Source: an uncultured virus (IMG/VR IMGVR_UViG_3300020447_000004)
Lineage: Duplodnaviria > Heunggongvirae > Uroviricota > Caudoviricetes
IMG/VR virus record: IMGVR_UViG_3300020447_000004
Direction: 5' to 3' (one strand)
DNA: 64,000 nucleotides
Part shown: piece after piece, positions 1 to 64,000 of the stretch
Layout of the letters: every line of letters starts with the position of its first letter
Position numbering within the stretch: the stretch's first letter is position 1
Made by a program: the position numbers and the translations under genes
Notes under the pieces: generated by a model
What the model saw: only the letters and a program-made list of their open reading frames with translations
What the model was told of the DNA's origin: nothing
Databases searched by the model: none

Positions 1-317
1 TCGTCCCGAGACTTGCCCTCCACATCGGTCACAGACCACACCGCCGCTTCCACCTTGACTCCGATCAGGACTCGCAGGACCTTCCGAGTAGCTGGAGTAT
101 CTTCCAGCACATCATGGAACCAGTGGCCGATGATCAACTGGTCGCGAGAAACGCCCGCCCATTCCAGCATCGCGTCGGTGATGTGCTTTTCAGACACCTC
201 TTCGTTGTTCGCCAGATGATAGTCATACGGATAGGGTCCGTACTCCTGCTCACCGTGGAATGCGGAGGCCAGATCGCGATAGTGGTCCAGGGGAAGTTTT
301 GGGGGTAGATAAGACAT
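1..317 (-). CDS. HD-domain phosphohydrolase, RelA/SpoT-HD (Mesh1/small alarmone hydrolase)-like; partial, runs off window start
   Basis: Manual translation from ATG at 317 (not in ORF track): ...AFHGEQEYGPYPYDYHL...WFHDVLEDT...AVWSVTDVEGKSRD. Matches the HxxQ..PYxxH / HDxxEDT / VTD pattern of the family. Confidence 0.75.
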   Translation of the reverse strand, partial: MSYLPPKLPLDHYRDLASAFHGEQEYGPYPYDYHLANNEEVSEKHITDAMLEWAGVSRDQLIIGHWFHDVLEDTPATRKVLRVLIGVKVEAAVWSVTDVEGKSRD

Positions 318-333
318 CAGCTTTGGGGTCTCC

Positions 334-618
334 TTATTGTAGGCGGGACTGTAGGTCTTCCTTGATATCATGGTCAGTGTCGTTTAGCAACCGAGCCATG
401 TCAACAGCCTTGGAAATCTGCATGAAATCCCCATAGAGAGGAACCATACCCCAGCTGCGACAGTCCAGCATGCCGCGACCCTCGCGCGTCAGGTAGAGTG
501 CAATCTTGTGATACTTGATACGAATGTCGAGCCAATCACCGACAGGAGCAGACTCCATTTCGCCCACAAAAGCGGCGCGGAAATCAGCAATAGACATCGA
601 AGGGTAGCGAGCACTCAT
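334..618 (-). CDS. hypothetical protein
   Basis: ORF from ATG 618 with GGAG RBS, downstream of repeated promoter motif. Confidence 0.6.
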   Translation of the reverse strand: MSARYPSMSIADFRAAFVGEMESAPVGDWLDIRIKYHKIALYLTREGRGMLDCRSWGMVPLYGDFMQISKAVDMARLLNDTDHDIKEDLQSRLQ

Positions 619-643
619 GTCAGGTCTCCGTGATACAGGTAGT

Positions 644-670
644 AGACGCACGAGCATCCCAAAAGTCAGA
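644..670 (-). promoter_or_regulatory. TCTGAC-N16-CGTC ECF-like phage promoter
   Basis: Motif copy upstream of RBS/ATG 618. Confidence 0.75.
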
Positions 671-872
671 CGCTTTCAGCGATGCGACGCCAATAATGCC
701 AGTCGATAGTATCCAGGTCGAACTCTTCCATGATCCAGTCACAGTGAGGGTGGCTTTCCCCCTTACTGAGGTTATTGATGGTCTGGACAAGCTCCCACCC
801 ACGGCTGTAGTTTTCGATGGAGCGCTCCGGACGCACAAGATTCGAGAGAGCAGGGGGTTTGGGATCGGACAT
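666..872 (-). CDS. hypothetical protein
   Basis: ATG 872 (MSDPKPP...) with GGAG RBS after promoter motif. Confidence 0.6.
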   Translation of the reverse strand: MSDPKPPALSNLVRPERSIENYSRGWELVQTINNLSKGESHPHCDWIMEEFDLDTIDWHYWRRIAESV

Positions 873-901
873 TTTGCGGCTCCGTAGTGAGTACAGGTAG
901 T

Positions 902-928
902 AGACGCACGAGCATCTCAAAAGTCAGA
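902..928 (-). promoter_or_regulatory. TCTGAC-N16-CGTC ECF-like phage promoter
   Basis: Motif copy upstream of ATG 872. Confidence 0.75.
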
Positions 929-969
929 AGGAGAATTAGAAAATCCCGGACATGCCGGGATTTTCAGAG

Positions 970-1054
970 AGGAGGCGGTGGGATTCGAACCCACGAGGGT
1001 GTTAACCCTGCCGGTTTTCAAGACCGGTTCCTTCGGCCACTCGGACACGCCTCC
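970..1054 (-). tRNA. tRNA-Ser(UGA)
   Basis: Cloverleaf GGAGGCG..CCGGT-CTTGAAA-ACCGG..long variable arm..GTGGG-TTCGAAT-CCCAC-CGCCTCC; CCA not encoded. Confidence 0.95.
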
Positions 1055-1070
1055 ATACGAGGTTCATATA

Positions 1071-1394
1071 CTACAGGAGATCTTCCCCGTCAAGCAAACT
1101 TTGGAGCTTGTCAAAGTAGTACTTCCGGTGACGTCGTGTCTGACACAAGAGTCGGATAATGCCGACGTAGAAGTCCTGATATTCGGAACAATATGCGATC
1201 TTGTCCAGCTCTTGCTCCCAGCGAGACGCCACACACTCCAAAGCAGTGTGGTCAGGAGTCCTGGAGTCACGCAAGATTCGCAAACTCACTTTGAATACAC
1301 TGAGGTTTTCCAGAGTGAGCCAGGGCTTTGCGCCATAGACCTCCGGCTGGGCGAACCTTTCATGCAGGGCCAGAAGATCCGAACGTGTAATCAT
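1071..1394 (-). CDS. hypothetical protein
   Basis: ATG 1394 with GGAG RBS after promoter motif. Confidence 0.6.
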   Translation of the reverse strand: MITRSDLLALHERFAQPEVYGAKPWLTLENLSVFKVSLRILRDSRTPDHTALECVASRWEQELDKIAYCSEYQDFYVGIIRLLCQTRRHRKYYFDKLQSLLDGEDLL

Positions 1395-1417
1395 TTTTGT
1401 TCTCCGTAGTGGGTAAT

Positions 1418-1444
1418 AGACGCATAGGCACCCCAAAAGTCAGA
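1418..1444 (-). promoter_or_regulatory. TCTGAC-N16-CGTC ECF-like phage promoter
   Basis: Motif copy upstream of ATG 1394. Confidence 0.75.
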
Positions 1445-1455
1445 GACTTTCTACG

Positions 1456-2040
1456 TCACCCCGAGATAATATCGAGACTCTCCCACCACGAAAGGTACTT
1501 GTCGGAGAGATTCCTACCCTGACGACAGGACCGCCACGCCTCCACCAAATCGAAAAACTCTTCCAGTATGTAGTCATGTCCTCGAAAGGCTGTTGCTTGG
1601 GGTGAATAGACTACCTCTCTGGAAAAGGATTCAGGGTCCTCCCAGTTTGAGGGGATCTGGTCCTCTGCCCAGACAAAACGAGGTACCGCGTGCACCACCA
1701 TAGGCTTTCCCGCTGTGTGAGTCACTCGAAAAAGCTTCATCTCGGCTGTCGGTGCTACGATGCCGCACTCTTCATACAGTTCACGGAGTGCTCCCTCTTT
1801 CCACGTCTCCCCATGGTCGGTATAGCCTCCCGGAAGTCCCAGCTTTCCATACCCCGGATGAATGGCTCTACGTACCATGAGTACACCCAGACGATTGGAA
1901 GAAGAAATGGGGACGATGAGATTTGAGGCGACGGGTACATTTAGATAGGTGACGTGATTGCACAGACACCGATACGGCCATACCGTATCCGGTGGGATCT
2001 GAGTGCCGCACGAGATACAAAAACGAGGCACCTTGGTCAT
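1456..2040 (-). CDS. NUDIX hydrolase with N-terminal zinc ribbon
   Basis: FCxxCG zinc ribbon; Nudix box GLPGGYTDHGETWKEGALRELYEECG. Confidence 0.9.
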   Translation of the reverse strand: MTKVPRFCISCGTQIPPDTVWPYRCLCNHVTYLNVPVASNLIVPISSSNRLGVLMVRRAIHPGYGKLGLPGGYTDHGETWKEGALRELYEECGIVAPTAEMKLFRVTHTAGKPMVVHAVPRFVWAEDQIPSNWEDPESFSREVVYSPQATAFRGHDYILEEFFDLVEAWRSCRQGRNLSDKYLSWWESLDIISG

Positions 2041-2486
2041 TTATCCTCCGAGGTGTAATAGGCTACTACGTCATACCATGGAGCACTCTCCGGCTTGAGA
2101 GTATCGTGCACCAAAAACGGGAATGACTGCGGCGCCATCTGCATCCTAACCACATCGTCCAGACATGTCAGCTGAAACATGTCTGCTTGATTCCGAGCCC
2201 AAATCTGCCCCACACGATACCCCGGGTGGGATACGGGATGTTCCATATCCACATAGCGAAGAGCCTCCTCCACGCTGCTGAAATGACTGGGAAGTCCCTC
2301 TGGACGAGGCATGACACCGTAGATCGAACACTTCCCTTCGAGGTAGCTGTAGCGAAGGTATACACCATCAACGCGGCGATAGGTTCCATCAGACTCCAGG
2401 GCCCACATCAAGTACCCATCTACCCCGCCTTCTCTGTCCAAGAAGTCGACCAGCCCACTTTCCTCAACACTCATACACACCTCCAA
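2037..2486 (-). CDS. hypothetical protein
   Basis: ORF overlapping the NUDIX start (ATGA-type coupling). Confidence 0.6.
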   Translation of the reverse strand: MEVCMSVEESGLVDFLDREGGVDGYLMWALESDGTYRRVDGVYLRYSYLEGKCSIYGVMPRPEGLPSHFSSVEEALRYVDMEHPVSHPGYRVGQIWARNQADMFQLTCLDDVVRMQMAPQSFPFLVHDTLKPESAPWYDVVAYYTSEDK

Positions 2487-2516
2487 CAGTTTTGATGTAT
2501 ATAACCCAACGCAGCC

Positions 2517-3146
2517 TCAATGTCCAAAAGAGGCATACATTTCCTGTACCTTTTTCCGAAGGGTCTTAGGGAGACCTGGATTCACACGTAGCGCATGAGG
2601 CATGAGTATGTGCCTGATGTAGTTCCGCATATAAGCCGTATCCGTATTGGAGGGATCCTCAATGAACGGGACCGACTTCCTCTCACACCAGTCCGCCAGA
2701 TCCTGGGAACGAGTCTCCAAAAAGGGCCGAACATAGACATCCCGAAGGGCAGGGATTAGACGGCCCTGACCATGTAGCGATGTAAAGATCCAGGTCTCAA
2801 CCACATCATCCAAATGATGGCAGGTGATAACTGGACGGCTTCCGCATACGTCCTCAAAGAAGCTGTAGCGGCTTTCACGCCAGAAGGCTTCCCGAGATAC
2901 TCCTACCGGCATGGCAGCTGACCGACGGCCAATACAGAGCGGGATTCGGTACTCACGGCAGTACTGTTCGACCAGCTCCTGAGCCCTGTCCGCAAAGGGG
3001 GTCCCATGGTTGTAGTGTAGCGCCGTGATGTCACGGCGAGGGTTACTCCGCAGGAAAGACAGAACGGCCATACTGTCTTTCCCTCCAGACACCGCCACAC
3101 AAAAGGGTGCATGTGAGTCAAAGATGGTGCGATTGAATCGGATCAC
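2517..3146 (-). CDS. tilS: tRNA(Ile)-lysidine synthase (PP-loop domain only)
   Basis: VAVSGGKDSMA PP-loop, HYNHG, RESRY, TCHHLDDVVET, RPFL, DPSN...RNYIRH. Confidence 0.92.
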   Translation of the reverse strand: MIRFNRTIFDSHAPFCVAVSGGKDSMAVLSFLRSNPRRDITALHYNHGTPFADRAQELVEQYCREYRIPLCIGRRSAAMPVGVSREAFWRESRYSFFEDVCGSRPVITCHHLDDVVETWIFTSLHGQGRLIPALRDVYVRPFLETRSQDLADWCERKSVPFIEDPSNTDTAYMRNYIRHILMPHALRVNPGLPKTLRKKVQEMYASFGH

Positions 3147-3147
3147 G

Positions 3148-3193
3148 AAAGCCTCCTGTATCGGACCAAGCTTAACCGATACAGGAGGCTTTG
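3148..3193. terminator. inverted repeat / likely intrinsic terminator after hsp20
   Basis: AAAGCCTCCTGTATCGG...CCGATACAGGAGGCTTT. Confidence 0.6.
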
Positions 3194-3212
3194 CGTGTCA
3201 GACATGTGTCAA

Positions 3213-3686
3213 CTATGTGATATCGATCTTCTTGACAGAGGTTGCAGACTCCTTCAGCATCTTTCGAGGAATGGCGATCGTCAGTACACCATCACGATGT
3301 GACGCCGAAATGCCATCGACATCCATGGACTCCTGGAGACGAAAGCTGCGCGCAAATGCGGACCGCTTCAGCTCGCGGCACAGGAAGGTCGCAGACTCCG
3401 TACCCTCACGCTGGTTCTTTTCTCCCCGAATGGTGAGGTACTGGCCGTCCAGCTCGATAGAGACTGCGTCCTTAGGCATGCCGGGAACCGCTGCCTCAAT
3501 CTCTACACGGTCAGCATACTCCATCACATTCACTTTGGGATAGGACCCCTGTGAGAGGAAGTTTGAGCCGAGTGTGGTTCCCATGGTATCTTTCCAGAGA
3601 CGGTTGAACATCTCGTCAAAGGGCGAAAGGAACTCCTGTCGAGAAATACGGCCGGAGGGGGATCGAAAACGTGTCATGCTGGTCAT
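3213..3686 (-). CDS. Hsp20/alpha-crystallin small heat-shock protein
   Basis: YPKVNV..IEAAVPG..LTIRGEK..FARSFRL..DGVLTIAIP. Confidence 0.93.
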   Translation of the reverse strand: MTSMTRFRSPSGRISRQEFLSPFDEMFNRLWKDTMGTTLGSNFLSQGSYPKVNVMEYADRVEIEAAVPGMPKDAVSIELDGQYLTIRGEKNQREGTESATFLCRELKRSAFARSFRLQESMDVDGISASHRDGVLTIAIPRKMLKESATSVKKIDIT

Positions 3687-3822
3687 ATATACTCCTACCT
3701 ATTGTAGTATAGGGATTGAACAGGCACCATGCTCTGCTCGCGGAGTAGATAGACACCCGAGAAAAACCGTCAAGAGTAGAATTGGAAAGACCTCCAACTT
3801 TTTAAAGCTGGAGGTCTTATAG

Positions 3823-3896
3823 TGGGCCCTCGGGGACTTGAACCCCGAACCAACCGCTTATGAGGCAGCTGCTCTAACCAATTGAGCTAAGGGCCC
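3823..3896 (-). tRNA. tRNA-Ile2(CAU), lysidine type
   Basis: GGGCCCT acceptor, anticodon loop CTCATAA, A73. Lacks the initiator C1:A72 mismatch and GGG/CCC stem; resembles ileX-type tRNAs; tilS is nearby. Confidence 0.85.
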
Positions 3897-3900
3897 AGAG

Positions 3901-3976
3901 TACGTGCGGAGGGATTTGAACCCCCGACCCAGCGCTTAGAAGGCGCTGGCTCTAATCCTGACTGAGCTACGCACGC
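3901..3976 (-). tRNA. tRNA-Arg(UCU)
   Basis: AGCGC-CTTCTAA-GCGCT anticodon arm, full cloverleaf. Confidence 0.93.
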
Positions 3977-4246
3977 ACATTCTCGAAAGTAAAAGTCACT
4001 CAAAGAGGTAAGGGCGCTGCCAGACCCAAAGCATGTACCGCAGTCTCCATAGTCTGTCGAGCTTTTTCACAGTCTTCCCTATGAGGGAAGGTATCCCACG
4101 TGACTTCCAAGTCTTGGGGGATAGTTTGAAGGCAGAACCGGCACACAGACCGATCCCCAATATGGGTAATCGAAAAGACTCGATCTGTCTGGGAGTTTAC
4201 CAGTCGAAGGGCGGTATGAGTTTTCACGACATCTCCTGTAATGCGT

Positions 4247-4828
4247 TCACCAATCAGACGGATTTTCACGCAGAAAGTCAGAGTTTTTCAGGGGGTACTC
4301 AGAAATCGTAACTCCAGGGCCGGAGAAGTAGTCAGGGTAACCGTGCTCACGGTTAAACTGAGGCAAGCCCGAGATGAAACGTTCGTAGAGATCTGAAGGT
4401 ACCTGACGAAGGTCGACACACCAGTGTTCAACATCGTAGATACAGTAATCACCCGCATAGATGATAAACTCATCCAACACAGGACCCACAGGCTTACCGA
4501 CCTTAGAAGTGTATTCATCGGTTGAGGAGTTCCATGTGTACCTCACACGATAGAGCATCTCCCACTTGAGAGAGACTTCGGTAACCGTGCACCACTCAGC
4601 CTTGTATGGGTTCCAGATGGTAGACCCCGGCTTAAGACGGCCCAGGACCTTCATGACCTCCCGGTGGTACTTCCAGGTCCAGATGACACCATCCTGACCC
4701 TTCCGTCCGTACTTCTTGGCAACTCGGTAAGGAGTACCCCGAAGCCACCACTTGGGGTTGTGGGTAACGAAGGTCTTTTCTTCCCACCAACACCCCCCAG
4801 AGGGGTCACCATAGCTATCGGTTTTCAT
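4247..4828 (-). CDS. hypothetical protein
   Basis: 193-aa ORF with GGAG RBS. Confidence 0.6.
   Translation of the reverse strand: MKTDSYGDPSGGCWWEEKTFVTHNPKWWLRGTPYRVAKKYGRKGQDGVIWTWKYHREVMKVLGRLKPGSTIWNPYKAEWCTVTEVSLKWEMLYRVRYTWNSSTDEYTSKVGKPVGPVLDEFIIYAGDYCIYDVEHWCVDLRQVPSDLYERFISGLPQFNREHGYPDYFSGPGVTISEYPLKNSDFLRENPSDW
4256..4282 (-). promoter_or_regulatory. TCTGAC-N16-CGTC ECF-like phage promoter
   Basis: Motif copy upstream of a GGAG RBS/GTG near 4227 and the two tRNAs. Confidence 0.7.
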
Positions 4829-5021
4829 GTTCAGTACTCCTGTATAAAGGGGGCGCAGTATTCAGCCGATTCAAACATCAGCATCATTCCGTGTACTGCA
4901 AACACGTAGCACTTGAGTCTCGCCATGAAATCTCCCCATATTGGAGGGGACAGGAGGCGACACGAGATTACGAGCACTTCCCTTTCGGACGTCAAAGGAG
5001 GGTCGCCTCCTCTTCAGGAAG

Positions 5022-5094
5022 GGCCGGGTAAGGGACTTGAACCCTTAGCTTTCGGTTTACAAAACCGATACTCTACCAATTGAGTTAACCCGGC
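5022..5094 (-). tRNA. tRNA-Thr(UGU)
   Basis: TCGGT-TTTGTAA-ACCGA anticodon arm, full cloverleaf. Confidence 0.93.
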
Positions 5095-5582
5095 AAAGAT
5101 TGAATGAGTTGAGGGAGTGTCTTGAGTGTCTCCTTGTTTCGGAGGTTCCAGACGGGGATTCCGTTGTCAGCTGCAATCCTAATAGCCTGTCCGGTACCCC
5201 CTGTCAACCGAGAAGTGGGGATATTTGTTCCGTCCGCTGCGTCAGGTGTCCAGCATACCACAAAGGAAACTGGAGTATCCATGTCTGCCCCAAAGATCTG
5301 CATCGCGTTACGCGCCATCAGCTTTCGGACATGGTACGAAAGTCGGCCCGAGTTTGGGTGATAGCGATGGACCGTATTCCATGCGGCATCCGGAATACCA
5401 GAGTCAGCAGTGAAGATCTCTTTATCAAGACCTGCCCCGGACTCAAACGCCGTATCCGCTCCTACAGCAGCTCCCGAGCGTAAAATCCAGTCACGAGAAG
5501 CCAGCTGCAGCGCCAGCGCCTCCATGTAGAGAAGACACTTAGACGGAGTCTTTCGAGACCCGATTCCCGCGTAGTACTTCAT
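5085..5582 (-). CDS. DprA/SLOG-like Rossmann-fold protein
   Basis: YAGIGSRKTP..LRSGAAVGADTAFE..ARN..VCWT..GGTGQAIRIA. Confidence 0.75.
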   Translation of the reverse strand: MKYYAGIGSRKTPSKCLLYMEALALQLASRDWILRSGAAVGADTAFESGAGLDKEIFTADSGIPDAAWNTVHRYHPNSGRLSYHVRKLMARNAMQIFGADMDTPVSFVVCWTPDAADGTNIPTSRLTGGTGQAIRIAADNGIPVWNLRNKETLKTLPQLIQSLPG

Positions 5583-6001
5583 TTCTCAGATACTCGCCAC
5601 CATGCCTCTTCGGGCTGGCCAGACAGCCAAGCATCCCAGTTGAAGGGCTTTTCACTGCCGTCATCATTGTAGTACTTTTCGACCAAGTCCGCCAGCTCCA
5701 GAAAAGCATCAGGGACCGACTTCCCCCCGCAATCCAAACGGAGGTCATGAGTGTGACACGGATGAGCCATCTCAGGAGGATGACCCCAAGGACCCGCCTC
5801 AATCCATACACGGAAAGAGGTATTCAGAGACTCATCATCATCAATCTCGTCAGTGTCTGGATTGACCCAGACATGATCCATATCAATGCACCACTGCCAA
5901 GGGTCCTTGGTGATATACTCCGAGGGTCGATCCTCGGACAGGTCCCACACAGGGTGGTTCTGTACCCAGAGGACACGCGCCTTGATTTCAGCAGGAGTCA
6001 T
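5579..6001 (-). CDS. hypothetical protein
   Basis: ORF with GGAGG RBS, overlapping the next start. Confidence 0.65.
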   Translation of the reverse strand: MTPAEIKARVLWVQNHPVWDLSEDRPSEYITKDPWQWCIDMDHVWVNPDTDEIDDDESLNTSFRVWIEAGPWGHPPEMAHPCHTHDLRLDCGGKSVPDAFLELADLVEKYYNDDGSEKPFNWDAWLSGQPEEAWWRVSEK

Positions 6002-6025
6002 TCTACCTCCATGTCAGTTAAGAAG

Positions 6026-6107
6026 TGCCCAGAGTGGGAATCGAACCCACACTCCCGAAGGAAGCAGATTTTGAATCTGCCGCGTCTGCCAATTCCGCCA
6101 TCCGGGC
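6026..6107 (-). tRNA. tRNA-Leu(CAA)
   Basis: GCAGA-TTCAAAA-TCTGC, long variable arm, A73. Confidence 0.93.
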
Positions 6108-6318
6108 ACAAAGACTACCAGACCTTCTTCCAGGTACTGGCAATGAAGTAAAGCACAAAGCCTGCAAAGGCGAGCTGAAAGGCGAGGACCGTCATACCCA
6201 TAGCAGGGTGATCTTCCCGCAGCATCTTGTCCACCATCTGCTCCTGACGGCTGCGGTAGACAATGACGTCTTCGTTGGACTGGTACATGTTGAAACTCCG
6301 TTTGAGGTTACAGAGTGT

Positions 6319-6345
6319 AGACGGGCAGAGGACGAAAAAGTCAGA
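6319..6345 (-). promoter_or_regulatory. TCTGAC-N16-CGTC ECF-like phage promoter
   Basis: Motif copy upstream of a small membrane ORF (MYQSNEDV..., start near 6288) and tRNA-Leu. Confidence 0.7.
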
Positions 6346-6703
6346 ATAAATCGCCAGATTTTTTGATGTCCGCGATGTTCAGAGGAGACCCCAGAGCATC
6401 GATCTTCTCCTCTTGATCCTGTAGAGCGGAAAGGACAGACGTTAGGGAGGCTTCCAGAGACTTGACACGATGCTCCAGGTCCTTACACCGCTTTTCTAAA
6501 GGATGCGGAGCGGCATAGCTGGAGCGGTGTTTGTCGTTCCAGTCTTCACAGACATGGTAGAGTGGTGTGTCGAAATGTATCTTACGGGACCTACGTGTGC
6601 ATTTGGGGCACATGAGCCAGCGGGAATCAGAGCAGGGGTCGTACTGTGTTTTAGGGAACACCCTACAATAGCTACACCGAACCACTTTTGTAGAAACAGC
6701 CAT
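6341..6703 (-). CDS. hypothetical zinc-finger/coiled-coil protein
   Basis: CxxC...CxxC followed by heptad-like C-terminus. Confidence 0.55.
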   Translation of the reverse strand: MAVSTKVVRCSYCRVFPKTQYDPCSDSRWLMCPKCTRRSRKIHFDTPLYHVCEDWNDKHRSSYAAPHPLEKRCKDLEHRVKSLEASLTSVLSALQDQEEKIDALGSPLNIADIKKSGDLF

Positions 6704-7197
6704 TCAGGTATTGCCTACTTAGTAGGTGAAGAGGGGACCCAGTAACTACCCCGACACCCCAATCCCACGGGGCACTCAGCCCCTTTCGGGCACGCATAGC
6801 CCATAATCTCACCAAGCTCGATACCACAAGTAGGACACTTGGCCTTTGTCTCTTGCTCGGGCGGCTTCTTCACAGGGAAGAACGAAGGCGGGAGATCAAT
6901 CTTGAAGAAATCTTCGTACTTATCACTCATCCTATCCTCCAAAGAAAAGGGATGCAAGGGCCAAAACCAATAGAAACATCGCGATACACTCACCTAACAT
7001 AGGTAAGAGCAGCCACTGAGTTAGTTCAGTGAAAGAACGCGATTTAAGCCTTACCAAGAGTTCCACGTTATGAGCGGGTACACCCTCAGCTTCGATAGAT
7101 ACACGTACCCGATTTTTAGCGTATTGCTGAAAGAACAGCACCCACATACGAGTAAACACGTACCACTTTAGGTACAAAAACACATATACCTCGAAAA

Positions 7198-7258
7198 CAG
7201 GTGAGGAGGGAATCGAACCTCCGACCACGATATTTGGAATGTCGCGCTGTCCAATAGT
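7198..7258 (-). pseudogene. tRNA-Trp(CCA) remnant lacking its 5' end
   Basis: Anticodon loop TTCCAAA, TTCGATT T-loop and 3' acceptor strand CTCACCT are present. Stems have mismatches and the TnpB element end replaces the 5' acceptor strand. Confidence 0.65.
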
Positions 7259-7292
7259 CCGTTCGGTAACTCCAAAGGACTACCGCCGCCTC

Positions 7293-8552
7293 TTACGAGG
7301 ACGGCCTCCGGTCTAACCTTCTCCGAAGAGAAGAGCCGGATTCCTGCTTCACCGAGACTGCGTCACCCACACAAGATGGGGTCGGTCTCACATCATCTCC
7401 ACAGGCGTTTAAGGAGTCCGTAGAACTGGCGGCCTCCAGTATGTTAACAGCAGCGTTCAAGTCTGCGTTAACATGATAACCACATGCCAAGCACCGAAAC
7501 TCAGATTGTGACTTTCGATTACCTTTCGCGACATGACCACACACAGAACACTTCTGGCTGGTATAGTGAGGTGCTACAGCCATGACTTCGCAGCCGTAGC
7601 GCTTACCCTTATACTCCAACAAACGGAGAAATGTCCCGAATGCAGCATCCAACACGACCCGGTTGAGACCTTTCTTACGAGAGCCTCCAGAACGAGTCAT
7701 GTTTCGTACCTTCAAGTCTTCCACCACTATCCGACCGTGGCTCTTGGCCAGATGTGTGGTAGCCTTATGAAGGGCATCCTTGCGAGTGTTACTAACCCGA
7801 ACGTGAGCCCGTGCAAGATTTTTCCGAGCTTTGGTTCGGTTCTCAGAACCCTTTTTCTTTTTCGCTAACTCCCTCTGTAACCGCTTGACCTTATGCTGGT
7901 ACTTAGACAGAGCCTTTGGATTCTCGATCACGGTTCCATCGGACAGCGTAGCCAGCTGCGCGACTCCCAGATCCAGACCTACAGAGGGTCCTTTTGGAGA
8001 GGCTTCGGGCGTTTCTGGGCCGACCACAGATACAAACCACCTTCCGGCATGTTCGGTCACTGACACTTGAGGGTGCTTACCCCAGGGTAAGTAACCATAC
8101 TCACCGGGTTGGAGCTTGACTCTACCAATCCGAGGTAGCTGGATCTTCCGATGATCTGATTTTATTTGACCGGTTAGGCGAAATCCTCCGATACCACGGC
8201 TGCGGCTTTTGAAGCGAGGATATCTCGAACGACCTGACAGGAAGTTTTTGAACGCTTTGTCTAAGTCTCGAAGCGCTTCCTGTGGAGCTGCCTTTGAGGC
8301 AGCGTACATCCACGGCACGCCACCCTCTAACGGGTCAGTCTTCTTTAGACGTACCAACACACGATGTAGACTAATCGCGTTGGGCCAGTCCTTCCACTTC
8401 TTCGGCTTGCCCTCGGATACCCACTGATCGTAGGCTTCTCGATGTTGCTGCAAACCCCAGTTATAGGCCCACCGAGCATTACCTGCGTGCTGCATGAGCA
8501 TCCGCCGCTGGCGCAGCGTTGGCCGGATCTCGGCTCGGTAGGATAGCCTCAC
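7293..8552 (-). CDS. tnpB: RNA-guided endonuclease TnpB (InsQ family)
   Basis: N-terminal HTH (GNARWAYNWGL), RuvC-I GLDLG, RuvC-II VEDL, CxxC..CxxC zinc ribbon, RuvC-III NADLNAAVNI; all three catalytic residues present. Confidence 0.95.
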   Translation of the reverse strand: MRLSYRAEIRPTLRQRRMLMQHAGNARWAYNWGLQQHREAYDQWVSEGKPKKWKDWPNAISLHRVLVRLKKTDPLEGGVPWMYAASKAAPQEALRDLDKAFKNFLSGRSRYPRFKSRSRGIGGFRLTGQIKSDHRKIQLPRIGRVKLQPGEYGYLPWGKHPQVSVTEHAGRWFVSVVGPETPEASPKGPSVGLDLGVAQLATLSDGTVIENPKALSKYQHKVKRLQRELAKKKKGSENRTKARKNLARAHVRVSNTRKDALHKATTHLAKSHGRIVVEDLKVRNMTRSGGSRKKGLNRVVLDAAFGTFLRLLEYKGKRYGCEVMAVAPHYTSQKCSVCGHVAKGNRKSQSEFRCLACGYHVNADLNAAVNILEAASSTDSLNACGDDVRPTPSCVGDAVSVKQESGSSLRRRLDRRPSS

Positions 8553-8701
8553 TGAGGGCTTCCCTCAGTGGAGGAGGTCATCAGCTCTACGAGAGCTGAC
8601 CGAATGACCTGAGCCATTGAGCATCGGCGGCGTGCCGCCTCTTCCCTCAACCATTGGATGATGTCCGGGTCGAGATAGACACTGGTACTGACTTTATTCA
8701 T
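8549..8701 (-). CDS. ribbon-helix-helix (CopG-like) protein, 50 aa
   Basis: Manual translation MNKVSTSVYLDPDIIQWLREEAARRRCSMAQVIRSALVELM...; AGGAG RBS; GTGA overlap with tnpB start. Confidence 0.8.
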   Translation of the reverse strand: MNKVSTSVYLDPDIIQWLREEAARRRCSMAQVIRSALVELMTSSTEGSPQ

Positions 8702-8753
8702 GTGTAGCACTCCTATGCTACCTTAGCAAGGTATAAGCGGATTATGACGGAAG

Positions 8754-9524
8754 CTATCTGTAATTTGCGTGGATTTGGTGACTTATGTAAGGGCGCATAG
8801 CATTCCTACTCAACCTACCTTGTAGGAGCCGACACAGTCCATGCCAAAACCTACCCAGCTCTAACTGCCGAATGTCTTTTTGGAAGTAGATGGTGCGGTA
8901 AACAGACCCATCGGGCCAATATTCAATAACAGCGGGGCCTTCGGCCCGATGACAATTCCCGTTATGATAGTACTCCTCAGCCCAAACTGTTCCGTCGGGG
9001 TAATAAATGGTGAAAGCAGGGCCCCCTTCCCGGTGCAGATAACCGCATCGGTAGTATGACTCATGCCAGACCGAACCGTCTTCTCGATACACAACACGAG
9101 CAGGCCCCTCTACTCTGCCGCGACCTCCTACTGAGTAGTATTCCTCACTCTTCACAGACCCGTCAGGATGGTAGTAGATGAGTGCAGGACCTCCCTTTCG
9201 ATATCGAAACCCGTTATGATAGTACTTCTCAAGCCAAACCTTCCCGTCGTGGCGTTCAATGACAGCGGGACCCTCCTTTCTATGCAACACATCATTGAGG
9301 TAGTAGTACTCACTGGAGACATTCCCGTCAGGTAGGTATTCGATGTAAGCAGGGTCGGAGGCCCTGTGCTTCAAACCGTTTTGGTAGTATGTCTCATACC
9401 ACACAGACCCATCACGGCGATACTTAACTTCTGCGGGACTGTCCTCACGGTGTTTTGGGTCCCCTTCCCCGTAAGAGGCTTCCGAAACAAGTAGCCCCTC
9501 AACATGAGTCGATTTCATAGTCAT
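8754..9524 (-). CDS. HRxDGPA-repeat (MORN-variant/YwqK-like) protein
   Basis: About 7 repeats of YYxNGxxHRxxGPAxIxYxxDG. Confidence 0.8.
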   Translation of the reverse strand: MTMKSTHVEGLLVSEASYGEGDPKHREDSPAEVKYRRDGSVWYETYYQNGLKHRASDPAYIEYLPDGNVSSEYYYLNDVLHRKEGPAVIERHDGKVWLEKYYHNGFRYRKGGPALIYYHPDGSVKSEEYYSVGGRGRVEGPARVVYREDGSVWHESYYRCGYLHREGGPAFTIYYPDGTVWAEEYYHNGNCHRAEGPAVIEYWPDGSVYRTIYFQKDIRQLELGRFWHGLCRLLQGRLSRNAMRPYISHQIHANYR

Positions 9525-9551
9525 GTAACCTCCTACATGAATAGTTTGCAG

Positions 9552-9932
9552 TCAGAGAAATGCTATCTCAGGCAATGATTGGGTCGCGCATCTCCAAGGT
9601 CTGAACACAAACCCTTGGAGGCTATACCAAGTCTCCTGATACTGTTGCCCATCTATGTAACAGTAGTCACGTAAACGTGACCCATTTTCACGAAACTCGA
9701 TCCCAGCGGGACCTTCTTCTCTGTGTAGCTTTCCTTCTATGTAATACATCTCTGCGGCAACGATACCGTTTGGATGGTACCCGACATAGGCAGGACCATC
9801 CACTCTATGTCTTTGTCCGTGACAAAAATAAGACACACTGAACACGCTCCCGTCATCTCTATATCCTATAAGGGCAGGGCCTTGGTCGGAATGTAGCTGT
9901 CCACATTTATCTACCCACTTTTCATGATCCAT
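9552..9932 (-). CDS. HRxDGPA-repeat protein
   Basis: Three HSDQGPA/HRVDGPA/HREEGPA repeats. Confidence 0.78.
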   Translation of the reverse strand: MDHEKWVDKCGQLHSDQGPALIGYRDDGSVFSVSYFCHGQRHRVDGPAYVGYHPNGIVAAEMYYIEGKLHREEGPAGIEFRENGSRLRDYCYIDGQQYQETWYSLQGFVFRPWRCATQSLPEIAFL

Positions 9933-10044
9933 GAAAGCCTTCCTATTTATAGAGGGTCACATATCATTTGGCTTAAGGCGAGTATCATGCCACAGCTTCT
10001 GCCTCCATTCAAGAATGGAGGCAGAGTCTTTTGCGCAGAAGTAC

Positions 10045-10818
10045 CTACTGTGTAAAAGACAGCACCTTGCGGATGTACTTGAGGTCCTTCTTGGAAGCGC
10101 TACGCACCTTCCGGATGACATACCCGGACAGGTGAGGGCACCGATCGATACCTTTGGGCAGCTGAGCCTCCTTGAAGTTGTACTCGTAGATCCTGTAGCT
10201 GTAAGACCCGGCAGTGACCAAAGAGGACGACACGCAAACCTGCACATCCTGAGTCACCTTGAACCACAACCCGTCAGACTTCCGAAGCACGTAGAACTCG
10301 TTAGGGGATTTCTTGACGGGAATGGAAGTGATCTCGGGAGTGTAACTCTTCCGCTTCCGCTTACGGCTGTCCCGAGACAGCACACCCGTATCGGGATGCA
10401 CGTAGAACCAGTAGCCCGTGTAGGTCCCGTCTTCCTGGATCTCCGGGTGCTCGTCCACCACCCACTTCAAGTGGAGGCGGAGGTGTTCACCCATGACCGA
10501 ACGCATGTCGGTGTGAGCAGAGATTTCCGAGTAGACCGCATCCCACTGCTGACCCAACCGCTTCTCCAGGAAGCGGTAGATCGGGTTCAGACGGTCCCCA
10601 AAGTAGTTCCGCTCGTGACGGAGCCGGGCCTTCGGACGCATCGTCTTCCGGGGAGAGTTGTCCCAGGAATCCAACACGTCAGGGTAGCCATCCTCATCCT
10701 CTGCCATCAGGTGCGGCACAAGGTGAGTGTTCTGGCGGCGGTAAAACTTGATGTCCTCGTTCTTGCGGCGGTACACCCGCCCCGTGTCCACGATCACGTT
10801 CTGCATATCCGAACGCAT
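10045..10818 (-). CDS. hypothetical protein
   Basis: 257-aa basic ORF with AGGAG RBS. Confidence 0.7.
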   Translation of the reverse strand: MRSDMQNVIVDTGRVYRRKNEDIKFYRRQNTHLVPHLMAEDEDGYPDVLDSWDNSPRKTMRPKARLRHERNYFGDRLNPIYRFLEKRLGQQWDAVYSEISAHTDMRSVMGEHLRLHLKWVVDEHPEIQEDGTYTGYWFYVHPDTGVLSRDSRKRKRKSYTPEITSIPVKKSPNEFYVLRKSDGLWFKVTQDVQVCVSSSLVTAGSYSYRIYEYNFKEAQLPKGIDRCPHLSGYVIRKVRSASKKDLKYIRKVLSFTQ

Positions 10819-10905
10819 GATAGTCTCCTGCGAAAGTATGCCTGTGAATTCAGGCTATGATACTATTTCGCATGGGTGCCTCCAGTTTTTCGGGGTTCAG
10901 GTTAG

Positions 10906-10932
10906 GGACGTTTCTCACGTCCAAAAGTCAGA
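10906..10932 (-). promoter_or_regulatory. TCTGAC-N16-CGTC ECF-like phage promoter
   Basis: Motif copy (CGTCC variant) upstream of a GGAGG RBS. Confidence 0.7.
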
Positions 10933-10947
10933 GTCTCTTTCAGAAAG

Positions 10948-11037
10948 CTGAGACGGAGGGATTCGAACCCTCGGATACTGTTGACCAGTATCAACTGATT
11001 AGCAATCAGCCGCCTTAGACCGCTCGGCCACGTCTCA
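10948..11037 (-). tRNA. tRNA-Ser(GCU)
   Basis: GCTGA-TTGCTAA-TCAGT, long variable arm, G73. Confidence 0.93.
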
Positions 11038-11721
11038 TCAGGTAGCAAACCCACCATGGACACCTGTACAGATGAAATCCGTATCTCCGATGTTCCACCG
11101 ACCCGTAATGTGGTGGTGCCCAAAGTACCACCGCTTAGGGAGGTGCTCAGACAGCTTGACCACATTTTCCAGGTTCTTGGGGGTAGGGGAAGCCTTACGC
11201 GCAATCTTCTTTAGAGGCACCGACAGAGGTGCCTCGTGAGTGACCACGACTTCGGGACCGTGCTCCTCCAACGCAGCCATGAACCCCGTGAAATCTCCGT
11301 AGGTCGGTGTCTCTTCGGGCCACCAATCAAGTCCTGGAGTCCGCCGATGCCGATCAATACTCTCGGCACCCCCGAAGAAGAGGTGACGCACACCACCAAT
11401 CTCAATCACAGAGTTTCGCTCTGCAAAAAAGCATCCAGGGGCGATCTCATTGGTGTAGCCCGAAACAAGTCCTTGTAGAGGGACTGCGGGCCTCTGACGC
11501 CACAGAGGCCAGTTGTCGTGGTTTCCTCCACAGGTAATCCATGTCGGACCGTAGATGTCACGATTCTTGAACCACTCCACCACGTCACAATCAGGCACAA
11601 AGCCGACCCCAAAGTCTCCGACTTGGACGATCGTCGTGATGCCCATCTGTCGGGCCATGGTGTCCAGAGCCTTGAAATGCTTCAACCGACCGTGAAGATC
11701 GCCTGCGTAGATGATAGACAT
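11038..11721 (-). CDS. calcineurin-like metallophosphoesterase
   Basis: GDLHG, VGDFG, GNHD, THEAP, FGHHH motifs. Confidence 0.9.
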   Translation of the reverse strand: MSIIYAGDLHGRLKHFKALDTMARQMGITTIVQVGDFGVGFVPDCDVVEWFKNRDIYGPTWITCGGNHDNWPLWRQRPAVPLQGLVSGYTNEIAPGCFFAERNSVIEIGGVRHLFFGGAESIDRHRRTPGLDWWPEETPTYGDFTGFMAALEEHGPEVVVTHEAPLSVPLKKIARKASPTPKNLENVVKLSEHLPKRWYFGHHHITGRWNIGDTDFICTGVHGGFAT

Positions 11722-11723
11722 CG

Positions 11724-11927
11724 TTACTCCTCAGGTAGACGGACATCCATGTACCGATCCAGTACAATCAAATCGAAATTCTCCATAGAGACCGCCAGGA
11801 CTTTATGGGCTTTTACGCCTTCTGCAAGAGTAACCAAACTCTTGACACCTACTTCCTGAATACGCATGAAAACTTCACCTTCCCAAAGGAATCGAGTACC
11901 AAAGGGTAGGGTTCCAAGCTCTTGCAT
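11724..11927 (-). CDS. hypothetical protein
   Basis: GGAG RBS, downstream of promoter motif. Confidence 0.6.
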   Translation of the reverse strand: MQELGTLPFGTRFLWEGEVFMRIQEVGVKSLVTLAEGVKAHKVLAVSMENFDLIVLDRYMDVRLPEE

Positions 11928-11959
11928 GACAGACTCCGTTATTTGAGGGTTCGGGAAGT

Positions 11960-11986
11960 AGACGGACCCGGAAGCAAAAAGTCAGA
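11960..11986 (-). promoter_or_regulatory. TCTGAC-N16-CGTC ECF-like phage promoter
   Basis: Motif copy upstream of ATG 11927. Confidence 0.75.
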
Positions 11987-12001
11987 GTCTTTTTCAAAAA
12001 G

Positions 12002-12086
12002 AGGAGACGGCGGGATTCGAACCCGCGAGGGCTTTCACCCTACCTGATTTCCAGTCAGGTTCCTTCGACCTCTCGGACACGTCTCC
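12002..12086 (-). tRNA. tRNA-Ser(GGA)
   Basis: CCTGA-CTGGAAA-TCAGG, long variable arm. Confidence 0.93.
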
Positions 12087-12088
12087 AA

Positions 12089-12161
12089 TAGGAGGTGCCG
12101 GGCTCGAACCGGCGACCTGATCGGTGTAAACGACCCGCTCTCCCAACTGAGCTAACCTCCT
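12089..12161 (-). tRNA. tRNA-Val(UAC)
   Basis: GGTCG-TTTACAC-CGATC, full cloverleaf. Confidence 0.93.
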
Positions 12162-12321
12162 ATGGGGTGCCGTATGGTGCTGGGTTTAGCGGTACGACAA
12201 CTCGCCTTTTTCTTAAATAGTACTTCGGAGGTCTGTGAGCACCTACACAGACCTCAAACCCGAAGAGTGCACAATCCCCGTGCACTAAAGGGCCCACTTT
12301 ATATGGGGATGCAGTAAAGAG

Positions 12322-12394
12322 AGCGGGAGATGGGACTCGAACCCACAGCGTCCAGCTTGGAAGGCTGGCATTCTACCAATTGAATTACTCCCGC
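12322..12394 (-). tRNA. tRNA-Gly(UCC)
   Basis: GCGGGAG acceptor, CCAGC-CTTCCAA-GCTGG, U73. Confidence 0.95.
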
Positions 12395-12602
12395 AAATGC
12401 CATATGAAGTGGAGACGGTATGGCGCTCGTCTAATAATATCCCGATCCCCTGTCAGACCACAACTTTCCAACGGTGGGGACTGTCTGTACTGCTAACCCG
12501 AGCACAGGAGGGCCTCCACTCAGATGGGAGATAGGTACAGAGTTTAAATCTGTACCTACTCAGTCGGTCCATAACGAACCGCTCTACGAGACGAAAAAAG
12601 GA

Positions 12603-12704
12603 AGTCCGGGACGGGACTCGAACCCGCATCACGAATCACTGCTAACCAACTTGGCGCCTTCCGACTACCAGTGACCAATGGTTTTGCCATTAAACTACCC
12701 AGGC
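12603..12704 (-). ncRNA. tRNA-like RNA with enlarged anticodon arm
   Basis: Normal D arm (GTTT-AATGGCA-AAAC) and T arm (GCGGG-TTCGAGT-CCCGT), but about 50 nt with a TCACTG/CAGTGA stem in place of the anticodon arm. Confidence 0.65.
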
Positions 12705-12711
12705 TATGAAG

Positions 12712-12784
12712 TGGAAGATACGGGACTCAAACCAGTGACCCCCTGCCTGCAAAGCAGGTGCTCTCTCAACTGAGCTAATCCCTC
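12712..12784 (-). tRNA. tRNA-Ala(UGC), degenerate (possible pseudogene)
   Basis: CCTGC-TTTGCAG-GCAGG and G3:U70 are present; T-loop is TTTGAGT and the acceptor and T stems have mismatches. Confidence 0.7.
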
Positions 12785-12803
12785 TAATCAATCTGAAAAG
12801 AAG

Positions 12804-12885
12804 TGGGAGCAGGTGGATTCGAACCACCGTAGGCATAGCCAACTGGTTTACAGCCAGTCCCCTTTAACCACTCGGGCATACTCCC
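12804..12885 (-). tRNA. tRNA-Tyr(GUA)
   Basis: ACTGG-CTGTAAA-CCAGT, long variable arm, A73. Confidence 0.95.
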
Positions 12886-13013
12886 AGAAAATAGACAATC
12901 GCACCACAAACCACTATCAGAATCTGAACCCCGACCATACCAATGAGGACCCCCTCTCGATAGCCGGGATTTTCCAACTCTTCATCTGTCCCTAACCAGT
13001 TATTCCACATGCG

Positions 13014-13421
13014 TCAACGCCTTTCGGGGATCTCAACCATCCCCAGAGATTGTAGATATGCACGGAGCTTTGCAGGGGACATCCGAAACTCAAAGTGAGA
13101 GGGCATGTCACACGCACCCTTTAGATCGGGTGCCACATGCCGAAAGAAGTCACTGAAACAGTGTCGCTTGGCGTAGTATGCTGCTGGAGTAATCCAGGCA
13201 TATGCGCACTCGGGATAGACAGTGCGAGGAGGGCTCCACTCTTCGTCTTCAGGAGAGTAAACAGACATCTGCGTCTGGGTCATGCTTTCGTCATCGCCCA
13301 GTAGTGTGTCAATCATGACTCTCCGATACTCAGAAGGGATGCGACGCCACCCATGACCCGTTTCAATATCCCAGTCCAGCTGGAACACAAATCGACCCTC
13401 AAAGTCAGGTGGAGTATCCAT
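13014..13421 (-). CDS. hypothetical protein
   Basis: ATG 13421 with GGAGG RBS; the longer ORF call overlaps tRNA-Phe. Confidence 0.65.
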   Translation of the reverse strand: MDTPPDFEGRFVFQLDWDIETGHGWRRIPSEYRRVMIDTLLGDDESMTQTQMSVYSPEDEEWSPPRTVYPECAYAWITPAAYYAKRHCFSDFFRHVAPDLKGACDMPSHFEFRMSPAKLRAYLQSLGMVEIPERR

Positions 13422-13441
13422 GTGTACCTCCAATGAAAAAG

Positions 13442-13515
13442 TGGTCCGGGCAGGAATCGAACCTGCGACTTCACGGTGCTTCAAACCGTAGCTCTTCCAA
13501 CTGAGCTACCGGACC
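13442..13515 (-). tRNA. tRNA-Phe(GAA)
   Basis: ACGGT-TTGAAGC-ACCGT anticodon arm, full cloverleaf. Confidence 0.85.
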
Positions 13516-13593
13516 AAAAGTCATGCGTTGATTAAGTGGAAACGTGACAACAACGAAGAAACTGCACCACATCAACACATGACTCAGAAGGGG

Positions 13594-13917
13594 TTACTCT
13601 GCGAGTACCAGCTTGTAGCGCCGACCGTCGATCTCTCGGGTCTGACCCGTCAGGTCAGGTGCCTTGGTAGCTTCGTCGTACTCTGCCACCGAATCGTACA
13701 CCTGAGATTCTTCAACACGACGGACACAGAACTGGGCATATTTGTAGCGTGTGGGCGGGCCGCCCATCCCCGCATACCGGCGGTAGCGCTCAGACATCAC
13801 GAAACGAACTGCGCTATCTTCGTCATCAAACTTAATACCCGTGGACAAGGTACGACCCTTTCCCTCCATACCATCGCTGTTGTACATCACTTCGTAGTAG
13901 GCAGGTAGAGTCTTCAT
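13594..13917 (-). CDS. hypothetical protein
   Basis: AAGGAGG RBS. Confidence 0.7.
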   Translation of the reverse strand: MKTLPAYYEVMYNSDGMEGKGRTLSTGIKFDDEDSAVRFVMSERYRRYAGMGGPPTRYKYAQFCVRRVEESQVYDSVAEYDEATKAPDLTGQTREIDGRRYKLVLAE

Positions 13918-14098
13918 GATAGCCTCCTTTGTAGGGGAATGGTAAGAGAGTAGTACCTATGCGCTGCTACTGTAACTCCAATGCAGTCGAGCTGCAAGTA
14001 ACTACAGAGGGATTTCTACGTGCGCACTACCTCCGCAGAGGTCCGGGGCTCTCCGAGTCAGGGTACCAAACCTAACTCAGTCGTCCGAGGGTTGCTCT

Positions 14099-14587
14099 CT
14101 AACAGAGAGAATCTTGCTGGAGGATCGAAATCGTCACACGAGGACTGAACGATTCCAGCCGGCAGATAGGAGATCCTACCGGTAGAGCAATACGAATCGA
14201 CCCCACATTAGCGGTGTCCATCACCTCCTCAAAAGCTTCCTTCCAGGAGGCCCAAACACAGGGAGCAGAGAGATTCATCGCCTGATACTCCCGCAGCACT
14301 TGGTCTCGTTCATCCAGAGACAGGGCCCGGCCGATCCGGCGTTCGGGAGAGAGGTGAGGAATGCGACGATAGAAACGGTCCATCTCTCCGAGCATCCGCA
14401 GCACCGCAGGAGGCTGGAATGCCCTAGCCCGCACCGGCTTAATACCTGCAAGGTCTCGATTGACCTGACTCAGCTCCACAGGGTCCATCAGGAATCCGAT
14501 GAGGGTGGAGAGGACCAGAGCCAAAGAGTCTTCGGGATTTTCAGGACGAACCCCCACCGAAGGGGTCAGAACGAGAGTACGAGGCAT
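14099..14587 (-). CDS. hypothetical protein
   Basis: GGAG RBS, 162 aa. Confidence 0.6.
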   Translation of the reverse strand: MPRTLVLTPSVGVRPENPEDSLALVLSTLIGFLMDPVELSQVNRDLAGIKPVRARAFQPPAVLRMLGEMDRFYRRIPHLSPERRIGRALSLDERDQVLREYQAMNLSAPCVWASWKEAFEEVMDTANVGSIRIALPVGSPICRLESFSPRVTISILQQDSLC

Positions 14588-15067
14588 GAGTATTTCTCCA
14601 TATGTGTAGGGAAAGGAACAGGAGTGCCCAGCTACCCCGAACGCTTACGCGCCCGATATCAGGGGTGGTACGCACGGAGGCTATACCGAACCTGAAGGGT
14701 GGTTACCCACCTGTAAGATCTCGCAGCTCTCGCTACGGGGCTTATCCCTTTAGGCTATTATGTCCTAAAGGTCCACCCGGGTTCCTGTTATACGTCAGGG
14801 AGTGAAGGAGATAACTCCCTGACAATGTTGCTTCATGTTCGCAGTCTACTGTCACAGCCAAAATGACAGAGCACGGGGGCGAACGCAACGATCTCAGTAG
14901 ATGTCTTCATCTTCATTCGGGAAGAACACTTCCTGAATGAAGTGGAGGAGGTCCACTGCTACGTAGGCAAAGACCACAGCCACCGCAAGGATGATGAGAG
15001 TCTGGGGCATGTTGTCTACCGCCATGTTGAGGATTTTCATTTGAGGCTCCGTGTGTGGGCATATCCT

Positions 15068-15094
15068 TGACGAATCCGCCCACCAAAAGTCAGA
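15068..15094 (-). promoter_or_regulatory. TCTGAC-N16-CGTC ECF-like phage promoter
   Basis: Motif copy upstream of GGAG/ATG 15040 (small membrane ORF). Confidence 0.7.
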
Positions 15095-15392
15095 GATTAC
15101 TTCTCGATTTCCAGAGAAATCCGCGCCACTTCATCCCCACTCTTCCGAGACAGGACATAGTCCATGTCCGTAATCCGACGACAAACAAAAGCCAGAAGCG
15201 GGTTTTCGTGGTACGGAATACTTCCATAGGAGTCAACAGCCAGAATCAGCTGCTTCCCGAAGGGGGTAGTAGTCATGCGGTCCGAAGGGTTGCAGTACAT
15301 CGAGTGCTGACTAACTCCCGAAGCAGTCATGACATTCACGCGGTAGTTTCGATAGGTGTTCACCGTGACCTCCATGTTCGAGTATGTTCCAG

Positions 15393-15419
15393 AGACGGAT
15401 ACCGCTCCGGAAAGTCAGA
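15393..15419 (-). promoter_or_regulatory. TCTGAC-N16-CGTC ECF-like phage promoter
   Basis: Motif copy upstream of ORF 15097-15375. Confidence 0.7.
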
Positions 15420-15678
15420 GCATTTCGAATATTTCCATGTCGACTGCGCAGCGTGCGTCAAACTCAGCTACAGTGAGAGAGCGATGTTCATCCAGAAGGT
15501 GCTCCTGGTAGTCACACTTGGCGGCACACAACTCCACAGAAGTGGCCCATGAAGGACCAATATCCTCCCGCCGTGTTGCCAAAGCGTGGAGCTTCTTTAG
15601 CTCGCTCAGGTACATCCGCCCAAGGTGACGGGTGTGCTGATCGTATTCGGCTTGTGGCATGTGTACCTCCATGAAAAG

Positions 15679-16074
15679 TGGACCCTGCGGGGTTCGAACC
15701 CGCGTCCGGGACATTTTAACATCAACCAGTTACGTCGTCTGTCTCTATAACCTCAGAGACAAGGTGTCGCAAGTTCTTTCCTTGCACAGCAGGTCAGGTG
15801 GTTGAGTCAGTCCAGCTGACTCCCGCTATCAGTAGCATGTCAGAACCGCCCCATGCTAACAGACGGACATCTCTTTACACACACAGACAGGAACGATGAA
15901 ACCCTATCCGTGCACCCGGACTCACGAAGTTCCGGGACTACGATCACGCAGCGAGAGCTACCCGATCGTAGTGGGAAGTGTTGTTGGCACTTATCAAGTA
16001 TCTCGATTGAGAGCTGAGATCCAGCTCACGACGCCAGTTTCTATCTCCATGCCCCGTCAAATCCAGAGGGGCCC
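15679..16074 (-). ncRNA. ssrA: tmRNA; tag peptide (A)ANNTSHYDRVALAA* at 15988-15944
   Basis: 5' GGGCCCCTCTGGATTTGACGG; 3' GGACGCGGG-TTCGAAC-CCCGC-AGGGTCC-A with G3:U wobble; ATAAGT-GCC resume context; tag ends ALAA. Confidence 0.93.
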
Positions 16075-16156
16075 GTATTAGTCCCTTTAGTATTACGTAC
16101 ACTTAGGCTCTTATGACCCTATTCAAAGGGACGGTACCCGTTTGCACGGGAGAAAG

Positions 16157-16242
16157 CGCTACCGGTAGGATTCGAACCTACGACGAGGGATTACCCTGTC
16201 AGATTAACAGTCTGATGCCTTCGTCCACTCGGCCACAGTAGC
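16157..16242 (-). tRNA. tRNA with GUU (Asn) anticodon and long variable arm
   Basis: TCAGA-CTGTTAA-TCTGA; variable region CAGGGTAATCCCTCGTC; Ser-type D arm; G73. Confidence 0.88.
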
Positions 16243-16256
16243 ATATTTAAGGAGAC

Positions 16257-16814
16257 GTGATGAGACTAACATGTTGTTCTTGCGACACCACTTTTGAAAG
16301 GCGACAAAGAAATACGTCGGGTAATGTGTTTTGCTCCAGAAGCTGTGCAGCACGATACAATAACGTAAAGTTTCCCAAGAGGAAACTAACACGAATGTGT
16401 AAGATGTGCAAAACCTTGGTTAGATCGGAGGCCACTTACTGCTCGAAGTCGTGCCAAGAGTCGAGCCGCCTTCGCAAAAAACTCGCGAACATCTACCTTT
16501 GTAAGTGGCATCTATGTCAAAACTACTCCCATCTTTTGTTTTGTTCCACGCCATGTAAAAACAAGCACAATGTGTGCCTGAAGCGGGTACGATTCAAAAA
16601 GAAGGCAGTTGCATACAAAGGAGGGAAGTGCTTAAAATGTGGTTATTCTCGATGCAGTGCTGCATTTGACTTCCACCATAGAGACCCCACGCAAAAGGAT
16701 TTCCCTCTCACAAAAGGGGCATCTATGTCTTGGTCCAAAGCTCAACAGGAGTTAGATAAATGTGATCTTCTCTGCGCCACATGCCACAGGGAAGTCCATT
16801 ATATGGAAGAGTAG
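16257..16814 (+). CDS. HNH homing endonuclease with N-terminal zinc fingers
   Basis: FCSRSCAA repeats; YKGGKCLKCGY...FDFHHRDP...KCDLLCATCHREVH. Confidence 0.88.
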   Translation: MMRLTCCSCDTTFERRQRNTSGNVFCSRSCAARYNNVKFPKRKLTRMCKMCKTLVRSEATYCSKSCQESSRLRKKLANIYLCKWHLCQNYSHLLFCSTPCKNKHNVCLKRVRFKKKAVAYKGGKCLKCGYSRCSAAFDFHHRDPTQKDFPLTKGASMSWSKAQQELDKCDLLCATCHREVHYMEE

Positions 16815-16848
16815 ATGCCCGATCTTGAGTCGGGCATCTACTCTTCCA
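16804..16848. terminator. long perfect inverted repeat at convergent junction
   Basis: TGGAAGAGTAGATGCCCGA-TCTTGAG-TCGGGCATCTACTCTTCCA. Confidence 0.6.
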
Positions 16849-17311
16849 GTACGTAAGTAGACTTTCTCGGCTTGAATGTGTCTCAATCCTCACGACACGT
16901 TCCACCCAATGCGCGAGCATTATCACCTTTACTACGGTAGTCGACAAACCTTGGGGATTCAAAGACCAAGATTTGATATTAAATAGAAGTACATACTACT
17001 TGCGAAGGTAGCTGCTCACTAAAGTCTCCGTGGTATACACCTCGCTCGTTCGGACGCTCTCAATGAATCCTATTAGGTAGTCGACCTACATCACGTGGAT
17101 ATCTGCCCACTACCTAATAGGATCCTCCTCTAAGCTCCGACACACACCCGGCGCCAGATGTCTCTCTCACGAGTAGAGTTGAGAGAAGCTTACTGCTCTA
17201 CTCCGCGCAACACACGCCTGTTCTACAGACCCTCTATCTCCCTCACACGAGGGTCTTGAACAGTCCCTGTAGCTCTCTTGTAAGGGGAGTACGGAGCTAC
17301 AGGGTGAAAAA

Positions 17312-17464
17312 CTATCTCCATGTAGGAAGTGGGATTTGGTCCCGCAGGTAGTCTACCTGCCAGTTTTTATCGGAAAGGGTACTTTTTAGCCTCGTTATCT
17401 CACGCTCAAGTTGAGCGTTACGGGTTCTGAGCCTTTCGATCTCCTGTTTAAGGGAGTCATCCAT
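17312..17464 (-). CDS. small coiled-coil protein, 50 aa
   Basis: Manual translation MDDSLKQEIERLRTRNAQLEREITRLK...; perfect AGGAGGTGAT RBS. Confidence 0.65.
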   Translation of the reverse strand: MDDSLKQEIERLRTRNAQLEREITRLKSTLSDKNWQVDYLRDQIPLPTWR

Positions 17465-17623
17465 GTATCACCTCCTATACAGTATGTCAAGGACTTTCTG
17501 GGAATCGAACCCAGAATCATCTACACCAGTAGAGTCCATATAGAGACCCTGGAGTAAGGTCTCCCACCAGTTATTCGTGTTTCAAAGATGCGGGTTTTCA
17601 CCAGCTTAACACCATCTATACGA

Positions 17624-17865
17624 CCGTTACTCGAAAGCTAACCAAAGCTAACTACCGAGCCCGCCTCTTGCGAGGACAGCCCCCGGTCTGACCCCCTCCG
17701 AAGACGGGTGCCGGGTTCCTGCTTCAACGAGGTTTGCCTCTTCGAACAAGTCGAAGTTGGTCTCACGTCCTCTCCACAGGCGTTTAAGGAGTCCGTAGAA
17801 CTGGCGGCCTCCAAGGTGTTAGCCGCAGCGTTTAAATCTGCGTTAACATGATACCTACATGCCAA
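17624..17865 (-). mobile_element. orphan copy of the tnpB 3' end/right end (omega-RNA-like scaffold)
   Basis: Aligns by eye with 7259-7490, including the identical run TCTCCACAGGCGTTTAAGGAGTCCGTAGAACTGGCGGCCTCCA, and ends at the same AACGG. Confidence 0.85.
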
Positions 17866-17879
17866 TTTGAACCCTGCAA

Positions 17880-17911
17880 ACAAAAATCCCCAGGATTTCT
17901 CTCTGGGGATT
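17880..17911 (-). terminator. intrinsic terminator after a 26-aa ORF
   Basis: AATCCCCAG-loop-CTGGGGATT followed by TTTGTTT on the minus strand. Confidence 0.7.
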
Positions 17912-18548
17912 CCTCTATCTACATTGTGCCGTAGAGTTAGAAGAACCCACCAATACCCGCAAAGGCTACTGTATTCAAGTAGCTTCTACTGGAGTTGAGA
18001 TAGGTGTTGGTGTTCATTTCAGTCCTCTTATCCTAAGACAGTATCCCTGTCAAGTACAAAAGGACTATAGAGTGTAAAAAGATCTGAGTATGACTATTAG
18101 CGGGTCTCTCAAAGAGACCGTCGGCTTTGAGTGTCTGAGTGTTTGTATTCGTATCTGTTAGAGTACCAGATGGACTCGTAGAAGGATTCATCTCTATAGG
18201 AGTCGTAGTCTTCGGAGGAGTAATCTCTGTAGTTGTATCCTAAGCAGTTGTGTTTGAAAGATTGGATCAGTGAGTTTCACTACAGTAGAGTGTATGTCTA
18301 ATTGATCTTAGAGTATACTCTACCTTAGAGTAGTTTACTTCCGGGTTCGTATCGAGCCTAACTGGACCTCAGAGACTTGTCCAGCAGGAGTTAGCTCAAT
18401 CTCACTGACAGTGTTCCCATTATTTTGCAGCTCGCGGAACCTTAGACGAGACATGCTTGAACTCTCAAGCGCCACGGTCACTAAGCTGGGTCTCTCCAGC
18501 TATGTTGTGACCCCTCAGAGATATGTACGGAATTTTCTGCCTTTCGTG

Positions 18549-19214
18549 TTAGAAAGAAAACGTTCCTTCGAAATCACCACCCACCTCTTCAAAGAGGTGG
18601 GATTCTGGCTGTGGGTCTACAGGGTCAGTGTGACATTCGTGGACGATGTATTTTAAGAGACGTGACCTTCCTCCCTTAACCAAAGTAACCCCGAAGTGAC
18701 GTGGCACCTTTTTCGAGTAGGCTTCCGGATATATGTCCGGGTACCATCCTTCCAGGAAGAGGAAGATTCGTAGTGCGTCTCCCAGATAAGAGACAAAGGG
18801 AATCGTGGGGAGACACTCCCGCTCTAAGTACCATCGCACCTGAGCGGATACTTGGGTGGGAATCTGTCCGATGACTCCCATCACATCCCAGTACATACTC
18901 GGGGGTAGGGAAGTACCCAACATCAGAGCTTCGGTGGGTATGATGGGTTGGGGTGCAGATCGTTTTTCGTGCGCCACCAAGTATAAGACTCCTTCGGCAC
19001 CCTCTTCGATAGTGACCCGTAAACGGCCGTCTGGTACCTTGGACATCTCTCTACGGGTATCGGAGTATCCTGGGAGGCTTACGTCCAACAGAAACCCCAC
19101 AGAGAGCTTTCTACCCCTGCTCAGTACATGTGTTAGATGCACTCCTGCTTTGTAGGTCATGTAGTGATAGGAGGGTCGATTCTTACGCGCCCATCCCTCA
19201 ATGTGTTGATGCAC
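18549..19214 (-). CDS. hypothetical protein
   Basis: GGAGG RBS, GTG start, 221 aa. Confidence 0.65.
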   Translation of the reverse strand: MHQHIEGWARKNRPSYHYMTYKAGVHLTHVLSRGRKLSVGFLLDVSLPGYSDTRREMSKVPDGRLRVTIEEGAEGVLYLVAHEKRSAPQPIIPTEALMLGTSLPPSMYWDVMGVIGQIPTQVSAQVRWYLERECLPTIPFVSYLGDALRIFLFLEGWYPDIYPEAYSKKVPRHFGVTLVKGGRSRLLKYIVHECHTDPVDPQPESHLFEEVGGDFEGTFSF

Positions 19215-19283
19215 CTGACCTCCAAAAGTAGAAAGAGCTACCTAACGCAGGTAGCTCTTTCTGGGAAGTCTGTCAAGTGACTT

Positions 19284-20177
19284 TCACATCACCAACTCGT
19301 TTTCAACCTCGCTCAGGTCAAACACCATCTGTGCTACACGGGATTGGAGCGCAGCTGACAGGAGTCGGGCACCTTCTGAGCGGCCCCCGATTCCCAGAGC
19401 CTTGAGCGCGCGTTCCATTTCACGGCGGAAGTTCTTTCGGTAAGAGTAACCGAAGTCCTTGTATTGAATAGAACGGCCCATGAGCTGCTCCACTTCACGG
19501 TGAAGCTCTTTCATGTTTCGTGCACGCCCATCTCCAGCATAGGAGGTATTACCCGTGTCTACGACCGCCTTGAAGATATGCGGAGCAGGTCCCCACCCCT
19601 GCTTCTTAAGCTGGCGCATGATAGCAGGGTAGAGGTCCTTAGCCATTGCAGCTGTTTCGGGGTTGTGGAGCTGTCCCGCGTCGGTACGCTCCAAGTCGAC
19701 TCCGGGAGCATCCTCCGAACCGTCCGAGAAGCTCTCAAAATGGTCCCCTCGATACTTAAGCTTCCGGTGTAGGTCACGTACAAGGTTTTCAGCCAACTTG
19801 AAGAGAATACCCTCCAGATTGCGAATACCCTTGGTGTCCTGCTGCTTCTTAACGTAAGCCACCCACTGCTTGGTCATGTTCTTGGATGACCTGTCCAGGA
19901 AGTTGATGGCTACCTCCTGGAATAGGTCATCGAACTCAGGTGATGTTGGGTTTCGGACACGACGCTTGACCGCAGAATAGATGATCTTGTAGAAGTCGAG
20001 AGGGCGGTCTACCTGAATCCCCGCACGAACAAACTCCTGATTTAGGACCTTGTTCAGCTCCCGCTTGAAAAAGCTGGTTGACGCCGTATGGATGATACTG
20101 GCGACCACCAAAGCGGTGCGAGTTGAGGTAGGGAGGGTACGTGCTAAGCGCACTCGAAGGGCTGCAATGCGGTTCAT
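19284..20177 (-). CDS. divergent ECF-type (group 4-like) RNA polymerase sigma factor
   Basis: Sigma-2-like segments YKIIYSAVKRRV..FDDLFQEVAINFL and LEGILFKLAENLVRDLHRK; linker NPETAAMAKDLYPAIMRQL; region 4 poorly conserved. ATG 20177 has a GGAG RBS. Confidence 0.62.
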   Translation of the reverse strand: MNRIAALRVRLARTLPTSTRTALVVASIIHTASTSFFKRELNKVLNQEFVRAGIQVDRPLDFYKIIYSAVKRRVRNPTSPEFDDLFQEVAINFLDRSSKNMTKQWVAYVKKQQDTKGIRNLEGILFKLAENLVRDLHRKLKYRGDHFESFSDGSEDAPGVDLERTDAGQLHNPETAAMAKDLYPAIMRQLKKQGWGPAPHIFKAVVDTGNTSYAGDGRARNMKELHREVEQLMGRSIQYKDFGYSYRKNFRREMERALKALGIGGRSEGARLLSAALQSRVAQMVFDLSEVENELVM

Positions 20178-20269
20178 TTTAGGTCTCCACAGAGATTTCA
20201 TACCTGTGCGGAGTACAAAAGGACCATAGAGCCCCTTGACCATGGCTCTATGGTCCTTTGTTCTATCAA

Positions 20270-21526
20270 CTATGCCCGAGCGGATACCTTTGCCATCTCC
20301 AGCACAGGCTCCCCTTCACCGTTCACACACGCCTCCGTGATGGTGACACGCGCGACATCGCCCCGTCGCGAAGGAAGATCAAACTTGAGATCCTGGAGGA
20401 GGGGGTCTACGATAGTGCGTAGACCCCGTGCACCGCGACCCTGCTTGATTGCCTTTTGTGCAATGGCTCGAATCGCATTGGGTTCAAAGACCAGCTGAGT
20501 ATCACATGCAATCTCAAACTCACGCACTTTCTGAGCCAGGAGCGCATTCTTGGGCTCGGTCAGCACTCGCACCAGCTGGTCTTCGTCCAGCTCTCGGAGA
20601 GTGACTACCGCCGGAATACGGCCCAGAAACTCCGGAATCAGGCCGAACTTCTTGAGGTCTTCGGTCTCGACCATAGAGAAGAGGCTGGAGTCATCCTTGA
20701 TCTTTGATTCAATCTTGGACGCGCTACCGAACCCGACAGAAGCCTTCTTGTTCACTCGCTTCTCGATGATCTTGGGGAGAGCCGGGAAGGCCCCGCCCAC
20801 GATGAAAAGGATGTTGGAAGTGTCGATCTCCACATCGGTGGCTACCTCGCCCGAAGGAGAGTACATACGACGTTTGCCCGGCAGAGGCACTCGCACCTTG
20901 GCACCCTCCAGAAGCTTGAGCAGGGCCTGCTGCACACCGCGCCCTCCAACATCGACGCGCACATTTTCGGTAGCGACCGCAGAGGCCAGCTTATCGATCT
21001 CGTCAATAAATACGATGGATCGCTCGATCTTTGCAGGGTCCCCGCCGCATTCTGCGACCAGGGGGGTTAGAATGTCCTCCACATCATCCCCGACATAGCC
21101 AGCCTGGGTAAGCCGGTTTGCATCGGCAATCGTAAAGGGCACATTCAGCATACGGGCGATCGTCCGGGCCAGAAGCGTCTTACCGCAGCCAGTAGGGCCC
21201 AGCATCAGGACGTTGCTCTTTTCAAGCTCGATTTCACCCGGGGCAGGCGGGTTGTTGATACGGATGAAGTGGTCATAGACCGCAACCGCGAGCGCCTTCT
21301 TGGCATTGTCCTGACCAATGACGTACTCGTCCAGGAAATCCTTGATTTCCTGAGGCACCTTGAGAGGCACCTCAGGCACGTTTTCCTTAGACTGGACCTT
21401 GGAGATGGAAGAGAGTCCCAGGGTCATACAGGACCCACAGATCCGAAACAGGCCGTCCGGAGTTTGGATCTGTGGACCGGTCTGGGACCGGGGCTTCTGG
21501 CAGAAGGAACACTTAGACTCGGTCAT
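20270..21526 (-). CDS. clpX: ATP-dependent Clp protease ATPase subunit ClpX
   Basis: C4 zinc finger CSFC, YVIGQ, KSNVLMLGPTGCGKT, AGYVGDDVE, FIDEIDK, GVQQALLK, VGF loop, GARGLR. Confidence 0.96.
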   Translation of the reverse strand: MTESKCSFCQKPRSQTGPQIQTPDGLFRICGSCMTLGLSSISKVQSKENVPEVPLKVPQEIKDFLDEYVIGQDNAKKALAVAVYDHFIRINNPPAPGEIELEKSNVLMLGPTGCGKTLLARTIARMLNVPFTIADANRLTQAGYVGDDVEDILTPLVAECGGDPAKIERSIVFIDEIDKLASAVATENVRVDVGGRGVQQALLKLLEGAKVRVPLPGKRRMYSPSGEVATDVEIDTSNILFIVGGAFPALPKIIEKRVNKKASVGFGSASKIESKIKDDSSLFSMVETEDLKKFGLIPEFLGRIPAVVTLRELDEDQLVRVLTEPKNALLAQKVREFEIACDTQLVFEPNAIRAIAQKAIKQGRGARGLRTIVDPLLQDLKFDLPSRRGDVARVTITEACVNGEGEPVLEMAKVSARA

Positions 21527-21605
21527 ATGATCACCTCGGGTTTGGGGTAGTGGGGATTTCAGTCACGGGAATAACCTCGTGTAGTAAGGGCGGCAAGGAG
21601 TTTTT

Positions 21606-21968
21606 ATGAAAGTCCGGCTAATGGTAGACCTCACAAAGTATCACCCCACCTTAACAGAAGGTGCTACGGGTAAGATGATTGGTCCCTATGGTAAGAGATC
21701 CATAGAAAACCCAAAAGCTTGGGCGGGGGTGGAGTTTGAGCACATCACTCTGGACATTCTTCGAAATCAGTTAGAAGCGGTGATAGAGAAGGTGGGGCCA
21801 CATCGGGGGCCTGTGCTTCCTGTGCAATCCGAGACCGCTCCATGTATAGGTGATACAGTGGCGTTTGGGTCTCACCGTTTTCAGGTAGCTGGGATAGAAT
21901 CGCGTACAGGTCACGATACGTGGCTTCTCCGGCTTGTACCTGTCGGTACCGTGCCAGAGCCTTCATAG
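21606..21968 (+). CDS. hypothetical protein
   Basis: AAGGAG RBS; 3' part overlaps a convergent ORF. Confidence 0.5.
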   Translation: MKVRLMVDLTKYHPTLTEGATGKMIGPYGKRSIENPKAWAGVEFEHITLDILRNQLEAVIEKVGPHRGPVLPVQSETAPCIGDTVAFGSHRFQVAGIESRTGHDTWLLRLVPVGTVPEPS

Positions 21969-22548
21969 CGTCCTTACGGGACTCGTAGCAGGGTGTAACT
22001 CTCTGTCCGGTGCCCCAGTTGCTCTCGTACACTTCATAGCAACGAGTACCTACGTCTCTGTAGACGAGTGATAGATGCGGAGGGAAATCTGTGTGGTTTT
22101 TCTCATACCACACTGTAGCATCCCTTACGTCTGTGAACTCCGGTGAGAAGACTGCTCGACCCTCCGAATCATATGTCCGATAGTACATCCATCGCTTTTC
22201 GTACTCGGAGACGGAGATGGAATAGGTGTAGGGAAGGTCCAAAGTGGCGATTAGGACAGGGCTCAGCCACGAAGTAACCGCACTTACGATTATGCTACTC
22301 ACAAAAAACCCTACCAGTAGAATGCCCAGACCCGCCAGTGGGTATAGAAATGATGAAGCCATAAGCTCGCTATCTTCTGCCAAACGTTTTGTCCAGGGGT
22401 CAACCACCTCAGTGAGCCAGTGTTTTGTACGTGCGACACGGGACTGGTTCGTTTCGTCTTTGATTTGTAGCCGAGTGCGCGCATCTTGCAAATTTTTATT
22501 GATATCAGGGGCATGTAGAAGATCGAACATAAGGAGACTCCCGTGCAC
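21745..22548 (-). CDS. hypothetical membrane protein
   Basis: Hydrophobic segment FLYPLAGLGILLVGFFVSSIIVSAV. Confidence 0.55.
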   Translation of the reverse strand: MHGSLLMFDLLHAPDINKNLQDARTRLQIKDETNQSRVARTKHWLTEVVDPWTKRLAEDSELMASSFLYPLAGLGILLVGFFVSSIIVSAVTSWLSPVLIATLDLPYTYSISVSEYEKRWMYYRTYDSEGRAVFSPEFTDVRDATVWYEKNHTDFPPHLSLVYRDVGTRCYEVYESNWGTGQRVTPCYESRKDAMKALARYRQVQAGEATYRDLYAILSQLPENGETQTPLYHLYMERSRIAQEAQAPDVAPPSLSPLLTDFEECPE

Positions 22549-22780
22549 AAGTTGGCAAAAGACATGTTGTATGAGTGGAAGATCTTAGTCTACATGGGCA
22601 AGATGACGGTCAAGGAGTACGATGCTCGTCGCGCAGCGATTGACGAGTTTTTTGCCCGTATGGACATGAGAGCCCCCCGTCCTCCCGGATGGGAACCTCT
22701 ACGAAAGAGGATGCAGAAAAAGTTCCCTGACATGATCGTCCCTGAGCATATCAGGGAACGGTGCTACCGAGGTAACAACA

Positions 22781-23254
22781 CTAAGCAGAAGGACTGAGTA
22801 GGTACCACAGCATCTCGAAAGCCTTGTCACAGACCTTTTCGCGGGCACGGGTTCGGTCTGTTTCGCGAGAGATGGCAAGATGGCAGATTTCTACCTTGCC
22901 TGTCGTGAGGTCTGCTACGGCTACCCAAGCACGGGGATAGCCCAAGACAGGATCCGGGGTAGCATAGCCCGTAGTCGCGATACCAATCGAGGCTCCAAAC
23001 TTCTCCGCCACAGAGACTGCCATCTTACGTGCAATACTGGGATGTACACCATCTTCGCTAAAGGTTGTCTCTCGGTTAGTCCCCAGCAAGTCCACCTTAC
23101 TCCTTAGAGAGTAGGTAATCATGCCTCCCTTATACACCTGAGAGGCACCAGAGATCGCCGCCATGCGAGCCCCGACCATGCCACTGGTCAGGCTTTCGGC
23201 CGTGGCAACTGTATGGCCTCGGTCAAGGAGTAGGGTCAGTAGCTCGGGTGTCAT
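22781..23254 (-). CDS. pncC: CinA C-terminal/PncC-like NMN deamidase
   Basis: TVATAESLTSG..ISGAS..GG..TYS..K..LLG..IATTGYA. Confidence 0.85.
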   Translation of the reverse strand: MTPELLTLLLDRGHTVATAESLTSGMVGARMAAISGASQVYKGGMITYSLRSKVDLLGTNRETTFSEDGVHPSIARKMAVSVAEKFGASIGIATTGYATPDPVLGYPRAWVAVADLTTGKVEICHLAISRETDRTRAREKVCDKAFEMLWYLLSPSA

Positions 23255-23438
23255 ATGTCCTCCGGTATGGGAGTGAGGTAAGGGACGGCCGCCTTTTGCC
23301 GCGTGCCTTCTCCTCCATATCTCCTCTGATGGAGGTCGTCAAGCTCTGCATCCTCGAAAATATTCCCGCATTCCTTGCAAAAGCCTTCACCTCTATACGT
23401 AACTCCGCAACACTCCGTCGTTGGTAGAAATGGCGTGT

Positions 23439-23963
23439 CTACAAAATCCATGGCTCTTCCCCAAAGAGAGTACGGTATTGCTCACATTGAGCCCTCGCAT
23501 ACGCGCGTGCGCGCGGGCCCGACCCATTGTAACGTCGAAGTGTTCCGCATACTGACTCGGATCGGTGATGGAGGCGCGTCAGAATATAGGCTCCTGACAG
23601 TAAGTTTGTCCACGGGTCGGATAGGTCACTCAGTCCTTGCTGCTCCAAAACCTGTGACCATACCGCGGGATATACCTGCACCAGACCCAACTCTCCGGAC
23701 GACCCGACTGCCGTAGGATCACACCCACTTTCACGCACGACCGTGAGAGCTAAGATGCGAGGGTTGAGGTTGTAGATACTCGCCGCGTCGACAATCATGT
23801 CATCGAAGTGGTCCGTGGGTACCTTTGTACATAGGTGTGTAAAGGATTCTGTATTTTCACAGACCTGATACTCAGGGGGAACCCTTGGCGATTGGTACAC
23901 AGGCTCAGTCAAAAATGACAGAGTAGCGGCGACCAGAGACCACTCAAGCAGGGTCAGTAGCAT
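23439..23963 (-). CDS. SLT-domain lytic transglycosylase with N-terminal signal/anchor
   Basis: ATG 23963; RESGCDPTAVGSSGELGLVQV..DPWTNLLSGAYIL..RYNG. Confidence 0.85.
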   Translation of the reverse strand: MLLTLLEWSLVAATLSFLTEPVYQSPRVPPEYQVCENTESFTHLCTKVPTDHFDDMIVDAASIYNLNPRILALTVVRESGCDPTAVGSSGELGLVQVYPAVWSQVLEQQGLSDLSDPWTNLLSGAYILTRLHHRSESVCGTLRRYNGSGPRARAYARAQCEQYRTLFGEEPWIL

Positions 23964-24543
23964 TGTCTTGTCCCTTCGTCTGAGCGTCAAAGATCCTTGT
24001 GAAGACCTCATAGAGCTTTGGTCCATCCAAAATGGGTAGGAAGACCATTCGGATGTGTTGAATCGACGTGGCCTCGACTCCCGCACAGATACCACGAAAT
24101 GCCGCAAGAGCTGCTCTCTCCAGGGGGAATCTGTAGATGCCACATGAAATAGCGGGGAAGGCAATGCTGCGGGCCGAATAGGCATTTGCCACCACCATCG
24201 CAGACGTATAGCTCCCTTGCAGCTGCCACTCCTGGTAGGTGAGCTTATTCGGGTCAAAGATAGGCCCTACTGCGTGTACAATCATCCGGTTAGGGAGACC
24301 ATAGGCACCCGTGACCCGAGCCTCCCCTGTAGGACATCGCATAGCGATGGAGTCTAATACGGGGTGTGACATGCACCCCTCGTACAGAGCTTGGTGACCT
24401 GCCGCTTTGAAGATGGCGCCACATACCCCTGCCCCGGGCAGGAGCCTTTCATTGGCGGCATTGACGATCGCGTCCACCTCAGGGCACTTGGTGATGTCCC
24501 CAAACTCCAGAAGAATCTCTACATCACGATACTCAAACTTCAC
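23944..24543 (-). CDS. macrodomain protein (YmdB/ADP-ribose deacylase-like)
   Basis: GDIT, DAIVNAAN, GAGVCGAI, HAVGP, SIAFPAISCGIYRFP. Confidence 0.92.
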   Translation of the reverse strand: MKFEYRDVEILLEFGDITKCPEVDAIVNAANERLLPGAGVCGAIFKAAGHQALYEGCMSHPVLDSIAMRCPTGEARVTGAYGLPNRMIVHAVGPIFDPNKLTYQEWQLQGSYTSAMVVANAYSARSIAFPAISCGIYRFPLERAALAAFRGICAGVEATSIQHIRMVFLPILDGPKLYEVFTRIFDAQTKGQDNATDPA

Positions 24544-24860
24544 AGAATACCTCCCAGTTCCTTTAGAATTGAGATCGGGTTCACTTCTTCCACCTCTACC
24601 TGTAGATAGAGCGCACGTTTACCTGCCATGTCGAAAAGTTGTGCCAGTGTCCGCTTGAGGTCCGGATCACACACACTGAACGCTTGAGTGATAATCAGGC
24701 TGCCCATCTCTGGGGAAAGGTAACACCCAATCACGTCTGATGCAAGATCTACAGGTTGGATATAGGTGTAGTAGCCCCCTTCATGTAGGACTCCAGGCAA
24801 CGGGATATCCTTGTATTTAGGACTCAGCCTCTTTTCATGGAACTTCATGGCTTGGACCAC
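24540..24860 (-). CDS. hypothetical protein
   Basis: Overlap-coupled ORF. Confidence 0.55.
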   Translation of the reverse strand: MVQAMKFHEKRLSPKYKDIPLPGVLHEGGYYTYIQPVDLASDVIGCYLSPEMGSLIITQAFSVCDPDLKRTLAQLFDMAGKRALYLQVEVEEVNPISILKELGGIL

Positions 24861-25330
24861 ACTTCTCGGATGACTTGATCCACACTGGAGTTGATCTCAG
24901 ATCTATGGTGGATAATGCGGGTGAGAAGGCCCCCAAGCTTGTACTGAGCTTCGGTCAGCTCATCGAGCCTCTTTTTGAGGGCCTGCTCTTCAGAGGTAGG
25001 GTTGGCAAGGTCCTTACCCTCCGCTTCCTTCTGGATAGTCTCCCATCGCAGCTTAGCTCCGCGACGCAGATCAGTTACTGTGGGGGAGTACTTCCCCGCG
25101 AAGTAGGAGTCCAGCTTCTTGGCGCCTTTCATGCCATCCATCAGAAGGTCAAGGGCAGAGACATCGACCAATTGGTTTTGGATGAAGTTTCGGCGCGCGT
25201 CTTCCATGTCGGATAGCTCGGCTTTCAAAGAAGCAATCTGTTTCTCCACATGTCCCAGCTCTTCGAGCTGGGTTCGGATTTCAGGGGAGACATCATCACC
25301 AAACATGTCCAGCCTGAGATTATAGGGCAT
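24845..25330 (-). CDS. hypothetical coiled-coil protein
   Basis: AAGGAG RBS; last gene of the minus-strand block. Confidence 0.7.
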   Translation of the reverse strand: MPYNLRLDMFGDDVSPEIRTQLEELGHVEKQIASLKAELSDMEDARRNFIQNQLVDVSALDLLMDGMKGAKKLDSYFAGKYSPTVTDLRRGAKLRWETIQKEAEGKDLANPTSEEQALKKRLDELTEAQYKLGGLLTRIIHHRSEINSSVDQVIREVWSKP

Positions 25331-25501
25331 CTTTTCTCCTTTTTGCGGGAGTCCTATTTTTTGGTACTATCGGTCTCTATCTATCCTGGAGCACTGTCCG
25401 TGGCAAGCGAAACCATCCAAAAACTCCTGAGGTCTCAGGAAGACCTTACTACGACCCCGTCTACCACATATCGGAATACCTCCCCCGAGATGGAAGCCGA
25501 G

Positions 25502-26359
25502 ATGTATAAGCCCTACCCTGTACTGGACCACGGCTTTGTCAGACTGGTCGACTATATGGGTACAGAAGCCTCGATCGTTCAGGCAGCGCGTGTTTCGTAT
25601 GGGAAGGGGACCAAGAAAGTGTCTCAGGATCGCGGTCTCATTCGATATCTGATGCGACATCGTCACTCGTCTCCTGTCGAAATGTGTGAGGCGAAGTGGC
25701 ACGTCAAAATGCCGATTTTTGTAGCTCGTCAGTGGATTCGACACCGGACAGCATCTATCAATGAGTACTCCGCTCGGTACTCCATCCTGGACCGAGAGTT
25801 TTACATCCCAGAGCCGGACCGTCTGGGGGTGCAGTCCACTACCAACAATCAAGGTACGGGTCACACGCTTACCGCTGAGCAAAATGCTCAAGTTCTATCT
25901 CTCCTCAAGCGGGATGCTCTGCAAGCTTTTGACACTTACGGTGAAATGATAGATGAGCACAACTTGGCGAGAGAGCTTGCACGCATTAACCTCCCTGTAA
26001 GTGCCTATACACAGTGGTACTGGAAGATTGACCTCCACAACCTGCTCCACTTCATGGCACTTCGGTCGGACCATCACTCACAGCACGAAATTCGTGTCTA
26101 CTCTGATGTGATTCTCTCTCAGGTAGAGAAGTGGGTCCCTAATGTCATTGAAGCCTGGGATGACTATCATCCTCTACGGAATGCTCACACCTTCTCGGGT
26201 CCTGAAATGTTCGCTCTAATGGAGTACCTGTCTCAGCAAGGCCATGACTCGGGAGAGATGCGGGCCCTTATGCTTCCTATCCTGAAAGAGGGCGGCTGTA
26301 GTGGTCGAGAGATCCGTGCATTCTTCGAGACCTTAGGTATTCAGAGAGACGCATCTTGA
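25502..26359 (+). CDS. thyX: flavin-dependent thymidylate synthase
   Basis: VLDHGFVRLVDYMG, AARVSY, RHRTASINEYSARY, ELARINLP, DLHNLLHF; start 25490 or 25502. Confidence 0.96.
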   Translation: MYKPYPVLDHGFVRLVDYMGTEASIVQAARVSYGKGTKKVSQDRGLIRYLMRHRHSSPVEMCEAKWHVKMPIFVARQWIRHRTASINEYSARYSILDREFYIPEPDRLGVQSTTNNQGTGHTLTAEQNAQVLSLLKRDALQAFDTYGEMIDEHNLARELARINLPVSAYTQWYWKIDLHNLLHFMALRSDHHSQHEIRVYSDVILSQVEKWVPNVIEAWDDYHPLRNAHTFSGPEMFALMEYLSQQGHDSGEMRALMLPILKEGGCSGREIRAFFETLGIQRDAS

Positions 26360-27930
26360 CCTCATCCAAGGACATCGGAGCCTACTACACTCCCCCGAAG
26401 ATTATCAAAGAAATCCTTCCTTGGGTAATGCAAGGTGTTGGGTCCGATATGCATATCCTGGAACCTTCCTGTGGTGAGGGCCGTTTTCTATCTGCACTGG
26501 ACCCTTACCGCAAACGGATAGCCTCCGTTGATGCTATAGAGCTAATTCCTTTGGAGGCAAAAAAAGCTGCCACGGCACTGTCGGTCTCAGGCAAAGTCCA
26601 CACGGCCGACTTCTTTGATTGGCTGCTCCGTACTCACTTAACTGAGACTCCTTTCGGGAACCGTATACGTGAGGAGATGTACGATGTGGTAATCGGAAAT
26701 CCTCCGTATGTGAGCTTCCGGAAGCAGTCTGACTGCCAAAAGCAGTGTGTCAGTCAGGTAATGGATGCATATCAGGTTGATTTCAACAAGCACTCCTCTA
26801 TCTGGCTTCCGTTTATGGTATCCTCATTGCTATCTCTCAAACAGGGAGGTAGGCTGGGTATGGTTATACCTTCTGAAATCCTTACAGTAAAGTATGCACA
26901 GGCGATCCGTGATCTATTGATTGATGAGTGTTCCGAGGTCCGGATTCTGGACCTGCCTGGAGTCTGGTTTGAGTCGACTCAGCAGGCTTGTGTTGTGTTA
27001 CTGGCAATTCGCGACTCGAATATACCTTGTCGTGTAGGACTCCATAAGTCATTCCATCACCAGGGCATGACTTTTGTTCATGGGCCGCTCCTCAAGGGGT
27101 CTAAATGGACCTCCTTGCTGTTGGGTGAGGAGGTCCGTACTCTGTTGGATGGGATATTCGAGCGCCCTCATGTACATCGTCTGGGGGATGTGAGTACAGT
27201 GCTCACCTCTTTTACGACAGGGTGTGACTCTTTCTTCTTTTTGTCACGGGAAGATGTTGACCGTCGTGGGCTATCTGATTATGTGGTACCTTTGGTACCC
27301 AAGTGTTCCGAGTTTGCAGGTCTATCTTTTGGGGAAAGTACTCATCTGCACTTGTCAAAACAGGGGTCGAAATGCTGGTGTGTCTCGTTTCAAGATGACT
27401 ACGAAAACCTCTCCCCCGAAGCCCAGTCCTATATCGACTACGGCCTTAGTATTAAGGCCGATTCGTCCTACAAGTCGAACGCCCGTCGTGTCTGGTATCA
27501 GTTGGGCGACCTACCACGATCTCCTCTGTGTCTCTATCGACGTTCCGACATTACTCCTCGAATGGTCCTGAATCCAATGGGAGCTGTAGTTGCTCGGACC
27601 GCATACCATGTGACTCCTCAGGGTTCCCTATCCCCAGAATCCCTGTTAGTCGGGTTCAGTAACCCTCTAACATGGCTGTGTGCCGAGCTGGAAGGACGTT
27701 CCTTTGGTGGTGGGTTACTGGAGCTATCCAGTAACGAGATGAAAGACCTTCCTGTAATCTTGTCAGACCACAACACATCTCTCTACTCGACACTGGAAAA
27801 GGGTGATGTTAGACAGGTAGGGGGGGATCTCATGTCTGATGCGGGTCTCACTGTAGACCAGCAGAGGATGCTACTACGTGCCTATCAGGCCCTGTTGAAT
27901 CGTCGCAGAAACTCCCAGCTGACACGCTGA
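26356..27930 (+). CDS. N6-adenine DNA methyltransferase (gamma class) with C-terminal TRD-like region
   Basis: GAYYTP, ILEPSCGEGRF, VIGNPPY; no cognate endonuclease adjacent. Confidence 0.9.
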   Translation: MTSSKDIGAYYTPPKIIKEILPWVMQGVGSDMHILEPSCGEGRFLSALDPYRKRIASVDAIELIPLEAKKAATALSVSGKVHTADFFDWLLRTHLTETPFGNRIREEMYDVVIGNPPYVSFRKQSDCQKQCVSQVMDAYQVDFNKHSSIWLPFMVSSLLSLKQGGRLGMVIPSEILTVKYAQAIRDLLIDECSEVRILDLPGVWFESTQQACVVLLAIRDSNIPCRVGLHKSFHHQGMTFVHGPLLKGSKWTSLLLGEEVRTLLDGIFERPHVHRLGDVSTVLTSFTTGCDSFFFLSREDVDRRGLSDYVVPLVPKCSEFAGLSFGESTHLHLSKQGSKCWCVSFQDDYENLSPEAQSYIDYGLSIKADSSYKSNARRVWYQLGDLPRSPLCLYRRSDITPRMVLNPMGAVVARTAYHVTPQGSLSPESLLVGFSNPLTWLCAELEGRSFGGGLLELSSNEMKDLPVILSDHNTSLYSTLEKGDVRQVGGDLMSDAGLTVDQQRMLLRAYQALLNRRRNSQLTR

Positions 27931-27974
27931 TGTGTTATCCTTTTGTAGTATCATTAGACCATCGGAGGCTACAA

Positions 27975-28223
27975 ATGGACCTGACACGTATTGCAGCGGG
28001 CCTGAGTAAGGAGGCCGCATCATTTCGGAATGAAGACATTGCTCGAATGCAGCAGACTTCGCAAGACCTCTATAAGAGGGTACAGGGACTGGCAGCCCAA
28101 ATCGCTCAGGTAGAGCATTCCGCAGATCGCGCGATGTCCGCCGATTTGAAGAAAGCCTTCAAGAGTCTACAGTCCGCGCTTCGATCGATAGATACTGCTA
28201 CGCTACACCTTGAGAAATGGTAA
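27975..28223 (+). CDS. small protein with N-terminal LTRIAA motif
   Basis: GGAGG RBS; MDLTRIAAGLSKEAASF... Confidence 0.7.
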   Translation: MDLTRIAAGLSKEAASFRNEDIARMQQTSQDLYKRVQGLAAQIAQVEHSADRAMSADLKKAFKSLQSALRSIDTATLHLEKW

Positions 28224-28227
28224 TATC

Positions 28228-28591
28228 ATGAGTTTGACAAATGAACTAAATCGCATTGCGGCTGAAATAGCCAAATCATCTTCATCCTACACCTGGGACC
28301 GGCTCCTAATCCAAGCTCAGAAAAACTACCTAACCATCGTCCTTCAGGAAGTAAAATACCTCTTGGGGGGGAGATGTCACTGTCAAAGTCTCGGGGTCCT
28401 CGTTATTTTTTGAGGGTAGTGCTTATGGCGTTCCTTTAGATGGCAGCGTTCGTTGGGTACCTAACCGTATTCACCAGCTCCAGTTTTCGGGGTTTGCAGG
28501 ACGTAACACCTTCTCTGGGAAGGTTAACCTACGTAAGCAGTCTCCGAAGGCGGTAGCTCAGACTCTTATCCGTGCAATTGAGTCTGCCTAA
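28228..28591 (+). pseudogene. LNRIAA-motif protein split by a frameshift at a G7 run (28365-28371)
   Basis: Removing one G gives a continuous ORF of about 120 aa that resembles 61607-62008 on both sides of the run. Confidence 0.65.
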
Positions 28592-28654
28592 ATAGACTCT
28601 TGAGATATCTTTTGTTTCGTGTTAAGGCTCTCCAAACGCAGGAGACCCTAACAC

Positions 28655-29197
28655 ATGATTCGCAACATCTGTATCCGCAAACTTACATACACGGACCCCG
28701 AGAGCATTCAAGAGGAATGGACTCGGGGTGGGGTGTTTTATCGCCCTGACTCTACATTGCCTGCACGCATCTTCTATCGACACGGGAAACTCTGTCGAGC
28801 GTTATGGTATCAGAACGGGAATCGTCACCGGGAAGAGGGGCCAGCTGAAATCTGGCTGAATTTATGGTCCGAGAGTCCCTCGACAATACGCAAGGCCGTT
28901 TACTTCCACAAAGGTAAGATGCATCGGGTAGACGGCCCGGCATCCCTTGAGTTTCACTTCTTAGGGCATTATGCGTATCTGCATTACTACCGTTATGGGC
29001 GTCTTCATCGTGCGGGAGACCTTCCCGCAGCTATTGTTTTTGGTCATTCGGGTACGGTTCAGTCTGTTCAGTACATGCAACATGGCCACACCCATCGAGA
29101 GAGCGGTCCTGCCTATATCAGGTACAACGGGTCAGGGAACCCGATAGACCAGAGATGGTACCTCAATGGGAAGGAAGTCCGTCCCGAAAGTGAATAG
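28655..29197 (+). CDS. HRxDGPA-repeat protein
   Basis: HREEGPA, HRVDGPA, HRAGDLPA, HRESGPA. Confidence 0.8.
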   Translation: MIRNICIRKLTYTDPESIQEEWTRGGVFYRPDSTLPARIFYRHGKLCRALWYQNGNRHREEGPAEIWLNLWSESPSTIRKAVYFHKGKMHRVDGPASLEFHFLGHYAYLHYYRYGRLHRAGDLPAAIVFGHSGTVQSVQYMQHGHTHRESGPAYIRYNGSGNPIDQRWYLNGKEVRPESE

Positions 29198-29579
29198 ATG
29201 TGGAGACCACGTCACCGTTCACATTAAAAGACGTAGACGTAATGGTCCTACGACATGTGTCCGATTTCCACTCGACAAGAACCACCTGCTGAGGTACCCG
29301 GTGGTATGGCCACCATGAAACGAACGCGACGCCCTCATAAGGGTATCTACCATTGGTTATGTACCTGACACTGCGTACCTCGTACCTTCCCGTATAGTAG
29401 CACCTCAAGTATGATACGACGGCGGGCTGACCCTCTTCTGCATGTCGGAGCCCGTTTTGGAAACGAGTCAGGGTGCGTGTGAAGCTGTCCCACTGAACCG
29501 TGTACACATGGCGCACTAAAACCGACCTGTAGTGAAGTACGCGACCCCGTCTTCTACGTACTCGAATCGCATCGGCTTC

Positions 29580-29629
29580 CAGGCCTCCGGTCTAATCTCC
29601 TCCTCGGAGGAGATTAGACCGGAGGCCTG
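29580..29629. repeat. 24-bp perfect inverted repeat
   Basis: CAGGCCTCCGGTCTAATCTCCTCC-TC-GGAGGAGATTAGACCGGAGGCCTG. Confidence 0.9.
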
Positions 29630-29884
29630 CTTCACAGAAGTCTGCCCCAGTGACGCCCGTGTCATCTGCAGGCGCGTGCCACTGACCATTCGAAGGGCTA
29701 TCTGCTCCCAAGCTGTAGACTTGCATACCACACCGTGAGATGCTCAGCACACACTCCTTGCCGGTAGAGTCATCGCGTAGACGCACGACATCCTCTTTCT
29801 GGGACATGGCGCGGTGGCCTCCCACAAACTGAAACTGGGGGTAAGGTCGATTCATAGTGTACTCCTTTGTGTGTTACAGGCAGT

Positions 29885-29911
29885 AGACGCAAGAGGGCAC
29901 AAAAAGTCAGA
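29885..29911 (-). promoter_or_regulatory. TCTGAC-N16-CGTC ECF-like phage promoter
   Basis: Motif copy upstream of AAGGAG/ATG 29855. Confidence 0.75.
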
Positions 29912-29935
29912 ATCTTTGTGCCCTTTCAATGCCGA

Positions 29936-30268
29936 TTACTTCCAGTACACGGCACCATGGGTACGTAGGGACATCTCAAGGTTCGGCTGGCGGATGTTAC
30001 CCCGGATACCCTTGGCAGGCTTCTTCCATGAGGCCGCCTTGAGAATGTCGCCCGTCTCACGGTTGACGAAGTGGTGCACACTGCGGCCACTGCCATCCTT
30101 ATCGGTCTTGACGATCTTGATGTACTTCCGGCCGGGCTGGGCCGAGATGACGTATCCGAACGTCTTCAGGAAGCCTTCACCATGAAAGGCCACGAGACCA
30201 CGGTCCACGATGTCCTGGACCTTGACAAGGTACTCAGCAAGCTCGGCGTCGGTAACAGGGCGGTTCAT
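29936..30268 (-). CDS. conserved phage hypothetical protein
   Basis: GRKYIKIV..SVHHFV..TGDILKAASWKKPAKGIRGNI, a pattern I recognise from phage proteins of unknown function. Confidence 0.75.
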   Translation of the reverse strand: MNRPVTDAELAEYLVKVQDIVDRGLVAFHGEGFLKTFGYVISAQPGRKYIKIVKTDKDGSGRSVHHFVNRETGDILKAASWKKPAKGIRGNIRQPNLEMSLRTHGAVYWK

Positions 30269-30297
30269 TTGATTCTCCTCTGTGGGTTACAGGTAGC

Positions 30298-30324
30298 AGA
30301 CGCACGAGAGGTCGAAAAGTCAGA
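30298..30324 (-). promoter_or_regulatory. TCTGAC-N16-CGTC ECF-like phage promoter
   Basis: Motif copy upstream of ATG 30268. Confidence 0.75.
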
Positions 30325-32975
30325 GATTATTCGAGATTTCTTGTAGGACACTCATGCAAATGACAAAGTCTCTCCGAATCCACTACCCTCTCCAAGGCAC
30401 CGAAGTGGTCTGTACTTCTGGTCCCTTTCGTGTTCGTCTGGTATACGACTTCCGTAATAATCTAAGGACTGTACTCCGTGACTGCTTTTTTGACGGATAC
30501 CTGCCCCATAGCCGTGCACACCCCTCTACACTGTCGTGGGACCCCTACGGCCGCCTTACTCTTGCATCATGGTATCAGAGGGGGATCCTCTTCCGGCCTC
30601 GCGGTCCCGCCTATATCCTCTTCTTGTCAGAAAAGGCGGGTACGGTTATAGACTACCGAAACGACTCCAAAGATCTGGGGTACCTTGTCCCTTTGCACAT
30701 CCCGTCTCCTCCGGAGGATTCATTATGGCCTTGAGAGCATGACACCCCTGTACTGCGTCAGAGTGTACACTCAGTGGGTTGACCCATGTGTTACACTGAG
30801 GGACTCAATCTCGGGACAGACACATTATTTCTACTCGGGAGATACTCCAAGCATTCCGGAGTCTCCTTGGTTGGAGGAAGCCGTCAAGCACTTCCAAGAG
30901 AAAGAGGTACCACGCGCCTTAGAGTTAACTCGCCAAGTCGCGGATATTCGCAAAGCCATGAGAGCGAGCCTGGAAAGGTACATAGGAACCGCTTACGATG
31001 ACTGAGGAATATTCCATAGGGGTGTATACTATTCCTATTCTGGGTTGTGTGTCAGTAGTGGGCAGGATTTTCTCAAAGCCTGTTATTCACTATTTCAAAG
31101 ATGACGCGCAACTTGATATGCTACCGTATCCTGACTCCGTCAAGCTGCTGACGCGCTACCAACTGAGTCAGTTAGACCTCTCGCAGGAATGGGGTTACGG
31201 ACGTCTCAATGTAGCTGAAAATTGGTCTCAGTTTGCATATTCCCCCGAACCGTGGTCAGTGCCTCTATACACGGCTGAGGTGACCTTTGGCATCGACTGG
31301 GGACTATCCACCTCAGATAGCATTTTCTGTACCCGCTACGTTACGACGGAGTGACCATGGAACGTGTGTACCTACTACTCCAAATACGCTCTACTTGCGC
31401 CATTTCATACCGGGGTCAGTACTACCGCTATCTACATGGGTCTTTATGCGCAACCTATTACGAAAAAGTTGGGTCATGGAATGGGTCACTATCTTATGGT
31501 CCCAGGCAAAATCCCTCTTACGTAGTTACATGGTTGGGGCCTAAAGGACGTTTTCAGGGGCTCACATATCTGGACGGCTTGGGGGGTGCACTGGGTCATA
31601 TACCACCCCACTTAGACCTCCGTCTGGAATCGGGACCTCTCTCCCTCTCTCGACAACGCCTTGACCAACTCAGGGGGCACCTTCCGTGGACATAGAATAC
31701 CTACTGAAGCGATTAGACAGTGGCAAACACTCCTCCGTCTATGTATTTGAGACAGGATCTCACCGATTTTCTGATATCATGTTCCCGGGAGAAGACATCC
31801 CGTGTGATTACTGTATTGATGGGCACGGGAACCTGTATGCCAACACGTGTTATCACTTAGGGTTTTGCTACTTTCGGGTATCCTACTCTCGTTATACCGG
31901 GATCAGTGTGACAGATATCTTTGGTACTCGGATTTTCGCCCCCTCTTGTGGGGTACACAAACCTACGTGGGGCTCTCTCCTCAAGAAGCACCCGACCCGC
32001 CTTCCAAAAGATCTGGAATACCTACCGCAACTGTCCAAGATCGTCTGGGGCAGGACATGAAACGAACCAGTATCCTCATTGACCGACGCATCTACTGGGA
32101 CCCCTACATCGTCTATGAGTCTGAGTGGGGGTCAGGGGTCAAATTAGGTGAGCACCCCATGGTGTTTCAAGTAACGGACTACAGCACGGTGTCTGGGGGT
32201 GTCCTGACCTTTATGGTACAGTACGTTCATACTCGATTCCTCTCCTATCATCTGTGGACCCTACTTGTCTCGTCCAGCTTCGGAGATGTACGCACTTATC
32301 AGTACCTACACACACCCACGGGAGTTTTCTTTGTAGGTGGGGATGATCCTCCGTTTGATAATGAAGATGAACACCGCGTCACTCTGGAAAAGATATTTGC
32401 TTCTCCTGCGTATCCAGATATACTGCGAATCTCTGCCATGGTAGGTCCTATACTGGAGTGCCTACCTCTATGGTGTCATCATGACTATGGAGTACCGAAA
32501 AATGCGGGACACGTTGACTCATACCCTGACTCTGGATGACGGCACCGAAGTATCTGCCGAGTTCATGCTAAGGATAGCTGAGCATTCCGTGGCAGCGTAT
32601 CGAGATGCTCCCAAGCTGGCAGAAGAGCACTACCTCAAGTATGTATCGACCGACCTATCCGATGATACGGATGGCTATGTAGCTCGCCTGACAGAATCGT
32701 TTCGGCGTCCCGTTGGTCCAGACTTCTATCAAAAGTCGCTTGACATCATCCGCAAGTACGGTATGTCCGTGGAAGAGTGCCGTTGGATTCAAGACGATCC
32801 GCTGGTGTCTGTATGATAGAAACTCGCTTCCTCATGCGGCAAACCTTTGCGAGACTTCCGTCCAAAACTCGCGCGGTGACTCTCAGGGTACGTCTATCCG
32901 ACGAGTCTTATGTGCTTGCCACCTATCAACGGTATGAACCCGCATTATTCCTCCGCACCCCCAAGGACCGCCCAC

Positions 32976-33860
32976 ATGAACGAGCCCACCGTCAACGCCA
33001 CCGACATCGAGAAGCCGTGCTCTTTCGGTCGCCACTTCGTCGGCGACGAGGGCGAAATCTATCAGGGAGATGCTGCGGAGATCCTGCGGCAACTCCCTCC
33101 AGATTCGGTGGACCTTCTCTTCGCGGACCCTCCCTACAACATCGGGAAGCGGTTCGCGAACTTCATCGACAAGTGGCCCTCCGAAGCCGCCTATGCCGAC
33201 TGGTGTGCAACTTGGCTTGAGGCTGCCCTTCGGGCGCTGAAGCCGAACGGCTCAATGTATGTGATGACAAGCACCCAGGCGATGCCATACCTCGACATCT
33301 GGCTGCGAGACAGAGTGACGGTCAAGTCACGGATCGTGTGGCACTACGACAGCTCGGGGGTCCAAGCAAAGAGCCACTTCGGCTCATTGTACGAACCGAT
33401 ATTACACTGTGTCGCCAACGCAAAGAACTACACCTTCAATGCCGAAGCCATTATGGTGGATGCAAAAACTGGTTCGAAGCGAAAGCTAATCGACTACCGG
33501 AAGAAAGTACCAACGGTATACAACTCCAAGAAAGTTCCTGGCAACGCCTGGTACTTCCCGAGAGTGAGATACCGAATGCCGGAGTATGAAAAGCACCCAA
33601 GCCAAAAGCCCGAAGCCCTTCTGGAGCGCGTAATCTTGGCCAGTTCGAACTCTGGTGATGTGGTGTTGGACCCATTTTCCGGGACATTCACCACGTGCGC
33701 AGTGGCCAGACGCCTGCAACGGCGATTCATCGGAATCGAACTTCAACAGCCCTATGTTGAGGTGGGGCTAAGGCGGACCGGGCTCGCGACTCACGTAGGC
33801 GGCGAGAAGCTAACTGCTCCGAACAAGAGCTACAAACGAAAGAATGGAAAAGGCACTTGA
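32976..33860 (+). CDS. adenine-specific DNA methyltransferase, YhdJ-like (beta class)
   Basis: FADPPYNIGK, FPRVRYRMPEYEKHPSQKPEALL, VLDPFSGTFTT. Confidence 0.92.
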   Translation: MNEPTVNATDIEKPCSFGRHFVGDEGEIYQGDAAEILRQLPPDSVDLLFADPPYNIGKRFANFIDKWPSEAAYADWCATWLEAALRALKPNGSMYVMTSTQAMPYLDIWLRDRVTVKSRIVWHYDSSGVQAKSHFGSLYEPILHCVANAKNYTFNAEAIMVDAKTGSKRKLIDYRKKVPTVYNSKKVPGNAWYFPRVRYRMPEYEKHPSQKPEALLERVILASSNSGDVVLDPFSGTFTTCAVARRLQRRFIGIELQQPYVEVGLRRTGLATHVGGEKLTAPNKSYKRKNGKGT

Positions 33861-33946
33861 GCCCGCCTATCCCCAGACCCTCCCGGCCCGGCGGAGCGGC
33901 CCGGCCGGTCTTCCCAGCAACCATCCCTCTTTGGCGGAGCCAAGCC

Positions 33947-34135
33947 TTGAAGCGCCATTCATTCACTCCACGTATCGAAGCCATCCTGACGAAGCTCTAC
34001 GGACAAAAGGCGGGTCGGGTGGTGTTTCAGGCGAGCGACCTCCTCAAATATCTCAACAAGAAGACTGTCTCGGCAGACCGGGGCTCCAAGGCGAGAGGGA
34101 GCTTCGCGAACATCTACGCAATATACGTACTCGTA
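33947..34135 (+). pseudogene. truncated N-terminus of the probable cognate restriction endonuclease
   Basis: LLKYLNKKTVSADRGSKARGSFANIYAIYVLV, then interrupted by the IS remnant; family recalled from memory, not searched. Confidence 0.55.
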
Positions 34136-34427
34136 GGAGCCCGTCCTATTCACCCGTCGAGTTGGATGAGGCCCTCAAGCTACCCCACAGAGGCCCGCAG
34201 GACCGCAGAGAGGTCTCGGGGGACACGGTGTCAGCGCGGAGGGCCAGGGCCCCGGCGTCCTCGGTCAACGGTGTGGATGCCGCCTGGACCCGGATGGAAC
34301 GGTTGAAGTTCGTGCGGAACAGACTAACCTGACGCTCACCCATGCTCGCCTCGCTGTTGGAACGTGTATTCAGCGAGAACGTAGTGTTTTTCGCACTTCT
34401 TGGATAGGTGAGCATGGGTCTCTCAGG
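34135..34427 (-). mobile_element. internally deleted IS1380-family remnant
   Basis: MGERQVSLFRTNFNRSIRV..LTEDAGALALR resembles the IS1380 transposase N-terminus; imperfect inverted ends GAGCCCGTCCTATTCACC / GAGACCCATGCTCACC. Confidence 0.65.
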
Positions 34428-34700
34428 ATGCGCTGCATAAGGCGGGTTGAAGCCTCTTACTCCTTACGATGGCAGATCGACTCGGAATGTTTTCTGGTCG
34501 TAGGGTTCATCTACTCCAGTATAGTAGGGGAGGTTAAGACGACCACTCCGCTTGCAGGAAGGTGCCGTAGTGATGGTCAGGTCTCAACCTTCTTGGATGA
34601 GATGGTACCCTACTACGCACAATACCTCGATCGCATTCGGCAGAGATTACCCTCTTGACAGACGAGCAGACTGTGTTACACCCTCGGAAATGGAGGTATT

Positions 34701-35522
34701 ATGAATCTACCCGACCGCATGAAATACTACGAGAAGCTCTACGACCCCGGGCTTCTTCCCCGAGTCCCCATTGTCATTCGTCTGGACGGATGTCGATTCT
34801 CGAAATGGACTTGGGGGAATAAACTGAGCCGACCCTACGATGAGGGGATGGCTCGGCTCATGATTGCTGTGACTAAGTCACTGGTCGAGAAGTTTCGTCC
34901 GGTGGTTGGGTACACCGTTTCTGACGAGATCACTCTAATATTGCCAGAGCGTGATCGGCCCGATATGCTCTACGGAGGACGTGTCTCTAAGCTGGTGAGC
35001 ACCACCGCTTCACACGCGACCCTGGTCTTTAACTCTTTGATGGGTGAGTATTTGCCCGATTCTGACCCTGACAAGCTCAAGCGTCCTGCTGAGTTTGACT
35101 CTCGCGCCTTCACCGTACCCTCCCGTGAGGAAGCTGTGAACACTCTACTGTGGCGCGAGAATGACGGGACTCGTAACTCCGTCGCCATGGCAGCTCAGTC
35201 TGTATACTCACACCGGCAGCTGCATGGGAAAGACCGTCGCGCCATGATGGACATGCTCATGGAACAAGGCATCAACTGGAACGATTACCCTGCCTTCTTC
35301 AAGCGGGGTACCTATGTACAGTCTCGTACAATTACACGTCCTCCTACTGATGAAGAAATCGCACGTAGTAGGGGTAATCTCTTGCCCGAAGATACGGTCA
35401 CTCGCTCTCGTATCGTAGAGCTGGAAATGCCTCCCCTACGTCAGGTGACAAACCGTGTAGGTGTCATCTTTAACAAAGAAACCCCCCAAACCTCTAAGGA
35501 GGATGAATCGAATGAGTCGTGA
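34701..35522 (+). CDS. Thg1-like tRNA(His) guanylyltransferase / 3'-5' polymerase
   Basis: IVIRLDGCRFSKWT, GYTVSDEITL, GRVSKL, FDSRAF, WRENDGTRNS, FFKRG. Confidence 0.92.
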   Translation: MNLPDRMKYYEKLYDPGLLPRVPIVIRLDGCRFSKWTWGNKLSRPYDEGMARLMIAVTKSLVEKFRPVVGYTVSDEITLILPERDRPDMLYGGRVSKLVSTTASHATLVFNSLMGEYLPDSDPDKLKRPAEFDSRAFTVPSREEAVNTLLWRENDGTRNSVAMAAQSVYSHRQLHGKDRRAMMDMLMEQGINWNDYPAFFKRGTYVQSRTITRPPTDEEIARSRGNLLPEDTVTRSRIVELEMPPLRQVTNRVGVIFNKETPQTSKEDESNES

Positions 35523-35941
35523 TGTGCTTTTCAGCGCCCTGTCAGGTCTTCTGGCCCCCCCTTCTGTCGTGGTCGAGCTTGACGTACTTCGCGTTATCCC
35601 CAGCATCCATGCGAACTGCTGTAAGGCGGTCCCTGAGGTGATGTGGCAGGGGCGTGTCAGTATCTTGCAGACCACCTCAGCTGACTATGCGATCAACTTC
35701 ACAGGTGACTACCGGATCGGTTCCGTAAAGGTTCAGGTCCAGGCCGTATATGCCTCGATGCAGTGGACGATGCAGTGCCAGGACTATCATGCGGTATCTG
35801 AGGGGTGCACTGACCCCCGTGAAGCGTGGCAATCACTTCTACGCGCGCTCGCGGATGTCCATGATGAGTATACCATGAAGGCCGAAGAGCTGGGATCTCT
35901 GATCGGGGAATCGACTGAGGAATAGCTTTCCTCCGAAAGTC

Positions 35942-35968
35942 TCTGACTTTTGGCCTGCCCAAACGTCT
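35942..35968 (+). promoter_or_regulatory. TCTGAC-N16-CGTC ECF-like phage promoter
   Basis: Motif copy upstream of ATG 35993. Confidence 0.78.
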
Positions 35969-35992
35969 ACTGACTGTACCCTCTACGGAGAA

Positions 35993-36439
35993 ATGAAAAT
36001 GCCAGACTACATCGGCTACTGTGAAAACCTGCCCAATCTCCGGGGTCGCATCATCCGGATTCCCAAGGGTGCTATGGTGTACAGCACGGCTCCCACCGGA
36101 GCCCGCCCCTGTGCACGGGCTCATTCGGTCCGTGTCCATTCCGTCGACAACGGAATGGAGATAGCGGTTGCTCGGGAATATGGCGACATCTTGGTGCCCG
36201 TGGCAAGTGGTCGCGACATGGAGTACGTTCTCCGGAAGAATGGTCTGGAAGTGCCAGGAGAAGTCTTCCACAATCTCACTCCTGAGCTTGTCTCTGACCT
36301 GATCCAAAATTTGGAGCCGCTTGGCGTGGTGCGTCGAGTGGGCAACCAGATCCGGGTGATTACCCAGAACCCTCGTCTGGTGTGGGTGGGCTCTGGACAG
36401 TACTACCGCTCCACCGACATCAACAACGTGAGTTTCTGA
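35993..36439 (+). CDS. hypothetical protein
   Basis: GGAG RBS after promoter motif. Confidence 0.7.
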   Translation: MKMPDYIGYCENLPNLRGRIIRIPKGAMVYSTAPTGARPCARAHSVRVHSVDNGMEIAVAREYGDILVPVASGRDMEYVLRKNGLEVPGEVFHNLTPELVSDLIQNLEPLGVVRRVGNQIRVITQNPRLVWVGSGQYYRSTDINNVSF

Positions 36440-36653
36440 TGCCCTCCACCCCCAATGAGCTTAAGGTTCAAGTCAACCTCGATGAGCTTTCCTTTGAGGA
36501 TGCCGAGCACTACTATGAGTTGGGAATCGTTTCTGAGGAACAGTGGTATCGGTACTGTTACGAGTGGCGTGCGACCGTCCCACGTTTTACGGCGTCTGGG
36601 CGCTGGGAAGCTCAGCAGTATGCCCGTGCTCACAATCTACCTGAGGTGTCCTG

Positions 36654-37748
36654 ATGAGTGCTCTCCTACAATACATTGCCTCTGGGGGCTCGATCTCTGA
36701 TCTGGAAGACGGGCGAGGGATCCGCGTCTCTCGGGACGATTCCATGTCCGATTTGGTACATCTGGTGTACTCTCAGCTGGATAGTCCCAAGCTGGACCCG
36801 GTTGTTTGGGAGTGCCGGGGTGCGATCCTGGACACTGTCACGAATACCTTTGTGTGCCGACCTCTTCCGAGATTCTTCAACTATGGAGAGTCGGGGGCGG
36901 CCGATATTGACTGGAGTACTGCATCCCTCTTTGAGAAGATGGATGGATCTCTCATGTACCTTTGGCACTACAAGGGTCAGTGGTATGTCTCTACCAAGGG
37001 ATCAATGCTGGCTCAAGGATACATGAGGCCAATTTCCAAGACCGCTACTGCATCTCTGACCTTTGCTCAGCTGTTCTGGCAGGTGTTCGAGGAAAACGGC
37101 TGGAGCCTCCCGGAGGATACGACCAAGACATATGGGTTTGAGCTGACGTCTCCCTACAACCGTGTCGTGGTGCCATACGATACTCCTCAGCTACACCTGC
37201 TGTGTGTCATCGACAACGGCACCGGCACCGAGGATGACATCAAGGACTACCCCTACACTCCAGCGCCTGCCTTTACGGCCTCCTCTCCCGAAGAGGCTCG
37301 CAAGCTTTTGCTGGGGATGGACGGCGCCAAGCATGAGGGTTTCGTGATTCGAGATGCGCAGAACCGTCGCGTGAAGATGAAGCATCCCAAGTACGTGTAT
37401 CTCCATCGTCTCACGTCTCGGACCGGTAAGGGGAACATCCTGAACCTGATCATGATGGGCGAAGAAGACGAAGTCATTTCCTACTTCCCTGACCTGGAAC
37501 CAAAGGTCATGGCGCTGAAGCGTCAGTACAATGAAGTCTTGATGGAGTTGGATGTCGCCTACGAGTCTATTGAACACATCGAAGATCAGCGGGAGTTTGC
37601 CTATGCCGTCCGCGATCTAAAGACCCCCTTCAAGTCCTTGCTTTTTTCTAAGCGACGGGATATGGCCTCCGGAAAGGACATCCCCTTCTACAAGTACCTG
37701 AACGCGCAATCCAAGCGCAACCTTCACCGCTACTTTGGCGAAGACTGA
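36654..37748 (+). CDS. RNA ligase, T4 Rnl1-like
   Basis: ECRGAIL, RFFNYGE, motif I EKMDGSL, FELTSPYNRVVVPY, EGFVI, RVKMKHPKY. Confidence 0.9.
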   Translation: MSALLQYIASGGSISDLEDGRGIRVSRDDSMSDLVHLVYSQLDSPKLDPVVWECRGAILDTVTNTFVCRPLPRFFNYGESGAADIDWSTASLFEKMDGSLMYLWHYKGQWYVSTKGSMLAQGYMRPISKTATASLTFAQLFWQVFEENGWSLPEDTTKTYGFELTSPYNRVVVPYDTPQLHLLCVIDNGTGTEDDIKDYPYTPAPAFTASSPEEARKLLLGMDGAKHEGFVIRDAQNRRVKMKHPKYVYLHRLTSRTGKGNILNLIMMGEEDEVISYFPDLEPKVMALKRQYNEVLMELDVAYESIEHIEDQREFAYAVRDLKTPFKSLLFSKRRDMASGKDIPFYKYLNAQSKRNLHRYFGED

Positions 37749-39289
37749 GGAGAAACACTCATGCCTGTTGTAACTACTTCTGTTGGCCTTTCGGTCCTGG
37801 GTATCGCCGTAGCCGGTGCCTTGGTTGGTATCTGTCGTCATGCTCCAGGTGACCCCAACTGTTCCAGCAACCGGCCGGTCTACTATTCTACTTCGGGAAC
37901 AAGCAGCATCGACAACACCAAGTATGAGGTCAAGCAGTTTGAGCAGGTGGGGAATCACCTTGTGCTCAAGGTGCGCTACAGCAGCTGTCCCAACTGTTCG
38001 TATGATGGCGTCAAGATCATGGTTTTCGAGTCTACACAGGCTACAGAGGTCATCTTCTGGAAGACGATTGACCCCCACTTCCGGGAGCAGCGGAGCCGTA
38101 GCAAGACCATCGCTCCCCCTCCTATCGCACGATCCCCTCGGACCCGAAGGGGATCGGGTGGCAACGCGCGCTCTCCTTTGCGCGCTCTCTGTAAAACCTC
38201 CATCACAGGAGTCTACCATGTCTACTCTCTGGCTACTCTGCGTCCTCTGCTTGCCCCGGCTTACCCTGGGATGTAGCTACCTGTTTGACTACGTGCCCGC
38301 CAATGACACCAACTTCTGGATTGACGCGGTAGGGACGCTTCTGGCTCCCCGTCTTCTGGTCGCTTACTGGGGCCAGTCCGGTGGAGAAATGGGCAAGCTC
38401 TGGCTCATGCTGATGGTGATTGTAGGTCTCTGTGAGATTCCTGTAGCGATTCGGTGGCTGTTCGGTAAGTAAGTTTCTCGTCGCGGTGCAAAATCGTGGT
38501 GTACCTCTCCACGGAGGTACACAGTCATGGACTTGCTCTCACTGATCGAAAAAGACCAAGCTCTCCAGTCATCTCGAAAAGACCTGGAGAAACTTGCGTA
38601 CCAATCTCTGATACATACGTATCTCACCTTAGGTCCTGCTACTCCCTACCCTGGACGGACTGCTCAAGTCTTGGATGTAGAGTACCGGGATGAGATCTAT
38701 GTCAAGGTGCGGGTGGAGAAACATAATGGTGATGGGTACCTGGATAGCTGGAACCCTTTTGTGCGATGCTATCGGCCTCTTAGAGAAATCACCCAACAGA
38801 CTCAGATCGTGTCTCCGGAAGAGACGCGCATTCAACTCATGTTAGAGCTGGGAGCTTAAATGTCTGATAGCTTTTTACGCTGTGCGTATGTCGTGAAGAT
38901 TCCTGCTACATCCGAGTTTGAGATGGCACAGTTTATCCGAGATCATATCCGCCTCTCTCATGACAGGGTCTTTGACCTAAGTGACGAATACGATCGTGAA
39001 GACTACTTAGACGGACTGTGGGATACTCCATGGGGCTATTACCAGTCTAAGGGGTCCTACTATCTCTACGTAGATGTCCTGGAAAAAGACTACGGTGTCA
39101 CGTGGTCTAAGTCCGTGTCGGAAATGAAGTCGGAGGCTCAGGAGATTGCGGACTTTTTTGGGGTGCCTGTCCGTGATGTCATCTTCTCGGTAGCTCATCA
39201 CTACAACGGGTGTGAATGGGACGTGATGGCCCACGAACCCGGTGATGTGGCGTCTGTAACAGACCTGCTGAACACATATCGGGTTGAGC

Positions 39290-40711
39290 ATGTCTGAGGT
39301 GACTATCCTACATGGGGACTGTGTAGATGTCATGAAAGGTCTACCCGAAAACTCTGTCGACGCGATTGTGACAGACCCTCCATACGGTCTACGCTTTATG
39401 AGTAAGGACTGGGATGATATGGGTGACGGGCCTTCTCAGGAAAAGTGGCACGAGCAGTGGTTGGCAGAAGCCTATCGAGTACTCAAACCCGGCGGCCATA
39501 TCATTGCCTTCGGAGGGTCTCGGACCTTTCATCGCCTATTTAGTGCTGCGGAAAACATGGGCATCGAGATACGTGATTCGATTCTCTGGATCCATGGGCA
39601 AGGATTTCCCAAGTCACATAATATCGAGAAAGCGCTTACGAAACAGGGCCACCTGGAAGCGACTCGGTATGCAGGTCAGGGTACTGCCCTGAAACCAGCA
39701 CATGAGCCCGCTCTATTGGGCCGAAAACCTCTGTCAAGTAAGAGTATCGCTCAGAACGTATTAGAAATGGGTACAGGCTCTCTTAATATTGATGGGTGTC
39801 GGATCGGCACTGAAGTTGTGTCTACTCTTAGTAGAGGGTCCAACACCGCTTTCCCTAAGCAAGTAAGTGCTACCTCTATGGAGGGTTATGGGAGGAAGAC
39901 TCGACAGGACTTGTTTGACCGGTCAGATAGGAAGGGGAGATTTCCCTCGAATGTCATTCTGGGACACACTGAGGGATGTATCCCTTTGGGCATGAAGAAG
40001 ATTAAGTCTCAAAACCCATCATACCGTACCTCAGGAAAGGGGTCTAACGTAGAGGGGTTGTACGGTAAACTACCTTCTCGTCCCGAAAATGTGTCTATCG
40101 GATATGCTGATAAGAATGGTATGGAGGCCGTGGTCGCATGGGAGTGTCACCCTTCATGCCCAGTCGCCATATTAGACACTCAAAGCGGTACCCTAAAGAG
40201 TGGCACTATGGAAGGCCACCAGAGAGGATGGGGTACTCATGGAATTTACGGCCCATCAGGGCTGACTCCTGCTACCTGTTATGCGGATTCGGGAGGAGCC
40301 TCACGCTTTTTCTATCGAGCCAAAGCCTCTCGACGTGAAAGAGAGCTGGGGTGCGAGCATCTGAAAGAGAAGTATCAACGGAAGCGCGGGAATCACCACA
40401 CCACTATCAAGCCTATAGGTCTCATGCGTCAGATGGTGAGATTGGTCTTGCCGAATGGTGGTACTGTGTTAGACCCTTTTGCTGGTAGCGGCACTACAGG
40501 AGTGGCTGCAATCTTGGAAGGGTTTGACGTGACTCTCATTGAGAAAGAGTCTGAATACGTAGAGGTGATAGAAGCCCGCACACAGCACGCTTTAAGTCAC
40601 CCTCAAGACTACGGTACAAAACGTAGTGCGTCTCGAAAGCCGCGAAAGGTGGCTGAAAGCCCTGACCCCTCCGACTTTCTCCACCATTTCCGAACTCCGG
40701 ACGAAGAATAA
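39290..40711 (+). CDS. DNA methyltransferase (N6A/N4C, beta class)
   Basis: VTDPPYGL, GQGFPKS, LKPAHEP, GRFPSN, HTTIKPIGLM, VLDPFAGSGTTG. Confidence 0.92.
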   Translation: MSEVTILHGDCVDVMKGLPENSVDAIVTDPPYGLRFMSKDWDDMGDGPSQEKWHEQWLAEAYRVLKPGGHIIAFGGSRTFHRLFSAAENMGIEIRDSILWIHGQGFPKSHNIEKALTKQGHLEATRYAGQGTALKPAHEPALLGRKPLSSKSIAQNVLEMGTGSLNIDGCRIGTEVVSTLSRGSNTAFPKQVSATSMEGYGRKTRQDLFDRSDRKGRFPSNVILGHTEGCIPLGMKKIKSQNPSYRTSGKGSNVEGLYGKLPSRPENVSIGYADKNGMEAVVAWECHPSCPVAILDTQSGTLKSGTMEGHQRGWGTHGIYGPSGLTPATCYADSGGASRFFYRAKASRRERELGCEHLKEKYQRKRGNHHTTIKPIGLMRQMVRLVLPNGGTVLDPFAGSGTTGVAAILEGFDVTLIEKESEYVEVIEARTQHALSHPQDYGTKRSASRKPRKVAESPDPSDFLHHFRTPDEE

Positions 40712-40721
40712 TAGAGAAATC

Positions 40722-40748
40722 TCTGACTTTCTCCACCTTCAAACGTCT
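40722..40748 (+). promoter_or_regulatory. TCTGAC-N16-CGTC ECF-like phage promoter
   Basis: Motif copy upstream of ATG 40780. Confidence 0.75.
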
Positions 40749-43178
40749 CCTACTCCGAACCCCGTAAAGGAGAGATCTCATGAAAAAAGAAATTCAGCTT
40801 ACTCTTGTAGTTGATGACGATCTGGAGACAGGCCCTGAGGATCTCCGGCTTATCACGTGTATGATCCTGGGCATTCTGGAAGATCGTATGGAGGAACACG
40901 TCTCAGGGTCTCGTAATGACCCTGTCGAAAAGGCGCTTCTCATCTCACTACTGGTCTCGGGGTAGTTATGTCCGTCCCACTTACCTTTCAGAAAGGTGAT
41001 TCTGTAGTCATCTCTGACCATCTCTACATGGGCCATCTCTGGGTCTCTTCTGTGGAAGACTACGGGTACCTACGGGTGGAAGATTCTCGTGGTGACACCT
41101 CGACTATTCACGGGCGTCGGCTGGCACACGGGTCTCTGTACCGCACTTTTCGAGTCATGACACCTACCACTGTCGCAGGTCACTACGGACCGCTGTTCGA
41201 GGCCATCCGGGCCATGGGCGGCGACGGGTGCACGATTATGGACCTGCAAGGTCTGATCGTGATTTCGGTCACGACCCCTCTTGCAGTTTCGGAAGAAGCT
41301 GCTATGACGGTATACCGTGCAATCCTCGAACTTCATTCCTCGGAGAAGTAACATGTTTACTCACAAGCAGCTGGAGGCTATCGTAGCAAACTGGAACGCT
41401 GGATACGCAGAAGGACAGCTTCTCTACCGCGCTACCTATATCGCAGCTGAGAGTCTGATTCGGTTTGACATCCTTCAGAAGATAGGGAGTCCGAGTCTGG
41501 GTCATTGTCAAGTCACGATTAAGGGAGGGAAGTGTATTGTAGGAGTATACACCCCTCCCATGGACAATGTGAGTCCTCATCTGTTTCTGCGCTGGGTAAC
41601 TCTATACCAAGACCTGATTAAGGTTGCACAGGATGCCGCAGCTTCCCTCGAACGTCACCTAACTTAGGAGTCTTCATGTCTCGCGCCACTTTTTCTATCG
41701 CACAGCTATGTGGAGACAAGGAGTCTGAGCTTCTCTCCGAGGGCTCGCCTTTCTGCGTCACCTTTAACAGTACGGGGTCTGTCTACTTTCACACAACTCA
41801 GAATCCCTATGAAAACTTGGGATGCAGGATTCGACGCGAGAGAGAGAGATTTTTGAGATGATCATCGGAGTGCGAGCTACGCCTCCCCGAAATCCTGCCC
41901 GTGCGTTAGAATGGCTGGAACGTAACGCTGAGTTGATTCGGGAAGCACAGCAGTTTTGCGAATACCTGAACCGGATTCGTTCTGACATCGTGGAGTAATT
42001 TACCCGAGCAAAGGAGATGTGTATCATGTCTACGAAGTTTTCCCGTCTACCCGCTATAGAGACCCGCACCGAAGATATAGTGCTTAAAGACTTGGGGTTG
42101 ATCCTATCGGTCTTTCAGTCGGGAAGAGGCTTTACTAAGGGAATGTTTCGGGCACGTCTCTATTCCGGAAATGTACCCGAAGCCTCCTATGCACGATGCT
42201 GGTACAGTACTCCTGCGGAGGCAGTGTCACAAACACTCTCCGTTTATAGGCAGGCTCAGCTCCATGAACAAGAAAGGCTCCAAGCGAAGCTGTCTGAGGT
42301 ACAGAAGCGGGTCAAGCAAGTCCAAGATACCGCAGATGCCCTACTGCAGCAGGGATTTGGGAGCCCTAATGCTTGACACCCAAACACCCTGTGTCTACCG
42401 CATCACTCGTGTGTCCGAAGAGGGTGGTGTCGAGTACCGTTTCCCCCCTCGACGCTTTCGATCCTGACAGTGACGGTTTTGATAGTTGCTGGCGATTTTC
42501 ACATGACCCGTGGGCTTCCCCCGTCGTACTGGCCTCCGAAGAGACGGTGCAGTGTGTTTCCCGAATGTCTACAGTATCTCGCCCTCCATACGGATTCCGA
42601 GTGGATTTGGTACCTGTACACGTCCTGCTACATGATACGCTCATGGGACACGTATATCCTCAGGTAGATTCACTTCTGAGTCAACTGCGGGACCTGAACG
42701 CCCTTCAAGAAGACCTGTCTACCCTCCAGTCGAGTATCGGCACTCTGAAAAAGGGTGATCGGTGCGCTATGTATATGGTGCGAGAGAATCCTGACGAAGA
42801 GTGAATATCCTGGTCAAAGGGGATCTATCAAAGGAGTCCTATGAATCTACCAAATCTAATTGCCAGTACCATGTACATGGCTCACGACTTTTCCACCCTC
42901 CCCAACCTATCCGAGATTCCGGACCCTCAGAACGGGGGCCAGTGGGACTCCGAAGCCCTAACAGACCTATGGCTCTGCACCCATATGGCTGCCAAGGTAG
43001 GTGCCTATCCCGTTGCGCATGACACGGGTGACGGCTGGGTCTTCGGGTGGGATGTCGACAACAACCCCGAAGACCCGACCGCCTCACTGGCTCCAATCAT
43101 GTCTGAGGACTGGTGGCCGGGTCCTGAGAGGGTCACTCCATCTGAGCTGGAGATTTTGGGATTTACGCTCGTTTAGTC

Positions 43179-43205
43179 TCTGACTTTTCGAGCCCTCATC
43201 CGTCT
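43179..43205 (+). promoter_or_regulatory. TCTGAC-N16-CGTC ECF-like phage promoter
   Basis: Motif copy upstream of ATG 43241. Confidence 0.75.
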
Positions 43206-43757
43206 GTTTTCTGTAATCACTCTCAATAGGAGACAGGCCCATGCTACAGACCTATGCCGAAGTCCAGTATGAGCGCGCACACCGTTACCGTCTTAGCGAG
43301 ACGGCTCTGTGGTACGGCCAGCTTGTGCGGGTCGTGTCTATCCAGGGTACGGGTCTGGGATATGGTGCCCAGTATGTATACACTGTCCGTGACAGCATGG
43401 GCCAGAAGCACACTGCCCTCCCTGATCAACTTGACCGAGCCCCACACAGCCCTCTACAGAAGCTTCCGGATTTGGACCTACCCGGTGAGGGTGCCTTTGA
43501 TCTGGTCCAGGTCACACGGGAGCACCAGGGATGCACGGATCCGATGTGCTGCGGTGAGGACGACCGACCCGTCTGGTGCGTGCGGGATGTCGAATCAGGG
43601 GAACTGGTTGACTTTGAGTATTATCCTGAAGTCCTGGACTGGTGCCCATACGACCGGGGTGTTCATTCTCGATGGGCGGGTACGGGATTCGACCGGGTGT
43701 GTGATGCTGCGGAAGCCTTGGCGGCGATGGTCTCCTACCTGGAAAGCTGAGAAAGTC

Positions 43758-43784
43758 TCTGACTTTTGGGATGCTCATGCGTCT
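43758..43784 (+). promoter_or_regulatory. TCTGAC-N16-CGTC ECF-like phage promoter
   Basis: Motif copy upstream of ATG 43814. Confidence 0.75.
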
Positions 43785-44025
43785 CTTACCCGTAACCCAA
43801 ACGGAGAAGTGAAATGCAGTCCGAACATTTTTTCAGCGGTCTCAAGGCCGGCAAGGCCGTCTCTCACGTCATCTCCAAGGGTTGGGAGACTAAGGCTACT
43901 CTGTCTGTCGCCATGGACTGGGCAGGACATTACGTCCCTGCCCGTCCTACCAAGACCTGGGAACGGGGGTTCAAGCAGGCCCTTACGAGTAGCGGGTACG
44001 GACACCTGTACCAGGGCTGCTGATC

Positions 44026-44472
44026 ATGAGCCATCCCCCTACCGAGTTTGATTCCGGTATCGAAACTTTGCGGGTCGTGCCTTACTACGGTAAACATGCA
44101 AGGTACTTTCGTATGGCTCGCGCTGTCTCCGAAGAAAGCCTCTATGAAGGATATCATCATGGAGCCCTTCTGGTTAAGGGCGGGTCGATTCTGTCTGCGT
44201 CACCGAACCGTGGTGGTCTGTGCTCCTTCGGAAGTCGGTTTTATCCCTACAAAAAGGGTAGTCCTACCCCACATGCCGAGATAGGATGCATCTTGGGGGT
44301 AGATCGGTCCGTTACTACGGGCGCTACCGTCTATGTCTGTCGCGTAGGTAAGCAGGGCGATTTTCGGCTGTCTAAGCCCTGTGAAATGTGCGTAGGCACT
44401 CTTCGGTATGTCGGAGTTCGGCGTGTCGTGTGGTCCGTTGACGAAAATCACTGTGCAATCGGGAGGTTGTGA
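44026..44472 (+). CDS. cytidine/dCMP deaminase-fold protein
   Basis: HHGALLVKGG, HAE, SKPCEMC zinc motif. Confidence 0.85.
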   Translation: MSHPPTEFDSGIETLRVVPYYGKHARYFRMARAVSEESLYEGYHHGALLVKGGSILSASPNRGGLCSFGSRFYPYKKGSPTPHAEIGCILGVDRSVTTGATVYVCRVGKQGDFRLSKPCEMCVGTLRYVGVRRVVWSVDENHCAIGRL

Positions 44473-45240
44473 TGTTTGACCCAAATACTGCCCTTGATGA
44501 AATCCAAGAGTTTCTCGCCTTTGTCGAACGAGTAGAGTTTGTGCGCGGACATTGTGACGCCCACTTCAACTATGCTCAGCTCTGGTCCAGTCCCGTGGCG
44601 GTTAAGGTCCCCTACTACAAGGGAATGGACTGCCGCGAATTCAGCCATCGGGCGATGCGTGCTCTACTTGAAGGGTTTGCTGAGCAGTGCAGCGATTTCT
44701 CTCCGGAGTACTTCATTCGGTGTTTGGCATCGCACCCTGAACCGGGTAAAGAGCTTGGCCTCGAAGAATTGGTCCCGTGGTTGATTGACCACTCACCTAC
44801 TTTCAAGGGAGTGAGTAGTCGAGCCTTCGTGAAGGCGGGAATTGCACACACCGTTACCCGCGAACCTCTCCAGGCTGCGGAGTCCATGCGAAATACTCTC
44901 AAAGCCCTTCGCAATCTTACCCCAAAGTACCTGAAGCCTACCGCTGATGCGGTGAAAGCCCTTGAGGCTACTCTACCTGCTCTGGAGAGTTTGCAGCCTC
45001 CCGCTCCTCAGATTGCCGAAATCCCTTCATCGGTACGTCGATGGTCGGAGGGCTCTCCTGACCCTCACGAAATGACCTTCATCGTGATCTCCGAAAATCA
45101 TATGGTCATCAAGGACCTCCGGAAAGACCTCGTGGGAGATGTCCGTCCGGAGACTCCCGAGATTTGGAACATGGCTGTATGCCTGATTCAGAGCTATCCC
45201 GAGCGCTTGCTCTATTCGTCAGACATTTCTCCCCAAAAGG

Positions 45241-45267
45241 TCTGACTTTTCGGGCTCTCAAACGTCT
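45241..45267 (+). promoter_or_regulatory. TCTGAC-N16-CGTC ECF-like phage promoter
   Basis: Motif copy upstream of ATG 45296. Confidence 0.75.
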
Positions 45268-45786
45268 ACTACGTGTACCCACCACGGAGATTCACATGTT
45301 TGCAATTGTCGACCAGATGCACCTCCTTCCTGTCGAAATGCGTCACACTATGGATATGGTGGTCCAGCGGTCTCTCACATCGTTGTATGATCTTCTACGA
45401 GGCTTGGCTGACCTCACTCTCACTCCAGACCCCGACATGGAAGTGATTCGGGCGGGGATGTACTATCGCATCACCTACCGGAACCTGACTCTGTACGCCA
45501 AGGTCCAGGACAGTCGGTTTAGCCTGTGTCTGTTTGTGGGTGACCACACTCCGGTACTCCCTGACATCTTGGACTGGGATACTCTGGACTACCCCCACAA
45601 CCCCGGAGGCACTTTGCCGAGTGGTCCCAAGGGTGTTCCCGCTCAGATCCTCCTGAATAACCTTACACGAGGGGAGAGTGGGCGCTGGTCTACTGAAAAC
45701 TGCGTCAAGTTTGACCTCACCTCTATGGCGTCCCGCCTCCTTGAGGGTGTCTACCGTACCTACAGCTCCTAAATCCGGAGAAAAAC

Positions 45787-46692
45787 ATGCGTATCCAGAC
45801 CATGAGCATCGTAATCGGCACTGAGGTGTGTAACGCTCGGTGCCCTTTCTGTATCAGCCAGATGACGGGTATGGGGGAGCTACCTCCCTCTCCCGATATC
45901 AATCGCCGTAACTTTGAAAAGGCTGTACGTCTCGCACAGGCTGGTGGAGTGACCACGATCCTGTTTACGGGAAAGGGGGAGCCTCTCCTCTACCCTGAGG
46001 AGATCACTCACTATCTCGAAATGCTGGACGGGCGAATCCCTCTCCTGGAGCTGCAGACCAATGCACTCATGATCGCGCGTTTGGTGCAGGGTAAGCGTGC
46101 AGGTAAGCTCACCGAAGACGTGCTTCGGGGGTGGTATGAAATGGGTCTCAACACGATCGCTATTTCTACCGTCGGCATCAATCCTGCCCATAACTCTGCG
46201 GTGTATCTGGGAGGGTCACGTGAGTATCCTGACCTCTCCTCAACGGTAGACTACCTACACCGTCTCGGGTTTCAGGTGCGCCTGGGAGTGATGATGCAGA
46301 AGGGGATGGTCGATACCTCCCCCAAGATGAGGGAAGTAGTGGAGTGGTGTCGTCAGCGTGAAATCGCTCAGCTCACCTTTCGCCCTATTCGGGCCCCTGA
46401 GGCTTCGGAGCACCAAAAGGTCTCAGCCTATGTCCGAATGGTGGGGATGTCTCAGAAGGCTATTTTGGCTCTCTATGACACCTTCCGTGATGCTCCAGCG
46501 GCTACCCTGCTCCAAAACCTCATGCATGGTACGGAGGTATGGGATTATGCGGGTCAGAATGTGTGCCTGAGTGACTGCCTGACTCACTCTCCCGACACGA
46601 ATGAGATGCGCCAGATCATCTTCTATGCAAATGGTCGTCTGGCCTATAGCTGGACCCATCAGGGTGCCACTATCCTACAGGGGAGGCGATAG
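45787..46692 (+). CDS. radical SAM protein
   Basis: CNARCPFC (CxxxCxxC), FTGKGEPLL, ELQTNA. Confidence 0.9.
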   Translation: MRIQTMSIVIGTEVCNARCPFCISQMTGMGELPPSPDINRRNFEKAVRLAQAGGVTTILFTGKGEPLLYPEEITHYLEMLDGRIPLLELQTNALMIARLVQGKRAGKLTEDVLRGWYEMGLNTIAISTVGINPAHNSAVYLGGSREYPDLSSTVDYLHRLGFQVRLGVMMQKGMVDTSPKMREVVEWCRQREIAQLTFRPIRAPEASEHQKVSAYVRMVGMSQKAILALYDTFRDAPAATLLQNLMHGTEVWDYAGQNVCLSDCLTHSPDTNEMRQIIFYANGRLAYSWTHQGATILQGRR

Positions 46693-46793
46693 CATGTGAG
46701 TATCCTGCCCAACGTGCGGTTAAGTCCTATGCGGTGAGTGGGGTTATCCCTGAGGGTCGCTTTTTGGAATGCTTCGAATGCTTTCAGAAAAAC

Positions 46794-46820
46794 TCTGACT
46801 TTTCAGTAGAGGATGCGTCT
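46794..46820 (+). promoter_or_regulatory. TCTGAC-N16-CGTC ECF-like phage promoter
   Basis: Motif copy upstream of ATG 46844. Confidence 0.75.
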
Positions 46821-47899
46821 CTGTCCTGTATGAAGGAGAAAGCATGTACGTCGTCCGAATCCAAACCTCTCGTGGCATCTCTCACCGAACGGTGAGCCTC
46901 GCGCGTGCGCGTGATGTGTTGAGTGCTCCTCTGGGACAGCCAGCACAGGGCGGTGTCCTGTGCATGTGGAAGTCTACTCCCGAGTATGACGCTGCGGGTG
47001 AGTCTGTGTTCCGCGCCAAGGGGGGTTGGCTCCCTGTGGTGTGGGAGTGGAATGGCGTGGGAGTGAGCTGACATGAAACTGACACAAGAAATCATCGACC
47101 AGCTTCAGGCTGCACAGCGCAGTCCTGCTCAAGTGCGCCTCACTCAAGACCTGTGGGCGACTGCATGTGACATGACAGCCCGCAGTCTCCGCAGCTATCC
47201 TCTGGGTAGTGAGCTGAGCGGGTACCGGACCATGCAGGTATCTATCCTGCTCCGAGGGCCCGAAGCCTACCCGGAGTACCAAGCCTGGAAGGAATCCATT
47301 CGGGAAAAGCATCGCCATCTGCGCTCCCGCCTTAAGCAGAGCTAACCTACAGGAGGTCTCTATGAAGAAAGCAGGAGAAAAGGCATTTTGTACCTACCCC
47401 GTAGCTGAATGGCAGGCAGATTTCCGACCCCTCAGCTATGGCTATCATAGTCGTGCTCTCGCGAACCCGATCAACCTCAGGGAGCCCTGGCAGTACCCTT
47501 ATGCAGGGTTCGAAAGCTACATCAAACTGGTCGCATGCCTCCACTACTGGTATAGAGATACTCTATGGGAAGAAATCAAGAAGCATGTAGAGGCAGTGGT
47601 GACGGGATACCGTATTGAGACCGCGCTTCACAAAGATAAACGTAGAGAGGTGTATCTCTCCACCTATCGCTGGGTCGTCTCCTCCATGGGAGACAAGGGA
47701 GCAGCGGATTACGCATCGAAAATGAGACGTGACTGGACGTCTCGGAACCCTTACCCTACCGAGGACAAAGTGCGGCAAAGCTATGAACAGCTGGTGCAGT
47801 GCTACCCTTTTTTGGGAGACCGCGGGTCTCCGCACCTAAACCCTCTCTATCAGAGCTATCTGGACTTGGTGGTAGATGGTGAAAACTCCTGAGAAAGTC

Positions 47900-47926
47900 T
47901 CTGACTTTTTGCTGCCTTGTGCGTCT
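47900..47926 (+). promoter_or_regulatory. TCTGAC-N16-CGTC ECF-like phage promoter
   Basis: Motif copy upstream of ATG 47956. Confidence 0.75.
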
Positions 47927-48261
47927 CTACCATGTAACCCAAACGGAGAAATCACATGTTCGAGAACGAGCCCAGCACCCTGAGCCAGATCCCGTCCAAT
48001 GCGCAGCAGTACTACGAAGAGAGTCTGCGCTCGGACATCTACCGATACATCTACCTGGGTCAGGATGAGTGTCGCCGCTCGGTCTTCACTCGGACGTGGT
48101 GGGATGGAGTGCCTGTGGGCCAGCCTACAGCTCTTCTGAGCTACCGCGATTTTGTCAAGGCGGTTCGCAAGGCCCACAATGCAGGAATGCGGAACACGGG
48201 CATCCCACGATTCACGTACCCCTACGGAAAGGTCAAGAAGCCCTCTTACCTGTAGAAGCCT

Positions 48262-48288
48262 TCTGACTTTTGGGTCACCCTCCCGTCT
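48262..48288 (+). promoter_or_regulatory. TCTGAC-N16-CGTC ECF-like phage promoter
   Basis: Motif copy upstream of ATG 48317. Confidence 0.75.
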
Positions 48289-48965
48289 CTTACCTGCACC
48301 CACTAAGGAGAAACAAATGTCTGACGAATTCCGCCTCGAATACAAATACCTGGACCAGACCTACGTCTTTCGGGAGCCTCGCCCCAAGCGTCCGCCTCAC
48401 CTCTCCAACTCTGACTTGGAGATGCTCAAGCGTCATGGAGTGGACCCTGACAAGGCCCGCGCTGACACAAAGGAGGCGCATGCCCGGTGGAAGGATGATA
48501 TCCGAGACTGGGAGGTCCGTCGACAGGCTCTAAATGTCCGGTTTATCGAAGATCTGGCTGAGTACCTCGGAGAGCCGGTGCGGCTGGTCCAGAAGGTCTA
48601 TGAGTATGTGGACCGGGAAATGGACCCTCCGAACCATCTCGAAACGGCTCAGTCAGTGTCCAGCCTCTTTGACCTGTTGGAAGATCTTCGCCCCCTACTG
48701 TAGTCTACTACCCAGGAGAAACAACATGAACTCGATTATCCTTTCTGAGACCTTCGTGGAAGTCCTTGCTCCCGGGCAGATCCGTGCCCACATGTCTACT
48801 GGTGAGGTCTACGGTCCGATGGAAGTGACCCACAGGGACATGGCTACCCTCTACGTCAACTTGGATGAAGAGGATCTGGTGGATCTGGTGGAATTCCTGG
48901 AGGACCATGGGATGCTGGCTGACTGGAACTGAATGAGGGAAAAGGTCACATTTCCTGAAAAAATC

Positions 48966-48992
48966 TCTGACTTTCAGTCCTCTCAAACGTCT
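48966..48992 (+). promoter_or_regulatory. TCTGAC-N16-CGTC ECF-like phage promoter
   Basis: Motif copy upstream of ATG 49022. Confidence 0.75.
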
Positions 48993-49021
48993 TTTACCTG
49001 TACCCACTACGGAGAAACAAA

Positions 49022-49501
49022 ATGAAGACCGCTCAGGAATACCGTGACATGGCCGCTGACTCTGCCCGCAAGCGTCAGGAGTCTTTCGACCGCTGCGATA
49101 CCGATGGCTTCGTGTCTCAGTACTGTGATGGTCTGAACCGGAATCTCTACCTGCGTATGGCCGAGATCGCTGAGAATGGCGGTAAGGCCGAGTTCCGGGG
49201 CCTCTTCCTTCGGGAAACGGGCGAGCGTGTGAAGGCAGTCCTGCGAGAGGGCCAGTGGGGCTACTACTGGATGCTCCTCGACGCCAACGGGAAGCCCACG
49301 GGTACCTTTGTGCCCGATAGCAAGGGGACCAAGCGCTCCAAGATGTACAAGCTGGGGTTTGAGGTGCGGATGGAGATGGTGCCCGCAGATGCTCGGTTTG
49401 GTGGCAGTGGAAAGGGCTTCTCGGGCCTCTCCACGGTGTACATCGAGACGTACCGGACGGATGGCGGATGTCCCAAGGATGCGGTGGTGGTGAATGTCTG
49501 A
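49022..49501 (+). CDS. hypothetical protein
   Basis: GGAG RBS after promoter motif, 159 aa. Confidence 0.75.
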   Translation: MKTAQEYRDMAADSARKRQESFDRCDTDGFVSQYCDGLNRNLYLRMAEIAENGGKAEFRGLFLRETGERVKAVLREGQWGYYWMLLDANGKPTGTFVPDSKGTKRSKMYKLGFEVRMEMVPADARFGGSGKGFSGLSTVYIETYRTDGGCPKDAVVVNV

Positions 49502-50036
49502 TACCCCTTAGATAGTCCGCTCACGGTACACGTGACATTCAGAGACACAACAGGGAGTGACTCCCCGGATAACCGAGAAGTCACTCATGGAGGTATTATG
49601 TCGACTACAGTCCTGCTCATCGTGGAGCATGAAGACCCCAAGGAGCTGACAGGTACGGGCATTTTTGGATGCCGCGCTCCCGTAGTAGAGCGTACCCGGT
49701 CTCGTCCTGACCTACCGTTGACTCAGGCGGAGATGGAGGGAGTCTGGAAGCCGTGGAAAACCGCTCGCAAGTTAGAGCATGGAGGTGACGGAATGTATGG
49801 CACCTTCGGCAAGGATTACGAAAGGGCTCTGGTCATGGGCCATGGCGGGAGGGTCATGCATGAGTCCCTCCGCCGAATCCTACCTCATATCCCAGGAGGT
49901 GAGGCTGAGTATATCTTGGCTACAATGGTAGGACTACTCATGGATCCCGAATCGGATGATCCTGACGGGCTTAGGGACAACACCCTACTCAAGCTCCCGG
50001 GCCAGCTGGATGTGGTAGACCTGGAGCCCGAAACTA

Positions 50037-50062
50037 TCTGACTTTTGGGCTTTTACTCGTCT
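50037..50062 (+). promoter_or_regulatory. TCTGAC-N15-CGTC variant promoter
   Basis: Only copy with a 15-nt spacer; upstream of ATG 50088. Confidence 0.6.
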
Positions 50063-50316
50063 ACTATTTGCAACCACGGAGTCCTCGATGTATGAAAAGA
50101 TGTGGGACCTACTTTTTGCGGCGTTGAGCGAGCTTCCACACTACATGTCCTACCGTCCCTACATGAAGCGCGCTCATGCGGCCTACATGAACAACCAACC
50201 CGCCACTTCGATGACGATCCTTTGCGAGAATGCACAGGAGGTTCATCTGCTGTGCCCCAAAGCCTACAAGGTGATGCTCAAGATCCCCCACAACGCTTTC
50301 TGACCCTGAGAAAATC

Positions 50317-50343
50317 TCTGACTTTCGGGCAGCTCAAACGTCT
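50317..50343 (+). promoter_or_regulatory. TCTGAC-N16-CGTC ECF-like phage promoter
   Basis: Motif copy upstream of ATG 50373. Confidence 0.75.
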
Positions 50344-50689
50344 GCTGTATGTACCCAAACGGAGAAACCGAAATGTCTCAGTCGTATTTTGTTCACGCGG
50401 TGGTCCGAGAGATCCAGGGCGGGGATCTGGATCGCGCCCGCGGTCTACTGGCCTCCCGCCCCACCTGTGCGGCTCGTCTGACGCGCGCTCAGCAGGACCT
50501 GATCAACCGCACTGCGATGTCGCGGTGGTGCCTTCCTCCTCTTGTGTGAGGTAGCCGTGCTTCTACTTCGTCTACTTTGTTTTCCCGTCACTCTCTGGGC
50601 TACTCGAAGTGCGTGGGTGTACTGGTATCTGTGTATCCCTCTCAAAGAGACACGTCATCAAGTGCGTGCAACATTCCGGAGTCTGTGTC

Positions 50690-52072
50690 ATGGGTGAAGT
50701 ACTTCCCTACAACATTGTAGATGCCGTCATCTCGAATCGTGACGCAGCGATGCGTGACATGGAAGAAGCGGTAGCTCTGATTCAGAGGGGACATGCTCTG
50801 GCTCGCCAAGCTCTGAACACTTCCATGGATGCCCATAAGGGGACTCCACCAGAGGATATGTCCTTTGAGACTACGGCAGAGTATGATCGTCTCTTTTTTC
50901 ACTTCGATGCTGATAAGAGCATGGCAGCTTTTCGACGTCAAACTGATATCCGTGTGTGGGTCCATTTGATGGGCCTGACGGGTATGTACAATCTTATGGA
51001 CAAGGAAGCGCGTGACAAGTTTCGAGCACAGCTAAAAGCGGAAGTGCCCGAAGTGAATCGGGACAATCTGGAAGCCACAGCGCATGGGTTGCAGAATGAT
51101 GCACGTCTCATCTTCCTACGATCTGTAGCAAACGCTTTCTCCAACTTGGATCGGCGGTTCAAGTCTCACGACGCATTCAAGATCGGGTCTCGCATCATCC
51201 TCACCAACGTCTTTACTGACTGGGGATACTGGAATTACCACTCAAACATGCGGGACGTGTTCGCGGATCTGGAGAGGGTGTTTGCGGTCCTGGACGGAAA
51301 GACTCCCCAACCTGATAAGCTCTGGAAGAAAGTCGATGAAGGCCGTCAGGGGTTCGGGGCGATGCAGTCTCTTACGGAAACGGAATACTTCCGGATCCGT
51401 ACGTTCAAGAACGGGAATGCTCACTTCTGGTTTCTGCGGGATGACCTTGTCGAAAAAGCCAACCTACTCCTGGCAGAATACTATGGAGAAGTGCTGCCTG
51501 ATGCGGTGGGTCCTACTACGTCTACGAAGGACTTCCGGTCCAAGTCAGGTGCTCTCTGCAAAGACCTGAGCTTCTATCCCACCCCGACCAAAGTCATCAC
51601 TCAGATGATGGGCCGGCTATACGGCGAAAACCTCCGTATTCTGGAGCCGTCTGCCGGTACCGGGAACATGGTCCGACATCTACTCACCAAAGGTCATCGT
51701 GTGGATGCGGTGGAAGTAGACCCTATGCGGTACCAACAGCTGTGCCAAATCCGAAGCCCTAAGGTGACGGTGACACATGCAAACTTCCTGTGTATGACTC
51801 CTGTAGCCGAGTACGATGCGGTCGTCATGAACCCCCCCTTCTACGGGACCCACTACATGGAACACGTAGAGCACGCCTACCGATACCTCAAGACGCGCGG
51901 CACTCTACTGGCCGTTCTCCCCTACACGGTGCGTCTGGGCACGACCAAGAAGCACAAGGCTTTCCGGAAGTGGGTGAAAGACAATCGGGGCCACTTCTAT
52001 GACCTCCCTCCGTGTAGCTTCGAGGAGTCCGGTACCCGGATCAACACGGTCTGGCTGGAAATTGGTAAATAG
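50690..52072 (+). CDS. DUF4942-like domain fused to class I SAM (adenine) methyltransferase
   Basis: FKSHDAFKIGSRIIL, FKNGNAHFWF, FYPTP, ILEPSAGTG, VMNPPF, FEESGT. Confidence 0.85.
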   Translation: MGEVLPYNIVDAVISNRDAAMRDMEEAVALIQRGHALARQALNTSMDAHKGTPPEDMSFETTAEYDRLFFHFDADKSMAAFRRQTDIRVWVHLMGLTGMYNLMDKEARDKFRAQLKAEVPEVNRDNLEATAHGLQNDARLIFLRSVANAFSNLDRRFKSHDAFKIGSRIILTNVFTDWGYWNYHSNMRDVFADLERVFAVLDGKTPQPDKLWKKVDEGRQGFGAMQSLTETEYFRIRTFKNGNAHFWFLRDDLVEKANLLLAEYYGEVLPDAVGPTTSTKDFRSKSGALCKDLSFYPTPTKVITQMMGRLYGENLRILEPSAGTGNMVRHLLTKGHRVDAVEVDPMRYQQLCQIRSPKVTVTHANFLCMTPVAEYDAVVMNPPFYGTHYMEHVEHAYRYLKTRGTLLAVLPYTVRLGTTKKHKAFRKWVKDNRGHFYDLPPCSFEESGTRINTVWLEIGK

Positions 52073-52124
52073 TCCTGGACACATCACCTCCCCTATGATA
52101 GTCTCGTAGGAAACCGGAGGTGAC

Positions 52125-52367
52125 ATGGGCTATCATATTCGACCCATCCAAAAGGGGGTGCTCGGTACCCCCTCCAAGATTCAAGAGGAGCTGGACGAGC
52201 TGAAGGACGCGATCGAACAGGATGTCAAGATTTTGGCTATTGTCGAACTCTCCGATATCTATGGTGCTCTGGAAGCTGTGGCAGACTCCTATGGAATGAC
52301 CATGCAAGATCTGGCCAAGATGCACCAGTGCACCAAACGCGCCTTCCTATCGGGAGATCGTACATGA
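52125..52367 (+). CDS. small all-alpha NTP pyrophosphohydrolase (MazG-like) protein
   Basis: KIQEELDELKDA...VELSDIYGAL (ExxE..ExxD). Confidence 0.6.
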   Translation: MGYHIRPIQKGVLGTPSKIQEELDELKDAIEQDVKILAIVELSDIYGALEAVADSYGMTMQDLAKMHQCTKRAFLSGDRT

Positions 52368-52936
52368 AGCTGCCTCCTATCGACTATGCTCGAATCTCCC
52401 GTGCAATAGACTGGTACGTCTCAGCAGGATATACGTATATCGAGGTGCCGTGGTACACTTCTCGCGAAATCGCCACAGCTCTCATGCCGCCCGATAAGGT
52501 CCGGAACCGCCCCTACCAGTTACCCGATGATATGGAGCTGGTAGGGTCCGGCGAAGTAGCTTTGGTGGGGATGCTTTCTCGTGGAGCCTTGACGCCAGAG
52601 ACATTCTATGTTACATGTACTCCGTGTTTTCGGTGGGAGCCTGACTGCTCGGTCACACACCTGCCTCAGTTTCTCAAGGTCGAGCTATTCCACAGCGGAC
52701 CCTGGGATGCGTCATCACGCATCTTAGAGGAGGCTGAGCGTTTTTTGTCTGACGAATCGATCGGTCTGTCCGGAACTGTGAAGACTTCAGAGGGCCATGA
52801 CATCAATATCCACGGTATCGAAGTCGGGTCGTATGGCTACCGGTATCGTGGATATCAAAGTCTCAGCTGGTCCTATGGAACAGGGCTGGCAGAGCCTCGC
52901 ACATCCTACGCACTCCAACAGGGAGATAAATCATGA
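52364..52936 (+). CDS. stand-alone class II aminoacyl-tRNA-synthetase-like catalytic domain
   Basis: Motif 1-like GYTYIEVPW, motif 2-like PCFRWEP..HLPQFLKVEL, IEVGSYG, motif 3-like GTGLAEPR; 190 aa. Confidence 0.72.
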   Translation: MKLPPIDYARISRAIDWYVSAGYTYIEVPWYTSREIATALMPPDKVRNRPYQLPDDMELVGSGEVALVGMLSRGALTPETFYVTCTPCFRWEPDCSVTHLPQFLKVELFHSGPWDASSRILEEAERFLSDESIGLSGTVKTSEGHDINIHGIEVGSYGYRYRGYQSLSWSYGTGLAEPRTSYALQQGDKS

Positions 52937-53146
52937 AGCTCCGAAGCGTCAAGACGCTGGTACTCACCGAAGACGAGGTCACGGAAGCCGTTATCCTATG
53001 GCTACGATCCAGGGAGGGGCGTATCTACCAAAAGATCGCGGGTCATATGGATCTCAACCGTGTGTCAGTTGACACTCACGAAGAGGGGTTCGCTTTCGAC
53101 ATGGATGGTATGTGGGAGGAACCTATCTCTGAGGAGTCCGTTTAAG

Positions 53147-53731
53147 ATGTCACCTACCGAAGAGAAGCTACATCAACAGTTCTGTATAGATATCCAGGAG
53201 GGGGTTAATGCCAGAGACCTGGGAGACGTAAAGCTGTTAGACGTCGACATCATCGGCGTATCTCCAACCCATCGCCTCCGCAGTTGGGCACTCCTGAACC
53301 TATCGCGCCTCTTAGCTGCCAGTGCGGGCATAGCTATTTCCAGCTTGTTGGGGTTCCTTGCCTCAGCGGCATGGATACCGTGGGCTGCGTGGCCATCTCT
53401 GGCCCTTTCAGGGCTGGCGTCTATCTGTCTAATGTACCTGATAGGTTGGGAGGGGTCGCGGCCCAGAGTCCCCATGTACATTTGCCCTCGAACCCACCCT
53501 CTGTCGGGTGAGCCTCGGATCGTGGTAACTCCATCGGTTTCTGAGTTGCTTCGCACCTTCCCTGACATGCCCTATGACGAGATTGTGAGGGCGGTCCTCC
53601 GAGACATACCCCCTAAGCTCTCACAAAGAAGGGAAGAGGCGATCCGTAAGCAAGCAGAAAACCTGTCCCTCAAGCGTCGAATGCGAGACGCATTGAGAGA
53701 CCCCGCGGAGCCGTCATCCAATGACTCCTGA
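53147..53731 (+). CDS. hypothetical membrane protein
   Basis: Two hydrophobic segments. Confidence 0.6.
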   Translation: MSPTEEKLHQQFCIDIQEGVNARDLGDVKLLDVDIIGVSPTHRLRSWALLNLSRLLAASAGIAISSLLGFLASAAWIPWAAWPSLALSGLASICLMYLIGWEGSRPRVPMYICPRTHPLSGEPRIVVTPSVSELLRTFPDMPYDEIVRAVLRDIPPKLSQRREEAIRKQAENLSLKRRMRDALRDPAEPSSNDS

Positions 53732-54371
53732 AGAAACTCCCGAAGCCCGTGCCAACCGCTTCTTCCAACATATCTGGGATTCAGAGTATAGCCCTACGAT
53801 TCGAGCGGCCCTTCAATCCGGGCATGGTATCGAACAGCTCACCGCTTTTGAGTACAACCCTACCCATGACCCTGTATGGTGGCGCCGGCTTCGGACAGTT
53901 TCCGTAGTGACAGTTTCCACTGTGTTATCTTTTGTACTATTTGTGGTGGTACTGCCTCCCTCTGACCCTCAGATCGCTGACATGATCTGTAATGTCCTTG
54001 GTGTTCCCTCTCTTAGCTATGTACTTTCCCACCACCTTTTTAGATGGTTACCCTCTCCGATGCGGTCCGGACCCCTTACTCTGCGAGTCCTGCCCTCCGG
54101 AGTGTGTGAGAGATATGAAGAGGAGTGCCTTACCTTCACGGACTTGGTGGACAAGTACCCCGGACTGGATCTGGCAGACTATCTCAGGCCCTTCAAAAAT
54201 CTTGTAGCAGACCTGAAAAAGGACCTACCTACAGAGACTCAAACGAGTACCCCTCTATCCACCAGCCACAAGGCTATCGCCCAACTGAATGCATTGGAAG
54301 ATGGATACATGGAAAAGACACGTACAGCAGTAGAATCCCTAAAAGCCTATGAGGAGGTATCGAATGTCTGA
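53721..54371 (+). CDS. hypothetical membrane protein
   Basis: Two hydrophobic segments, similar layout to the upstream gene. Confidence 0.6.
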   Translation: MTPEETPEARANRFFQHIWDSEYSPTIRAALQSGHGIEQLTAFEYNPTHDPVWWRRLRTVSVVTVSTVLSFVLFVVVLPPSDPQIADMICNVLGVPSLSYVLSHHLFRWLPSPMRSGPLTLRVLPSGVCERYEEECLTFTDLVDKYPGLDLADYLRPFKNLVADLKKDLPTETQTSTPLSTSHKAIAQLNALEDGYMEKTRTAVESLKAYEEVSNV

Positions 54372-54657
54372 ATGGTATGCGTACATCGTGGAATGTGGGG
54401 ACAACACCCTATACACCGGAACCACTAACAGTCTGGAGAGACGGCTAAGGCAGCACAATGGTTTGGAGAGGGGCGGATCCAAGTACACCCGGTCTCGCCG
54501 TCCTGTCAAGTTCGTGTACGTAGAGAAGTGTGGGGACCGCTCCGCTGCCCTCAAGAGAGAGTACGAGATCAGGAATCTGTCTCGTGAAGAGAAGCTATCA
54601 TATGCATCACAATCAACTCTCGATCTACCCGTCTTAGATGATACTCAAGAAGAGTAG
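54364..54657 (+). CDS. GIY-YIG nuclease (UPF0213-like)
   Basis: WYAYIVECGDNTLYTGTTN..RRLRQHN..GSKYTRSRRPV..ALKRE. Confidence 0.9.
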   Translation: MSEWYAYIVECGDNTLYTGTTNSLERRLRQHNGLERGGSKYTRSRRPVKFVYVEKCGDRSAALKREYEIRNLSREEKLSYASQSTLDLPVLDDTQEE

Positions 54658-55239
54658 AGTAGGAGTGCTCGGGTTGAATATGGAGCGCATGGATACGGTT
54701 CCACCTGCCACGGTTCTCGACCGGTGAGTAAAACGACGCATCACAGTGAGAGCACACCCGTATGGGGTCCTCTTTAAGGACTGTAGTATTCAGGTTGCGG
54801 CCTGTCCTGAATGATGCTACAGGCTTTGTGTTTAGCTCTTCGCAGCACCCGCACACCCATTCCACCAAGGGGTGAGGTCCCGTGGATCTGTAGACCGATC
54901 GCATCAAGTAGGACCCGAGCCCCGAAGAACGTGCTTCGGGTAGCAGGTCCCCCATGCAGAAATACCCTCTGTGGATGCATTCGTCAAATCCCACATACTT
55001 GTGCATGACAAACCCTAAATCGATCTGACATGCGGAGCATGTAGGTCTCGTATACGATATGTCAGGTGCCATACAACTACCACAGTAGTCTCGGTGGTCC
55101 AGTCCCACTAATGTTGTCACGTGGAGCTGCATATTTGAGGCACCTCAGCAATTTGAAGTGGCGGTATCTGCACAAGGTGTTACACTGAAAGTGCTACTCC
55201 CCCTATCGCCACCTACAATACGAATATTCAGGTGATGGC

Positions 55240-55611
55240 ATGACCACACTCTACCACGGATCTCACTCGGCCCTGACGATGGGTCATGAAGGCCAGTGCT
55301 TCACGGATGACCTCGAAGTCGCGATAACCTTTGCGGGCTCTCATGGTAAGGTCTTTCGGGTAGAGATGGACCTGGAATCTCTGGTGTGGGAAGAGTGTGA
55401 AGGGTACGACCATGACACGAATGAGTGCCTCGCAGACAATGACGGCTACCGTAGTCGCGCATGTGCGCGCGGGGTGGATGTTCTGGCGTATGACGACGAA
55501 GATGAATGTGGTCGCAGCCTGACGTGCTGGCGTATCCTGTCGCACAAGGCCATAGAAATGGTGCGGACCTCTGCCCAGGCCCTCTCTCAAAAAGACCTCG
55601 AAAATCTCTGA
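55240..55611 (+). CDS. small ADP-ribosyltransferase-fold-like protein
   Basis: LYHGS...CFTDDLEVAITFAG..GKVFRV pattern typical of ART-fold strands. Confidence 0.5.
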   Translation: MTTLYHGSHSALTMGHEGQCFTDDLEVAITFAGSHGKVFRVEMDLESLVWEECEGYDHDTNECLADNDGYRSRACARGVDVLAYDDEDECGRSLTCWRILSHKAIEMVRTSAQALSQKDLENL

Positions 55612-55633
55612 CTTTTGGTCGGTGAAAACGTCT
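55607..55633 (+). promoter_or_regulatory. TCTGAC-N16-CGTC ECF-like phage promoter
   Basis: Motif copy upstream of ATG 55663. Confidence 0.75.
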
Positions 55634-55897
55634 CTGACCTGACCCACTAACATGGAGATGAAATGATGTCCCGATCCGCCCTGGCACGTAAGGCAAACCG
55701 AGCGATCTTCCTTGTGGATAGCGGCACTGATGAGCAGATTGAGGCATTCGAAGACGCCGAAGGGGCCGCACTATCAACGGTGCTCGATGACCTGTGGGAT
55801 CTCGCGGAGGAGACGGGAAATGTCTCCCTTTCCGAGCGGCTGGAACGCGCATTCAACCGCCTTACGGGCTGACCTCTCTTCCTAACTCTCAAACATC

Positions 55898-55924
55898 TCT
55901 GACTTTTGAGACCTTCAAACGTCC
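55898..55924 (+). promoter_or_regulatory. TCTGAC-N16-CGTC ECF-like phage promoter
   Basis: Motif copy upstream of ATG 55955. Confidence 0.75.
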
Positions 55925-56435
55925 CTACCCTGTATCTACTCGCATGGAGAATTCATGTCCGCAAAGACCTACTGCCCAGCCGTCACTCCCAAGACCTTTC
56001 GGGCGCCTGACATGTCGAGTTGGGGCATCTCTGAGCCTGAGATGATCCTGGAGCTGAACCGTCGACGTGATTTCTATAACACCTATGACAAGGGTCACTG
56101 GACGTGTGACGTCATCTTCAACATCCCTGAAGCCAGCCGTGCCGGTGGGCCGGGGGGATGGGCGCTCCACGGGTGGACTGCGGAGGGTCAGGGTCGTCTC
56201 GTTACTGGTGGGCCCATGGTGCAAGGCCCCCACGCAAGTCTGTTTGGACGGGCTTCGTGTCTGGCGGCTCGCTACGAAAATAGCACGGCGGGAGAGCACG
56301 AGCGCGCCAAGGCCGAGGGACGGTACATCACTCTGCGTGAAGGCGATCGTATCGAGTGCCCCGATGGCACCTTCGAGCTGTCTCTTTGTCGACGTGGCTA
56401 CCCCAAGCTGACCAAGATCTGAAAGGAGTGCCTGT

Positions 56436-56777
56436 ATGGCTATCGAAATCCGCCACACCTACCGCGATGATGGGTCCCTTCTCAGGACCACCTACCACTC
56501 CCGGAAGTCTCCGGGGTCGCCTTGGGAGCGTCACCGTGAGAAGGGTCCCGCAGTCCTGACCTTTTGGGCGTCCGGTATGCTGCGGAGTGTCGAATACTAC
56601 CGAGAGGGTAAGGTCCACCGTGAAGACGGACCTGCGGTCCTGAAATATTACCCCAGCGGAAAGCTCCGCACGGAGGAATACGCGCAGCAGGGTGTACTTA
56701 CACCGCTGCACGAGGGAGGCCCCGCCTTCATTGATTACAATGAGGAAGGGACGGAGATCCGAACATCGAAAATCTAA
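56436..56777 (+). CDS. HRxDGPA-repeat protein
   Basis: HREKGPA, HREDGPA, EGGPA. Confidence 0.8.
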   Translation: MAIEIRHTYRDDGSLLRTTYHSRKSPGSPWERHREKGPAVLTFWASGMLRSVEYYREGKVHREDGPAVLKYYPSGKLRTEEYAQQGVLTPLHEGGPAFIDYNEEGTEIRTSKI

Positions 56778-56784
56778 GAAAGTC

Positions 56785-56811
56785 TCTGACTTTCGGAGTG
56801 CTGATACGTCT
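56785..56811 (+). promoter_or_regulatory. TCTGAC-N16-CGTC ECF-like phage promoter
   Basis: Motif copy upstream of GTG 56841. Confidence 0.75.
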
Positions 56812-57138
56812 CTACTGTGTACTCAAACGGAGAAACTCTCGTGACCCTACTTGGAATCGACCATCTGGTGGCTGCCTACACTCCTGAGCTGGAGCGTCAT
56901 GTCAACGTCACTCAGCACGCACCCTCGGCCGAGTATGTGCACGGAGTAACCACACTCGACCGTGTAGATGACGGGCGGCGCGTGGGCCGTCTGTGGTCGG
57001 AGGACGGACTCACCTACAACGTGGTCATGCGCAGGTACGTCGGTACTGCTGAGATCGGTACGCGATCCTACTACACCCTTCCGGACTACCGGACCGCTGT
57101 CATGGTCCTGCTGTCTCGCGCTCATGTGGAAGAAAAAC

Positions 57139-57165
57139 TCTGACTTTTGAGGTGCTCGTGCGTCT
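57139..57165 (+). promoter_or_regulatory. TCTGAC-N16-CGTC ECF-like phage promoter
   Basis: Motif copy upstream of ATG 57195. Confidence 0.78.
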
Positions 57166-57194
57166 CTTACCTGTACCCACTACGGAGAAATAAA

Positions 57195-57536
57195 ATGTAC
57201 CCGCGAGAAGAAAACGTCACCCTGCCCAACGGTATCACCATCCAGTCTTTCTACGATGATGAGGGGAAGCTGCATCGAGACGGTGGGCCTGCTCAGGTCT
57301 CCCGCAGGGCCGATGGGTCACTCATCAGTCTGGCATGGTATCGACACGGGGTCCTGCATCGTGAGGGTGGGGCTGCTAAGCGGACTTACTATCTGGATGG
57401 GTCTTGTATCGTGCAGTGGTTTCGGGATGGGAAGCCTCACCGCGATGATGGACCTGCGTGGGTTCAATACAACTCCGAGGGGGTGAATGAGGTGACGGCT
57501 TTGATGAAGGATGGAAAGTGGGTGGAAAGTCTCTGA
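57195..57536 (+). CDS. HRxDGPA-repeat protein
   Basis: HRDGGPA, HREGGAA, HRDDGPA. Confidence 0.8.
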   Translation: MYPREENVTLPNGITIQSFYDDEGKLHRDGGPAQVSRRADGSLISLAWYRHGVLHREGGAAKRTYYLDGSCIVQWFRDGKPHRDDGPAWVQYNSEGVNEVTALMKDGKWVESL

Positions 57537-57558
57537 CTTTTGGTGCTCTCAAACGTCT
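57532..57558 (+). promoter_or_regulatory. TCTGAC-N16-CGTC ECF-like phage promoter
   Basis: Motif copy upstream of ATG 57587. Confidence 0.78.
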
Positions 57559-58399
57559 ACTGGCTGTACCCACTACGGAGCCACAAATGTCCTCCCTCTT
57601 CGCGAACCTCTTCACTACGTCTACTCCCGACACTCGCCCCGCATGGGCGCAGCGTGAAGGTGAGTGGCGCGTCTCTCACCTGGACCGTCTCCAGGCAGGT
57701 CTCCGGGCTCTCCCCTCGGTAGACGGCGATGTCTACGCGGAGTACGACGGGTCTACCTCCTTCTGGGTGAGCTACCGCGACAACCGCGACCCTGATATGT
57801 GGCAGAACCGTCTCAAGACCCTGGCACATAACCTCAGGAGTGAGGGCCTCAAGGCCAAGACTGTACGGCGTCGGGGCCGTGTGGTGGGCGTGCGTGTCTC
57901 TGACCCCTCCCCGATTGCCTCCCTGTAGAACCTCTGGAGAGACCATGTCAGCCCCTATCCGGCCCGAAGACGTCCCTACGTGGATGAAGAACCAATTCTC
58001 GCTGGAGCGTCGAGTCCAGTGGCTGGACGGCCGTAAAGGGTCGTGGCGCCCCGGAGAAACGTTTGAACACCATCTACACCTATCCACCCGTCAGTGGACC
58101 TCCAAAGGGCACACATACAAACCTCACCTCTATGGGACGTTGCAGAGTAGTCTCAATGGGTACCGTGTGCACATCTGGGTCTGGGCCCACTTCTTCGCAG
58201 TGCGGCACGGAGGATATAAGGCCGAAATCGTGGTCGAAACGAGTGGGATCCGGGGTGTGATGCCGCATCGTCGTCTGGAAGGTCATGTCTTCTTCACGAG
58301 TGAGGAAAATGCTCCCAAGAAGCTGAACAAGGTGCTACGAGAGATGCGGGAAACCCTTCTAAGTGACGCCACGTAATCCTACCTCCCAGGAGATACCTC

Positions 58400-58831
58400 A
58401 TGACCGAACCCAATCGAATCTACCGTACGGATGGTACCCTCCAGCAGGTGGAATACCGCAATGATGAGGGAGACCTGCACCGTGATGGCGGGCCGGCTCT
58501 CACCACGTACCGACAGGATGGGAGCACCCTTCTCTGTGAGTACTACTATCAGAACGGACTGCTGCACCGTGAGGGTGCCCCCGCTGTCAAGGAGTATTGG
58601 TCTTCTGGACAGATCCGATGTATCGACTACTACCAAGACGGCCGTATGCATCGCGAAGGCCATCCCGCTCTCACGGAATACCGGAAAGACGGGTCGGTGT
58701 GGTATGAGGAATACTGTCTGGAGGGACGAAAGCATCGCACGGATGGTCCGGCAACTCGTGAAATCCTGCCGGATGGAACTCCCAGGTACGAAACATACTA
58801 CCTACACGGAGAAAAAGTAAAAAGTCTCTGA
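58400..58831 (+). CDS. HRxDGPA-repeat protein
   Basis: Four repeats. Confidence 0.82.
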   Translation: MTEPNRIYRTDGTLQQVEYRNDEGDLHRDGGPALTTYRQDGSTLLCEYYYQNGLLHREGAPAVKEYWSSGQIRCIDYYQDGRMHREGHPALTEYRKDGSVWYEEYCLEGRKHRTDGPATREILPDGTPRYETYYLHGEKVKSL

Positions 58832-58853
58832 CTTTTTCTCCTCCCAAACGTCT
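58827..58853 (+). promoter_or_regulatory. TCTGAC-N16-CGTC ECF-like phage promoter
   Basis: Motif copy upstream of ATG 58881. Confidence 0.78.
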
Positions 58854-59403
58854 ACTGACTGTAAAACCCGGAGAGCTACCATGTTTGCCACCATGACCCT
58901 GGACTCTGTGCTCGCTACCCTGTCGCGCCCTACGGACACGGTGACAATCGGCTTCAACAACGCTGTCAAGCTGATCGCTGAATCGAACGGCCGCCTGACG
59001 TGGCTTGATGCAGGGGACAGTTGGGCGCGGGTGTGCCTCGCTCGAAAGGGCAGCGAGTACCCTCCTCTGACCTGCTAAGGAGAAAACAACATGAACGTCT
59101 ACATGCTCCTCGCAAACCGTCCCAGTGCACTCGACTACAACCGCTCGGTGACCGCCCTCATCGGCATCTACCAGAACTCCGCTGCCCTCAAGTGTGAGGT
59201 CAAGATCCAGACCGCGGTCGATAACCACTACGATGAGTATCGTGTCGAGCGAATGTCTTTGGATGACCCGTACCTGGGAGAGCTTTTGCACTCCACGGGA
59301 CGACGGGTCTGGGATCGGGATAGCGGTATGATCTCGGATGACGAATGGGCGGCAATCCTGCAGGAAGGCTGACCACACAGAAACAACAGACTCGGGAGAA
59401 AGA

Positions 59404-59856
59404 ATGATCCCCACGCATCGATCTGAAAAAGGTGGAACCGTGACACGAAGTGTGCACGGGGGCACCACCAAGGTGGAATACCGCAACGCAGCGGGCAAGC
59501 TCCACCGAAGCAACGGGCCTGCGGTCATCTGGTATGATGCAGAAGGGTGTGAGGTCTATGCGCAGTACCGAGACGAGGGGGTCATCCATCGTGACGACGG
59601 TCCTGCCATCGTACGCACGACTCACCGTGGTGAGTCGATGGAGTCCTACTACCGGTATGGTGCATGTCATCGTGACGGAGGCCCCGCCTACATCGCGTAT
59701 CGACCCGATGGTACCGTACGGACACGCATGTACTACCGAAACGGCTTCTTCCACCGCGATGATGGTCCTGCTAAGGAGTTTCACTGTGGAGACCCGAACC
59801 GCTACGCGTGCCAGTACTATCAGTACGGGGTCCGTCAGCGCCGGGGAGGCCGGTAG
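59404..59856 (+). CDS. HRxDGPA-repeat protein
   Basis: Four repeats. Confidence 0.8.
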   Translation: MIPTHRSEKGGTVTRSVHGGTTKVEYRNAAGKLHRSNGPAVIWYDAEGCEVYAQYRDEGVIHRDDGPAIVRTTHRGESMESYYRYGACHRDGGPAYIAYRPDGTVRTRMYYRNGFFHRDDGPAKEFHCGDPNRYACQYYQYGVRQRRGGR

Positions 59857-59921
59857 TGACACCCGCGGGATGTCGAAAGGTCTTGTATTGGATGGAAGGT
59901 GGTGAATCTACTACCAAACTC

Positions 59922-60542
59922 TCAGGTATGGATAGACCACAATCTCCGGAGAGATTCCCCCACCATGACGTCTAAGCTCTCATAGTCCGTGATGATGTCT
60001 TCCAGCTCAATGCCCTGACTGCTTTCTGCAATCTGCACACGAAACTCTTTTCGGTACGGATTAATCGTGACCTCTAACCCTGACTCCCCTTTGGAAGCCT
60101 CAATCATCGCGATAGTAGCCTTTATCCAAGGTCGACCTACCCGAGCACCTGACAGCGACTGCATCATCTCAAAAACGCGCTGAGCTACATCCTTGAGACC
60201 CATCGCACGACCACCCTTCGGGGCTCTCTTGGACTGCCGCTCCGCCGACTTCAGGATGGCAGCAAAGACAGCATCGTATCCCGACAGGTCACCTTGGAGG
60301 GCTGACGTCCCCAATCCCTTGATGATACGGTTATAGGTTCGGGCAAACCCCTTGGGTAAATACCCCTCCCGAATCCCACCCTCTACATAGATGCCCAATT
60401 TATTCAACCAAAGGTCTGAGTCCCGAGAGTCGGTCTGGACCTTACGCTGAATTTGCTTGACCTCTCGGATATAGCGGGAAAAGTCCAGCTGAGCCACTCG
60501 AATCTGACTCGCAATACGATTTAGTCTGTCGGCCAACACCAT
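59922..60542 (-). CDS. protein with N-terminal LNRIAS motif
   Basis: GGAGG RBS; MVLADRLNRIASQIRVA...; lone minus-strand gene in a plus-strand block. Confidence 0.75.
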   Translation of the reverse strand: MVLADRLNRIASQIRVAQLDFSRYIREVKQIQRKVQTDSRDSDLWLNKLGIYVEGGIREGYLPKGFARTYNRIIKGLGTSALQGDLSGYDAVFAAILKSAERQSKRAPKGGRAMGLKDVAQRVFEMMQSLSGARVGRPWIKATIAMIEASKGESGLEVTINPYRKEFRVQIAESSQGIELEDIITDYESLDVMVGESLRRLWSIHT

Positions 60543-60639
60543 ACGTCCTCCATAGATGGATATCTGCTTACTCTGCCTAACAAAAAAAAAAATGGCAAAA
60601 CATTTCCCACCGAGATAGGAACCTCTATAGGGAGCCGAA

Positions 60640-60999
60640 ATGCAAGAGATATCGCTCGCACATGTCCAGTACTACATCTCGTACTACATCTCGTACAACT
60701 ACGCGAACATCGCCGTGACTGAACGCTACCCTGCTTACGCGGCAAAGAGAGACGAGCCCTCCTATCGCCATTATGTAGACGGTGAAGCATCCATGCTACA
60801 GTGGCGAGACCTCTCCGGCAAGACCCATCGAGAAAACGGACCCGCTGAGGTAGAGTATATCAGAGGAGGTGAGGTCTATGGCATCTCCTACTACCGACAC
60901 GGTCAGCTCCACCGAGACAGGGGCTACGCTGTCATCACCTTCAAAGCCCCCTACCAATGTCGACATATCTACCGCAACGGAGAGCCTCTAAAATGGTGA
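60640..60999 (+). CDS. HRxDGPA-repeat protein
   Basis: HRENGPA, HRDRGYA; contains 12-nt tandem GTACTACATCTC x2. Confidence 0.7.
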   Translation: MQEISLAHVQYYISYYISYNYANIAVTERYPAYAAKRDEPSYRHYVDGEASMLQWRDLSGKTHRENGPAEVEYIRGGEVYGISYYRHGQLHRDRGYAVITFKAPYQCRHIYRNGEPLKW

Positions 61000-61606
61000 C
61001 CTCGTGAAACATGACTACACCCTCAGGCTGAGGACGAACCTCCGATGGGCCCAGATACAGGTCTATCGTGAGGAGTGTCTACACCATGAAGACGGACCCG
61101 CCGAGGTGGCCCTGCTCCATGACGGTACTCCGTCTTACTTGGGGTACCGTCATGGAGAATATGTGTACATGTCCGAGACAGACGGCGCATATTCTCCATG
61201 CATAGATGTGACGTTTTAGGTCGATTAGACTGGCCCACATCAGCCTAAGATGTTAGAAACTCGCTACACCATAGGAGCACTATGCCACTATCCTGGACCC
61301 CCACAGAAGTTGAGCACCCGACCAAAGGAGTCATCATGGCCCGTCACACACTACACCCGTCTATGGGAGATGTCTACGTCTATCCCATAGACTGGCGTAT
61401 GGGTATGTGGTGCGCATATGTCCCGCAAGGTGGGAAACACAAAACAGGAGTACAACACTTCCTGGGAGTGTTTGGAGCAGATGGATACGCGCTCAGTGCT
61501 CCCGAGATCACACCGGCTCTGTGGGAAGACGCACAGACTAAGGCCGAAATGCGGTTAGAGTCCGCACTCTCTTAGAGTACACCAAGGAGTGGGTGACACA
61601 ACACCC

Positions 61607-62008
61607 CTACACCACAGCGTCAATCACCAACTCAGTAATGCGCTTTGCAATCTTAGCCGCCCCTAAACGAGATGGGTCCAACCGCTCCTTTACCCGTGAA
61701 CCGGAGACGATACCAAAAATGTCCAGCTGAGTCCGATGCGCCCCCCCAAACTCTACCATGAGGTCTACATCCGTACCACTCAACTGTAAGCCTGAGATGG
61801 TAGTATCAACGTATAAAGCTCCCGACGAAAGTGGGTCACCTTTCCCACCATGCCTCTGGTACATCGACTCTACATAGTGCTCAATGAACGGAACCAACCG
61901 CTCCATATAGGCCGTCTGAGCCTTATCCAACTCGCGAGTCCACTCAGTAGCCCCCGCGACCTTCGATAGGTCTGCCGCAATCTTCTGTAGCTGTAGAGAA
62001 ATGTCCAT
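61607..62008 (-). CDS. protein with N-terminal LQKIAA motif
   Basis: ATG 62008 with AGGAG RBS; MDISLQLQKIAADLSKVA... Confidence 0.75.
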   Translation of the reverse strand: MDISLQLQKIAADLSKVAGATEWTRELDKAQTAYMERLVPFIEHYVESMYQRHGGKGDPLSSGALYVDTTISGLQLSGTDVDLMVEFGGAHRTQLDIFGIVSGSRVKERLDPSRLGAAKIAKRITELVIDAVV

Positions 62009-62569
62009 GGAAACTCCTAATACTATCTGTGTAGACTGTCTAACAAAAAAAAATGGACACCGCACGAACACCATGATAGAGGGCCTCTCGCACATCGACA
62101 TAGGTATCTCCACAGCATCGCGCAGAAATGGTGACCCCATGAAACACGTCTACACACTACAGGTCCTCTCTAACAAAAAGACAGGGCTCTCCCTCATCAG
62201 GTACTACCAAAATGGCCAAGTCCACCATGATGATACCTCACCTGCCATGCTCACATGGCACCCCAGGTGGGGGTACACTCATGCGGAATACTTCAAGGAC
62301 GGGCAAATCATCCGATCCGTCCACAATATAGAATACCGTACCCACCTCATGGACACAATTCATAGAGCCCTCATAGGTTCACCATGAAACATATCTACAC
62401 ACTCCGGACCGAGCACACATGCACGCAAGGTACCTACGCAGAGGTACTTTATGGTGGACGCCTCCTGAGAGACGGGACTCCCGCCATACTGAGATACTAT
62501 CGTGGGCAGTGTGTGCACTACATCACATGGAATGCTGACACAGGACAGTGGGCCAGTCACACCCTCAAT

Positions 62570-62623
62570 AACCTCCTGTACTGTCAAATGATCGCAAACC
62601 TCCTGTACTGTCAAATGATCGCA
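62570..62623 (+). repeat. 27-nt perfect tandem duplication in ORF 62384-62749
   Basis: AACCTCCTGTACTGTCAAATGATCGCA x2 (NLLYCQMIA x2). Confidence 0.9.
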
Positions 62624-63007
62624 GAAGAATTCCAGCGACGTGACCCGTACTACCGCCAACTCCGAGAATCTACAGTGTCTATCGCACGAAGAATGTTCCA
62701 GGTGACTCCACTCCCATGCCTCTCTGACCCTGTATACATGGAAGAGTGACTCAATGAAGACACTCTCCACGCGCAAAATCAGGTCCCGAGAGAATGGGTC
62801 TGTCCATCGTGAGGTCTACCTCCACCACGGACAGGTCCACCATGACACATACCCCGCCCGCATCGGATACACAGACCAACACATCTTCGGATATACATAT
62901 TTCCAGCACGATCAGAAAGGTCCCAGCTGCTACAACAACCCCCTGAAGTAGCTCCCCCCTCGATACCGTGTTAGGGATATGGGTATGTGATAGATCCTGG
63001 AGGCGAT

Positions 63008-63304
63008 ATGAAGTGTGTGTACCTCAAACGAGTGGTGTATCAGTGGACCCTTAAAGCCACCATCCGAAGGGACGGACCCAACCAATATACGACCACAAAA
63101 AATGCTCGATACTGGTCTGTGATGTATACTGTGTACTACCAAAACGGACAGTACCACAGGGCCGAAGGCCCTGCTGTCATCGAATATCGAACCGACGGGT
63201 CTGTCTCCTGTGAAATCTACTACCAAAACGGAGAGTTGCACAGGGCCGGAGGCCCGGCTTTCATCGAATATCGAGCAGACGGGTCTGTCTACAGGGAGGG
63301 CTAG
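63008..63304 (+). CDS. HRxDGPA-repeat protein, ending at a TAG within a repeat
   Basis: HRAEGPA, HRAGGPA; the frame continues TAG-TAC-CAA-AAC-GGA. Confidence 0.7.
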   Translation: MKCVYLKRVVYQWTLKATIRRDGPNQYTTTKNARYWSVMYTVYYQNGQYHRAEGPAVIEYRTDGSVSCEIYYQNGELHRAGGPAFIEYRADGSVYREG

Positions 63305-64000
63305 TACCAAAACGGAAAGCCCCAATCACCATGAAACTACAATACCTCGCAGAGTGGGAATACGATTTCAGACTCCTCCACGTCACCTATGACGCCCATC
63401 CCCTCATCGGAGAAGGCCTCGATCAACTGTGGCAAGCCCGCATCTCTGGGCACCCTATCTACGAAATATATATCTACCAACCAAACATCACACTCTGGGA
63501 ACAAGTCTACGCCACACAACGCGACCCCACATCCCCGCTACAGTCCCTCCGTATCTTCTACACCGAGAGCGGCGGATGCTCCTGGAACCTCTGTGGGACC
63601 TGGAGATGACCCGTGTCTACTCCCTCGAAGTCTGCTATGACCTCCTACTCGTCTTCTATACCACCCACCCACTACCAAAACCCTTCTATCGTAGCGACAC
63701 CCAACCCTACACAAACTACTCCCTGTGGGTCGACTGTCAACCTGACCCCGAATACCCCCTACCCACACGACTGACACAGACATGAACCTTACACACTGTA
63801 CCAAACATTTCTACGGAAACGACACCCTCTATGTGGACCAACCCCTCACACCACCACAGTACATCTCCCCAGACCTGTTGAAAGTTCTGTGGGCAGCGAC
63901 CTCGCTGAGCCCAGACACCATCAAAACCCGAATGGATAACCCCCACCCAACAATACATCGCACAACACCCCACATGTGTACGTATCTACTACCATGACCG

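What the first reader, a model, noticed from the sequence alone, without database searches (positions are those of the whole stretch)
19284..20223. Candidate virion-packaged ECF-like sigma factor as cognate of the 28 promoters
Seen: a 297-aa ORF with sigma-2-like segments (FDDLFQEVAINFL; LFKLAENLVRDLHRK), an ECF-like linker (NPETAAMAKDL) and a divergent region 4. It has an extra N-terminus starting MNRIAA. It is not preceded by the TCTGAC promoter, but by TCCTTTTGTA, the motif also found before the RIAA-protein at 27975. No anti-sigma gene is adjacent; clpX lies directly upstream. Inference: the sigma is made late, targeted to the capsid by the (R/K)IAA leader, injected with the DNA, and redirects host core RNAP to the TCTGAC-N16-CGTC promoters. 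This would be an early-transcription strategy distinct from virion RNA polymerases or host sigma70 promoters.
Basis: partly seen in the sequence, partly recalled or inferred. Interest (0 to 1): 0.88.

Follow-up and report, generated by a model that had tools for sequence, protein, structure and literature searches.

The report
Divergent phage sigma factor beside clpX
An uncultured marine giant phage encodes a very divergent two-domain sigma factor that probably steers the host RNA polymerase to the phage's own promoters, a known kind of phage switch; nothing supports the idea that it travels inside the virus particle.

Summary
Window 19284-20177 (-) encodes a 297-aa protein starting MNRIAA, directly downstream of clpX. 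The window has 28 TCTGAC-N16-CGTC sites (0.27 expected), and TCCTTTTGTA lies 36 nt upstream of the start codon.

The protein alone matches no Pfam, PHROG or PDB sequence. An exhaustive profile search found a small family of 15 cluster representatives. Of 14 members aligned, 11 hit the NCBIfam sigma70-ECF model (best E 2.8e-8, spanning regions 2 and 4; all below the curated cut-off). Seven hit Pfam Sigma70_r2. AlphaFold models give sigma-2 and sigma-4 structural neighbours, including phiEco32 gp36, at middling Z. It is therefore a divergent ECF-like sigma, and the only sigma-like ORF in the window.

Its link to the 28 promoters is plausible, because their geometry is ECF-type, but it is untested. 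Two independent relatives, with clpX-sigma synteny conserved, show no such promoters within 10 kb. They do conserve TCCWTTTGTA in front of the sigma gene.

Late synthesis, an "RIAA" capsid leader and injection have no support. RIAA is four residues shared with a paralogous family of small proteins, and the fourth residue varies among the sigma relatives.

Verdict: a new member of a known kind, of moderate interest.

The parts
19284..20177 (-). Sigma-like gene, 297 aa plus stop (P0001).
   Evidence: ORF and translation. Family of 15 representatives. TIGR02937 sigma70-ECF hits in 11 of 14 members, with P0001 at E 0.013 over residues 62-143.
20052..20177 (-). N-terminal extension, residues 1-42. 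It forms two helices, and M-x-R-I-A-x-L is conserved in the family.
   Evidence: Alignment. AF2 helices 2-12 and 17-51. It lies outside the sigma70-ECF profile match, which begins at residue 62.
19740..20051 (-). Sigma-2-like domain, residues 43-146. It holds DDLFQEVA (region 2.2-like) and NLVRDLHRK (region 2.4-like), with about 17 extra residues between them relative to the profile.
   Evidence: Pfam Sigma70_r2 in 7 of 14 members. VIA rank 1 has Z 6.1 over model residues 42-151, and 18 of the 50 listed entries are sigma entries. hhalign places E. coli RpoE residues 67-86 on residues 118-137.
19662..19739 (-). Acidic, disordered sigma-2/sigma-4 linker, residues 147-172. SDGSED..GVDLER is conserved.
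   Evidence: pLDDT below 50 for residues 147-172. Conservation.
19392..19661 (-). Sigma-4-like helix-turn-helix domain, residues 173-262, divergent in this member.
   Evidence: Relatives align to the sigma70-ECF profile up to position 154 of 165. P0012 hits Sigma70_r4_2 at E 0.0095. The domain model has 11 of 50 VIA rows that are sigma-4 entries, Z 3.7-4.8.
19287..19391 (-). C-terminal extension, residues 263-297, two helices.
   Evidence: It lies beyond the sigma-4 matches.
20214..20223 (-). TCCTTTTGTA, here called the 'class B' motif, 36 nt upstream of the sigma start.
   Evidence: The same core, TCCWTTTGTA, lies 42-47 nt upstream of the sigma start in both independent relatives L003 and L005. 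Those two share CATAATCCATTTGTA, 15 of 15 bases.
20215..20261 (-). 18-bp hairpin between clpX and the sigma gene. It resembles an intrinsic terminator and is followed by UUUUGUA.
   Evidence: MFE -41.6 kcal/mol for 20178-20275, z -5.16, 0 of 200 shuffles fold as well.
20185..20213 (-). Second hairpin, whose 3' arm contains the sigma gene's GGAG Shine-Dalgarno sequence.
20270..21526 (-). Phage clpX, upstream neighbour on the same strand. The clpX-sigma pairing is conserved in relatives.
   Evidence: Pfam. Synteny in L003/L006 and L005.
645..15419 (-). Ten TCTGAC-N16-CGTC ('class A') sites on the minus strand.
29886..30324 (-). Two class A sites on the minus strand.
35942..58852 (+). Sixteen class A sites on the plus strand.
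27938..27979 (+). Second class B copy (27938-27947), with an inverted partner TACAAATGGA (27970-27979) that overlaps the ATG at 27975.
18055..18064 (-). Third class B copy. It shares 20 of 21 bases (CTCTATrGTCCTTTTGTACT) with the copy at the sigma gene.

Best explanation
The gene encodes a genuine but very divergent sigma-70-family factor of the two-domain, ECF-like type. It has a sigma-2 domain, a short acidic linker and a sigma-4 domain, plus family-specific N- and C-terminal helical extensions and an insertion in sigma-2. It belongs to a small phage-only family that always sits just downstream of a phage clpX.

Inferred mechanism: the protein is made during infection and binds the host core RNA polymerase through the beta-prime clamp helices (sigma-2) and the beta flap (sigma-4). 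It then redirects the polymerase to phage promoters. The most likely regulon is the 28 TCTGAC-N16-CGTC promoter-leader cassettes that drive the tRNA, auxiliary and small-ORF genes of this region. On that reading those genes are a middle-type class, not an immediate-early one, as in phiEco32 gp36 or SPO1 gp28.

What is shown: family membership at the remote-homology level, the fold, the synteny, and the reality and ECF geometry of the promoters.

What is inferred: core binding, which promoters it reads, and the timing.

My odds: it is a functional sigma, about 0.8. Given that, it reads class A, about 0.55.
For: - Sequence homology. TIGR02937 sigma70-ECF matches 11 of 14 family members. The best are P0012 (E 2.8e-8, residues 71-236 against profile 14-154 of 165) and P0005 (E 3.2e-7). 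P0001 itself scores E 0.013 over residues 62-143. Pfam Sigma70_r2 matches 7 of 14 members, best E 0.0035, and Sigma70_r4_2 matches 1 of 14.
- Whole-protein fold. The AF2 model has pLDDT 77. In the VIA wide search, 18 of the 50 listed entries are sigma factors or RNAP-sigma complexes aligned to residues about 43-150. Rank 1 has Z 6.1, rmsd 3.4 and 75 aligned residues. Mtb SigH aligns over 43-259 and phiEco32 gp36 (9m7y_F) over 43-264 at Z 4.9.
- C-terminal domain fold. The domain model has pLDDT 79.7. Eleven of its 50 VIA rows are sigma-4 entries, with SigL at Z 4.8 and gp36 at Z 4.7.
- Predicted docking. The sigma-2 domain was modelled against E. coli beta-prime residues 230-345. The tool's verdict was weak support: score 0.60, best of 3 controls 0.00. 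That mark was reached by 116 of 157 solved complexes and 2 of 215 mismatched pairs, but a score of 0.60 or less was seen in only 18 of those 157 solved complexes and in both mismatches that passed. The runs agree in at least 82% of contacts and the partner's pLDDT is at least 70. The target is a stand-in host protein, and similar complexes have been solved, so the pass may reflect likeness only.
- Sole candidate in the window. It is the only ORF in the window with any sigma signal (86 ORFs scanned in Pfam, 69 in NCBIfam).
- Promoters. There are 28 sites against 0.27 expected. Of the 28 copies of TCTGACTTT, 27 carry CGTC after the fixed spacer. A hexamer ending in AC, then 16 nt, then CGTC is the ECF bipartite layout as I recall it. 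A fixed distance to the Shine-Dalgarno sequence and start codon holds at 26 of 28 sites.
- Distribution. The family is conserved with clpX in phages of GC 0.39, 0.53 and 0.60. No member was found among the 12 stretches of cellular genome records that matched a family pattern.
Against: - All sequence hits fall below the curated cut-offs (best 33.5 bits against 42.9).
- P0001 alone hits nothing in Pfam, PHROGs or PDB sequences. The family profile found no sigma among PDB sequences.
- Foldseek found no match at E <= 0.001 for either model.
- All VIA Z scores are 3.7-6.1, a range the tool says is common for helical proteins. The top 5 rows for the C-terminal domain are not sigma factors.
- hhalign against E. 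coli RpoE gave a probability of only 2.5%.
- Regulon link. A weight matrix built from the 28 promoters finds nothing above the shuffle maxima in relatives L003 and L005, within 10 kb either side of their sigma genes. The exact pattern is absent there too.
- The sigma gene has no class A promoter of its own, so it lacks the usual ECF autoregulation.
- The element that is conserved with the sigma gene across relatives is the other motif, TCCWTTTGTA.
- Only 64 kb of a probably much larger genome is visible. Another sigma or an RNA polymerase could be encoded elsewhere.
Confidence: 0.55

Rival explanations
1. The protein is a sigma, but its cognate element is the conserved TCCWTTTGTA motif ('class B'). 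That would be a -10-type promoter in front of its own gene (autoregulation) and a few other genes. The 28 class A promoters would then be read by something else: a host ECF sigma switched on by infection stress, or a second phage sigma outside the window.
For: - TCCWTTTGTA sits 36-47 nt upstream of the sigma start in all three independent lineages. L003 and L005 are identical over 15 nt despite GC contents of 0.60 and 0.39. A conserved sigma should have a conserved promoter.
- ECF sigmas typically autoregulate (recalled).
- phiEco32 gp36 reads a single block, AATGTA, at about -11.5 (PMC12276001, passages read). That block resembles the ...TTTGTA end of this motif.
- Class A was not found near the relatives' sigma genes.
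Against: - There are only 3-4 copies in 64 kb and 1-2 per relative locus.
- No conserved -35 partner is visible.
- In all 5 instances the motif can pair with the start-codon or Shine-Dalgarno region of the downstream gene, z -0.97 to -5.69. It may therefore act as RNA, as a translational operator, rather than as a promoter.
- In the window the motif is part of the clpX terminator-like hairpin.
- A two-domain sigma fits a bipartite promoter better.
Confidence: 0.2
2. The sigma is made late and loaded into the capsid by its N-terminal (R/K)IAA leader. It is injected with the DNA and turns host core RNAP onto the 28 promoters as the immediate-early step.
For: - The sigma gene lacks a class A promoter and lacks a sigma-70-consensus promoter. 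The scan of 16.8-30.4 kb found 8 sites against 9.8 expected, none placed upstream of clpX or the sigma gene. So something other than itself or a standard host promoter may drive it.
- It has a conserved N-terminal extension of about 40-60 aa with no assigned role.
- Four ORFs in the window carry [RK]IAA within their first 15 residues.
- Class A drives genes of the early or auxiliary type.
- As leads only: earlier unchecked notes of this scan describe late-made, leader-tagged divergent sigmas in other jumbo phages (e1-6037911, e1-5690575, e1-5402934).
Against: - Nothing shows late timing. No virion, head-protease or late-promoter landmark is in the window, and TATAAATA occurs once, elsewhere.
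- Three of the four RIAA ORFs are paralogues of one another that share a longer motif, L.[RK]IAA.[LI][SA]K...W.R.L..AQ..Y. The sigma lacks that motif.
- Among sigma relatives the fourth residue varies (A, S, T, C or R), so 'RIAA' is not the conserved unit.
- The first Glu is at residue 40, so there is no T4-type (L/I)xE cut site near the N-terminus (motif recalled).
- In the passages I read of two jumbo-phage overviews (PMC7824862; PMC13282480), phage sigmas are described as recruiting host RNAP. Only virion RNA polymerases are described as injected.
Confidence: 0.06
3. The protein is not a working sigma. It would be a helical DNA-binding or regulatory protein that keeps sigma-like folds, for example a transcription factor, a decoy that sequesters an anti-sigma or core RNAP, or a ClpX-linked substrate or adaptor. 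The 28 promoters would be read by host or other phage factors.
For: - All homology is sub-threshold and the structural Z scores are middling.
- Region 4 of this particular member is divergent. P0001 matches the ECF profile only over residues 62-143.
- The strict pairing with clpX in three lineages hints at a functional tie to proteolysis rather than to promoters.
Against: - The matches recur in 11 of 14 members, are co-linear and span regions 2 and 4.
- The motifs DD.FQEV and N.V[KR]D..RK are conserved at the positions of regions 2.2 and 2.4.
- The tool returned weak support for docking on the beta-prime clamp helices: score 0.60, best control 0.00, with the counts given under the best explanation.
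- The genome clearly uses a non-housekeeping, ECF-type promoter set.
Confidence: 0.12

Closest known systems
Coliphage phiEco32 gp36, a phage-encoded distant sigma homologue for middle and late genes
   Same: - It is a phage protein with an N-terminal sigma-2-like domain and a C-terminal sigma-4-like domain, and no sigma-3.
- It binds host core RNAP and reads phage-specific promoters, while early genes use the host sigma (PMC12276001, passages read).
- The gp36 chain 9m7y_F is a structural neighbour of both models here: Z 4.9 with 142 residues aligned over 43-264, and Z 4.7 for the C-terminal domain.
   Different: - There is no detectable sequence similarity. tblastn of P0001 against 50,697 phage records found nothing.
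- gp36 promoters are a single AATGTA block. The candidate regulon here is bipartite, TCTGAC-N16-CGTC.
- This protein is about 90 aa longer, with N- and C-terminal extensions.
- No gp79-like co-factor was identified.
- The gene neighbourhood (clpX) differs.
Cellular ECF (group 4) sigma factors, e.g. E. coli RpoE, B. subtilis SigW, M. tuberculosis SigH/SigL
   Same: - Two-domain architecture with a short linker.
- Region 2.2-like and 2.4-like motifs.
- Hits to TIGR02937, TIGR02985 and other ECF models.
- Structural neighbours.
- The genome's 28 promoters have the ECF layout, an ...AC hexamer, 16 nt, then CGTC (the layout itself is recalled).
   Different: - Scores fall below every curated cut-off.
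- About 17 extra residues lie within sigma-2 (82 residues against 65 profile positions).
- There is a leader of about 40-60 aa and a tail of about 35 aa.
- No adjacent anti-sigma was recognised.
- Its own gene has no cognate-type promoter.
- It is phage-borne.
Sigma factors of RNAP-less jumbo phages (T4 gp55-type minimal sigma and RpoD-like sigma; Iyer et al. 2021, PMC7824862)
   Same: It is a large phage with many tRNAs and a ClpX that appears to rely on host RNAP plus its own sigma. The overview notes that group 2 jumbo phages all encode sigma factors and that some encode ClpX (passages read). An entry for the T4 gp45-dependent late-transcription activation complex, 7d7d_F, is a weak structural neighbour at Z 4.9. 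I did not check that chain's identity.
   Different: This protein is neither the minimal single-domain type nor RpoD-like. It is an ECF-like two-domain form. No gp33 or gp55 homologue and no T4-type late promoter is visible in the window.
T4 internal proteins and Alt (capsid-targeting sequence, cleaved by the head protease, injected)
   Same: Only the idea. The protein has a short N-terminal segment that is not part of the functional domains.
   Different: No (L/I)xE site lies near the N-terminus, and the first Glu is residue 40 (motif recalled). No late promoter is present. No virion data exist. The leader is shared with other proteins over only 4 residues.

Membership tests
Sigma-70 family, ECF-like (NCBIfam TIGR02937 / Pfam PF04542 + PF08281) | Score at or above the curated model cut-off | tested here: not met
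   The best family member scores 33.5 bits against a cut-off of 42.9. P0001 scores 15.2 bits. Pfam Sigma70_r2 scores are at most 17.5 bits against 24.
Sigma-70 family, ECF-like | Remote but consistent homology to region 2 (2.1-2.4) | tested here: met
   TIGR02937 matches 11 of 14 members and Sigma70_r2 matches 7 of 14, always on the same segment. hhalign puts RpoE 67-86 on residues 118-137. In the VIA search, 18 of 50 rows are sigma entries aligned on residues 43-150.
Sigma-70 family, ECF-like | Region 4 helix-turn-helix domain | tested here: inconclusive
   Relatives align to the profile through position 151-154 of 165, and P0012 hits Sigma70_r4_2 at E 0.0095. P0001's own region 4 is seen only by fold: 11 of 50 rows are sigma-4 entries at Z 3.7-4.8, ranked below five non-sigma rows.
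Sigma-70 family, ECF-like | Two domains joined by a short flexible linker, with no region 3 or 1.1 | tested here: met
   In the AF2 model, residues 147-172 have pLDDT below 50 and lie between two helical domains. An unrelated N-terminal helical extension of about 42-60 aa is present.
Sigma-70 family, ECF-like | Binds core RNA polymerase (beta-prime clamp helices) | tested here: inconclusive
   The prediction with E. coli beta-prime 230-345 as a stand-in gave weak support: score 0.60 against a best control of 0.00. That mark was reached by 116 of 157 solved complexes and 2 of 215 mismatches, but a score of 0.60 or less by only 18 of the 157 and by both mismatches. Needs biochemistry.
Sigma-70 family, ECF-like | Cognate bipartite promoter, usually including its own gene (autoregulation) | tested here: not met
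   The genome has 28 ECF-type sites. None precedes this gene; the nearest lie 3.9 kb and 9.7 kb away. Whether the protein reads them was not testable.
Sigma-70 family, ECF-like | Adjacent anti-sigma factor (common, not universal) | tested here: not met
   The neighbours are clpX and an unannotatable 221-aa ORF. Relatives carry a conserved gene of about 120 aa just downstream that is absent here.
phiEco32 gp36-type phage sigma | Sequence similarity to gp36 homologues | tested here: not met
   tblastn of P0001 against the phage collection found no match. The best PHROG hit has E 0.39 to a family of unknown function.
phiEco32 gp36-type phage sigma | Sigma-2-like NTD plus sigma-4-like CTD fold | tested here: inconclusive
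   9m7y_F scores Z 4.9 (142 residues aligned, but rmsd 21 across both domains) and Z 4.7 (78 residues aligned, rmsd 3.4) for the CTD.
Capsid-targeted, injected phage proteins (T4 IPI-III/Alt type) | Short N-terminal targeting peptide ending in a head-protease site, (L/I)xE in T4 (recalled) | tested here: not met
   There is no Glu before residue 40, and residues 38-40 are K-R-E. The N-terminus is predicted to be helical and is conserved as M-x-R-I-A-x-L with a variable fourth residue.
Capsid-targeted, injected phage proteins (T4 IPI-III/Alt type) | Late expression and presence in virions | not testable with these tools
   No RNA run holds the sequence. No cultured relative is known, and no structural genes are in the window.

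The most novel reading that the evidence does not exclude
A clade of marine giant phages packages a dedicated ECF-like sigma factor into the capsid. Its family-specific N-terminal helix would serve as the loading signal, perhaps handled by the always-adjacent phage ClpX. The phage would inject the sigma with the DNA, so that host core RNA polymerase is captured for 28 or more phage promoters before any phage protein is made. This would be an injected specificity subunit instead of an injected polymerase.
Probability: 0.06. Interest if true: 0.85.

Novelty: new member of a known kind. Interest (0 to 1): 0.48.

Why it matters
Phage-encoded sigma factors that re-aim the host polymerase are a known strategy. 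This family, however, is invisible to Pfam and PHROGs, and only 15 of 1.84 billion cluster representatives belong to it. It shows how much transcription machinery in uncultured giant phages goes unannotated.

The window also offers an unusually clean natural data set. It holds 28 near-identical ECF-type promoter-leader cassettes and a single candidate sigma. If the pairing is confirmed, that gives an orthogonal sigma/promoter pair with a ready-made series of natural promoter variants.

The conserved clpX-sigma pairing, together with a conserved element in front of the sigma gene, points to post-transcriptional or proteolytic control of a phage sigma. That control would be worth testing.

Tried and rejected
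**Single-sequence searches.** P0001 alone found nothing useful in Pfam, PHROGs, PDB sequences or the phage collection by tblastn. The ESM Atlas gave 29 of 30 unnamed clusters and one cluster with Sigma70_r2 on 17% of members, which was not informative.

**Whole genome.** None is held for this window. Records behind L003, L005 and L006 are not held either, so the rest of those contigs could not be read.

**Searching for relatives.**
- The search for related loci with A1 in viral contigs returned 90 pattern matches but no relative.
- With A2 and A3 the alignments were not conserved enough to search. I switched to degenerate DNA patterns.
- Viral contigs gave 0 matches for two family patterns and for a promoter-plus-leader pattern.
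- Metagenome contigs gave 10 loci, 4 of which encode a family member. L008 is identical to the window and was dropped as not independent. L003 and L006 are the same phage.
- Genome contigs gave 12 loci and 0 members.

**Co-occurrence of the sigma gene with class A promoters.** The exact pattern is absent from L003, L005 and L006. Weight-matrix hits are all below the shuffle maxima. A single TCTGACT-N16-CGTT site sits 30 nt before an ATG in L003/L006, but that is one site only. This neither supports nor refutes the link, because the window itself has no class A site within 3.9 kb and 9.7 kb of the gene.

**Profile comparison with RpoE.** A2 against E. coli RpoE alone gave a probability of 2.5%. 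The follow-up homologue search returned only sequences at least 86% identical to RpoE, which are useless for a diverse profile.

**Fold and promoter scans.**
- Foldseek against the PDB found no match at E <= 0.001 for either model.
- The sigma-70-type promoter scan around the operon was not above chance.
- The T4 late motif TATAAATA occurs once in the window, elsewhere.

**Sequencing runs.** No RNA holder is listed. The holders are marine metagenome DNA runs from 2 studies, one of which may be the source.

**P0016.** This 2694-aa protein, hit at E 5e-6, is a tandem-repeat protein whose many weak partial matches add up. I rejected it as a relative.

**ORF 18549-19214.** By eye it looked like the genes of about 220 aa downstream of the sigma gene in the relatives. 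BLAST did not support this.

**Literature.** Four searches were run and passages of four papers were read. I saw no report of a virion-packaged sigma factor. This covers only the library held and those terms.
Full report
**1. What is there**

On the minus strand, 19284-20177 encodes a 297-aa protein (P0001) that starts MNRIAA. A GGAG lies 9 nt upstream of the start.

The gene follows a phage clpX (20270-21526, zf-C4_ClpX plus AAA_2). The 92-nt gap between them folds into two hairpins (-41.6 kcal/mol, z -5.16):
- a second hairpin, 20185-20213, whose 3' arm holds the Shine-Dalgarno sequence.

The window looks like part of an uncultured giant phage. It has 14 tRNA genes and a tmRNA with tag ANNTSHYDRVALAA. 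It also carries thyX, several DNA methylases, Thg1-like, RNA-ligase, NUDIX, Hsp20, DprA-like, CinA, macro and SLT domains and a TnpB. Most ORFs have no family at all. No phage record matches at the DNA level. DNA runs that hold the sequence are marine metagenomes.

**2. The promoters are real**

TCTGAC-N16-CGTC occurs 28 times against 0.27 expected. The 9-mer TCTGACTTT occurs 28 times, and 27 of those copies carry CGTC after the fixed spacer.

Of the 28 sites, 26 are followed at 24-36 nt (median 30) by a Shine-Dalgarno sequence, a start codon and an ORF of at least 30 codons. A partly conserved leader...CTGTAcCCActACGGAG, lies in between.

The sites are strand-consistent with the genes. Ten lie on the minus strand at 0.6-15.4 kb, two on the minus strand at 29.9-30.3 kb, and sixteen on the plus strand at 35.9-58.9 kb.

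A hexamer ending in AC, 16 nt, then CGTC is the layout I recall for ECF sigma promoters. A housekeeping-sigma reading would leave the invariant CGTC unexplained and would lack an A at -11. No such site lies between 15.4 and 29.9 kb, the stretch that holds the sigma gene.

**3. Is the protein a sigma factor?**

On its own it is an orphan. Pfam, PHROGs, PDB sequences and 50,697 phage records gave nothing. The word-indexed protein search found one relative.

The exhaustive profile search of 1.84 billion representatives found 16 proteins at E <= 0.001. One of them, P0016, is a repeat protein and is spurious. One is a 66-aa fragment. That leaves a family of about 276-308 aa.

In the 14-member alignment the conserved blocks are:
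- M-x-R-I-A-x-L at the N-terminus;
- [YF]DD.FQ[ED]V...L;
- an invariant Trp105;
- N.V[KR]D..R[KS];
- an acidic D.(S/T)ED..G.DLER linker;
- in most members, a helix-turn-helix-like block, G[IV]TGF...G...LAE.LGVT..TV.Q.Y..KF..D...AL.

Each member was scanned separately:
- 11 of 14 hit NCBIfam TIGR02937 (sigma70-ECF). P0012 scored E 2.8e-8 over residues 71-236 against profile positions 14-154 of 165. P0005 scored 3.2e-7, P0003 2.2e-6, and P0001 itself 0.013 over residues 62-143.
- Further ECF subfamily models also appear.
- 7 of 14 hit Pfam Sigma70_r2, and P0012 hit Sigma70_r4_2.
- All scores are below the curated cut-offs. This is remote homology, not formal membership.

The AF2 model (pLDDT 77) has two helical domains joined by a disordered stretch, residues 147-172. 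Foldseek gave no significant match, although ECF sigma H and L chains had the highest probabilities in its list.

The Foldseek-independent VIA search listed 18 sigma entries among 50 rows, aligned to residues about 43-150. These include:
- rank 1, Z 6.1;
- SigH across both domains;
- SigW, BldN, ShbA, SigI6 and SigR;
- E. coli sigma-E region 2;
- an entry for the T4 gp45-dependent late-transcription complex (7d7d_F; I did not check the chain's identity);
- phiEco32 gp36.

A separate model of residues 170-297 (pLDDT 79.7) gave 11 sigma-4 entries among 50 rows. SigL sigma-4 scored Z 4.8, gp36 4.7, and sigma-28, CnrH and SigD4 also appeared. Five unrelated helical proteins ranked above them, and all Z scores were below 5.4. 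The tool warns that such Z values are common for helical proteins, so the recurrence matters more than any single score.

A predicted complex of the sigma-2 domain with E. coli beta-prime 230-345 gave weak support. The score was 0.60 and the best of three controls 0.00. The mark was reached by 116 of 157 solved complexes and 2 of 215 mismatches. A score of 0.60 or less was seen in only 18 of the 157 solved complexes and in both mismatches. The runs agree in at least 82% of contacts and the partner pLDDT is at least 70. The target is a stand-in host protein, and similar complexes have been solved, so this shows likeness at most.

Taken together, I put the odds that this is a functional sigma at about 0.8. 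Relative to the ECF profile it has about 60 extra residues at the N-terminus, about 17 extra residues inside sigma-2 and a tail of about 35 aa.

**4. Relatives and context**

A degenerate DNA pattern found four metagenome loci that encode members:
- L008 is 100% identical to window 9.9-20.5 kb and is not independent.
- L003 and L006 are one phage (GC 0.60, 34% protein identity).
- L005 is another phage (GC 0.39, 27% identity).

In both independent relatives the gene lies immediately downstream of clpX. The module macro - SLT - CinA - two small genes - clpX - sigma is conserved. Synteny ends at the sigma gene.

No member was found in viral contigs or in 185,579 species genomes by pattern.

**5. 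Does it read the 28 promoters?**

For:
- It is the only sigma-like ORF among the ORFs scanned (86 in Pfam, 69 in NCBIfam).
- The promoters are of the type that two-domain sigmas read.
- A phage-specific promoter set normally has a phage-specific factor.

Against or open:
- Only 64 kb of the genome is visible.
- The relatives show no class A site within 10 kb either side. The exception is one TCTGACT-N16-CGTT site 30 nt before an ATG at the edge of L003/L006. This is weak evidence, because the window's own nearest sites are 3.9 and 9.7 kb from the gene.
- The gene is not autoregulated by class A.

What is conserved with the gene is the other motif. TCCWTTTGTA lies 36, 47 and 42 nt before the sigma start in the window, L003 and L005. 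L003 and L005 are identical over CATAATCCATTTGTA. The window has two more copies:
- 18055, sharing 20 of 21 bases with the sigma copy;
- 27938, with an inverted partner that overlaps the ATG at 27975.

This element could be the sigma's own promoter. phiEco32 gp36 reads AATGTA (PMC12276001, passages read). Alternatively it could be a promoter or operator for another factor. It could also act as RNA: in all 5 instances the motif pairs with the Shine-Dalgarno or start-codon region downstream, z from -0.97 to -5.69, with 3 of 5 beating all 200 shuffles. I cannot decide between these readings.

My odds, given that the protein is a sigma:
- reads class A, about 0.55;
- reads class B, about 0.2;
- the remainder, other targets.

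**6. The packaging idea**

Four ORFs have [RK]IAA in their first 15 residues. Three of them (27975, 28228 and 62008 minus) are paralogues that share L.[RK]IAA.[LI][SA]K and more. The sigma shares only N/T-R-I-A-A with them.

Within the sigma family the fourth residue is A, S, T, C or R. The conserved unit is therefore an amphipathic M-x-R-I-A-x-L-R helix, not 'RIAA'.

There is no Glu before residue 40, so there is no T4-style protease site (motif recalled). No T4 late promoter is present at the gene, no virion genes are in the window, and there are no RNA data.

In the passages I read of two jumbo-phage overviews, phage sigmas recruit host RNAP and only virion RNA polymerases are injected (PMC7824862; PMC13282480). 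I saw no packaged sigma in four literature searches.

Earlier unchecked notes of this scan propose leader-tagged, late-made sigmas in other giant phages. They are unrelated in sequence and are leads only.

I keep this reading at about 0.06. A more economical idea for the conserved N-terminus and the invariable clpX neighbour is control of sigma stability or activity by the phage ClpX. That is inference only and was not tested.

**7. Verdict**

The sigma identity is well supported at the remote-homology level. The cognate link is plausible but open. Late synthesis and injection are unsupported.

The closest known analogue is phiEco32 gp36, together with SPO1-type phage sigmas, which I recall rather than take from a call. 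This is a new, previously unannotatable family within a known strategy.

Noticed in passing
window 20214-20223(-), 18055-18064(-), 27938-27979(+); L003 10330-10339(-); L005 10336-10345(-): The 10-mer TCCWTTTGTA is conserved upstream of the sigma gene in three phages with GC contents from 0.39 to 0.60. In all 5 instances it can pair with the Shine-Dalgarno or start-codon region of the next gene. It could be a promoter, an operator or a translational hairpin; this is unresolved.
   Followed up: partly
window 15676-16074(-) and 20270-21526(-): The phage carries its own tmRNA (tag ANNTSHYDRVALAA, ending in the ssrA-type LAA) as well as its own ClpX. It also carries 14-15 tRNA genes between 0.9 and 16.2 kb. 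The phage may run its own tagging-and-unfolding pathway.
   Followed up: no
   Followed up: partly
L003 9006-9446(-); L005 9037-9408(-): Both relatives have a conserved gene of about 120 aa immediately downstream of the sigma gene, overlapping its 3' end in L003. It is followed by paralogous genes of about 220 aa. Neither has a homologue in the window. The 120-aa gene is a candidate sigma partner or anti-sigma.
   Followed up: partly
window 7293-8552(-) and 17651-17865: There is a full-length TnpB (OrfB_IS605 plus a Cas12f-like TNB domain). A 216-nt remnant, 82% identical to its 3' end, lies 1.4 kb downstream of the sigma gene. The stretch 16.8-19.28 kb has few convincing ORFs.
   Followed up: partly
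window, downstream of 26 of the 28 class A sites (e.g. 57165-57195): The class A cassettes include a partly conserved leader (CTGTAcCCActACGGAG) with a fixed distance of 24-36 nt to the start codon. The promoter, 5'UTR and ribosome site appear to be copied as one unit.
   Followed up: partly
window 2517-3146(-), 34701-35522(+), 36654-37748(+), 52328-52936(+): A set of tRNA-related enzymes sits beside the tRNA genes: a PP-loop (TilS-like) ATPase, a Thg1-like tRNA-His guanylyltransferase, a T4-type RNA ligase and a match to a PHROG annotated as histidyl-tRNA synthetase.
   Followed up: no
window 23944-24543(-), 23439-23940(-), 22781-23254(-): Macro (ADP-ribose hydrolase-like), SLT lytic transglycosylase and CinA genes form a module with clpX and the sigma gene that is conserved in the two relatives.
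   Followed up: partly
L008 (whole locus) versus window 9893-20500: A 20.5-kb contig in a public metagenome assembly is 100% identical to this part of the window, so it is the same phage assembled twice.
   Followed up: yes
window 14545-14570(-): One of the 28 pattern matches, TCTGACCCCTTCGGTGGGGGTTCGTC, lacks the TTT, contains a GC hairpin and has no start codon downstream. It is probably not a promoter.
   Followed up: partly
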